Assembly (NCBI RefSeq): GCF_001945605.1 | Contig: NZ_MPKA01000139.1 | Location: forward strand, 32,265-64,264 | Direction: 5' to 3' | DNA from: Dubosiella newyorkensis | GTDB taxonomy: Bacteria > Bacillota_I > Bacilli_A > Erysipelotrichales > Erysipelotrichaceae | DNA length: 32,000 nt | Shown here: positions 1 through 32,000 of the stretch, piece after piece | How positions within the stretch are numbered: the stretch's first letter is position 1 | How the letters are laid out: every line of letters begins with the position of its first letter | Made by a program: the position numbers and the translations under genes | The notes under the pieces: generated by a model | Databases searched by the model: none | The model's input: only the letters and a program-made list of their open reading frames with translations | Told to the model about the DNA's origin: nothing

Positions 1-177
1 GAGTTCTTTGTCACTCCGATTTTGCTTTGTGTCGTATTCACGACGGTCATCACGCCGATCTTGTTGAAGATCGTATATAAACATAAACCAGATGATCCTG
101 ATTTTACGCATCATGGAGAAACAAAAGTTGAAAAACAAGAGATCCATGAAGCGCTCACGGATCCAATTGTCGAGTAA
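1..177 (+). CDS. C-terminal fragment of a membrane (transporter-like) protein; the gene starts upstream of the window
   Basis: Frame 1 is open from the window edge to TAA 175-177. The tail reads EFFVTPILLCVVFTTVITPILLKIVYKHKPDDPDFTHHGETKVEKQEIHEALTDPIVE, one TM helix followed by a charged tail. A hairpin terminator follows. The family cannot be assigned from 58 aa. Confidence 0.4.
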   Translation, partial: EFFVTPILLCVVFTTVITPILLKIVYKHKPDDPDFTHHGETKVEKQEIHEALTDPIVE

Positions 178-180
178 TGC

Positions 181-209
181 AGGCCTGCTCTTTTAGCAGG
201 TCTTTTATT
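181..209 (+). terminator. Rho-independent terminator
   Basis: AGGCCTGCT (181-189) pairs with AGCAGGTCT (195-203), 9 bp with one G-U, around a 5-nt loop. A T-rich tail follows. Confidence 0.6.
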
Positions 210-282
210 GTGGTAAAAAATGGCTTAAGACTTTCTAAAAAAGAATTAAAATAAAGTGGTAATTAAGAAGGAAGGAAAGATT

Positions 283-1652
283 ATGGGTTTGGCAGCATTG
301 GCGCCATGGGTCGCAGGCTTTATTTTTTGTGTTCATGTTTATCCTTGTGATCACGGAAAAGTTTGAACGTCACATCGTTACTTTAGGGTGTGGGGAGGCT
401 GTCTTGGTGATCGTGTTTGGCTTTTGTTTGCGCTCGTGGCAGGCGGCATGGTATACGCTAAACATTCAAAATATCTTTACTTTAGATTTCTGGTATTCGG
501 CATCTGAAAGTGCCAAGTCTTCTTCAGGAATCAACTGGGCGACGATCTTATTCATTGCGGGAATGATGATCATGGTGGAAGGGATAGCTTCGGCTGGTTT
601 CTTTCGTTCGCTTTGTTTGCGGTTTGCGAAACTCGTCAAGTATCGTTCGACAAGGATTTTTTTTTGTTTTTATGATCATGTCTGCCATCTTGGCGATGTT
701 TATCGATAGTATCACGGTGATCTTGTTTTTGGCGGCTGTGACTGTCGAGTTGGCGCAGCTTTTGAAATTTGATCCGGTTCCTGTGATCTTGGCGGAGATC
801 TTTTGCGCGAATCTTGGGGGTGCGGCGACGATGTGCGGCGATCCGCCTAACATTATTATCGGAACGGCTTTAGGCTATTCTTTTTCTGATTTTATAAACA
901 ATACGGGGATGATCGCTGGAATTTCGCTGTTCTTTGTCGTACTCTACTTTTGGTTTTGTTTTGCGAAGAAATTAAAAAAGAGCGAAGCGTATTTAGAACA
1001 GATCGACTCTTTTCCAGATCCATCTCAAGCGATCTTGAATAGGATGTGTTTTATTCAATCGACTTTGATTTTTTTGCTTGCGATCGTTTTGCTTGTTTCG
1101 CATGCGTATACGCATTTGACGGTCGCTTTTATTGGTGTGTTCATCGCTTTGCTCACATTAGTTTGCGCAGGCTCTCAGGCGAAAGATTTGCTGAAACAAG
1201 TCGACTATAAGACGTTGTTGTTTTTTGTGGGGTTGTTCGTGGTCGTTGGCGGTTTGGAAGAAACGGGTGTTCTAGAAATCGTGGCGGAATGGATTGCAAA
1301 TTGGTCGAATGGAAATATTTATTTGATGGTTTTGGTCATTTTATGGGTTTCTGCTGTGGCTAGCGCGGTCGTTGATAATATTCCGTTTGCGGCGACGATG
1401 ATTCCGATCATTCGGATGTTGGCGCAAAGTCAATCGGTTCCTTTGACGACATTGGCTTGGACGTTGTCGATGGGTACGGATGTTGGTGGTTCTGCCACGC
1501 CGATTGGCGCAAGCGCCAATGTGGTGGGCACGGCTGTGGCGATGAAGGCGGGTTATCCGATCTCATGGGGAAAATATTGTAGATATTGTGTGACGGCGAC
1601 GTTGCTTGTGGTCATGATTTCGATGGTTTGTATTTTTGTGCGGTATGTGTAG
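283..1652 (+). pseudogene. ArsB/NhaD-family (YbiR-like) anion permease, interrupted by two +1 frameshifts at T tracts
   Basis: ATG 283 sits behind an AAGGAAGGAAAG RBS. The reading runs MGLAALAPWVAGFIF in one frame and continues FMFILVITEKFERH...INWATILFIAGMMIMVEGIASAGFF after the T6 tract 323-328. It then continues FVFMIMSAILAMFIDSITVILFLAAV...GGSATPIGASANVVG after the T9 tract 657-665. The protein is polytopic and about 456 aa once both shifts are repaired. Confidence 0.75.
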
Positions 1653-1664
1653 AGGGAAGAGACT

Positions 1665-2253
1665 ATGATTATAACGATTTCAAGAGAGTTTGGTAGTGGG
1701 GGTCGGGATATTTCGCGGGCATTGGCTGCCCATTATGATGTGCCGTTGTATGATCAAAATATGTTGAGCGAGATCGGGATCGATGAGAGTTATGATATCG
1801 ACCGGATCAATCAATACGATGAGGCGCCTCGTTGGATGATCCGTTCTCGAACGGTTCGGGGGTTGACGAATTCGAATATCGACAATATCGCGATGAAGGA
1901 GTTTGACTTTTTGCGCGAGAAGGCGAGGGTCAAAGAATCGTTTATCGTTCTTGGTCATTGTGGGGAAAGCATTTTGAAAGAATATGATCCGATTTCGATT
2001 TTTGTGAACGCGAGCATGGATTTGCGGATCGAGCGGACGATGCAAGAGTTTGAACTCGATGAAAAAGAGGCGTATGCGCTGACCAAAAAAAACGGATCGC
2101 AATCGCAAGATGTATCATAATTACTATTGCGACAATAAATGGGATGATTCTCGGTATTATGATTTGTGTATCGAGTCTTCGACGCTTGGGGTGGACGAAA
2201 CGATCGATTTTTTGATCGATTTTATTGACCGTTGTATCGAAGCAAGAAAATAA
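1665..2253 (+). pseudogene. Cytidylate kinase-like family protein (Cytidylate_kin2 type), +1 frameshift at an A8 tract
   Basis: The N-terminus MIITISREFGSGGRDISRALAAHYDVPLYDQ matches the family P-loop region. After A8 (2085-2092) the expected C-terminus KKTDRNRKMYHNYYCDNKWDDSRYYDLCIESSTLGVDETIDFLIDFI continues in the next frame to TAA 2251-2253. The RBS is GAGGGAAGAG. Confidence 0.7.
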
Positions 2254-2296
2254 AAAAACATAATTATAAAAAAATGAATCAATCTTTTCGGATATG

Positions 2297-2305
2297 TGCT
2301 ATAAT
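2297..2305 (+). promoter_or_regulatory. Extended -10 promoter element (TGCTATAAT)
   Basis: TGnTATAAT lies at 2297-2305, about 34 nt upstream of ATG 2339. The -35 element is weak. Confidence 0.4.
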
Positions 2306-2338
2306 TTGTAAAACAAGCGCTTACAAGAAAGGTACATT

Positions 2339-2431
2339 ATGGAAAGATTGACAGAAAAAAAGGGAACTACGGCCGAAAAAACGGTCATTCTTGGTCTGCT
2401 TATGATCGCATTGGTCTTAGCGAGCCTGTAA
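2339..2431 (+). CDS. Small hydrophobic peptide (30 aa), hypothetical
   Basis: The ORF reads MERLTEKKGTTAEKTVILGLLMIALVLASL, a charged N-terminus plus one TM helix. AGAAAGG lies upstream, and the ORF sits between the promoter element and the lipoprotein gene. It is below the ORF-track cutoff. Confidence 0.3.
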   Translation: MERLTEKKGTTAEKTVILGLLMIALVLASL

Positions 2432-2496
2432 AATGGAAAGTCATGCTCAATGATGCATGGCTTTTTTCAAGAATAGAAGAGATAGAAAGGATGAAT

Positions 2497-3525
2497 ATGA
2501 AGAAATCAAAAAAATGGATCGTATGGACGATCATGATAGTTTTCGTTGTTGGCTGCTTGATCATTTTTGTTCCGAATAAAAAAGAAGTGGTGCACGATGA
2601 CTTTGATTTTTGGAAAGAAACGTATGATATTCTTGCCAAGAAAATCGGTGGGCTTAAATTTGAGGACGCCTCTTGGAAGATCGTCTTGCAGGATCGAAAG
2701 AATGCAGTGGAGGCGGAATATCCTGGTCTTTTGATCCAATATGCAGAAGACGAAAACGATCGCCAGACGAAAACGAGCTTGAGCATGAATGAAGATTCCT
2801 CAAAGGATAAAGCGGTTGAATTCGTGTATGAGGTCAGCGAATTCGATGGAGACAATTTAAAGGCGGAGAAAGAATTTGTGTTGCGCTCCACCGACTATAA
2901 AGCTGAACAATTTAAGACGATTTATCGGGTGTATGAGTATCTGAATGGCGTGTTTGATCGTACGGATACCAAGGAAGGGTCTTTGACGATCCATGGAAAT
3001 GAGGTCGATTATGACGAGCTTCCCTTGATGAAGGAGGCATTTGAGCACTTCGATCTTTTACTTGAAAATATGGAAAACGAGTTTGGTGTTTCTTATGAGG
3101 GAACAAATTTTATCGGTGTTCCTACGATCGAGTTTTCGAAAGAGATAGCGCAGGATATTCAGTCGAAAGATTATTTTAGTGAAGTCCACTATAACGCGAA
3201 AGGGTATGGGATCGTGACGTTTTTGATGGTTGACGAGGATGAAAAGGTGGCTTCGTATGGCACCTATGATGTCACGCGTCAAGGATATGGATTCCGGTAT
3301 GATATGGCTTTAGTGCCACGGACGATAGAACAATGTTTTGATTTGGAAACACCAGCGGATATTGAAAAAGAAATGGTTTATTTTGATGGCGAAAGAGCGT
3401 ATATTTATCCCGCTGATTGGAGAGATGAGGATATTCTTTCGGATGTAAATCAAGGAGCAGAGAACGCGGTGGCTGTATTAAGTACGCAAAATAAAAGCTA
3501 TACTGATTATGAAAGAATCCCCTAA
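2497..3525 (+). CDS. Putative lipoprotein or membrane-anchored protein of unknown function
   Basis: GAAAGG RBS at 2485-2490, with ATG at 2491 and 2497. The N-terminus MKKSKKWIVWTIMIVFVVGCLII has a lipobox-like VVGC. The rest is acidic and soluble with no motif I recognise. Confidence 0.7.
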   Translation: MKKSKKWIVWTIMIVFVVGCLIIFVPNKKEVVHDDFDFWKETYDILAKKIGGLKFEDASWKIVLQDRKNAVEAEYPGLLIQYAEDENDRQTKTSLSMNEDSSKDKAVEFVYEVSEFDGDNLKAEKEFVLRSTDYKAEQFKTIYRVYEYLNGVFDRTDTKEGSLTIHGNEVDYDELPLMKEAFEHFDLLLENMENEFGVSYEGTNFIGVPTIEFSKEIAQDIQSKDYFSEVHYNAKGYGIVTFLMVDEDEKVASYGTYDVTRQGYGFRYDMALVPRTIEQCFDLETPADIEKEMVYFDGERAYIYPADWRDEDILSDVNQGAENAVAVLSTQNKSYTDYERIP

Positions 3526-3557
3526 AAATCTGGGTCGCTAAAAAACATTCTCATCAG

Positions 3558-3600
3558 GAAATGTGCCAGTTGATCGCATGATTTTCTGGCATTTCATATT
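3558..3600 (+). terminator. Possible terminator hairpin at the left edge of the AT-rich block
   Basis: GAAATGTGCCAG (3558-3569) pairs with CTGGCATTTC (3586-3595) with a 2-nt bulge. The loop is long and the tail is only moderately U-rich. Confidence 0.3.
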
Positions 3601-3706
3601 TATACCCTATGCATGAGAGGTTGTTTTTATTCCTAAGACGTAGCTTTTCATTCTGTCTAATATTTGTTACTCTAATAATAAACAAAAATTAGAAAGGGCT
3701 TAAAAT

Positions 3707-4417
3707 ATGAAAATATTAATCTGTGATAACAATCCTGATGATATTCATCATCTATCCCATTTACTTAACGAGTATTGCGAGTATAGACAACTTGTGATTC
3801 AAGACATAAAGATTTGTCATCATTCAAATGAAGTATTCCGTTCAATTCAGGATTGTGATCTCTTATTTCTGGATGTTGAATTAGATGACGAAAACGGAAT
3901 TGATATAGGGATGCAGATCAAAACAATGAATTGTCGCATTAGGATCATTATCACATCTGCTTTTCAGGATTATCTAATTGCCGGATATAAAATCAACGCT
4001 TGTCGTTATTTACTTAAGCCGATAGAAAAAATTGAATTTTTTATCGAAATGGATTCGATCATGAATGATTATTTTAAAAATCAGCAGGGATTTTATGAAA
4101 GAACAATTCAGCCAGGAAAGATTTTTTATCATCAGATTCTTTTTATTGAAGCATATAATCGAAAAACACAGATCACATTAGAAAACGGAAAATCAGGTAT
4201 CGTGAAGCATTCATTATCCGAGTGGATCGAAATACTAAAAGAACAGCCTTTTGATCAATCCCATAAGTCTGTTGTTGTCAATTTCAAAGCAATCCAAACA
4301 ATTGGTAAACAGGACATTTATTTACACAATGGACAAACCGTTCCGGTTTCGCGCCATTATCGAAAAAGCTTTTTGCAGAACTATATCAACTATTTACAAT
4401 GCGAGGATTACGAATGA
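3707..4417 (+). CDS. LytTR/AlgR-family response regulator (AgrA/ComE-like)
   Basis: The receiver domain has LLFLDVEL (phospho-acceptor Asp), IIITSAF and YLLKP. The acidic pocket reads CDNN rather than DD/DE. The C-terminal LytTR domain reads FIEAYNRKTQITLENGKSGIVKHSLSEWIEIL...SHKSVVVNFKAIQTI...VPVSRHYRKSF. The RBS is AGAAAGGG. Confidence 0.9.
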   Translation: MKILICDNNPDDIHHLSHLLNEYCEYRQLVIQDIKICHHSNEVFRSIQDCDLLFLDVELDDENGIDIGMQIKTMNCRIRIIITSAFQDYLIAGYKINACRYLLKPIEKIEFFIEMDSIMNDYFKNQQGFYERTIQPGKIFYHQILFIEAYNRKTQITLENGKSGIVKHSLSEWIEILKEQPFDQSHKSVVVNFKAIQTIGKQDIYLHNGQTVPVSRHYRKSFLQNYINYLQCEDYE

Positions 4418-5652
4418 TATTTTTATTTTTGTTCAACACTATTTATCTAGTCATAGCTTTTTATATAGGAAAAGAAATTATATCCGCAAGCATTTCTATA
4501 AAAAAGAACAGATTGTTTCTTATAGGGTTGTGGTTATTCTTGAATTTGGGAAATATTCCTATGTTTAGCTCCTGGAACGAAATCTTGGTTTTTTTTGCTT
4601 CGATTGCCTTATACCGCTTTCTGTTTAAACTTCCATGGTCAAAAGTTGTTCCTATTGCTTTTTGCTTTTTTTCAATCGCAAGTATTACAAAATATATTGG
4701 TGGATTATTATCTATATTCGAGATGTCTTTTAATGCACAAAACGAGGTATATACGAATGTATATTTTTTGACGCTCGCTTTGGCGATTCTTACTCTTTGG
4801 GGTTTTATAAAAATACTGGTCCATACTTTCCAGTTGTTTGATCAAAAAGTGCTTCCTTCTTATAGCTGGATTTTTATATTTCTTCCACTCTCTATTTTTG
4901 CTTTATTTTTAAACGCAGAAGATTATTTCAAAGTACTGGAATCACAACGCATAGTTATCGCACTGTTTCTCATTTTTGTCGTGTCCAATTTCATCTTGTC
5001 CTTTTTGCACTCTAAACTTACATCTGTAATGGAAATTGAAACCGAACTTGGAATTCAAAAGGAAAAAGAAAAACAGTTACTAAATCAAATAGAATTTTTA
5101 AATCAGCAACATAAATTAAACATGTCATTTGTTCATGAACTTTTACAAAAAGAGAATAAAATTGTCTCTTTAATAAAAGAAGGGAATGAACGCGAAGCAA
5201 TATCTACACTAGAATCCTTGGCACAAAATACATTTCAGGAATTTAATGGAATTCTTACCGAATCAAACGTTTTCAATGCGATCATTACGCAATTCCATCC
5301 TCGAATTCATCAGGCAGGATTTCAATTAAGAACGACAATTTCGATCAATGATTTTGAATTTATGAATTTATCGGAACAATATGATTTTTTTTATCATTTG
5401 ATTGATAATCTCCTTCATTGCGCAGAAAAACGAATTACTAAAACAGATCAATCAATTATTATCACTTGTAAACGCAACAAATCTTTTCGTAAAATTGAAT
5501 GCTTCATTCCGTTATCCACTCAAAACTTCGATTGTGATTTTGATGATAATTTTGCTTCTAAATATCATTTAAAAATACAGCATCAAAAACTGGAAGAGTA
5601 TAAAAAAGAAAAAATAGAATTGTTATTGAGCGATTTACAACCTGTTAAGTAA
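4414..5652 (+). CDS. AgrC/HPK10-like polytopic membrane sensor protein with an apparently degenerate ATPase domain
   Basis: ATG 4414 forms an ATGA overlap with the regulator stop and follows a GAGGA RBS. Six or seven predicted TM helices are followed by a coiled linker. The H-box-like segment is MSFVHELLQKENKIVSLIKEGNEREAISTLESL and the N-box-like segment is FFYHLIDNLLHCAEK. No DxGxG or GxGxGL motifs are visible in the last ~60 aa. Confidence 0.8.
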   Translation: MIFLFLFNTIYLVIAFYIGKEIISASISIKKNRLFLIGLWLFLNLGNIPMFSSWNEILVFFASIALYRFLFKLPWSKVVPIAFCFFSIASITKYIGGLLSIFEMSFNAQNEVYTNVYFLTLALAILTLWGFIKILVHTFQLFDQKVLPSYSWIFIFLPLSIFALFLNAEDYFKVLESQRIVIALFLIFVVSNFILSFLHSKLTSVMEIETELGIQKEKEKQLLNQIEFLNQQHKLNMSFVHELLQKENKIVSLIKEGNEREAISTLESLAQNTFQEFNGILTESNVFNAIITQFHPRIHQAGFQLRTTISINDFEFMNLSEQYDFFYHLIDNLLHCAEKRITKTDQSIIITCKRNKSFRKIECFIPLSTQNFDCDFDDNFASKYHLKIQHQKLEEYKKEKIELLLSDLQPVK

Positions 5653-5706
5653 AATAAGTACCTGTTGTTCCTGATTGCTGGATATAAATAAATAGTCATT
5701 TATAAT
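5639..5706 (+). promoter_or_regulatory. Direct repeats ACCTGTT (x2, 20-bp period) plus a TATAAT -10: candidate LytTR-dependent promoter
   Basis: aACCTGTTAAG (5639-5649) and tACCTGTTGTT (5659-5669) resemble the AgrA half-site ACAGTTAAG. TATAAT lies at 5701-5706 with no good -35, as expected for an activator-dependent promoter. Confidence 0.3.
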
Positions 5707-5788
5707 AGATTTAACAAATAATTATTTGGATAACAGAAAATCTCTCATACCGGTTTCAGAGATCCATAGTTAGAAAAGGAAAGCTATT

Positions 5789-6315
5789 ATGAATACTATA
5801 AAAAAATAAGTCAAATAATCATAACTACTATTTTTTGTGTTTCTCTTAGTTCCGAACATATTTTTGCAACCGAAAGGGTAGATCCTGAAGTTTCAGATAA
5901 TCCGGAAACTTCCACAAACGCAGAACCATATAATGAAGACACGAGAATGTATTCATTGGATGAATATATGAAAACATTTTCTCAGGATATGTCTTCCAAT
6001 GAAATAATCTTGCCTGACTATTCATCTTTGGATTTAGGTCTCGCACCATTGAGTTATTTACGCTATACTTCCTATATCTATGATGCGAGCGGCAATCAAC
6101 TTGGTACAGTTACACTCGATGCAGAAACCGCAATAATTGGTGGAAGACCACAATTCGTATATGATAAGTGTTACTTAGGTCATCCATCTGCTTATAACGG
6201 ATGGCCTTGCGTAGACTCAAGTCTATCTTTCTCGGGAGACCGAATTGTTGTTTATGCTACATTCTCAAATGGATATTTTCAACAAAGCGGTTCAGCTGTA
6301 TTTTATCCTCAATAA
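5789..6315 (+). pseudogene. Secreted protein of unknown function (~175 aa when repaired), frameshifted in an A7 tract inside the signal peptide
   Basis: ATG 5789 follows an AAAAGGA RBS and stops after 6 codons. The frame of ORF 5947-6315 is open back to 5770 and, with one more A (or two fewer) in A7 5800-5806, reads MNTIKKISQIIITTIFCVSLSSEHIFA/TERVDPEV..., a Sec-type signal peptide. There is no ATG, GTG or TTG in that frame before 5947. Confidence 0.55.
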
Positions 6316-6351
6316 ATCGTACTTCTCTAATAAATAAGATAAATTTAATCA

Positions 6352-6513
6352 ATGAAAACTAAAAAGCATATTTTTGCTATTCTTATTTTCATCCTGATTA
6401 TCGTGGGAATCTTAGCAGGTTATTTTCGTTCCTTTCAAAATACCCAAAGTATAGATGATCAGAAAATGTATACCCTTGATGAGTATCAGGAAAAATTTGA
6501 CCATAGCAAATGA
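6352..6513 (+). CDS. Small exported or membrane peptide (53 aa), hypothetical
   Basis: The ORF reads MKTKKHIFAILIFILIIVGILAGYFRSFQNTQSIDDQKMYTLDEYQEKFDHSK: an N-terminal signal or TM segment and a hydrophilic tail carrying the same MYxLDEYxxxF motif as the preceding gene. A terminator follows immediately. No clear RBS. Confidence 0.35.
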   Translation: MKTKKHIFAILIFILIIVGILAGYFRSFQNTQSIDDQKMYTLDEYQEKFDHSK

Positions 6514-6527
6514 AAAGATCTTCAAAA

Positions 6528-6556
6528 GAATCGGCCTATCCCCGGTCGATTTTTTA
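6528..6556 (+). terminator. Rho-independent terminator closing the LytTR block
   Basis: ATCGGCC (6530-6536) pairs with GGTCGAT (6544-6550) with one G-U. The loop is 7 nt and a T6 run follows. Confidence 0.6.
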
Positions 6557-6585
6557 ATTCGAAAATAGGAGGTGGCTACCCTATA

Positions 6586-6729
6586 TTGAACACCACTGCT
6601 CTTGTATTTACGGAGATTCCTTTTTCAAAAAGAAAAGCAGGCAGTCTGATCAATTCTTCCAAAGGCAAGATTTATATCCACAATCACGCGGATCTTGAAC
6701 GGGTCAGAATGATCCTGTCCTGTTTGTGA
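6586..6729 (+). CDS. Possible 47-aa ORF behind a strong RBS, hypothetical (possibly a truncated remnant)
   Basis: AGGAGGTGG at 6567-6575 is followed by TTG 6586. The ORF reads MNTTALVFTEIPFSKRKAGSLINSSKGKIYIHNHADLERVRMILSCL. It overlaps antisense ORF fragments, so it is uncertain which strand, if either, is coding. Confidence 0.25.
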   Translation: MNTTALVFTEIPFSKRKAGSLINSSKGKIYIHNHADLERVRMILSCL

Positions 6730-6998
6730 AATGTATTTGAAGTCTGGTTTTACCGAAATGCGCAAAGGGATCAACAAATACTTTAAATGGTAAACGTTGC
6801 TTTTAGCCCAGCCGACCTGCATAGACAGTAAATGTAGGAGTCATGTTCATCCCAAGTTCTTTGCAGACAGTCGATGTAGCCATTTTTACTCATCATTTTC
6901 AACGATTCTTCTCTCCTAGCTTGGCGGCTTCTATTTAGAATCCTTAAGCATCTATCATGCGTTTTTCTTAAAAACTTTCTACAATAGAAATAGAACAA
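6625..6998 (-). pseudogene. Fragmented minus-strand reading frames, possibly a decayed gene
   Basis: An AGGAGA RBS (complement of ~6914-6919) is followed by short frames: MMSKNGYIDCLQRTWDEH..., MATSTVCKELGMNMTPTFTVYAGRLG and MQVGWAKSNVYHLKYLLIPLRISVKPDFKYISQTGQDHSDPFKIRVIVDIN. They hand over to one another in three frames. No family recognised. Confidence 0.2.
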
Positions 6999-7012
6999 AG
7001 GAGAATAAGAAT

Positions 7013-7306
7013 ATGGCAGAAGATAAAATCATCAAAGACAATTCAAAAGAAGATCTTGAAGCGATGGAAGCATTCGATACGGCAGTTCAATTAGAACCAA
7101 AGACCGATGTTTGGGTATGCACAGTATGTGGATGGATGTATGATCCAAAATTAGGATTGCCAGCAAAAGGAATCGAACCAGGAACAAGCTTTGAAGACCT
7201 TCCATACGATTTTGTATGTCCACTATGTCACGCGCCAAAATCCGATTTTGTGATGAAAGTCGAAGTCAATCCAGACGATGGCGGTGAATCGATCACGAAC
7301 GCGTAG
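7013..7306 (+). CDS. Rubredoxin-domain protein
   Basis: [47 protein letters not shown] carries both CxxC pairs and the rubredoxin core. There are extra stretches of ~33 aa at the N-terminus and ~17 aa at the C-terminus. The RBS is AAAGGAG. Confidence 0.9.
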
Positions 7307-7344
7307 TAAAAAAAAGAAAAATAATCAATTTCATGTTTCTTTCT

Positions 7345-7377
7345 AGACGTCATTCCTTGAGTTGACGTCTTTTTTTA
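7345..7377 (+). terminator. Rho-independent terminator (rubredoxin gene)
   Basis: AGACGTCA (7345-7352) pairs with TGACGTCT (7363-7370) and a T7 run follows. Confidence 0.7.
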
Positions 7378-7404
7378 ATAAAAAAACCAGCACGAGGCTG
7401 GTTT
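7378..7404 (-). terminator. Rho-independent terminator (minus-strand 90-aa gene)
   Basis: AACCAGC (7385-7391) pairs with GCTGGTT (7397-7403). On the minus strand a T-run follows (complement of the A-run 7378-7386). Confidence 0.6.
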
Positions 7405-7419
7405 AGATCAAACGATCCC

Positions 7420-7692
7420 TTATTTTTCCATGTCTTCTACGACTTTTAAGGCTTTTTCCAACAAAGCGATTTTATCGGCTTCTACTTGAGCGGCTTTTTC
7501 ATCGCCGTTTTCTTTATGGCGTTTTTCCCAGCCCTTTAAAGAACCAATGCGATCATCGATGCGGTCTTTACTGTTTTGAGCGTATTTTCCAGTGGATTCA
7601 TAATGCTCTACAAGATCGGCAACGACTTCATCTCCATACTCTGTTTGGCCAATCGCTTTTTTCAAGTTGGCTTCAAAATCTTTTTTGTTCAT
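7420..7692 (-). CDS. Hypothetical small helical, charged protein (90 aa)
   Basis: The ORF has an AGGAGG RBS and its own terminator. It reads MNKKDFEANLKKAIGQTEYGDEVVADLVEHYESTGKYAQ... with no recognisable motif. Confidence 0.7.
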   Translation of the reverse strand: MNKKDFEANLKKAIGQTEYGDEVVADLVEHYESTGKYAQNSKDRIDDRIGSLKGWEKRHKENGDEKAAQVEADKIALLEKALKVVEDMEK

Positions 7693-7859
7693 GGTGAATA
7701 CCTCCTATTGAATGTCAACATTCTAAAATAAAGGATTATAAGAGTAAATTAATTTGACCTTGATAAATCAAGCGTCCTTCTTCTTTCTTTATCAAGCAAG
7801 GCTTTTTCTTTTTTTTAAGCAAGTGCGTATAATATAACCGATTTAAATGGGAGGATCGT

Positions 7860-8852
7860 ATGGCTTTAGAACATTCTTTAGAAAGAATCACCTATATAAA
7901 TAACGGAAAGAAAGAACAACTGCAAGTAGCCGATCTCATCTGGGCGTTCTATCATCAAAATGGACTCTATCTTATCAGCAAAGAACACCATATCTATGTC
8001 TTTGAAATCAACAAAGATAAAGTCGATTCGATTTACGAAGCCCTTCAAAAAAGCAATCCATCGATCTATACAGGCGCATTGAAAGGACATCGCATTGGCC
8101 TTCGCTCTCTTCCCAATACGCGCGATTATGGCGGCATGCAAACTACCGATGGACGCTTTATCCTGCCAAAAAAGCTGATTCGTTCCGGAGAACTCCATAA
8201 AGCATCCAAAGAAGACAAGAAAACGCTCTTAAATGAATACGATCTTAAAACAATTGTTGACCTTCGCTCCGAAGCGGAAAGACTTTTGCAACCCGATCCG
8301 ATCATGCTTCCCGTCATGCATTATGACGATACAGCCCGAGAATTATCTGAACTCGATCTTTTGCAGCACGATCTAAAAGCAAAAGGCATCACAGGCACGC
8401 TCTTTGAAGCAAAAGAACTCATGGAAAAACTCTATGAAGATCTTGTCGTCAGCAAACAAGGAATCAATTGCTATAAGAAGCTGTTTCGGATCTTGCTCGA
8501 CCACGAAGAAGGCGCCTTTCTCTGGCATTGCACCCAAGGAAAAGATCGAACCGGCATTGGCGCGATGCTGATCTTGAGCGCTCTAGGCGTATCCAAAGAA
8601 GACATCTACAAAGACTATGAACAAAGCTCCTTATATTTAAAAGGGCAAAAAGAAGACTTGCTGCTGAAGTGCGAAAAACACCCCGAATGGAAAGAAGGAG
8701 TCGATGCCTGGTGCGAAGCCAAAAAGAAATACCTAGACATCGCCTATGAAAACATCAAAGACGCCTACGGAAGCGTCGATCGCTATTTGAAAGAAGCGCT
8801 CGAACTCAGCCAAGAAGATATCACCACACTACAAGACCGTTTGCTTGTATAA
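7860..8852 (+). CDS. Protein-tyrosine phosphatase (Y_phosphatase3 family) with an extra ~80-aa N-terminal domain
   Basis: NTRDYGG (family NxRDxGG motif) and the CX5R P-loop HCTQGKDRTG are present. The RBS is GGGAGGA. Confidence 0.85.
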   Translation: MALEHSLERITYINNGKKEQLQVADLIWAFYHQNGLYLISKEHHIYVFEINKDKVDSIYEALQKSNPSIYTGALKGHRIGLRSLPNTRDYGGMQTTDGRFILPKKLIRSGELHKASKEDKKTLLNEYDLKTIVDLRSEAERLLQPDPIMLPVMHYDDTARELSELDLLQHDLKAKGITGTLFEAKELMEKLYEDLVVSKQGINCYKKLFRILLDHEEGAFLWHCTQGKDRTGIGAMLILSALGVSKEDIYKDYEQSSLYLKGQKEDLLLKCEKHPEWKEGVDAWCEAKKKYLDIAYENIKDAYGSVDRYLKEALELSQEDITTLQDRLLV

Positions 8853-8879
8853 AAGTTATATAACACCTATAACAAATAA

Positions 8880-9199
8880 GGGGGCTTATGGATTGCGAAT
8901 ACTCTATATAAATGGTAGTTTATTAACAGAGCTAGACAGCGAAACGATTAAATTCTAAGATTAAGCCCTTCAAAGACAGTCTACCTAAATAATATTGAGT
9001 GGATTTTAATTTGGACATGGGAGTTCTTGGTGTATTAAAAATATAGATCGAATTGGAATCAATAAGGGGAAATCGTGGATTTAATAACGGGGATGTTTGC
9101 GCCAGCTTAGAAAATGGAACTTGCAGTTTTCGTTTCAATTCGAATATAGACTGTCGGAAAACACTTTCCAAATTCGAAGACCCGAAAGGGTCTTTTTTT
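8880..9199 (+). ncRNA. Candidate ~320-nt non-coding transcript or long structured 3' UTR (family unknown)
   Basis: A promoter-like TTGTAT (8845-8850), 17-nt spacer and TATAAC (8868-8873) overlap the phosphatase stop. No ORF longer than 11 aa with ATG and an RBS is present. Nested long-range pairings are GACAGTCTA 8975-8983 with TAGACTGTC 9147-9155, and TCGAATTGGAAT 9048-9059 with GTTTCAATTCGA 9132-9143. The region ends at the 9178-9199 terminator. Confidence 0.25.
9178..9199 (+). terminator. Rho-independent terminator
   Basis: AGACCC - GAAA - GGGTCT followed by a T7 run. Confidence 0.7.
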
Positions 9200-9204
9200 G
9201 ATGC

Positions 9205-9232
9205 AAAAAAGCTTGAGATCCACTCAAGCTTT
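9205..9232 (-). terminator. Rho-independent terminator of thiT
   Basis: AAGCTTGAG (9209-9217) pairs with CTCAAGCTT (9224-9232), overlapping the thiT stop codon. A T-run follows on the minus strand. Confidence 0.6.
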
Positions 9233-9745
9233 CAACGTTTTCTTCAATACAGGCTCCAAAGCTTTATACAATAAAGGAACCAAAACCAAACCAAGGATCA
9301 GAGTTGGCAACATATAGGAAGCGTTGTAAGTGATCGAAGCCCACAATGGCGTTTCCCAACAAACGATCCCGCTGATCGTGCTCGAAACAAAACGAATCAA
9401 ATTTGTGATCAGCACACCCGAATAAAAATACCCAAAATTAGGAAACAAGCACGCCAAACCATACACGCTAAAGCCAATAAAGTAATCCAGTAAAAAACCT
9501 AACAAATTCGGCGTGTACATTGGACCTGTCACAAATTGAGCGAACACGCTCAAGATCGATACCACAAGCCCTTTCTTCCAGCCAAGCTGATAGCTTGCCA
9601 TCAACAAGGCGATCGTCGAGATCCCCAAGCTGCCGCCATTAGGCATCTGAAAAAGAGGAAGCGCGTTGACAAAAGTATCCAACACCATGAACAAAGCCAC
9701 ATAAAACGCCATTAACACCAATTCTCTGACCGATAGATTTTTCAT
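9224..9745 (-). CDS. thiT: ECF-transporter S component for thiamine (ThiT-like)
   Basis: The ORF starts MKNLSVRELVLMAFYVALFMVLD and has 6 TM helices, 173 aa, with a GGAGG RBS. It lies directly downstream of a TPP riboswitch. The longer ORF-track version (to 9877) runs through the riboswitch. Confidence 0.85.
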   Translation of the reverse strand: MKNLSVRELVLMAFYVALFMVLDTFVNALPLFQMPNGGSLGISTIALLMASYQLGWKKGLVVSILSVFAQFVTGPMYTPNLLGFLLDYFIGFSVYGLACLFPNFGYFYSGVLITNLIRFVSSTISGIVCWETPLWASITYNASYMLPTLILGLVLVPLLYKALEPVLKKTLKA

Positions 9746-9749
9746 AAAA

Positions 9750-9868
9750 AAACACCTCCGTTTACGAGGCGTAGGAAAAAAATAGAGACTCCCTACGCTA
9801 GTATTATCTAGATCAGGTCGAAGGGACCGCATACGCATCTCAGCCTTTCGGCGCCCCTGTCTTGACAC
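9750..9868 (-). promoter_or_regulatory. TPP (THI-box) riboswitch with expression platform
   Basis: The minus strand reads CAGGGGCGCCGAAAGGCUGAGAUGCGUAUGCGGUCCCUUCGACCUGAUCUAGAUAAUACUAGCGUAGGGAG, which contains the CUGAGA and ACCUGAUCUAGAUAAUACUAGCGUAGGGA signatures. Downstream, GCCUC can pair with the SD GAGGU and is followed by U7. Confidence 0.85.
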
Positions 9869-9898
9869 GAACATCATACCATAAAAAAAGAAAAATAG

Positions 9899-9929
9899 AT
9901 AAAAAAAATAAACCAGCCAAGCTGGTTAA
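9899..9929 (-). terminator. Rho-independent terminator (metallophosphoesterase gene)
   Basis: AACCAGC (9911-9917) pairs with GCTGGTT (9921-9927) around a 3-nt loop. A long T-run follows on the minus strand. Confidence 0.6.
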
Positions 9930-9938
9930 AAAAGAAGA

Positions 9939-10790
9939 TCAACGAGAAAAAACAAGATAAATGATTTCCGGCTTCGAATTGAGCCGCGCATTGACTTTGA
10001 TACACCCCGTACCACTCGAAATCATATAAGGAAAAGAAAGCTTGGCACCATCCGCCCGATTGAGCTTTTCATTGCCAGGCCATTTACGATAGCCACCATA
10101 AATCGGATACATGATCTGGGTCCCATGCGAATTGCCCGCGATCCCCAACGAAATACTATGCCCCTTCAAAGAATCATCTAAAAAAGGATCGGCATAATGA
10201 GAAACTAATAAATTATAGGTTTGATCCCCAATCCCCGTCAAAGCCTGCTCCATATTTGGATCCGGATACAATCCGATCAGCTCGATCCCTTGCGAAGATC
10301 GATTCGTGATCAGCCGATTCGTGTTGTTCAAAACTTCGAACTGCGCCTGATGATAAATATCATTCACCTGCTGCAAGCGCTCTTCATTGATCAGATCTTG
10401 TTCGCCAAGGACCGCGAATTTTCCCAACGGCGCGTCGATCGCCGAAAGGCGGGCAATCATATCCGCTTTCGCTTCCTCGCTCACCGTATAATTTTCCGCA
10501 AGCAGATCGCCGCCAAAAATAAAAATATCCGCATGCAGATCGTTCAGCTTTTTGAACAAACGATCCACCCGCCCTTTATTTTCAAAAGCGCCATATTCTA
10601 GATCCGTAAAATACGCGATCGAAACATCCTTCATTTCATCGGGGATTTTCTTTTCTTTGATCATTTTATATTGGATCACCACTTCATTGGGATCGACATA
10701 GATCGCGCGATACAAAGAGAAACAAATCGTCATCATACACACGCTCAAGCACGCAACGATCACAAATAAAATCTTCTGTAGTTTCGTCAT
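9939..10790 (-). CDS. Membrane-anchored metallophosphoesterase (calcineurin-like, YkuE-type)
   Basis: The likely start is MTKLQKILFVIVACLSVCMMTICF (TM anchor). Motifs are YFTDLEYG, FIFGGDL and GNSHGTQ. The upstream 31 codons of the tracked ORF overlap the rnj 3' end and are probably not translated. Confidence 0.8.
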   Translation of the reverse strand: MTKLQKILFVIVACLSVCMMTICFSLYRAIYVDPNEVVIQYKMIKEKKIPDEMKDVSIAYFTDLEYGAFENKGRVDRLFKKLNDLHADIFIFGGDLLAENYTVSEEAKADMIARLSAIDAPLGKFAVLGEQDLINEERLQQVNDIYHQAQFEVLNNTNRLITNRSSQGIELIGLYPDPNMEQALTGIGDQTYNLLVSHYADPFLDDSLKGHSISLGIAGNSHGTQIMYPIYGGYRKWPGNEKLNRADGAKLSFPYMISSGTGCIKVNARLNSKPEIIYLVFSR

Positions 10791-10821
10791 ACACCAAATT
10801 TTATCATAAAAAAGAGAAGAA

Positions 10822-12654
10822 TTATTTTTCTTCTCTTTCAATATGCTCTTTTTTTGTATGGATCGGACGTTTGGAACGCGCATGCGCCGTCCGCTTTTTC
10901 GTCAGCTCTTCCATCGTCTGCTTTGAATTCAAGATCACAGGGATGACGATCGGATTTCGCTTCGTCTTCTTATACAAGAAAGGCTCAAGCGTCGAACGAA
11001 TACAATTCTTGATCTCCGAGAACGTCGTTTTCTCCTTCATCTTTTCCTGCAAAGAAGCGTTCACGATAAATTCAGCCTCCTTGATTAGCGATTGCGAATC
11101 TTTAATAAAGACGAAACCGCGCGAAACGATGATCGGACGCGATAAGATCTTGTTTTCCTTCGAATCGATCGCGATCACGACCGCCACAAGACCATTGTCC
11201 GCCAAAATACGACGATCCTTCAACACAGCCGTCGAAAGACCCGTAATATCGTTTCCATCGACATAGATATCATCGCCTTGATAACGCCAGTCGCTTTGAA
11301 GCACCTCATGATTGCGCAAGATCAAAATATCTCCATTCGCGCACACGAAGATCTTATTCGGATCCATTCCCGTATCGATAGCGGTTTGCCGATGCTGCAT
11401 GAGCATCTTGAACTCGCCATGGATCGGCATAAAATAACGAGGCTTGATCAACTGAAGCATGAGCTTTTGCTCTTCACGCGAAGCATGCCCCGTCGTATGC
11501 AGGTTCGTCAAGACCGAACGCGACAAAACCGTCGCCCCAGAACGGAACAGCTTATCGATGATCTTGTTGACACTAGCCGTATTGCCAGGAATCGGATTAG
11601 ACGAGAAGACGACCGTATCGCTTGGCTTCAAATGAATATGCCGATGCGTGCCCGAAGCGATCCGAGACAAAGCCGCCAAAGGCTCGCCTTGAGAACCTGT
11701 ACATAAAATACAAACCTCCGAATCTGGCGTATGCGCAAGCTGGTCTGGGGAAAGAAGATCCGAATTCTTGATCTTGATCACACCCATCTTACGCCCGATA
11801 TCCACGACATTCTCCATGCTTCTTCCAAAGACAGCCACTTTACGATGACATTTCAAAGCCGCCTCGATGATTTGATTCACACGATAGACATTAGAAGCGA
11901 ACGTCGCGATAATGATCCGATGCTTGGCGTTGCGCATGATCTCCAACAACTCATTGGCGACATCCTTTTCCGAAATAGAGAATTCCTCAACCCCTGAATT
12001 CGTCGAATCCGACATTAAAAGATCTGGCTGCATCACGCCAATATACGCCATTTTTTGATAATCGGCATTCGTGCCGATCGGCGTCAAGTCAAACTTGAAA
12101 TCGCCAGTATGGACGATCGAACCATTTGGCGTCGTGATCAAGACCCCTAAAGAATCCGGGATCGAGTGGATCGTATTAAAGAAGCCCACCGTAAAATAAC
12201 GAGTCTTAATGGAAGAATCCTCATTGATCTCAATGATCGGAACTTTTTCCAATCCTTTGTGTTCACTTAATTTTTTTAGAATGAGCGCTTTGGCAAACCG
12301 AGGAGCATAGATCGCGTCGATCTGAACTTGCTTGAGCAAAAATGGAATACCACCAATATGATCTTCGTGACCATGCGTGATCACGAGAAATTTCCGCTTC
12401 TTATTCATACGGATCAAATGGTGATAATCGGGGATCACATAATCGACCCCAAGAAGTTCATCGCCAGGGAACAAGACCCCACAATCGACGATACATATTT
12501 CGTTTTCATACTCATAGCAATACATATTTTTACCAACTTCGCCAAGACCACCCAACGCGTAAATGAGCGTGTCGCCTTTTTGAACTTGGTTTTTATTATG
12601 ATATGTCTTCTTGTTTGTCAAATGCCCCGAATGTTGATTTGATTGTTTTGGCAT
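10822..12654 (-). CDS. rnj: Ribonuclease J
   Basis: The metallo-beta-lactamase/beta-CASP pattern is present: ALGGLGEVGKNMY, HGHEDHIGG, GDFKFD and HTGHAS. Basic extensions of ~25 aa (N-terminal) and ~45 aa (C-terminal) are also present. The RBS is AAGAGG. Confidence 0.9.
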   Translation of the reverse strand: MPKQSNQHSGHLTNKKTYHNKNQVQKGDTLIYALGGLGEVGKNMYCYEYENEICIVDCGVLFPGDELLGVDYVIPDYHHLIRMNKKRKFLVITHGHEDHIGGIPFLLKQVQIDAIYAPRFAKALILKKLSEHKGLEKVPIIEINEDSSIKTRYFTVGFFNTIHSIPDSLGVLITTPNGSIVHTGDFKFDLTPIGTNADYQKMAYIGVMQPDLLMSDSTNSGVEEFSISEKDVANELLEIMRNAKHRIIIATFASNVYRVNQIIEAALKCHRKVAVFGRSMENVVDIGRKMGVIKIKNSDLLSPDQLAHTPDSEVCILCTGSQGEPLAALSRIASGTHRHIHLKPSDTVVFSSNPIPGNTASVNKIIDKLFRSGATVLSRSVLTNLHTTGHASREEQKLMLQLIKPRYFMPIHGEFKMLMQHRQTAIDTGMDPNKIFVCANGDILILRNHEVLQSDWRYQGDDIYVDGNDITGLSTAVLKDRRILADNGLVAVVIAIDSKENKILSRPIIVSRGFVFIKDSQSLIKEAEFIVNASLQEKMKEKTTFSEIKNCIRSTLEPFLYKKTKRNPIVIPVILNSKQTMEELTKKRTAHARSKRPIHTKKEHIEREEK

Positions 12655-12706
12655 TTAAGACCTCTTTCTAAGCAAAAAACCTATTCATATTATACATTAA
12701 AACCAT

Positions 12707-12741
12707 AAAAAAAACAGAAGCTTCAATAGACTTCTGCTTCT
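12707..12741 (-). terminator. Rho-independent terminator of def
   Basis: On the minus strand CAGAAG pairs with CTTCTG across the def stop codon, followed by U8. Confidence 0.55.
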
Positions 12742-13286
12742 GGATCGCTCAAGAACGGATCATTCTTATGAATTCGATCATAATATAAGATCCCCGATAA
12801 ATGATCGATCTCGTGCTGGAGGCAGATCGCCAAAAAACCAGACGCGCTGATCACGATCGACTCATCCCGCAAAAGATCATACGCTCTCACCTTGATCCGC
12901 GCATGCCGATACGAATAGCCTTGATGCTCTTCTTTGACCGAAAGACACCCTTCGCCATGCTCTAAATACGAGTTCTGCACCGATTCCGAAATGATCTTTG
13001 GATTCACGAGCGCGAATTCAATATTTTCTTCCTCATTGTTTGGATCCGGCACGACGACCGCGATCATGTTTTTAGGCACGCCAACTTGGATCGCCGCGAT
13101 CCCGACAGCCGGCTGCAAATTTTCCGCCTCCGCTTTTTCATCATCCTGCGAATCCCGCACATAGGTAAGCATCGCCTCTAACAATTTTCGATCTTCGCTA
13201 GAAAGAGGCAAAGACACAGGTTCGCTTTTTGTCCGGATCAGCGGATCATGATCGCTGATGATCGAATCTACTGTAATTTTCATCAA
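12723..13286 (-). CDS. def: Peptide deformylase
   Basis: GIAAIQVG, EGCLS and HEIDH motifs are present. The RBS is AGGAGG. Confidence 0.9.
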   Translation of the reverse strand: MMKITVDSIISDHDPLIRTKSEPVSLPLSSEDRKLLEAMLTYVRDSQDDEKAEAENLQPAVGIAAIQVGVPKNMIAVVVPDPNNEEENIEFALVNPKIISESVQNSYLEHGEGCLSVKEEHQGYSYRHARIKVRAYDLLRDESIVISASGFLAICLQHEIDHLSGILYYDRIHKNDPFLSDPEAEVY

Positions 13287-13366
13287 TGTAACCTCCTGTA
13301 TATCTTATTGTCAACAACTCACAGCAATAGCCATGAGCCTGTAACTTCAGACATCGCATTCACTTT

Positions 13367-13377
13367 CATATTATAGC
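13367..13377 (-). promoter_or_regulatory. Extended -10 element (TGCTATAAT on the minus strand) upstream of def
   Basis: The complement of ...CATATTATAGCATC... gives GATGCTATAATATG, about 80 nt upstream of the def start. Confidence 0.35.
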
Positions 13378-13561
13378 ATCGCATCCAAAAAAACTCATTG
13401 TTTCCAATGGATTCATAAGTAAAATGTGATAGGCAATATTGAGCAGTGAACCAGACTCGAAAATTGAGTTTTAAAATGACTTTACCCACTCCATCTATGG
13501 ATCTTGACGCTCTTTGATAATGTTTTTGTTTCCTTCCTTCGTTGTGTGATATGATAAATCC

Positions 13562-14833
13562 ATGCCTAGGACTCGAAAAAAAACTTCAAAAAAAGAAGCC
13601 AAATATTTAAAACGGATCAAGCGCAGACAAGCGCTGCGCGATTTTCTCAATGGGATCAGCTTGCGAGAAAATAGCGATCGAACGATCAATATCTGCGTCT
13701 TTTTATTAATGTGTTTTGGAACCGCTATGATCGCTTCTGTTGCAGTGGGGGCGACAAAATCATCGATCATGACCGTCATCAAAGCGATCGTAAAGCAGAT
13801 CAGCTTTTTGCTTGCTTCCTATATCTGTATCGTTTCAGCTAATAAAATCATCACCCTAAAACGCGTATGGCGATTGAGAGCGATGCTTTTATTGATCTTT
13901 GTCGCGCTGATGATCATCCCTTTTGCTTTCCCGGCTATCGGAGGCTCCCACGCTTGGATCCAATTGCCGATCGGAGTCACGTTCCAACCTTCTGAATTTG
14001 GAAAGCCTTTGATCATTTTGTTTACCGCCAGCGCGGTATTTGCCGCCATCCGAAAACGTAAAATGCAAGAATCGTTTTGGAAAATGTTTTCATTTCCGCT
14101 CATCGCCTATGGGATCACATTGATCCTTTTAGTCTTGCAGAAAGACTTTGGAACGCTCATGATCATATCCGGGATCTTTTATTTCTGCTTGATGGTGCCT
14201 AGCTATCCAAAGATCCAAAAAGTCCAAAGGATCGCGACGACCCTTCTTGTGGTCGGGGCGCTGAGCGCCGGGCTCTTGTTCTTTGTCAGCGACATCGGCG
14301 TCAATATGCTCAAACAAACGCCATTGGCCCATATCGCCACCCGCATCGAAAATATGAAAAACCCATTCAATGATATTTATGGAAACGGATATCAACCAGC
14401 GAATTCTTTGTATGGGATCGCCGACAGCAATATTTTTGGAAAAGGCTTTGGGAATTCCTCGCGAAAATATGGGTATTTGACCCAAGCCGACAATGACTAT
14501 ATTTTAGCGGTCACGATCGAAGAAACCGGCATCTTTGGCTTGGGCTTTATCCTCTTGATGTATACCTTGATCGAATATAGACTATTTTATTACGCATTAA
14601 GGACAAGGGATGTCCCCAAAAAAATCATTTTGATCGGGACAGGCGCCTATCTTTTCATGCATTTCGCGCTGAATGTCGGAGGAGTCGGCGCTTTGATCCC
14701 GATGACAGGAATCCCGCTCTTATATATTTCCAGCGGTGGCTCATCGATCTTAGCGATCTCTTTGACGATCGGGGTCGCACAACAATGCATCTCTCGTATC
14801 CGCGAACAAGAAATGAAAGGAGAATTCAAATGA
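13562..14833 (+). CDS. SEDS-family peptidoglycan polymerase (FtsW/RodA/SpoVE)
   Basis: The protein has about 10 TM helices and the motifs QPSEFGKPL and DNDYILAVTIEETG, with a basic N-terminal tail. The start codon is uncertain because there is no clear SD. Confidence 0.85.
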   Translation: MPRTRKKTSKKEAKYLKRIKRRQALRDFLNGISLRENSDRTINICVFLLMCFGTAMIASVAVGATKSSIMTVIKAIVKQISFLLASYICIVSANKIITLKRVWRLRAMLLLIFVALMIIPFAFPAIGGSHAWIQLPIGVTFQPSEFGKPLIILFTASAVFAAIRKRKMQESFWKMFSFPLIAYGITLILLVLQKDFGTLMIISGIFYFCLMVPSYPKIQKVQRIATTLLVVGALSAGLLFFVSDIGVNMLKQTPLAHIATRIENMKNPFNDIYGNGYQPANSLYGIADSNIFGKGFGNSSRKYGYLTQADNDYILAVTIEETGIFGLGFILLMYTLIEYRLFYYALRTRDVPKKIILIGTGAYLFMHFALNVGGVGALIPMTGIPLLYISSGGSSILAISLTIGVAQQCISRIREQEMKGEFK

Positions 14834-15303
14834 GAGCCGCCTTTTGCGGAAGCTTTGATCCGCCAACCTTAGGCCATCTCGATATTATCGAGCGCGCGAG
14901 CACACTTTTTGATGAGCTGATCGTTTTAGTCGCCACCAATTCATCAAAAAGTTCCATGTTTTCCATGGAGCAGCGGCTCGCCTGGCTTCGAGAAGCTTGC
15001 CAAGACTTGCCCAACGTCACCTGCAAGATCCAAAAAGGACTGATTGTTCAAGCCTGCCAAGAACACGAGATTCATGTTCTCGTACGCGGCATCCGCAACG
15101 AACAAGACTGCGCCTATGAACAAAACATGGCCTTTATGAACGCCTATCTAGACCCAAACATAGAGACGATCTGCCTATTTACCAAACCAGAATATGACTT
15201 GTTTTCGAGCTCGAACGTTCGGGAACTCTTAAAATACCACCAAAACATTCAGCCTTTTGTGCCTGCTTGCGTATTCAAAAGCTTAGAAAAGGAGAGAACA
15301 TGA
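14830..15303 (+). CDS. coaD: Phosphopantetheine adenylyltransferase
   Basis: MRAAFCGSFDPPTLGHLDIIERA carries the (T/H)xGH nucleotidyltransferase motif. ATGA overlap with the upstream stop. Confidence 0.9.
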   Translation: MRAAFCGSFDPPTLGHLDIIERASTLFDELIVLVATNSSKSSMFSMEQRLAWLREACQDLPNVTCKIQKGLIVQACQEHEIHVLVRGIRNEQDCAYEQNMAFMNAYLDPNIETICLFTKPEYDLFSSSNVRELLKYHQNIQPFVPACVFKSLEKERT

Positions 15304-15983
15304 AAACATTGACAGAATGGATGGAAGCGCATGGTTATCATGTCAACGATCCAAAAATCTATAAAGAAGCGTGTACGCACTCCTCGTACGCAAATGAACA
15401 CCATAAAGGAGAAGACGACAACGAACGCCTGGAATTCATGGGGGATGCCGTCTTGCAGATCTGGAGCGCGCAGCAGCTCTTTGAAATGCGCCCCAAAATG
15501 CGTGAAGGAAAAATGACCACCTTGCGCGCCCAAACCGTATGCGAAGCCACCCTCGCTCACTTGAACGAGCAGCTTGGCTGGTATAAATACTTACTGCTAG
15601 GAGTCGGCGAAGAAAAATCCGGAGGGCGCAAGCGCGCCAGCATCTTGGCCGATCATTTTGAGGCGTGTATCGGAGCCGTCTATCTAGATCAAGGCTACGA
15701 GGCCGTCGACTCGATCCTTCAAAAAGTGATGAAACCCGTATTCAAAGAAGAAAAAGGCGATGAAGTCACCGACTACAAGACCCACCTGCAAGAAGTCGTC
15801 CAAGCCGATACGCGCAAGACGATCCAATACAAGCTCATCGAAGAAGTTGGTCCAAGCAACGCGCCGACCTTCACGATGGGCGTATATCTCGACGATATTT
15901 GTTTAGGCGTAGGTGTAAGCAGCACCAAAAAGAAAGCCGAACAAATGGCCGCCAAAGATGCCTTCGAGAAAATGGCACGCTAA
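15300..15983 (+). CDS. rnc: Ribonuclease III
   Basis: The signature NERLEFMGDAVL is present, with a C-terminal dsRBD (KTHLQEVVQ...KKKAEQMAAKDAFEKM). ATGA overlap with the coaD stop. Confidence 0.9.
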   Translation: MKTLTEWMEAHGYHVNDPKIYKEACTHSSYANEHHKGEDDNERLEFMGDAVLQIWSAQQLFEMRPKMREGKMTTLRAQTVCEATLAHLNEQLGWYKYLLLGVGEEKSGGRKRASILADHFEACIGAVYLDQGYEAVDSILQKVMKPVFKEEKGDEVTDYKTHLQEVVQADTRKTIQYKLIEEVGPSNAPTFTMGVYLDDICLGVGVSSTKKKAEQMAAKDAFEKMAR

Positions 15984-15995
15984 GAAAGGGGAACG

Positions 15996-18900
15996 ATGCA
16001 GACAAACGATATACAAGCTTTGATCGAGTTCCTGCCACAGGAGCTCGCCTCTTTTTTTAAGGAAGCCTCCTTTTATAAAAGACCAGAATTTCATACCAAA
16101 CGACGAGAACTCGTATTAGGGATCCAGCTGCCAGCCCCTCTTGATTTTGAAGTCTACGAGAACTTGATCGATAAGATCAAACTCGCCTTTCATTGCGCTT
16201 TGGATCTTAGCATCCAAACTAAAACATCAAGCCTCTCGATCAACGAGCTCGCCCGCTATATTGCCTATTTTATTCAAAAGGACAACAAGCTCTCGTGCTT
16301 TCGACATTTAAGCCCTGTCCAAGGCGAACAATCTTTTCGCTTTATCACATCGAGCGAAGAAAAAGCCAGTGCCATGAAACGACAGCTCTCACGCCTTCAA
16401 CAAGCGCTTGCCAGCGCAGGAATCGATATGGAAATCGGAATCGATTTGAGCGAAGACGACGCGCCCATCGAACAAGTCAAGATCGAGCTTCCCGCCTATG
16501 AAAAGGCGCAACCACCAAAGCCGGTCCAAAGCTACACTCGCTATAAAAAAGAAGCCGCGCCGACCTTAAAGATCCACGAACTCCAGCAAGGATTAGAAAA
16601 CGTCGCCATCGAAGCCCATATTTTCGATATCGACAACCGTGTCACTAAAGCGGGGAAAACGCTCCAAATGCTGTATTTATCGGATTACGACGACGCGATC
16701 GTCGCTAAACGCTTCGAAGGAAAACGCCATACGATCGAATCGATCGAATCGATCCAAAAAGGAATGCAAGTCAAAGTCACGGGCGATGTCGTCTACGATA
16801 CGTATTCAAAGACAAACGCCTTCATGATCTCCAAGATCGAAGAGATCCCCGTCAAAAAGCGGAAAGACACAAGCGAAGAAAAACGGATCGAATGGCATGT
16901 CCACTCCAATTTTTCCGAAATGGACGGCGTGTGCGATATCGAAGAATATATCCAGACCGCCTATGATTGGGGCATGGAAGCGATCGCGATCTGCGATCAT
17001 CAAGTCGTGCAAGCCTTTCCGATGGCCCAACATAAAGTCAGCGCTCTATTAAAGAAAAATAAAGACCGCCCTTTCAAAATGATGTATGGATGCGAAATGA
17101 GCATGGTCGATCCAGAATACAAGATCGTCCACAACAACGATCATCGAACTCTTGAAGACTCTGAATATGTCGTCTTCGACTTGGAAACGACCGGTTTATC
17201 CAACCGCCTCGATTCGATCATTGAATTTGGCGCCGTCAAGATCAAAGGACGCGATGTGATCGACCGCAAGCAGCTCTTTATCAACCCAAAACGCACGATT
17301 CCCGCCAACATCATTTCGTTGACAAACATCCACCAAAGCGATGTCGATACCGCCAAACCGATCGAAGAGGTCCTCCAAGACTTGCTCGACTGGATCGGGG
17401 ACACGATCTTGGTCGCGCACAACGCCACATTCGATGTCGGCTTCATGAACGCCGCCTGCCGTCAAGTCGGCCTTCAAGAACTGAGTAATCCCGTGATCGA
17501 TACGCTGCCGCTTGCTCATTCGCTCCTCGATCTCAAACGCTATAAACTAGGAAACGTCTGTCGCCATTATGGAGTCAAATACGATGGCGAAGGCGCGCAT
17601 AGAGCCGACTATGATGCGGAAGTGCTCTCGCTAGTCCTTTTCCATATGCTTAACGCGTTTGGTGGCGAAGCCACATTGGACGATCTGCAAAACAACCAAA
17701 AAGAAGACAGCTTTAAAAAAGTCAAGCCTTCCCATATCACGGTTTTCGCCAAAAACAAAGCCGGCCTGAAAGAGCTTTTTGAACTCATCACGCTCTCTCA
17801 TACCAAGTATTTGGCCTATAACGGAAAATCGACCGAAAACGTCGTCGCGGAACCTCGCATTCCACGCTTCGAACTCGAAAAAATGCACGCGAAAGGCAAT
17901 CTGCTGTTTGGCTCCGCGTGCCAAAACGGAGAGATCTTCGACCTTGCGCATACAAGAGATCATCAGAAGCTCAAAGAAGCGATGCGCTTTTATGACTATA
18001 TCGAAGTGCAACCGCTCGAGTGCTATCGAAACTTGATCGATCGCGGCTCCATCTTGAATGGAGACGATCTACGCAAGATCATCGGCTACATTCTAGAAGC
18101 CGCGCAAGAAGAAGGAAAAACCGTGATCGCCACAAGCGACGCCCATTATGTCCATCCTTATGAAAAGAGGATCCGGGATATTTATATCAACGCGAAAGCG
18201 ATCGGGAACGCGCGCCATCCACTCTATAAGTATAAACTCCAAGATCGTCGGATGTATCCAGCCCCGAACCAACACTTGCTCACCACCCAGGAAATGCTCG
18301 ACGCCTTTGCCTGGATCGGAGAAGAGCAAGCTCGTCAAATCGTCATCGAGAATCCGAAAAAGCTCGCCGAGCAAATGGAAGTGATCTATCCGATCAAAGA
18401 TAAACTGTATCCGCCAGACATCGAAGGCTCTGACCAAAAGCTCCGCGACATTTGTATGGAAACCGCACATCAATGGTATGGAGACGATCTTCCTGACATC
18501 GTCGTCCAACGCCTGCAAAGAGAACTCGATTCGATCATTGGCGCTGGTTATTATGTGGTCTACTACATTTCCCATCTGCTCGTTAAAAAGAGCCGAGAGG
18601 ATGGATATCTTGTTGGATCGAGAGGATCTGTCGGCTCTAGCTTTGTGGCGACCATGTCCGGAATCACCGAAGTCAATCCGCTTTTGCCTCATTATATTTG
18701 CCATCATTGCCACCATTATGAGTTTTTAGATGGAGAGGAAGTAAAATCCGGCTTTGATCTGCCCGACAAAGAATGTCCTGTCTGCCATCATACGATGCGA
18801 GGCGATGGACAAGATATTCCATTCGAGACGTTTTTAGGCTTTGAAGGCGATAAAGTTCCCGATATCGATTTGAACTTCTCGGGAGAATATCAAGCCAACG

Positions 18901-20294
18901 CCCATGCCTACACGAAAGAAGTGTTCGGAGAAGATCACGTCTTCCGCGCTGGCACAGTAGGAACCGTCCAAGAAAAGACCGCGTATGGATTCGTGCGCGG
19001 CTATGAAGAAGAAATGGACTTGGAGATCCCATTTAGCGAAGTTAAACGGACCGATCTTGCCAAAGGGTGCGAAGGCGTCAAACGAACGACAGGACAGCAT
19101 CCAGGAGGGATCGTCGTGGTTCCTCTCGATATGGATGTGCACGATTTTACACCTGTTCAATATCCAGCCAACAACCCGTATGCTGAATGGAAAACGACGC
19201 ACTTCGATTTCCACCAGATCCACGACAACATCTTGAAATTCGATATATTAGGCCATGTCGATCCAACCGCCATGAAGATGCTCGAAAGAATGACCGGCAT
19301 CGACGTGACGACGATCCCGATGAACGATCCTAAGACGATGTCCATCTTCTCTTCGCTTGATGGCTTGGACATCAATTCGACACGCTATTCGGAAGTGACA
19401 GGAGCTGCCGGTATTCCCGAATTTGGAACGCCATTTGTCCGCGGAATCTTGGAAATGACAAAACCAAAGACATTCGCCGAACTCGTGACGATCTCAGGCT
19501 TATCGCATGGAACGAATGTCTGGCTCTCGAACGCCAAAGACCTCATTGAAAATGGGACATGTCAGCTTAATGAAGTCATCGGTTGTCGAGATGACATCAT
19601 GGTCGATCTCATGGGATATGGCCTTCCGCCGAAACAAAGTTTTACGATCATGGAGAGCGTGCGGAAAGGAAAAGGTCTAAAAGACGAGTGGGAGCAGCTC
19701 ATGAAAGAACACAATGTGCCAGACTGGTATATTGATTCGTGCAAAAAGATCAAATACATGTTCCCGAAAGCGCACGCGGTCGCCTATGTGATGATGGCTG
19801 TCCGCATCGCGTGGTTCAAGGTCCATAAGCCTGTCTATTATTATTGTCAATATTTCAGCATTCGCTGCGACGCTTATGATATCGAGACGATGATCAAAGG
19901 CGAAGAAGCGATCCGCAAGCGCATGAGCGAAATCAAGATGAATAAAGATCAAAATTCGCCAAAAGAAAAAGCGATCTACGATACGCTCGAGCTCGCCTTA
20001 GAAATGGTGCTGCGGGGTTTCCGTTTCACGAATCTTTCGATCAATCGCTCAGCCGCGACGGAATTTAGAGTCAATCCAGACAATGAAAAAGAGATCATTC
20101 CTCCTTTTACGGCGCTGGATGGATTAGGCGACAACGTAGGAAGGTCGATCGTCAAAGCAAGAGAGGAGCAGCCTTTCCTCTCCAAAGAAGATGTATTGAA
20201 ACGGACCTTGATCTCAAAAACGCTTCTCGATAAGCTTTCACAAATGAACGCGACCGAAGGCCTAGATGAAAAGAATCAGCTGACACTCTTTTAA
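15996..20294 (+). CDS. polC: DNA polymerase III alpha subunit, PolC type
   Basis: The 1432-aa protein has a PHP domain (HVHSNFSEMDG), an inserted 3'-5' exonuclease (VVFDLETTGLS ... HNATFDVGF ... HRADYDA), a Zn-finger (CHHCHH...CPVCHH) and a polymerase core. Confidence 0.95.
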   Translation: MQTNDIQALIEFLPQELASFFKEASFYKRPEFHTKRRELVLGIQLPAPLDFEVYENLIDKIKLAFHCALDLSIQTKTSSLSINELARYIAYFIQKDNKLSCFRHLSPVQGEQSFRFITSSEEKASAMKRQLSRLQQALASAGIDMEIGIDLSEDDAPIEQVKIELPAYEKAQPPKPVQSYTRYKKEAAPTLKIHELQQGLENVAIEAHIFDIDNRVTKAGKTLQMLYLSDYDDAIVAKRFEGKRHTIESIESIQKGMQVKVTGDVVYDTYSKTNAFMISKIEEIPVKKRKDTSEEKRIEWHVHSNFSEMDGVCDIEEYIQTAYDWGMEAIAICDHQVVQAFPMAQHKVSALLKKNKDRPFKMMYGCEMSMVDPEYKIVHNNDHRTLEDSEYVVFDLETTGLSNRLDSIIEFGAVKIKGRDVIDRKQLFINPKRTIPANIISLTNIHQSDVDTAKPIEEVLQDLLDWIGDTILVAHNATFDVGFMNAACRQVGLQELSNPVIDTLPLAHSLLDLKRYKLGNVCRHYGVKYDGEGAHRADYDAEVLSLVLFHMLNAFGGEATLDDLQNNQKEDSFKKVKPSHITVFAKNKAGLKELFELITLSHTKYLAYNGKSTENVVAEPRIPRFELEKMHAKGNLLFGSACQNGEIFDLAHTRDHQKLKEAMRFYDYIEVQPLECYRNLIDRGSILNGDDLRKIIGYILEAAQEEGKTVIATSDAHYVHPYEKRIRDIYINAKAIGNARHPLYKYKLQDRRMYPAPNQHLLTTQEMLDAFAWIGEEQARQIVIENPKKLAEQMEVIYPIKDKLYPPDIEGSDQKLRDICMETAHQWYGDDLPDIVVQRLQRELDSIIGAGYYVVYYISHLLVKKSREDGYLVGSRGSVGSSFVATMSGITEVNPLLPHYICHHCHHYEFLDGEEVKSGFDLPDKECPVCHHTMRGDGQDIPFETFLGFEGDKVPDIDLNFSGEYQANAHAYTKEVFGEDHVFRAGTVGTVQEKTAYGFVRGYEEEMDLEIPFSEVKRTDLAKGCEGVKRTTGQHPGGIVVVPLDMDVHDFTPVQYPANNPYAEWKTTHFDFHQIHDNILKFDILGHVDPTAMKMLERMTGIDVTTIPMNDPKTMSIFSSLDGLDINSTRYSEVTGAAGIPEFGTPFVRGILEMTKPKTFAELVTISGLSHGTNVWLSNAKDLIENGTCQLNEVIGCRDDIMVDLMGYGLPPKQSFTIMESVRKGKGLKDEWEQLMKEHNVPDWYIDSCKKIKYMFPKAHAVAYVMMAVRIAWFKVHKPVYYYCQYFSIRCDAYDIETMIKGEEAIRKRMSEIKMNKDQNSPKEKAIYDTLELALEMVLRGFRFTNLSINRSAATEFRVNPDNEKEIIPPFTALDGLGDNVGRSIVKAREEQPFLSKEDVLKRTLISKTLLDKLSQMNATEGLDEKNQLTLF

Positions 20295-20303
20295 GGAAGT
20301 ATT

Positions 20304-20972
20304 ATGTATAAAATTATGATTATCGAAGATGACAAGATCATCGCTAGAGAAATGAAAACATTTCTTGAATCGTGGGATTATCAAGGAATTCTGGTCCATG
20401 ATTTTCATCAAGTTCTCGAGGAATGGCAAAACACGAATCCCGATCTGATTTTGATGGATATCTCTTTGCCCTATAAAAACGGTTATTATTGGACAGAACA
20501 GATCCGAAAGTACTCCAAAGTCCCGATCATTTTTATATCGAGCCGCAACGACAATATGAATATCGTGATGGCGCTCTCGCAAGGCGGGGATGATTTTATC
20601 GCTAAGCCGTTCGATCTGCAAGTCCTCCTTTATAAGATCAAAGCGCTTTTACGACGAACCTACGATTTTTCCGGAAAGACAGAATGGCTCGAACAAAACG
20701 GGGTACGCTTCAATATGGATGAAAATCTTGTCACGTATCAAGATCGATCTGTCGAATTGACCAAAAACGAAGGCAAGATCCTACGATTGTTGATGGAAAA
20801 AAAAGATAAGATCGTCCGGCGTGAAGAATTGATGGAATATTTATGGAAGACGGATTATTATGTCGATGAAAACGCCTTAAGCGTCAATATCAATCGCCTC
20901 CGGAAAAAATTGGAGCGGATCGGGATCCACGACTTTATCCAAACGAAAAAAGGATTGGGCTATCTTGTATGA
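20304..20972 (+). CDS. OmpR-family response regulator, BceR-like
   Basis: Receiver domain (IIEDD, LILMDISLP, AKPF) plus a winged-helix output (LTKNEGKILRLL...). The gene starts 9 nt after polC and forms an ATGA overlap with the kinase gene. Confidence 0.85.
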   Translation: MYKIMIIEDDKIIAREMKTFLESWDYQGILVHDFHQVLEEWQNTNPDLILMDISLPYKNGYYWTEQIRKYSKVPIIFISSRNDNMNIVMALSQGGDDFIAKPFDLQVLLYKIKALLRRTYDFSGKTEWLEQNGVRFNMDENLVTYQDRSVELTKNEGKILRLLMEKKDKIVRREELMEYLWKTDYYVDENALSVNINRLRKKLERIGIHDFIQTKKGLGYLV

Positions 20973-21967
20973 AGTCGTTTTGGAAGTATCTTTCCAATCG
21001 AAAAAGGATCGTATGGATGCTGCTCAGCTTCTGGCTCACGGCTCTATTGATCACCTTTTTATATAGCCTGACATGGGAAGCGTTTTGGTATGGAAGCGCG
21101 ATCGCCGCAGTCTTTCTCCTTTTATTCATGAGCGTCGATCTTTATCGCTTTCAAGAACAAAACAAAGTATGGAAGCTCGTCCTCAACCAAGAAAAGCTCC
21201 TCGATGTCGATCTAAGCAAATGCACGAGCGACCCCTTGCTGCAGGAGGTGTTTAAAAAAATCGAGAAAGAAGAGTTTGAACGGCAAGAAAACGAGCATGC
21301 CAAGTATGGGCGTTTGATCGATTACTTTACGCTTTGGACTCATCAAATCAAGATCCCGATCTCGGCGATGGAGCTTTTACTCAAAAACGATCCCGAACGG
21401 GTGGTGGATCTTAAAGAAGAAACACTTCAAATCAAACGATATACCGATATGGTGATGGCGTATTTGCGTTTGGAGAGTGAAAGCGGCGATTACGTGTTTG
21501 AAAATGTCGATCTTGACGAGGTGATCGCCTCTGTCATTCGGGAGTTTTCGATCGAATTCATTTATCGCAAGATCCCGATCGACTTTCAAAAGACAAATCT
21601 TATCGTACTTTCCGATCGAAAATGGCTTCGCTTCGCGTTAGAACAGTTTCTATCCAACGCGATCAAATATTCAGAAGGACAGAAGATCACGATCCGAAAT
21701 ATTGGCTATGATCTCTTTATCGAAGATCGAGGGATCGGGATCTTGAAGCGAGATCTTGAGCGGATACGCGAAAAAGGCTATACGGGACACAATGGCCGTC
21801 TCTACTCCAAAGAATCGAGCGGCTTAGGCTTGTATTTAAGCGACATTGTGCTCAAACGCCTCCATCATCCTTATACGATTGAATCCAAAGTTGGAAAAGG
21901 AACGACCATCATCCTCTCCTTGCAGCGACATGATCTATTCAAAGACGACTTAGACCTTGGATCCTAA
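20969..21967 (+). CDS. Intramembrane-sensing histidine kinase, BceS-like
   Basis: Two N-terminal TM helices are separated by a minimal loop. The H-box is WTHQIKIPISAM and the HATPase motifs are NAIKYS, EDRGIGI and GLGLYL. Confidence 0.85.
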   Translation: MKSFWKYLSNRKRIVWMLLSFWLTALLITFLYSLTWEAFWYGSAIAAVFLLLFMSVDLYRFQEQNKVWKLVLNQEKLLDVDLSKCTSDPLLQEVFKKIEKEEFERQENEHAKYGRLIDYFTLWTHQIKIPISAMELLLKNDPERVVDLKEETLQIKRYTDMVMAYLRLESESGDYVFENVDLDEVIASVIREFSIEFIYRKIPIDFQKTNLIVLSDRKWLRFALEQFLSNAIKYSEGQKITIRNIGYDLFIEDRGIGILKRDLERIREKGYTGHNGRLYSKESSGLGLYLSDIVLKRLHHPYTIESKVGKGTTIILSLQRHDLFKDDLDLGS

Positions 21968-21986
21968 CATTCAAGGTCTTTTTCTT
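21953..21986 (+). terminator. Terminator after the kinase gene
   Basis: GACCTTG (21953-21959) pairs with CAAGGTC (21972-21978) around a 12-nt loop. A T-rich tail follows. Confidence 0.5.
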
Positions 21987-21991
21987 TCGCG

Positions 21992-22057
21992 TTTGTAAGA
22001 TTCTTGACTTTTTTGTAAGCCAAATCGATGGGAGGCATTTTTTGAACTCTTTATAAT
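21992..22057 (+). promoter_or_regulatory. Candidate BceR-type operator (TTTGTAAG x2) and -10 of the ABC transporter promoter
   Basis: TTTGTAAG occurs at 21992-21999 and 22012-22019, a 20-bp period. TATAAT lies at 22052-22057 with a poor -35. TGTAA-containing repeats are typical of Bce-type regulator sites. Confidence 0.4.
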
Positions 22058-22082
22058 AAAAGCAGTTAAGGAGGAAAATCGT

Positions 22083-22850
22083 ATGCCATTATTGGAAGTT
22101 AAAAATATAAAAAAAGTGTATACATCGCGGTTAGGGGTCCATCAAGTCCAAGCGCTTGAAAACGTGAATTTTACGGTGGATGAAGGGGAATATGTCGCGA
22201 TCATGGGAGAATCGGGGGCCGGAAAAACGACGCTGCTCAATATTTTGGCCGCGCTTGATAAACCGACGAGCGGCTCGATCTTGCTCAACGGAAAGGATAT
22301 GACCACGATCAGAGATTCTTCGATCTCCGCTTTCCGCCGCAAACATCTAGGTTTCGTGTTTCAAGACTTTAATTTATTAGAAACATTCAACAATCAAGAC
22401 AATATCTTTTTGCCACTCGTCTTATCGAATGAGAAGTACAGTCAAATGAAAAAGAAGATCCAGCCTCTTGCCAAAGAGCTAGGGATCCAAGATCTGCTCA
22501 AAAAATTTCCATACGAGATCAGTGGCGGACAAAAACAGCGTGTCGCCGTCGCAAGAGCGCTGATTACAGAACCTGAACTCATTTTGGCCGATGAGCCTAC
22601 AGGCGCCTTGGATTCAAGAAGCACAGAAGAGCTATTGCGCTTGTTTAAGCAAGTCAATGAAAGAGGGCAGACGATCTTGATGGTCACCCATTCGATCTTG
22701 GCGGCCTCGCATGCCAAACGCGTCTTGTTTATCAAAGATGGGATCGTCTTTCATCAAATCTATCGAGGTGAAAAAAACCAAGACGAGATGTATCAAATGA
22801 TTTCGGATACGCTCTCCTTGCTGACAAGGGAGGAATCTTTCCATGTCTAA
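22083..22850 (+). CDS. ABC transporter ATP-binding protein, BceA-like
   Basis: Walker A GESGAGKTT, signature SGGQKQR and Walker B LILADEPT are present. The RBS is AAGGAGG. Confidence 0.9.
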   Translation: MPLLEVKNIKKVYTSRLGVHQVQALENVNFTVDEGEYVAIMGESGAGKTTLLNILAALDKPTSGSILLNGKDMTTIRDSSISAFRRKHLGFVFQDFNLLETFNNQDNIFLPLVLSNEKYSQMKKKIQPLAKELGIQDLLKKFPYEISGGQKQRVAVARALITEPELILADEPTGALDSRSTEELLRLFKQVNERGQTILMVTHSILAASHAKRVLFIKDGIVFHQIYRGEKNQDEMYQMISDTLSLLTREESFHV

Positions 22851-24831
22851 AGGATTTTACGCAAAGCTCGCTTTTGAAAATCTGAAGAAAAATAAAAAGA
22901 CATATCTACCTTTTATGATCACAAGCATGATGACGACTATGATGTTGTATATGATCATCGCTCTTTCCGACAATCCGCAAATGAATAAAATGATTGGGGG
23001 CGGGGAGATCGCCATGATGCTAGGGCTTGGTGTCGTCATCGTCGAATTGTTCGCGATCATTTTCTTGTTTTATACCAATTCCTTTTTATTGAAGCGCAGA
23101 AAAAGAGAATTTGGTGTACTGACCGTTCTTGGGATGGAAAAGAAGCATCTAGCTAGAGTGGTTTTTTATGAACTATTTTACGTGCTGGCAGCTTCGCTTG
23201 CGCTTGGTTTATTGTTTGGGATCTTGTTCGACAAGCTGTTCTATTTGTTGATCATTAAAATGATCGGCACCGAAGTTCCTTTAGGCTTCTATATTTCGAA
23301 GCGCGGCTTGATCGAGACAGCTACGTATATTGGCGTCATCTATGGTTTGATGTGGCTCTATTCTGTTGTTCAGATCCAGACAAGCAAGCCGATCGATTTA
23401 ATCAACGCCGATAAAGTTTCCGAAAAAGAGCCAAAATCAAAATGGGTCTTGGCGATTGCAGGTTTGATCTGTCTTGCGATCGGGTATGGTCTTTCTTTAT
23501 CGATCACCAATCCTGTAGAAGCGATGGTGCTCTTTTTTGTCGCTGTTGTTTTCGTAATCATTGGCACCTACTTGATCTTTACGACAGGAAGCATCACGCT
23601 GCTCAAGCTTCTTGAAAAAAACAAACACTTCTACTATAAAACCTCTCATTTTTTGAGTGTTTCGAACATGAAGTTCCGCATGAAGCAAAATGCCGTTTCT
23701 TTAGCCAACATTTGTATATTGTCAACGATGGTCCTCGTCATGCTTTCGAGCACGCTCTCCTTATGGACGGGAATGGTCGACTCTGTCAACTCGATGCTAA
23801 AGAGAGATGAAACGATCACTGTTCATTTTGATCAAATTGAGCAAGCGCCGCTGATCGAAGAAGCTGTTCAACGATCGATCCAAGAAAGCGGACTCGATCC
23901 CCAAGAAGCCGAACGATTTGTCTCGTATGCCACAGATTTTAAAAAAGAAGGAAACCGATTTATCGTACAACCAGGTCATATGGCTGAAGTCTATATCGAG
24001 TTTATTCCTTTGTCCGCTTTTAATGAAGCCGAAAAAACCGATCTGTATTTAGGGCAAGATGAATGTTATGTGTATTCCAAAAAAGGAAGCCTAGATGCCA
24101 AAGAGATCGAGGTCGACTCGATCCCGCTTCGCATCAAGGGCATCCTACATGAAACTTCTTTATTCTCGAGTACCGATACGTACATTAACGATACGCATAC
24201 TTTGATCGTTCCAGATGCTCAATTCGAAGAGATCCGCTCGCATATCATTGAAACTTATGCCAAAGTCGGCATAGAATACGCGCCAAGCTTTGAATATCGT
24301 GAACAGTTCAATGTCGCCGAAGGAAAAGTCGATGAAACAGTGTTGGATGAAGCATTGCACAAAAACCTTGAACCAATCGATGTGCTCACGTATTATGCGC
24401 GCAATTTTGATGAAATCATGCTTTCGTTTCGAAGCTTATATGCTGGCTTCTTCTTTATAGGGATCTTCTTGAGCATCTTGTTTATCATGGCGACGATCTT
24501 GATCATGTACTATAAGCAGATCTCGGAGGGCTATGAGGATGAAAAACGCTACGACATCATGCAGAAAGTCGGCTTGGATCAAAAACAGATCCAAGGCACG
24601 ATCAAAACGCAAGTGCTCATCGTCTTCTTTTTGCCTCTGATCGTCGCAGGAATCCATATCGTCTTTGCTTTCCCGATGGTCAGTCGAATGTTGCGCATTC
24701 TTTCGCTGACAAATACGAATCTATTTATTTGGACGACGATCGGCTGTTTTGCGGGCTTTAGTCTTCTCTATATTTTGATCTATTCGATCACTGCGAAAGT
24801 CTATTATGATATTGTCACAAAGCGTCCTTGA
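22843..24831 (+). CDS. FtsX-family ABC permease, BceB-like (10 TM with a large extracellular domain)
   Basis: The 662-aa protein has a ~200-aa extracytoplasmic domain between TM7 and TM8. It overlaps the ATPase gene by 8 nt. Confidence 0.9.
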   Translation: MSKGFYAKLAFENLKKNKKTYLPFMITSMMTTMMLYMIIALSDNPQMNKMIGGGEIAMMLGLGVVIVELFAIIFLFYTNSFLLKRRKREFGVLTVLGMEKKHLARVVFYELFYVLAASLALGLLFGILFDKLFYLLIIKMIGTEVPLGFYISKRGLIETATYIGVIYGLMWLYSVVQIQTSKPIDLINADKVSEKEPKSKWVLAIAGLICLAIGYGLSLSITNPVEAMVLFFVAVVFVIIGTYLIFTTGSITLLKLLEKNKHFYYKTSHFLSVSNMKFRMKQNAVSLANICILSTMVLVMLSSTLSLWTGMVDSVNSMLKRDETITVHFDQIEQAPLIEEAVQRSIQESGLDPQEAERFVSYATDFKKEGNRFIVQPGHMAEVYIEFIPLSAFNEAEKTDLYLGQDECYVYSKKGSLDAKEIEVDSIPLRIKGILHETSLFSSTDTYINDTHTLIVPDAQFEEIRSHIIETYAKVGIEYAPSFEYREQFNVAEGKVDETVLDEALHKNLEPIDVLTYYARNFDEIMLSFRSLYAGFFFIGIFLSILFIMATILIMYYKQISEGYEDEKRYDIMQKVGLDQKQIQGTIKTQVLIVFFLPLIVAGIHIVFAFPMVSRMLRILSLTNTNLFIWTTIGCFAGFSLLYILIYSITAKVYYDIVTKRP

Positions 24832-24850
24832 GTTGGACGCTTTTGTGTTT
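24821..24850 (+). terminator. Rho-independent terminator
   Basis: AGCGTCC (24821-24827) pairs with GGACGCT (24835-24841), followed by TTTTGTGTTTT. Confidence 0.65.
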
Positions 24851-24881
24851 TCGTGTATAGTAAAAAAAATGAGGTAGAAAA

Positions 24882-25883
24882 ATGAAAGTTATTGATATGC
24901 ATTGCGATACGATCCTCGCATTGCTTGAGCAAGAAGAAAACGGCCATTCGATCAATTACTTGGAGAATGATTTGTCGATCAATTTGAACGCGTTAAAGAA
25001 AGGAAATGTTCTCGTGCAAAATTTTGCGCTGTTTACGGATCTAAAAAAAAGAGCGATCCCTGAAGAAGAAACGATGAAGCTCTATGATCTCTATTGCCGG
25101 ATGCTTGAAGAGCATTCGGATTTGATCGCCCCTGTGCTTACATATGGCGATATCGCAAAAAACGAGAAAGACGGGAAGATCTCGGGGCTTTTAACCCTTG
25201 AGGAAGGAGATGTCGTCTTCTCTTCTTTGGCCATGCTTCGCAATTATTATCGGATGGGTGTTCGAATGATCGCTTTGACATGGAACTATCCAAATCGGAT
25301 CGGATCGCCCAATCTTTCCGCTTACGAATACAAAGACTCCAAGATCCCGGATCCGCTCCAAAGAGTCGATACCGAACATGGATTGAGTGAATTTGGGATC
25401 GATTATCTTCGGGAAATGGAAAAGCTTGGAATCATCGTGGATGTCTCGCATCTTTCGGATGCCGGATTTTGGGATGTCGTGAAATACGCCACAAAACCTT
25501 TTGTCGCTTCTCACTCCAATGCCCGAAAAATCTGCGGGGTCGCCCGTAATCTCTCGGATGAAATGATCTTGGCGCTCCATGAAAAGGGCGGGGTCATGGG
25601 CTTGAATTTTTGCGGGGACTTTTTAAGCGAAGATCGAACGAACACATCAAGAATCGAGGATATGATCCAACACATCGATCATATCAAAAAGATCGCTGGC
25701 ATCGATGTGATCGGGATCGGCAGCGATTTTGACGGCATCAATTCCCAACTGGAAATCGCGGACGCAAGTCAGTTTGATTTGCTCGCCAACGCACTGTTAG
25801 AGCATGGTTATAGCCAAGAAGAGGTAGAAAAGATCTTTTATAAAAACGTGCTCCGTGTGTATTCGCAAGTGCTTCCTGAATGA
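24882..25883 (+). CDS. Membrane dipeptidase (peptidase family M19)
   Basis: MKVIDMHCDT, LTWNYPN, VDVSHLSD, ASHSNAR and GSDFDG are family motifs. Confidence 0.85.
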   Translation: MKVIDMHCDTILALLEQEENGHSINYLENDLSINLNALKKGNVLVQNFALFTDLKKRAIPEEETMKLYDLYCRMLEEHSDLIAPVLTYGDIAKNEKDGKISGLLTLEEGDVVFSSLAMLRNYYRMGVRMIALTWNYPNRIGSPNLSAYEYKDSKIPDPLQRVDTEHGLSEFGIDYLREMEKLGIIVDVSHLSDAGFWDVVKYATKPFVASHSNARKICGVARNLSDEMILALHEKGGVMGLNFCGDFLSEDRTNTSRIEDMIQHIDHIKKIAGIDVIGIGSDFDGINSQLEIADASQFDLLANALLEHGYSQEEVEKIFYKNVLRVYSQVLPE

Positions 25884-25939
25884 TTGTCTTGGATTGGTGG
25901 TATACTATAGCTATAGAACAATAAAAAAGAGGTATAGGT

Positions 25940-26272
25940 ATGGAAAATAAGGAAATGAATGTAGCGATGAATCCGAAATTACAGGATAAGTTCAACACGG
26001 TTTGCGAAGATCTCGGAATGGATCCCCAAGAAGCCATCAATATTTTCGCTCAAAAGATGGTCAACGAACAAGCGGTTCCTTTTGAAATCAACGAGAATGA
26101 CTATCCTGTCGATGAGGATGAGAAAAAGAAAGAAATGATCGTGAAGATCTGCAAAGTGACAGGGATCGTTTCGGCGATCGTGCTCGTTTCGACATTGGTT
26201 GGAAAGCTGATCGTACATCTTGCGAAAAAAGAGATCCGTAAAGAAGAGAAGAAACTTTTCTTTTGGAAGTAA
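25940..26272 (+). CDS. RelB/DinJ antitoxin-like domain fused to a C-terminal transmembrane helix
   Basis: MNPKLQDKFNTVCEDLGMDPQEAINIFAQKMVNEQAVPFEI resembles the DinJ ribbon-helix-helix fold. An acidic linker follows, then the TM segment VTGIVSAIVLVSTLVGKLIV and a basic tail. The RBS is AAGAGG. Confidence 0.6.
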   Translation: MENKEMNVAMNPKLQDKFNTVCEDLGMDPQEAINIFAQKMVNEQAVPFEINENDYPVDEDEKKKEMIVKICKVTGIVSAIVLVSTLVGKLIVHLAKKEIRKEEKKLFFWK

Positions 26273-26278
26273 AGTGTG

Positions 26279-26306
26279 AACCCAGTTTTGGCTGGGTTTT
26301 CTTTTG
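26279..26306 (+). terminator. Rho-independent terminator
   Basis: AACCCAG (26279-26285) pairs with CTGGGTT (26292-26298), followed by a T-rich tail. It lies inside the tracked upstream extension of the corA ORF. Confidence 0.6.
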
Positions 26307-26356
26307 TCTTGGTCAAAAAAGATTCGTTTCGTTCAAATCGTCTTTATAATAAAGGC

Positions 26357-27274
26357 ATGATCACATTTTATCGAAACGGTGAACATGGAGAAATCATCAA
26401 GAGCGAGAAGAAAGAAGAGGCGAGCTGGGTCGATGTCGTTCATGCTTCCCGTGAAGAATTAGAACAGCTGCAAGCAGAGTATTCGATCGAGCCAACTTTT
26501 TTAGAGGCGGCGATGGATGAACAAGAAAGCGCCCACCTAGAACAAGAACAAGATCAATTGCTGTTGATCATGGACCTTTGTAAAGAACAAACCGAAGCAA
26601 ACCAAAAGATTCCGAAGTGGACGACTTTTCCTTTCGCGCTGATCGTAGTCCCACATCGCTTGATCACGATCAGCCACGAGGCGAATCCATTTTTAGAAGA
26701 AATGAAAAAGCGACGTGGGATCAAGCTCGAGGAGCCGATCCATTTTTATCTTGTGCTACTGAAGCTTGTTATTTTGAAATATCAAGAGTACCTCCGTACG
26801 ATCGCATCGACTTCGAATGAAATATCCGAACGGCTTTATAAAAAGATGAACAATGAAGGTCTTCAGCAGCTCATGAAGCTCGATCAATCGCTTGTTTACT
26901 TTTCTTCCTCTTTGCAGGCGAATCAAAACGTCGTAGAAAAGATCCAGGAAATGGATCTTGCGAACGATCAAAAAGTACTGGAAACCACACTTGTCGAATG
27001 CAAACAAGCGTCCAAGATGTCAAATCTTTACCTCTCGATCAATGAGCGGATTTCAGAAGGATGCAATAATATTCTTTCTAACAGCATGAATATCGTCGTT
27101 CAAAGGCTTACTGTCATTACGATCATTCTTTCGATCCCTGCTATTGTATTTGGCTTTTATGGAATGAATGTAAAAAGTTTAAATCTTCCGCATCCGTGGA
27201 TCCCGATCGCTTTGGCTTTGATTACTTCTCTTGCTTGCTGGATCTATTTTAAGCTGAGCGAACGCTACAAATAA
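26357..27274 (+). CDS. corA: CorA-family divalent cation transporter
   Basis: The C-terminal FGFYGMNV (GMN motif) lies between two TM helices. The start is set at ATG 26357, downstream of the terminator. Confidence 0.85.
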   Translation: MITFYRNGEHGEIIKSEKKEEASWVDVVHASREELEQLQAEYSIEPTFLEAAMDEQESAHLEQEQDQLLLIMDLCKEQTEANQKIPKWTTFPFALIVVPHRLITISHEANPFLEEMKKRRGIKLEEPIHFYLVLLKLVILKYQEYLRTIASTSNEISERLYKKMNNEGLQQLMKLDQSLVYFSSSLQANQNVVEKIQEMDLANDQKVLETTLVECKQASKMSNLYLSINERISEGCNNILSNSMNIVVQRLTVITIILSIPAIVFGFYGMNVKSLNLPHPWIPIALALITSLACWIYFKLSERYK

Positions 27275-27292
27275 GAAAAAAGGTAATATCGA

Positions 27293-28651
27293 ATGAATGA
27301 TCAAAAAATTGAACAGGCCCTGAACGCGCTCCATTTTGAAGAAGCCGAAGCGCTTCTTCAAAAACAACAAGACGAAAAAAAGGATGACAACTATTGGCTC
27401 CTGCGTTCAAAGGCGGCGCGAGGATTATATCGTTTAGATGAGGCGCTTTTATGCGCGCAAAAAGCAAAAGACAAAGTCGAGATAGCCAAGTGCTTGTTCG
27501 CGCTAGGAAAGGTGGAAGAAGCGCTCCATGTCTTGCATTCTTTGAAGAAAAACGAGGGAATCAAGCTTGTGGAAGCTTCGCTGTTAGGAGAGATCGGCCA
27601 AGTCAAGAAAGCTCTCATGCTTTTGGAGTCGATCGATCCAGAACAGCTCAAGCCATCTGTTCGCGTAGAATATGAAACGTTGTACGCCGATCTGCTTTCG
27701 TTTCAAGAAAAGATCGAACCCGCTTTCTCGCATTATCAAAACGCTTTGGACTTTGTTTCTTCATGCCAGGCAGATAATTGGAAGCCATTAAGAAGAATGC
27801 TCATTGAGCACAATATGGCGGATGTTTTTGAGCAAATCGAAGAAGAAAAGCTCGCCCAGCTTCACTATGCCAAGGCCAAGGAGCAAATGACGCTCCAAAA
27901 GCAAAGCGATCTTTTGATCAGCGATCTTTCAAGCTATGAGATCGAGCTGCTTCTTTCGAGCGCGAATTGTTTTGGGAATATGGAGGACTTTGATCAGGCC
28001 CATCAAGATCTGCATAAAGCCTACTCGCTCTGGCTTCAAAAACCGCCTTTTCAAAAAAAATATTTCGAGGCACGGATCGCCTATATTTCGGGTTTGATCT
28101 GGATGAATGAAGGAAAGGAAAACGAGGCGATCCGCGCATTTGAACATGCTTTTTCTATACAACAAGTGCTTGTAAAACAAGGCTTGGATAAAGAAGAGCA
28201 TTTAGCGCGGAGCGCTTATTATTTAGCTTCGCTTCTTGATGATCAAAAAGAAAAGCTTGCTCTGTATGCGATCAGCGAGCCGATTTTTGAACAGAGAGTT
28301 GAGAAGGAGCCTTCTTTTTATCTTTCGTGTTTGGCAGATATCGAAAATGAGCGAGGGCGCTTGTTAGACCAAAGCGAATCCTACAAGAAAGCGATCGAGC
28401 TCTATACTCAGCTGTTAAAAAAGCATCCAGACGACCTTTTAGCCAAAGAATCACGACTGATCGCGATGATCAATTTATGGCAGAAAGGAGAAAAAGAATT
28501 GGAAGAAGCGATCCAGAAAGAGCTTGGAGAACTTTATGAATGGGATGAAGATCCTTATTTTCTATATTCTGTTTGCCAATATTTAGAAGCGGATGGGCTC
28601 CCTTGGATTGCTGAGTTTCAAAAGAAGCTAAAACCAGTCTTCGACGCATAA
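27293..28651 (+). CDS. TPR-repeat protein, function unknown
   Basis: The 452-aa protein is all-helical with repeated A/Y/L-spaced TPR-like units and no signal peptide. It starts 18 nt after corA. Confidence 0.7.
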   Translation: MNDQKIEQALNALHFEEAEALLQKQQDEKKDDNYWLLRSKAARGLYRLDEALLCAQKAKDKVEIAKCLFALGKVEEALHVLHSLKKNEGIKLVEASLLGEIGQVKKALMLLESIDPEQLKPSVRVEYETLYADLLSFQEKIEPAFSHYQNALDFVSSCQADNWKPLRRMLIEHNMADVFEQIEEEKLAQLHYAKAKEQMTLQKQSDLLISDLSSYEIELLLSSANCFGNMEDFDQAHQDLHKAYSLWLQKPPFQKKYFEARIAYISGLIWMNEGKENEAIRAFEHAFSIQQVLVKQGLDKEEHLARSAYYLASLLDDQKEKLALYAISEPIFEQRVEKEPSFYLSCLADIENERGRLLDQSESYKKAIELYTQLLKKHPDDLLAKESRLIAMINLWQKGEKELEEAIQKELGELYEWDEDPYFLYSVCQYLEADGLPWIAEFQKKLKPVFDA

Positions 28652-28674
28652 AAAAAGAGAAGCTTTCGCTTCTC
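28650..28674 (-). terminator. Rho-independent terminator of the GH3 gene (the hairpin also lies 3' of the TPR gene)
   Basis: GAGAAGC (28657-28663) pairs with GCTTCTC (28668-28674). A U-run is present only on the minus-strand side. Confidence 0.7.
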
Positions 28675-28680
28675 GAATCA

Positions 28681-30888
28681 TCAATAGCTAAGACCGAATC
28701 CGAATTCGTAATAGTTTCCTTCTTGGTCTTTATAGGCGTAGCCTTTTCCGTTTTCATCTTTGAGTGAATCTGGAAGGTATTGGTCTTTTACATAGCCTGG
28801 AACATCGTTTGGCGAGATACAGACTCCTTTTTTATCTACCGCGATCACTTCATCGTTTTTAGGCAATGTGATCGGGAGTTTTCCAACAGGAGAGACTTTT
28901 CCATAGATCACTTCTAAAAGCGCTTGATCATATGTATCAAATCCAACAAGGAGTGCATCTACATAAGGTTCGATGTTTTGAAGGATCCAAGGCATCGTGA
29001 TGTTGACGGTGGCGATGATTTTTTTGCCCTCTGCTTTGGCATCTTTTGCGATTTGCATAACGCGAGCCATGTTTTTGATGGTCGTTTCTTCATGCTCTGT
29101 TTCTAAAGGAAGCCCTTCTTCTGAGAAGTCTTTTACGATTTTTCCATCGCAAAGATCGATTTCCAGCAATCCCTTTGTGGCAGAGAAGTAGTTTCCAGAA
29201 GATGGCGACAAGACGAGGATGATCGCATCGGCTTGTTCAGGCGTAGTAGCGAGTTCGATCTTTTGGTCTTGATAAAGCTTTGTGAGCGTTTCTGTGAGCT
29301 TTTTAGTGGCTTCTTCGCTTTGATCAAAGCCTTCGACATACACTTTTGTGTTTGCGGCTAACGGTAATGTTTCATTCGTGTTTTTGAGCAATACAACCGA
29401 TTTGCGGTGAACATCCATCGCCGCGTCAAAATCGTTTTGATCGATGACTAGGTCATGGGCTTCTTCTTCGTTACGGTATGGGTTTTCGAATACACCGAGC
29501 TCGAATTTTTCTTTTAGCGTGCGTGTCACGGCGCGATCCAAGGCTTCATCGCTCAATGTGATCTCTTCAAGCGTATACCCTGCTGGGATCGGATGATTTT
29601 TGTAGTAGTCGTTCGTTCTGCGTTCATAAGCTTCTTTGGCATAGTTGACTCCATAGCATTCTGAAATCATATCGACACCCGTATTGATGGCTAGAGCGAT
29701 CCGTTCTGCGCGGTCAAGATCTTCAACGCCCCATCCCATATTATCGATGATTCCAGAGTCGGAATTGACATAGCCTTTGAATCCGGCTTCCTCGCGGAGA
29801 AGCTCTTGGATAAAGTACTTGTTGAAGGCGAAACCAACAGGGATCCACTCGATTTTTTGGCCGTTCAATCCAAATTGTGGCGCGCTTTTTTGTTTGGCTG
29901 GCTTTGCGTAATAAGGCATGATGCTCGCGACTTTGTTTTGGATCGCTGGCATGAAGCCTGGAAGATGATACGTACGAAGTGAATCTTCAGTGGCGTATAC
30001 GTTCCATTGTCCTTCTTTGTAGTGAGGATCGAATCCGTTTTCACGTGCTCCGCCTCCTGACCAGTGCTTGATCGTCAAAGCGACGCCATCTTCGCTGAGT
30101 CCATCGGTTTTGCCTTGCACTGCTGGAACGAGGCGTTTTGCGATTTCTTGGATCATCTCTGGCGATTCGCCGAATGTTCCATAGATTCTTTGCCATCTTG
30201 GGTCTGTAACGGCGTCGACCATATACATATAGCCTTTTTTCATCCCCATCGCGTTCCATTCTTTGCGGATCGCTTTTCCGAACGTATCGATCAAGTCATA
30301 ACCGCTACCGAGCACAGCGGCTCCGATTCCTAGTGTTCCTGGCCAAGATGGGAAGACACCTACCGCATCGTTCATGCCAAAGACCGCTTTTCCGTGCTCG
30401 TTTCTTGAATTTGACGTGATCAAGGCTGGAATGAAGTGCTTGTCTTGTTCCGCGACGTATTGGAGCTGATCGATCCATGCAGCAATCGTTTCTGGAGCTA
30501 ATGGGTAGCGTAAGATAAAGTTGCGCATTTTGTCTTTCAAGAGCGAATCGGTCGTTCCTGGAATATCGTATCCGGCGAAGATCGTATTTTCTCCTACGGC
30601 GCTTTCGTTGAGTAGACCGCTTTCATCGGTTTCTTCTTCTTCTTTTGTTTTTGGGTTTCGGCTTGTCACGAATAGCTGTCCGAGCTTTTCTTCAAGACTC
30701 AACTCTTTGACAAGAGCTTGGGCGCGTTCGTGCGCGGATAATCTCCAGTCGGAGAATGGTTTTAGAATTCCTGAACGATCGATATCTTTAAAATAGAGGC
30801 CGTCGATTTCAAGGATCGGCTGTTCGACGCTTGTGATCGTTGGACCATTTGGATTTTTGTACGTTTTAAATGTATGGCTTGCTTTCAT
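28681..30888 (-). CDS. Glycoside hydrolase family 3 (beta-glucosidase / beta-xylosidase-like)
   Basis: The start is MKASHTFKTY behind a GAAAGGA RBS, giving 735 aa. GH3 N- and C-terminal domain patterns are present (KHWSGGG, GYVNSDSG nucleophile region). The tracked 39 upstream codons are unlikely to be translated. Confidence 0.9.
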   Translation of the reverse strand: MKASHTFKTYKNPNGPTITSVEQPILEIDGLYFKDIDRSGILKPFSDWRLSAHERAQALVKELSLEEKLGQLFVTSRNPKTKEEEETDESGLLNESAVGENTIFAGYDIPGTTDSLLKDKMRNFILRYPLAPETIAAWIDQLQYVAEQDKHFIPALITSNSRNEHGKAVFGMNDAVGVFPSWPGTLGIGAAVLGSGYDLIDTFGKAIRKEWNAMGMKKGYMYMVDAVTDPRWQRIYGTFGESPEMIQEIAKRLVPAVQGKTDGLSEDGVALTIKHWSGGGARENGFDPHYKEGQWNVYATEDSLRTYHLPGFMPAIQNKVASIMPYYAKPAKQKSAPQFGLNGQKIEWIPVGFAFNKYFIQELLREEAGFKGYVNSDSGIIDNMGWGVEDLDRAERIALAINTGVDMISECYGVNYAKEAYERRTNDYYKNHPIPAGYTLEEITLSDEALDRAVTRTLKEKFELGVFENPYRNEEEAHDLVIDQNDFDAAMDVHRKSVVLLKNTNETLPLAANTKVYVEGFDQSEEATKKLTETLTKLYQDQKIELATTPEQADAIILVLSPSSGNYFSATKGLLEIDLCDGKIVKDFSEEGLPLETEHEETTIKNMARVMQIAKDAKAEGKKIIATVNITMPWILQNIEPYVDALLVGFDTYDQALLEVIYGKVSPVGKLPITLPKNDEVIAVDKKGVCISPNDVPGYVKDQYLPDSLKDENGKGYAYKDQEGNYYEFGFGLSY

Positions 30889-30966
30889 GAGGTTCCTTTC
30901 TATTGTTTCATAATTCTCAATAGCAAATGAATGATATAAAATAATACTTTTTGTTAGAATAAAGGT

Positions 30967-31845
30967 ATGAAAGAAAAACTTAGGACGGAGTTTAATCAGC
31001 GCCAAAATATGATTCAGCCTGATTTTGAATTGTATTATTATACAGATACGAATTTACAGTCGGTAAATACCCATAAACACGATTATTATGAAATCCTGTT
31101 CTTTTTAGAAGGGGATGTGAGCACGATCGTGAATGGAGAATCGTATTCGCTAGAACCCGGTGATCTACTGATCGTTCCTCCCAATGTTTTTCATCAAACA
31201 AAGATCAATACGACAAAGGTTCCCTATAGACGCTTTACATTATGGATCTCGACGGCGTTTTATCAAAAAATGGTCCACTTAGATCCAAGCTTTGGCTATT
31301 GGGAAAAGCCGGTTGTCGAAGAGAAAAAATATCATTATCATTTGGACAATATCACTTCTTATAATATTCAATCAAAGATCGTACGCTTGCTAGAGAGCAT
31401 GCACTACGATGAGTTTGGTAAACATGCGTATGAACGATTGTGCTGCTCGGATGTGATGCTAAGCATCAATCAGTTGTTGTATGAGCAGGATCATCCATAT
31501 GAGTTGAAGGAAGGGCAGTCCTTGGCGGAGAGTTTGTTCAACTATATTAAGATGCATATTGATGAAGATATTTCGTTAGAATCGCTTGCGAAAACGTTTT
31601 ATATTTCTAAATACTATATTTCGCATTTATTTAAGTCGCATGTTGGAATGTCGGTTCATCAATATATTATAAAGAAGCGTTTGAATTTAGTGTGCAGTGC
31701 GATCCTTTCGGATATGGAAATCACGAAAGCGTGTGAACAGGCAGGTTTTAAAAACTATTCGAATTTCTACCGCGCATTCGTGAAAGAATACGGCGTGTCA
31801 CCTAAAGAATATAAAGAAAAGCATAGAATAGAACCAGCTCCTTAG
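30967..31845 (+). CDS. AraC-family transcriptional regulator (cupin sensor plus HTH)
   Basis: N-terminal cupin (HKHDYYEILFFLEGD) and C-terminal AraC HTH (ISKYYISHLFK...GFKNYSNFYRAFVKEYGVSPKEY). The gene is divergent from the GH3 gene. Confidence 0.85.
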   Translation: MKEKLRTEFNQRQNMIQPDFELYYYTDTNLQSVNTHKHDYYEILFFLEGDVSTIVNGESYSLEPGDLLIVPPNVFHQTKINTTKVPYRRFTLWISTAFYQKMVHLDPSFGYWEKPVVEEKKYHYHLDNITSYNIQSKIVRLLESMHYDEFGKHAYERLCCSDVMLSINQLLYEQDHPYELKEGQSLAESLFNYIKMHIDEDISLESLAKTFYISKYYISHLFKSHVGMSVHQYIIKKRLNLVCSAILSDMEITKACEQAGFKNYSNFYRAFVKEYGVSPKEYKEKHRIEPAP

Positions 31846-31862
31846 AGCTGGTTTATTTTATG
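31832..31862 (+). terminator. Rho-independent terminator
   Basis: AACCAGCTC (31832-31840) pairs with GAGCTGGTT (31845-31853), followed by a T-rich tail. It overlaps the araC-family stop codon. Confidence 0.65.
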
Positions 31863-31874
31863 TTTTATTTTTGT

Positions 31875-32000
31875 TTATCGCTGAACGCGTCCAGAACCGT
31901 CGCCGCCAGCAAGCTTTTCGACTTCATCGACCGATACGAGGTTGTAGTCGCCTTCGATCGAATGCTTCAAAGCGCTTGCCGCTACCGCGAATTCGATCGC
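31875..32000 (-). CDS. 3' end of a PfkB-family sugar kinase (KdgK-like), partial
   Basis: The minus-strand tail [41 protein letters not shown] resembles 2-keto-3-deoxygluconate kinase C-termini. Confidence 0.6.

Follow-up and report, generated by a model that had tools for sequence, protein, structure and literature searches.

Dubosiella newyorkensis, a mouse-gut bacterium, carries an AT-rich block of about 3 kb with an agr-type sensor/regulator pair. The reading favoured here, with slightly better than even confidence, is that an agr-derived pair parted from AgrB/AgrD and came to control an export operon of two genes, and that the resulting module has been moved horizontally and is gated by a poly-A tract. 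The observation behind the original prediction is confirmed and its interpretation is partly supported. The features of the block and its border, within the 32-kb stretch of DNA that was analysed (the window), are as follows.

3561..6556, plus strand: the whole AT-rich block (GC, GATC and blastn), found in two Dubosiella species at different loci.
3564..3591, plus strand: hairpin TGCCAG-N16-CTGGCA at the left block edge (sequence reading).
3707..4417, plus strand: REC-LytTR response regulator, 236 aa (Pfam PF00072, 5.6e-11, and PF04397, 3e-16).
4414..5652, plus strand: AgrC-like sensor, 412 aa (AF2 model, PDB fold match and column conservation).
5640..5669, plus strand: direct repeat ACCTGTTAAG-N10-ACCTGTTGTT, a candidate LytTR binding site (unique, exact and conserved).
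5679..5706, plus strand: promoter-like TGGATA, 16 nt, TATAAT (consensus scan, 10/12 matches).
5789..5809, plus strand: start of the secreted-protein gene, ATG AAT ACT ATA AAA AAA TAA (sequence).
5806..6318, plus strand: main part of the secreted-protein gene, -1 frame (translation; in-frame homologues P0004 and P0306).
6352..6513, plus strand: 53-aa protein with an N-terminal TM anchor and one copy of the family motif (KMYTLDEYQEKFDHSK; alignment and conservation).
6530..6556, plus strand: intrinsic-terminator-like hairpin and T-run at the right block edge (sequence scan; end of OPF54 homology).
6646..6775, plus strand: remnant similar to the OPF54 IS66-family element, just outside the block (tblastx to L017 4838-4995).

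The block had been described as compositionally foreign, AT-rich and poor in GATC, and the counts bear this out. GC is 0.316 in 3540-6560 versus 0.437 in the rest of the window, and no other 3-kb stretch of the 32 kb is as low in GC (31.6% versus 43.7%). GATC is about three times rarer inside (5.3 per kb) than outside (16.0 per kb); outside it is 4.2-fold over-represented (463 seen, 109 expected), and inside there are 16 sites for 8.8 expected.

The block (3561-6556) is a discrete unit. Alignment placed it at another locus, between unrelated flanks, in Erysipelotrichaceae bacterium OPF54 (L017), a second Dubosiella species ('uncultured Dubosiella sp.' in NCBI naming). By blastn, window positions 3592-6556 are 87.4% identical to OPF54, and the homology stops at 6556, the right block edge. 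Homology to another locus, L016, begins at 3561, and the left-edge hairpin is kept there despite a different upstream gene. IS66-family DNA adjoins the block in both species: OPF54 carries a complete element (TnpB_IS66, 7.9e-36; DDE_Tnp_IS66, 8.8e-78), and the remnant beside the window copy resembles the end of orf1 and the start of TnpB of that element. The block would thus be a horizontally moved cassette that has IS66-family DNA alongside. Gene order within it is as originally predicted, all on the plus strand: regulator, sensor, promoter, secreted ORF, 53-aa ORF and terminator. The four genes correspond to no characterised locus type, as Pfam, NCBIfam, PADLOC and PHROGs match the generic regulator only.

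The sensor gene overlaps that of the regulator by ATGA, with an alternative start at an upstream ATG (4399), and its product combines six or seven TM helices with a DHp helix pair, which contains His241, and a fold resembling a catalytic domain. Its proposed likeness to AgrC holds by fold and by weak HPK10 sequence links, but no Pfam or NCBIfam model is matched, including any histidine-kinase model. The AF2 model (pLDDT 85) has AgrC (6e95/6e52) as its top PDB fold match, followed by DesK and Spo0B; the weakest matches in the sequence search are HPK10 kinases of the canonical type, which carry LLDNAIEA and HGxGL motifs. With the REC-LytTR regulator, these links uphold the description of the block as agr-like. 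What had been missed is the degenerate catalytic domain: in an alignment with canonical HPK10 kinases, the N-box Asn and all G-boxes are absent. Among 61 sensor-family sequences His241 and Asn278 are invariant, and position 332 (N-box) is L, I or F in most, not a conserved Asn. At 50% identity the sensor clade comprises at least 120 representatives; DxGxG occurs in none of 98 full-length members, a G2-like box is missing from 93 of the 98, and one clade member matches Pfam SPOB_a. From alignment and model, we infer that the sensor has lost ATP binding.

In the regulator, Asp56, Thr83 and Lys104 are invariant in an alignment with partner regulators of the sensor clade, and the acid pocket reads D7-N8, which might mean that phosphorylation is impaired altogether. 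Since His241 and these three regulator residues are kept and the N-box and G-boxes are gone, the sensor would most likely control how far the regulator is phosphorylated by acting as a signal-controlled phosphatase or phosphotransfer partner, not as an autokinase. Spo0B and pseudo-histidine kinases such as DivL likewise have a DHp helix pair and a catalytic-like domain without ATP binding, and the Spo0B structures 1f51 and 1ixm are among the sensor's fold matches. However, those proteins are soluble or work in phosphorelays, whereas the block's sensor is a receptor with 7 TM helices that has a single LytTR regulator as its partner.

As had been noted, the block encodes neither AgrB, AgrD nor a C39 ABC transporter, and the rest of the 32 kb holds none either. 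It goes too far, however, to presume that pheromone genes are the normal neighbours of such pairs: no agrBD adjoins the AgrCA-like pairs VirS/VirR and RgaS/RgaR (PMC10327067), and 26 of 50 sensor-clade loci lack AgrB. These 50, mostly metagenomic, are the clade loci with enough upstream DNA; in the other 24, AgrB lies directly upstream, as it does of the regulator in the relatives L018, L019 and L022.

The block resembles the agr system of S. aureus in the REC-LytTR architecture of its regulator, in a multi-TM sensor whose cytoplasmic part has AgrC as best structural match, in the agrB-regulator-sensor operons of the sensor's relatives and in a direct-repeat site that closely precedes a promoter whose -35 is poor. 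It differs in the lack of AgrB and AgrD, in the order regulator then sensor, in a sensor without the conserved N-box Asn and G-boxes and in its output, an export operon and not an RNAIII-like RNA. The DNA preceding the regulator-sensor operon holds no LytTR-type repeat, so that a P2-type feedback loop is not visible. With VirS/VirR of Clostridium perfringens and RgaS/RgaR of Clostridioides difficile the block shares an AgrC-like sensor, a LytTR regulator and the lack of adjacent agrBD; these systems activate small gene sets, including small hypothetical ORFs, through paired direct repeats, and the VirS signal comes from an unlinked locus (PMC10327067). In contrast to them, the Dubosiella clade lacks ATP-binding motifs, and the Dubosiella pair is joined to its target operon in one mobile block, where the repeat has the core CCTGTT and a 20-bp period.

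Repeats resembling LytTR boxes had been predicted at the promoter of this operon; they exist, but their location is corrected to 5640-5649 and 5660-5669, overlapping the sensor stop codon. ACCTGTT-N13-ACCTGTT (5640-5666) has no second exact occurrence in the 32 kb and is kept in OPF54, in L016 and in every D. newyorkensis assembly checked; the intergenic regions of relatives hold no matching repeat. LytTR repeats usually have a period of 21 bp and the core CAGTT, against 20 bp and CCTGTT here. The promoter, with TATAAT at 5701-5706 as -10, is conserved in OPF54. Judging from the repeats themselves, the LytTR regulator would bind at 5640-5669 and, when phosphorylated, activate the weak -35 promoter; from the -10 box, the repeats are expected roughly 45-75 bp upstream of the transcription start.

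The predicted Sec-type secreted protein of about 175 aa is encoded downstream, but not as an intact ORF, a frameshift that had escaped notice. From the ATG at 5789 translation reaches TAA (5807) after six codons, and everything from the signal peptide onwards is read in the -1 frame; the A7 run at 5800-5806 forms an A_AAA_AAA heptamer with a zero-frame stop. With the frame restored, the 175-aa product consists of a signal peptide (...HIFA|TE), a linker, the motif MYSLDEYMKTF and a C-terminal beta domain (GGRPQFVYDKCYLG...). For its AF2 model (pLDDT 84.8) the best PDB E-value is 0.04, and BFVD gave no match. The search for its family gave 90 matches, with one to four tandem motif copies per member.

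A7 was found at eight loci (the window, six D. newyorkensis loci and OPF54), which stand for at least six D. newyorkensis assemblies and the OPF54 isolate. Nine sister-species assemblies have A8, which is in frame, with an otherwise identical protein; in the sister species the in-frame P0306 is present on 140 contigs and the A7-type P0305 on 143. In D. newyorkensis A7 alleles alone were seen, with gene calls of 122 and 115 aa on about 600 contigs. Compared with OPF54, the secreted ORF has a dN/dS of 0.078 over its whole length and of 0.028 in the part that begins with the motif. Because the sister species commonly carries in-frame A8 alleles and dN/dS is as low as about 0.08, the tract is likely, on these alleles, to be an A7/A8 run-length switch of the secreted-protein gene; in D. 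newyorkensis the gene may, instead of switching, be locked off or read by frameshifting. In phase-variation contingency loci, too, the start codon of a gene for a secreted or surface protein is closely followed by a short homopolymer, and there likewise a one-base length difference between otherwise identical alleles sets the reading frame. The block differs in that its tract is short (7 or 8 A) and the off length is the only one in one species.

It is improbable that A7 is a site of programmed -1 ribosomal frameshifting or transcriptional slippage and not a mutational switch. By that account some ribosomes slip on A_AAA_AAA before TAA into the -1 frame, making MNTIKK-ISQ..., and A7 alleles are thereby expressed at a set low level. 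Both species do have A7, the zero-frame TAA and an X_XXY_YYZ heptamer between differing flanking codons (ACT ATA versus ATT GTA), and some 600 D. newyorkensis contigs carry A7 alone, yet the ORF is under purifying selection. Against this, A8 is about as common as A7 in the sister species with an identical protein, a signature of slipped-strand length variation, and other homopolymers of the genome (T8/T9 in a permease gene and in the sensor) also vary between strains.

Natural populations of D. newyorkensis often carry a broken sensor gene. Lesions among strains include a T8 tract lengthened to T9 at 4588, an added A at 5174 and insertions of repeat elements at 4969, at 5411 and near residue 385, and NCBI entries include truncated sensors of 196-368 aa. 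Such frequent disruption could mean that the module is dispensable. With a sensor lacking kinase motifs and A7 frameshifts in all D. newyorkensis assemblies examined, these lesions could also describe a decaying relic of no present function, its agrBD lost, its kinase dead, its effector frameshifted and its sensor repeatedly broken. That is very doubtful, since all four ORFs are under strong purifying selection (dN/dS 0.03-0.21; regulator 0.09, sensor 0.128 against OPF54) across about 12% DNA divergence, and this selection extends to the out-of-frame signal peptide. Within the species, differences in the secreted ORF are three synonymous and no non-synonymous. The degenerate catalytic domain is a clade-wide trait, with an invariant His and partner regulators, and not local decay, and many assemblies retain an intact sensor.

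Alignment shows the 53-aa product to be homologous to the N-terminal part of the secreted family, which the original prediction missed. Its equivalent in the Allobaculum cassette is 55 aa long, has one motif copy and begins with a lipobox-like signal peptide, so that it is probably lipid-anchored. In the model of the secreted protein the motif region (pLDDT 93) forms a strand (54-56) and a helix (57-64), and on the strength of this pLDDT the motif would pack on the beta domain. If so, the small protein would probably bind that domain in trans, acting as its anchor or neutraliser.

A self-contained quorum-sensing loop with a Sec-exported signal had been suggested. Here the 53-aa product, and perhaps the secreted pro-region too, would be the precursor of an MY(S/T)LDEY peptide (candidate region DDQKMYTLDEYQEKFDHSK), freed by proteolysis; the 7-TM sensor would detect it as a linear peptide and in response switch on the operon encoding it. 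The sole LytTR-type repeat promoter indeed drives the peptide gene, and does so directly in L016, a deletion variant that retains the 53-aa gene and has lost the large one. Every variant keeps the peptide gene while the large gene is switched off or deleted. The last 19 codons of the 53-aa gene have five synonymous and no non-synonymous changes relative to OPF54, and the tandem motif copies in the family resemble multi-copy pheromone precursors. Moreover, the Allobaculum cassette adjoins a regulator of 420 aa that has an XRE-type HTH as well as faint matches to TPR, and that may be an RRNPP-type peptide receptor. Nevertheless, the loop seems a poor candidate. The motif is a high-confidence structural element of the secreted protein, the motif family occurs without the sensor (all 85 sensor-family loci examined; an R. 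torques plasmid; beside a LysR regulator) and the regulator-sensor operon has no repeat of its own. The small proteins look tethered, by a TM helix or a lipobox-like signal peptide, with no signal-peptidase site evident. Known linear HPK10 pheromones are cationic and amphipathic, unlike the acidic 53-aa peptide.

LytTR/HPK10 systems typically control bacteriocin-plus-immunity operons, and the output pair could, as originally suggested, be a bacteriocin-like toxin and its immunity protein. The secreted beta-domain protein would then antagonise other bacteria, and the tethered motif-only peptide would shield the producer by occupying the toxin site normally covered by the toxin's own pro-region motif. 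One family member is the apparent cargo of a mobilisable plasmid of about 7 kb in Ruminococcus torques, and a C39-peptidase fragment in chimeric family members hints at bacteriocin-type neighbours. The small gene persists where the effector has been lost or turned off, like an orphan immunity gene, and the high frequency of sensors that have lost their function recalls cheater dynamics. Such a pair is possible but unlikely: neither fold nor family matches a known toxin or bacteriocin, no dedicated exporter is present and P0008 is followed by a cytoplasmic Zn-ribbon protein in place of a small motif partner. The class II bacteriocin and competence regulons (Blp, Com, Pln, Spp and Cbn) share with the block an HPK10-like sensor, a LytTR regulator, direct-repeat promoters, an operon for exported small proteins and frequent natural loss-of-function variants. 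The block differs in lacking a double-glycine leader peptide and a C39 ABC transporter, in products with a Sec-type signal or TM anchor and in a sensor without kinase motifs.

In the favoured reading of a rewired, poly-A-gated export module, the 7-TM AgrC-like sensor would detect an extracellular cue. If AgrC, VirS and those clade members that are linked to AgrB are a guide, this is most likely a peptide from elsewhere in the genome or from other bacteria. The transcript would give a Sec-secreted beta-rich protein of an uncharacterised family and a 53-aa membrane-anchored protein displaying the same motif. The secreted protein would be in frame with A8 and out of frame with A7, the state of the window copy. 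The sensor/regulator pair itself appears to be agr-derived, having lost both the pheromone-making genes and the ATP-binding motifs.

The stretch from 3540 to 6560 has a GC content of 0.316, against 0.437 in the remaining window, and is the lowest-GC 3-kb stretch in the window profile. GATC density over the 32-kb window falls from 16.0/kb outside the block to 5.3/kb inside it, where 16 sites were seen and 8.8 expected. The original prediction of an AT-rich, GATC-poor block was thus borne out, and the ORF list, Pfam and a consensus scan recovered the single co-directional unit, in the gene order proposed.

Features of the block
3707-4417, + strand, response regulator gene (ORF list, Pfam)
4414-5652, + strand, sensor gene (ORF list)
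5640-5669, + strand, conserved direct repeat ACCTGTTAAG-N10-ACCTGTTGTT, candidate LytTR site
beginning nine bases after the repeat end, + strand, promoter TGGATA-16-TATAAT (consensus scan)
5701-5706, + strand, promoter -10 element TATAAT (consensus scan)
between the promoter and the 53-aa ORF, + strand, secreted-protein ORF (ORF list)
6352-6513, + strand, 53-aa ORF (ORF list)
6530-6556, + strand, terminator (consensus scan)

In the host DNA (1-3539 and 6561-32000), 463 GATC sites were seen against 109 expected from base composition. This 4.2-fold over-representation, far above the level in the block, suggests that selection for GATC in Dubosiella is strong, for example for Dam-type methylation or mismatch-repair signalling.

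Exact-protein matches assign the window to Dubosiella newyorkensis, a mouse-gut member of the Erysipelotrichaceae. The sole relative among 185,579 species genomes was Erysipelotrichaceae bacterium OPF54 (the sister species), listed at NCBI as 'uncultured Dubosiella sp.'. The OPF54 locus (L017) aligns with 3592-6556 at 87.4% identity and the flanks are unrelated; in a second strain of that species the alignment begins at 3561. The block lies between a 360-aa gene and a rubredoxin gene in the window and between a 555-aa gene and a PTS gene in the OPF54 species. In OPF54 itself, and in no other strain of its species, a complete IS66-family element (TnpB and a DDE transposase; L017 2907-5100) stands immediately left of the block on the opposite strand. 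To the right of the block in the window, 6646-6775 is a remnant resembling the orf1/TnpB junction of that element. Sharing of the block at 87.4% between unrelated flanks, with IS66-family DNA adjoining, marks it as a discrete unit that was moved or captured. The presence/absence comparison called for in the original prediction was run within D. newyorkensis, and every assembly retrieved carries the block at this locus. We conclude that the block is a genuine regulatory cassette, mobile, derived from agr and non-canonical. A role in anti-phage defence or a phage origin was rejected: PADLOC gave no match and PHROGs matched only the generic regulator.

The regulator has REC (PF00072) and LytTR (PF04397) domains, as in AgrA. 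Asp56, Thr83 and Lys104 are invariant in five aligned partner regulators, and the acid pocket is D7-N8 in four of the five, where DD or DE is usual. Against the NCBIfam AgrA equivalog it scores 22.8 bits, far under the cut-off of 400, and is therefore not an AgrA orthologue. Of the 26 differences that separate D. newyorkensis strains within the block, the regulator gene carries 19, of which 10 are non-synonymous and 9 synonymous. Most of these lie in the receiver domain (3780-4253), and the other block genes are almost identical; this suggests that the receiver-domain segment is recombined or fast-evolving. At position 4001 the window has T (Cys99), where most other assemblies have C (Arg).

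Sequence alone did not classify the 412-aa sensor. It matched neither Pfam (PF14501, HATPase_c_5, included) nor NCBIfam, and a 61-sequence profile run against all PDB chains found no solved histidine kinase, so this approach was dropped. A word-indexed search of 5.8 billion proteins gave matches confined to its own and the sister species. The link to HPK10 kinases came solely from a fold search and an exhaustive search of 1.84 billion representatives, the latter yielding 124 relatives, mostly of 400-420 aa and 20-30% identity. The AF2 model (pLDDT 85) has 6-7 TM helices, the last continuing into a long DHp helix with His241, followed by a second helix and an alpha/beta domain, an architecture shared with AgrC-type receptors. 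Its top PDB fold matches were the cytoplasmic domain of Staphylococcus aureus AgrC (6e95, 6e52), then DesK, other kinases and Spo0B.

The sensor alignment shows no variation at His241 (His in 61 of 61 sequences) or at Asn278. Unlike HPK10 kinases (GHKL, PF14501), the sensor has neither the N-box LLDNAIEA nor the G2-box GxGLG used in ATP binding. Most clade members have L, I or F at the N-box position, the last 110 residues hold no conserved glycine, and PF14501 matches weakly in only 3 of 61 members. DxGxG is found in none of the 98 full-length family members, and 93 have no G2-like box. The other five are the weakest matches, longer, with textbook LLDNAIEA and HGxGL motifs, and so form a canonical HPK10 outgroup. 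Together with the AgrC fold match and the invariant histidine, this outgroup indicates that the clade derives from AgrC-type kinases. The clade has kept the phospho-histidine and lost the ATP lid, and its members presumably cannot autophosphorylate.

The agr ancestry is also seen in gene order. The relatives at 43% and 30% identity lie in agrB-regulator-sensor operons, and 85 clade loci (80 of them metagenomic) were compared. Of the 76 with a full-length sensor, 65 have a LytTR regulator immediately before the sensor gene. In the 50 loci with an upstream LytTR regulator and at least 1.5 kb of upstream DNA, AgrB immediately precedes the regulator in 24 and is absent within 3.5 kb in 26. The end of agrB is only about 30 bp from the regulator gene in the AgrB-linked loci (24 AgrB-positive among L018-L119, for example L044, L054 and L066). 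These loci showed no AgrD-like ORF of at least 30 aa, either before agrB or after the sensor. A 25-aa AgrD candidate in L022, the locus of the clade member P0011, was judged unconvincing. There (4213-7882) P0011 and its AgrB adjoin a 67-aa ORF (4213-4416; the gene call starts at 4237 and gives 59 aa) and a LanM-type lanthipeptide synthetase (DUF4135 and LANC_like); this agr-like pair would possibly control a lantibiotic cluster.

The absence from the block of AgrB and of a C39-peptidase ABC transporter, claimed from the sequence, holds across 32 kb. Block ORFs had no Pfam match to AgrB (PF04647), tblastn with the AgrB proteins of two relatives found nothing in the window or in L017, and no C39-peptidase (PF03412) transporter occurs in or near the block or elsewhere in the window. 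Genes of either kind lying just outside the block were thereby rejected. The only small ORF of the block lacks the AgrD propeptide layout (amphipathic leader, Cys/Ser ring core, acidic tail): its 53-aa product has a true TM anchor, no Cys and homology to the N-terminus of the secreted family. Class II bacteriocin and competence regulons differ in having a double-glycine leader and a C39-peptidase ABC exporter, which the block does not. The window has just one ABC system, which is Bce-like (ABC_tran and FtsX, 22083-24831). It belongs to a module (20304-24831), unrelated to the block, in which an OmpR-type regulator and a small histidine kinase accompany an ABC ATPase and an FtsX-type permease of 662 aa. 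In HdrRM/BrsRM-type systems the LytTR regulator has no receiver and is paired with a membrane inhibitor, whereas the block regulator keeps its receiver (D56, T83, K104).

VirS/VirR and RgaS/RgaR are AgrCA-like pairs without adjacent agrBD (PMC10327067), so missing pheromone genes are not in themselves unprecedented. In this type an AgrC-like sensor and a LytTR regulator act on targets via paired direct repeats (PMC10327067). The block has the same parts, with regulator binding to its repeats predicted. It is not a new category but a variant of orphan agr-type systems: an orphan pair from a clade that has lost its ATP-binding motifs, joined to an export operon specific to the lineage, in which the main gene has a poly-A tract of differing length between alleles.

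The intergenic region before the secreted-protein gene is 94% conserved between the two species. ACCTGTT-N13-ACCTGTT occurs exactly once in the window, as the repeat at 5640-5669, and its core is one base off the CAGTT-type cores of AgrA and VirR boxes. The layout is that of LytTR activators, with paired direct repeats abutting a weak -35. Upstream of the regulator gene (3707) the motif is absent even with up to 3 mismatches, and the regulator-sensor operon thus does not have the autoinduction repeats of agr. The repeat was not found in intergenic regions of sensor relatives, so the assignment as a binding site draws on the block itself; the regulator probably binds at 5640-5669.

The secreted-protein gene is split between two frames. 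A good Shine-Dalgarno sequence (GAAAAGGAAAG) precedes ATG 5789, which opens the frame MNTIKK with a stop at 5807, and the -1 frame is open from 5806 to 6318 and encodes a signal peptide (ISQIIITTIFCVSLSSEHIFA/TE) and the remainder of the protein. Their junction is an A7 run forming the heptamer A_AAA_AAA. The window copy has A7, as do six D. newyorkensis loci and the isolate OPF54; nine independent sister-species assemblies have A8, giving an intact 175-aa protein. Assembly error was rejected as the source of the frameshift because A7 is shared by an isolate and by Illumina MAGs that are independent of one another, and nine other assemblies agree on A8. A non-canonical start in the ORF frame was also rejected: there is a TAG at 5767, none of ATG, GTG and TTG occurs before 5947, and the position of the Shine-Dalgarno sequence suits ATG 5789.

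In the sister species the in-frame form (P0306) is found on 140 contigs and the A7-type call with identical downstream sequence (P0305) on 143. Tract length is polymorphic, and a 5' coding homopolymer varying between otherwise identical alleles sets the frame, as expected of a phase-variable gene. Slipped-strand phase variation of the A7/A8 tract is the simplest reading. Programmed frameshifting or transcriptional slippage may instead act on A7, especially in D. newyorkensis, where only truncated 122- and 115-aa calls occur (about 600 contigs). The run matches the -1 slippery form X_XXY_YYZ (A_AAA_AAA at 5800-5806), followed by TAA, with the -1 frame open to 6318. The secreted ORF has a dN/dS between species of 0.078 overall and 0.028 from the motif to the end; its signal-peptide segment has 0.17 and no stop, and within D. 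newyorkensis there are 3 synonymous and 0 non-synonymous differences. The low dN/dS and lack of non-synonymous changes indicate that the gene is under selection. A CitMHS/ArsB-type permease gene in the window is likewise split (329-709 and 624-1652) by a T9 run near 657, with another T-run near 323, and a metagenomic contig (L003) has T8 and an intact gene of 464 aa. Homopolymer length polymorphism is therefore not confined to the block.

A profile search placed the secreted protein in a family of 90 unannotated proteins from Allobaculum, [Ruminococcus] torques, Lachnospiraceae, Hungatella and Anaerosporobacter. Members combine a Sec signal peptide with a motif of 15-20 residues ([FLM][LYM][ST][LI]x[EDS]Y[N..]xx[YFW]), present in one to four tandem copies, and a conserved domain of about 80 residues (GTxTLQYQTxIxGGRPQFxYDTCYL...FSGDxIxVYF). 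In the AF2 model of the secreted protein (pLDDT 84.8) the motif is a short strand and helix (pLDDT 93) beside an all-beta domain, and no significant PDB or viral fold match was found. The 53-aa product, which aligns with the family's N-terminal 70 residues, has only a TM anchor and one motif copy; its last 19 residues are identical between species, with five synonymous changes. A sister-species deletion variant (L016 11227-11540, Logan SRR33454328) has lost the large secreted-protein gene, and its small motif-peptide gene is joined directly to the Shine-Dalgarno sequence and the LytTR-repeat promoter.

In Allobaculum sp. JKK-2023 (L023 6022-8676) a secreted-family gene is followed by a 55-aa ORF with one motif copy, encoding a lipobox-like signal peptide (MTFRKFCLITLSSSMLFVYG/C). 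A neighbouring divergent regulator of 420 aa, which has an XRE-type HTH and faint TPR matches, is reminiscent of RRNPP peptide receptors. Two modes of tethering one motif, TM anchor and lipobox, argue for a surface-displayed docking element, which would be an anchor or a neutraliser, or possibly the precursor of a signal. On a rather unlikely reading, the one to four donor-motif copies ([FLM]x[ST]Lx[ED]Y...) of secreted subunits would fit the family's own beta domain, and the membrane- or lipid-tethered motif-only peptide would be the cell-surface base, or a signal. The pair would then serve tethering or polymerisation by strand complementation, or provide a Sec-dependent peptide signal.

A recurrent linkage of the secreted family to the sensor family was rejected, as the two adjoin in none of 85 sensor-family loci; the combination is lineage-specific in Dubosiella. 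The R. torques gene lies on a small Mob plasmid (CP146723.1; L024/L025), a mobilisable element of about 7 kb with MobC/relaxase that encodes a four-motif member of 240 aa and was apparently assembled as a tandem dimer. In two family members (P0187 and P0199) the N-terminus is replaced by a Peptidase_C39 fragment (MQKKVPYVAQLGNMDCSIACMTMLFRYYG...). They could result from contig chimerism or be genuine fusions, and they point tentatively to bacteriocin exporters as neighbours in some genomes.

The sensor gene has been disrupted independently several times in natural D. newyorkensis (loci L003, L005-L010, L026 and L028; protein P0003). The lesions are a T8 to T9 change at 4588 (five assemblies), an added A at 5174 (one assembly), a repeat-element end (GTAAGCGGGAAATAAAACAG...), which we take to be IS66-like, at 4969 (six contigs, two lineages), and a second, different end (GGCAGTGTCAATATTTTTGTG...) at 5411 and near residue 385. 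Among NCBI entries there are truncated sensor versions of 196-368 aa. Natural loss of function is frequent in agr and blp loci, and by analogy the sensor disruptions, A7 state and deletion variant resemble that pattern. To judge from these variants, namely the A7/A8 polymorphism, the deletion and the repeated loss of the sensor, selection in the gut seems to be strong and fluctuating.

The receptor clade, widespread in gut Firmicutes, keeps its phospho-histidine and would have lost ATP binding, as a pseudokinase branch of agr-type quorum sensing with about half its members still AgrB-coupled. It is rather unlikely that two linked novelties meet here, namely 7-TM AgrC-like receptors without ATP binding that act as ligand-gated phosphatases or phosphotransfer proteins for LytTR regulators, and a motif-docking export pair in Dubosiella.

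A full-text literature search (quorum sensing; AgrB/AgrD in Erysipelotrich*) found no account of cell-cell signalling in Dubosiella. The secreted family is new: it has about 90 members, some of them plasmid-borne, repeats of a motif at the N-terminus and a tethered partner that has the motif alone. The AgrC-like clade is unannotated; its clusters at 50% identity number at least 120 and come mostly from gut metagenomes. If it does not autophosphorylate, part of the annotated agr-type quorum sensing in gut Firmicutes uses another mechanism. D. newyorkensis is an abundant mouse-gut commensal that features in many mouse-gut studies and is culturable, so the signal, the way the sensor works and what the output pair does can be tested there directly.

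Follow-up and report, generated by a model that had tools for sequence, protein, structure and literature searches.

A short motif shared by a secreted beta-domain protein and a membrane-tethered peptide in a LytTR-associated locus of Dubosiella newyorkensis

Introduction

Why would a secreted protein and the 53-residue peptide encoded directly after it carry the same short extracellular motif? The question is raised by a locus of Dubosiella newyorkensis in which both genes follow a response regulator and a sensor-kinase-like gene, and which lies in the stretch of 32,000 nucleotides analysed here (hereafter the window; contig NZ_MPKA01000139.1, positions 32,265 to 64,264). An earlier note, made from these letters, had suggested that the motif could be a mature signalling peptide, or an element of recognition or processing, for the neighbouring sensor, with the 53-aa product resembling a Phr-type pro-peptide, or alternatively that the small product could be an immunity or chaperone partner imitating a portion of the secreted protein. 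Here we follow the motif through the genome, the family of the secreted protein and the small peptides that resemble the 53-aa product, and weigh what its two copies in the window are likely to mean. All positions are window coordinates, and all features described lie on the forward (+) strand.

Results

Translation of the window places MYSLDEYMKTF at nt 5947–5979, in the N-terminal region of the secreted protein, and MYTLDEYQEKF at nt 6466–6498, in the tail of the 53-aa peptide, just where the earlier note had put them. The two share 7 of 11 residues, one fewer than the eight then counted, and 8 of 15 when the flanks are included. Their DNA is identical at 24 of 33 positions, the other 9 confirming that the copies differ at the nucleotide level. 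The resemblance between the two proteins is beyond chance, because the best ungapped 11-mer reaches a BLOSUM62 score of 44 when a shuffled peptide gives 20.0 ± 3.2 with a maximum of 38 (0 of 5000 shuffles reach 44), BLASTP of the secreted protein against the peptide returns an E-value of 4e-5, and a six-frame translation of the whole 2.25-Mb genome contains Y[ST]LDEY at two sites only, both in this locus. A third genomic copy was considered in a 3-TM protein on contig C92 that ends in WYPLDEYNDRFDHDH. Orthologues of this protein in three other genomes of the genus keep only a generic acidic and aromatic tail, and we treat the C92 likeness as a loose or chance resemblance.

The two genes lie behind an apparent two-component system. 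The response regulator (3707–4417), which has a receiver and a LytTR DNA-binding domain (Pfam LytTR 3e-16, Response_reg 5.6e-11), shows a dN/dS of 0.09 against the sister species, and its stop is overlapped by the start of a polytopic sensor-kinase-like protein of 412 aa (4414–5652). Neither Pfam nor NCBIfam has a model that matches the kinase-like protein, which shares 88% identity with its sister-species orthologue (dN/dS 0.128). In 2 of 8 conspecific assemblies its gene is broken, by the lengthening of a T8 run to T9 at 4589 and by an extra A near 5174. Over the kinase stop sits a LytTR-box-like direct repeat, ACCTGTT-N13-ACCTGTT, with a 20-bp period (5640–5666). This is the single match in the window, where 0.04 would be expected, and it is conserved in loci L007 and L024; a search for such repeats upstream of the regulator gene found none. 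A promoter-like site follows at 5679–5706, with a weak -35 element (TGGATA), a 16-nt spacer and a consensus -10 element (TATAAT) at 5701–5706, and conservation in the sister species is about 90% across all 137 bp of the intergenic region.

Between the secreted gene and the peptide gene there is a 36-bp spacer, and the pair, on the same strand, is flanked by this one promoter-like site upstream and by one terminator downstream, an intrinsic-terminator-like hairpin with a T-run (6530–6555) at which the two-gene unit ends. An equivalent hairpin stands 3' of the peptide gene in L019, L024 and G088. With the repeat and promoter-like site on one side and the terminator on the other, the two genes would thus form one LytTR-box-driven unit that runs promoter, secreted gene, peptide gene, terminator. 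The block from 3601 to 6000 has a GC content of 0.29–0.33, compared with 0.42 for the genome, and an IS66 orf1-like remnant lies just downstream of the gene cluster, so that the whole looks like an accessory, AT-rich island. Neither the window locus nor its orthologues, L007–L018 among them for RRNPP, have an adjacent RRNPP/TPR receptor, AgrB or C39/ABC exporter.

The secreted gene (5789–6315) would encode a Sec-exported protein of 175 aa if it were read through, but it is not a single open frame in the window. Its ATG at 5789, preceded by a good RBS (AAAGGAAAG, 5776–5784), starts MNTIKK and then meets the stop TAA at 5807, six codons in, because an A7 homopolymer at 5800–5806 throws this start out of frame. 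The run is a perfect A_AAA_AAA slippery heptamer with the TAA directly after it, and the remainder of the gene (5806–6315) lies in the -1 frame behind it. The longest ordinary ORF begins only at ATG 5947, which is the motif's own Met. In the unbroken sister-species orthologue (P0001/L019/L027) the run is A8 and the N-terminus reads MNIVKKISQ. A7 is present in the window, in isolate OPF54 and in 8 of 8 conspecific assemblies, which form two haplogroups that differ by about 1.2%. A8 is present in L019 and L027, and L027 and the A7 isolate have the same regulator and kinase DNA (100% identity). The layout that the earlier note had seen in both proteins, a hydrophobic N-terminal segment, a hydrophilic spacer and then the motif, is present in each, but in the secreted protein of the window the frame that would encode it is broken.

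Despite this variable state (A7, A8 or deleted), the secreted gene is under strong purifying selection. Between the window and the sister species its ORF has an overall dN/dS of 0.078 at a dS of 0.60. The part from the motif to the end is more constrained (0.028, with 32.5 synonymous and 4.5 non-synonymous changes) and the 47 codons from the A-run to the motif less so (0.20). The two other frames of the same DNA, used as off-frame controls, give 1.07 and 2.6, and the three SNPs seen within the species all change the third base of a codon in this ORF. The ORF behind the A7 run thus evolves as coding sequence, and it is therefore probably expressed in the -1 frame at least some of the time. The route to expression that we favour is a reversible switching between A7 and A8, since A8 contigs exist and one of them, L027, matches the A7 isolate completely in its regulator and kinase DNA. 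Other candidate routes are -1 slippage on A_AAA_AAA followed by TAA, and transcriptional slippage. A search downstream of the A7 run for a stimulatory RNA hairpin for -1 frameshifting found none (z +1.2).

The motif marks an undescribed family of secreted proteins. The C-terminal part of the window protein (6058–6312) is a conserved all-beta domain with the core GGRPQFVYDxCYLG. Close homologues, at 38–90% identity, all retain [MF][YV]SLDE[YF]xxx[FW], and SLDE is invariant in the family alignment, where it is among the few invariant blocks outside the C-terminal domain. Conservation in homologous loci, on which the earlier note had made its proposal depend, is thus what we find for the motif. 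A profile search of 1.84 billion representative proteins returned 55 beta-domain clusters, and by profile search the module is present in about 24 of the 58 sequences compared, in 1–4 copies each, with the consensus [DEN][FM]LSLDEYNxKYSN[GE] (in short ΦLSLDEYNxxYSN). It sits N-terminal to the Sec-exported beta domain, between flexible linkers. One tandem example reads RFFSISEFNEKYSNE-DFLSLDEFNEKYANE-GFLSLDEFNEKYANE-DFLSLEEFNKKYSSG, four copies occur in L030, and near-identical proteins differ by whole 25-residue units, having 2, 3 or 4 copies. More distant members of the beta-domain family are without the module. Read by established helix-capping rules, the module suggests the start of a helix: the Ser/Thr would be the N-cap, the Glu three residues on would form the capping box, and the aromatic residues on either side would act as a staple.

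Neither the motif nor the two families, of beta-domain proteins and of the tethered peptides treated below, have been described before. The secreted protein, the peptide and the kinase have no Pfam or NCBIfam matches above cut-off. For the beta domain, Foldseek against the PDB gives no fold match (best E 0.075, TM at most 0.25) and a PDB sequence-profile search no relative (best E 0.18). Across the Pfam, NCBIfam and PDB searches no similarity to known toxin, bacteriocin or immunity families was found, and searches of plasmid and phage collections gave nothing. The family is rare, occurring in 2 of 301 genomes sampled from the taxonomic family and 1 of 399 sampled from the phylum, and the GTDB representatives contain one relative only, in Erysipelotrichaceae bacterium OPF54. 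Relatives of the beta protein have as neighbours a LytTR regulator with a GHKL kinase, a LanM lanthipeptide synthetase, an ABC exporter, and a relaxase with MobC, which may be the contexts of competition loci.

An AlphaFold2 model of the secreted protein, built from a six-sequence alignment, gives M-Y-S as a short strand of 3 residues and L-D-E-Y-M-K-T-F as a helix, at a pLDDT of 88. The linkers on either side of the motif have a pLDDT below 50, and the C-terminal domain has six strands at about 90. DSSP assigns a strand only where there is a hydrogen-bonded partner, and since all other strands of the model belong to the C-terminal domain, the model docks the motif on the protein's own domain; from pLDDT and strand assignment we infer that the motif may dock in cis on its own beta domain. 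Docking in trans was modelled as a single AlphaFold2 chain in which a motif-less beta domain was followed by the in-frame natural spacer (TAA=G) and the peptide. In this construct the tail helix has a pLDDT of 60–64 and no strand is formed.

The 53-aa peptide itself (6352–6513) begins MKTKKH and continues with a TM segment (nt 6370–6426), a 13-residue linker and the motif tail, in which the second motif copy lies within the conserved stretch DDQKMYTLDEYQEKFDHSK (6454–6510). Its hydrophobic segment of about 19 residues has, as read from the sequence, no good -3/-1 cleavage site, and there is no double-glycine leader. The N-terminal export segment that had been noted is thus present as a hydrophobic stretch, but it looks more like a membrane anchor than like a signal that is cleaved off. 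The identical 53-aa protein is present on 455 contigs. Between the window and OPF54, the 19 codons of the tail differ by 5 synonymous and 0 non-synonymous changes, and the N-terminal 34 codons by 5 synonymous and 11 non-synonymous ones; the tail sequence KMY[ST]LDEYQEKFDH is unchanged between the window and the sister-species orthologues. Selection on the tail therefore acts at the level of the protein. A stretch of 52 nt in the motif DNA of the G088 peptide aligns at 77% (E 5e-6) with the part of the window's secreted gene that encodes the motif, so the two motif regions are probably of common ancestry, through partial duplication or conversion. Taken from its sequence, the 53-aa product would be a stand-alone, membrane-tethered copy of the module.

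Small motif peptides stand beside beta-domain genes in three diverged clades. The paired peptides of the window and OPF54 have a TM anchor. At the P0002 loci the paired peptide has the lipobox LTGC and the tail EEMLSLDEYQETYGSDSSDD, and in L021–L023 a lipoprotein ...LTGC-SPKEEMLSLDEYQETYGSDSSDD lies just downstream of the beta-domain gene. At the P0003 locus the lipobox is TAAC and the tail EELIPISEYNDRFHH, and in L028 a lipoprotein ...TAAC-QKAANEEEELIPISEYNDRFHHTEDKDSD is in the same position. The order of beta gene followed by a small membrane-associated peptide gene is also seen in L019, L024, L027 and L021–L023. Another genus (G008) has a lipoprotein ending ...EDQMLNLDEYNSVWESKEE, and the lipoboxes among the homologous peptides are LSAC, LTGC, TAAC and VYGC. 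The peptide is found, as orthologues and paralogues, in all four genomes of the genus with the tail KMY[ST]LDEY[QK][EK]KF[DS]H, anchored by a TM segment in the window, in G088 and in the two OPF54 copies, and by the lipobox LSAC in G006 / D. muris; the records of homologous peptides bear the names Dubosiella muris and uncultured Dubosiella sp. The type of anchor thus appears interchangeable, and what stays constant is a tether, a short linker and the module.

Neighbours at the paired loci of other clades differ, including an XRE-type gene, a transposase and, in L006, BlaR/BlaI, so that what is linked to the peptide gene is the beta gene, not the kinase. Members without the motif (L049–L054) adjoin a LytTR regulator and a GHKL kinase, and in this motif-less clade next to LytTR systems a zinc-ribbon protein lies downstream instead. 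In the multi-copy human-gut clades no small motif peptide was found within 3.5 kb.

The peptide outlasts the beta gene. The beta gene is present in only 2 of the 4 genus genomes, and G088 (99% complete) and G006 (93% complete) have the peptide and lack both the kinase orthologue and the beta gene. OPF54 carries a second peptide copy 260 kb from the two-component system. The sister species has three kinds of locus, A7 (isolate OPF54), A8 and intact (L019, L027), and deleted (L007–L010), and their regulator and kinase DNA is 99.6–100% identical. In the deleted kind the beta gene is removed precisely and the peptide stands directly behind the same promoter, RBS and ATGAA, leaving a conserved three-gene unit of regulator, kinase and peptide. 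Upstream of the G088 peptide, an ORF ending ...IGGKPQFI* was considered as a relic of the beta gene and set aside; its blastn E-value of 0.09 is not significant, and the match is mostly explained by the RuvC-I motif of an RRXRR-type gene.

Discussion

The explanation that fits these observations best is that the 53-aa peptide is a tethered immunity or decoy factor that mimics the docking helix of the secreted protein, although we hold it tentatively, at somewhat less than even confidence. Recurrent adjacency in three clades, the shared module and the modelled docking in cis favour a partner of the secreted protein, and of the ideas put forward in the earlier note it is the alternative one, an immunity or other partner imitating a portion of the secreted protein, that would agree best with them. 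We propose that the module in the secreted protein docks on its own beta domain and would serve as a pro-, auto-inhibitory or tethering element. The 53-aa peptide would display the same module on the surface of the producer and bind the same partner in trans, and its most likely role would be that of immunity factor or decoy against an effector that is bacteriocin-like and under LytTR control; retention of the secreted protein at the surface would be the less likely version. The effector gene would be dispensable and switchable, being intact with A8, out of frame with A7, or deleted, and the protective peptide would be kept, orphan copies included. A small membrane protein is encoded directly downstream of an exported putative effector, and where the effector is lost the small gene is orphaned. 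A variable or lost effector together with a retained small membrane protein, orphans among them, points to immunity-like genetics. A function unrelated to the beta protein would also fit the orphan peptides.

A more specific form of this proposal, which we consider doubtful, is a self-mimicry immunity. Here a toxin would be silenced by its own N-terminal helix, in 1–4 copies, and a membrane-tethered copy of that helix, exposing some 25–30 residues, would recapture or block the activated protein at the surface of producers and of 'cheaters'. The A7/A8 tract would switch the toxin, and the decoy would spread as orphans.

A protective role is not the only one that a tethered partner could have. 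The peptide might simply anchor the secreted protein, retaining it on the producer through binding between motif and domain or between motif and motif, as a non-covalent display or as the primer of a head-to-tail assembly. The same adjacency, tethering and cis-docking evidence speaks for this as for the immunity or decoy reading, and tandem motif copies could allow a multivalent assembly. An anchor is useless without its cargo, however, yet the peptide is kept intact in genomes and strains that lack the beta gene, and the deletion in L007–L010 put it precisely under the promoter, which makes a purely anchoring role unlikely. The signalling reading, by which the 53-aa tail would be cleaved off as the autoinducer of the adjacent kinase and the secreted protein, through its motif, would supply further agonist or antagonist, is distinctly unlikely in our judgement, even though the gene lies behind a LytTR-box promoter right after a regulator-kinase pair, the usual place of an autoinduced pheromone, and L007–L010 keep regulator, kinase and peptide as a three-gene unit. 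The tail of about 28 residues is also helical and similar in size to unmodified pheromones of the PlnA or BlpC type. Set against this, G088 and G006 have the peptide with no kinase orthologue, OPF54 carries its second copy unlinked, the homologues are tethered lipoproteins, and no GG leader, C39 exporter or AgrB is nearby. The tail is moreover invariant across species, unlike most pheromones, which tend to diversify; family members distant from any two-component system keep the motif, and members beside LytTR systems are without it. A processed signal or Phr-type pro-peptide addressed to the adjacent sensor thus finds no support, on four counts: the motif is family-wide, homologues are lipid-anchored, two genus genomes lack the kinase, and no RRNPP, AgrB or C39 gene is adjacent.

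A small membrane regulator of the kinase, comparable to MgrB or SafA and modulating the sensor by feedback through contact with its outer loops, would suit the small size, the single membrane pass and the conserved outer tail of the peptide, whose gene lies beside a two-component system and is apparently controlled by it. The same genomes tell against it, since G088 and G006 have the peptide but no kinase orthologue and OPF54 carries an unlinked second copy, and such a role leaves the presence of the motif in a broad secreted family unexplained; we regard it as improbable. Finally, the 53-aa ORF could be a non-functional remnant, a truncated 5' duplicate of the secreted gene in which the motif is a relic. 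The two proteins do have the same layout of export segment, spacer and motif, their motif DNA is homologous, and the adjoining secreted gene is itself frameshifted. But the tail has 0 non-synonymous against 5 synonymous changes, the identical protein is on 455 contigs, the peptide occurs in 4 of 4 genus genomes with differing anchors, its gene has its own terminator, and independent analogues exist in three clades. Conservation of this kind largely refutes the remnant reading, which has very little probability left.

Returning to a tethered immunity or decoy factor, the operon logic resembles that of LytTR-controlled bacteriocin-immunity loci. Such operons are known from Gram-positive bacteria as the pln, blp, spp and cbn loci. 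Like these, the window has a LytTR regulator and a polytopic kinase by a promoter with paired direct repeats, the promoter appears to drive an exported protein with a small membrane protein directly after it, the effector gene is variable or lost and the small gene retained, orphans included, and the whole would be an AT-rich accessory island. Unlike them, the locus is without a GG-leader peptide and a C39 ABC exporter, and its putative effector is a Sec-dependent beta protein of about 150 residues with no known bacteriocin relative. A further difference is that the small protein shares a motif with this protein; to our knowledge, a sequence motif shared with the effector is not a known feature of immunity proteins.

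Prolysostaphin offers a parallel for the secreted protein. It is a secreted bacteriolysin with a propeptide of tandem repeats, which lower its activity until they are removed; the lysostaphin domain is an M23 peptidase, and immunity to it is enzymatic (Lif/Epr). The window family similarly has a Sec signal, short tandem repeats and then what would be the functional domain, but its repeats are unrelated in sequence, and lysostaphin immunity involves no mimic of a motif.

The small peptide invites comparison with signalling and regulatory peptides. Like the Phr/RRNPP pro-peptides, it is small, with a hydrophobic export segment at its N-terminus and what would be a functional C-terminus. The receptors of such peptides are the RRNPP (TPR) proteins Rap, NprR, PlcR and Rgg, and the peptide differs in that no RRNPP receptor is adjacent, its neighbours being a LytTR regulator and a membrane kinase. 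Its homologues, furthermore, are tethered by lipid or TM segments, and a conserved helix module of 15–19 residues, as predicted, is found also inside larger secreted proteins. Autoinducers of the ComC/BlpC/PlnA or AgrD types differ as well, as the locus has no GG leader with C39 exporter and no AgrB, and the peptide is not co-inherited with the kinase. MgrB and SafA are small membrane regulators of sensor kinases, and the likeness to them lies in the length of about 50 residues, the single membrane pass, the conserved tail on the outside and a gene that is apparently under the control of a two-component system. There is no sequence relation to them, however, and the window peptide persists without the kinase and shares its motif with a secreted family.

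The locus would add a new family of secreted proteins and a new short extracellular module, ΦLSLDEYNxxYSN, both absent from Pfam, NCBIfam and the PDB. At this length the module lends itself to binding assays with peptides and to structure determination. Within one species, the gene of the secreted protein is found intact, frameshifted at a homopolymer, and deleted, and is nevertheless under strong purifying selection, which makes it a compact case in which to study phase variation or recoding of a secreted effector. Dubosiella-like Erysipelotrichaceae are abundant in rodent guts, where factors of competition at the strain level are almost unknown. If the role proposed here for the 53-aa peptide is true, it would represent a new principle of self-protection or tethering, in which the cell would need no more than the docking helix of the effector itself, copied in minimal form and anchored in the membrane.

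Genomic setting of the locus

The regulator, kinase and secreted-protein genes coincide with an AT-rich block (3601–6000) in which GC content is 0.29–0.33, compared with 0.40–0.45 in the flanks and 0.424 genome-wide. Downstream, a TTG-started ORF of 47 codons (6586–6729; …SSKGKIYIHNHADLERV…) resembles small orf1 at the locus of the sister-species isolate OPF54 (L024 1525–1713, minus strand), which adjoins an IS66 orf2-like gene and lies upstream of the regulator. The 47-codon ORF is probably left over from an IS66-family element and marks where the AT-rich island has its edge.

Gene neighborhoods of other family members

Other members of the beta-domain family have different neighbors. At another locus (L006 3451–5032 and L029), three small secreted-protein genes stand in a row adjoining BlaR1/BlaI-like genes, with a group II intron reverse transcriptase downstream. 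The first of the three products is a 120-aa beta protein without the shared motif (MY[ST]LDEYxxxF in the window), and the second and third are full-length paralogues that carry versions of it (MYSLDEFAQIF and MVSLDEFDDSF). In the motif-less clade (L049–L058), the directly 3' gene encodes not a tethered motif peptide but a conserved 105-aa double zinc-ribbon protein (for example, L052 3750–4067 and L057 3740–4057); L057 additionally encodes two proteins upstream, an ABC exporter and one of 220 aa with a Tat signal.

Partial resemblances were seen at two further sites. In G088, a genome of the genus with the peptide but no beta gene, a truncated RRXRR/RuvC-I-type ORF (L065 1247–1462) lies directly 5' of the orphan peptide gene, and its end, ...TLGVDAGSKRIGGKPQFI*, resembles the beta-domain core TLDAETAIIGGRPQF. 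With a blastn E-value of 0.09 this likeness is not significant, and it could be a relic or a coincidence. On contig C92 of the window's genome, a conserved small 3-TM protein (L002 1474–1926, minus strand) has an acidic/aromatic C-terminal tail that reads WYPLDEYNDRFDHDH in this genome only; its orthologues keep just DEF[ND]..YWD of the tail. In an inner loop, the C92 protein also carries KDFDHSKK, an echo of FDHSK, with which the 53-aa peptide ends.

Integrity of the kinase and secreted-protein genes

The sensor-kinase gene is frameshifted in two of eight conspecific assemblies, by T8->T9 at 4589–4596 in L011 and by an extra A within AATAAAAG at about 5174 in L013. No Pfam or NCBIfam model, GHKL included, matches the window kinase, unlike a relative's kinase in L052, which does match a model.

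At 5740–5763, the 5' UTR of the secreted-protein gene contains an inverted repeat (ATCTCTCATACC/GGTTTCAGAGAT). The repeat is kept, with changes, in the sister species, and its predicted fold is no more stable than those of shuffled sequences (z 0.7). Within the secreted-protein gene, an A7 tract at 5800–5806 leaves the start codon out of frame. The window, the eight conspecific assemblies and OPF54 all share this A7, whereas two sister-species metagenome contigs have A8 (tract compared across L019, L024 and L027). Because dN/dS is 0.03–0.2 for the ORF 3' of the tract, the substitution pattern indicates that the secreted-protein gene is in use; phase variation or, alternatively, -1 slippage on A_AAA_AAA-TAA may provide the route past the tract.
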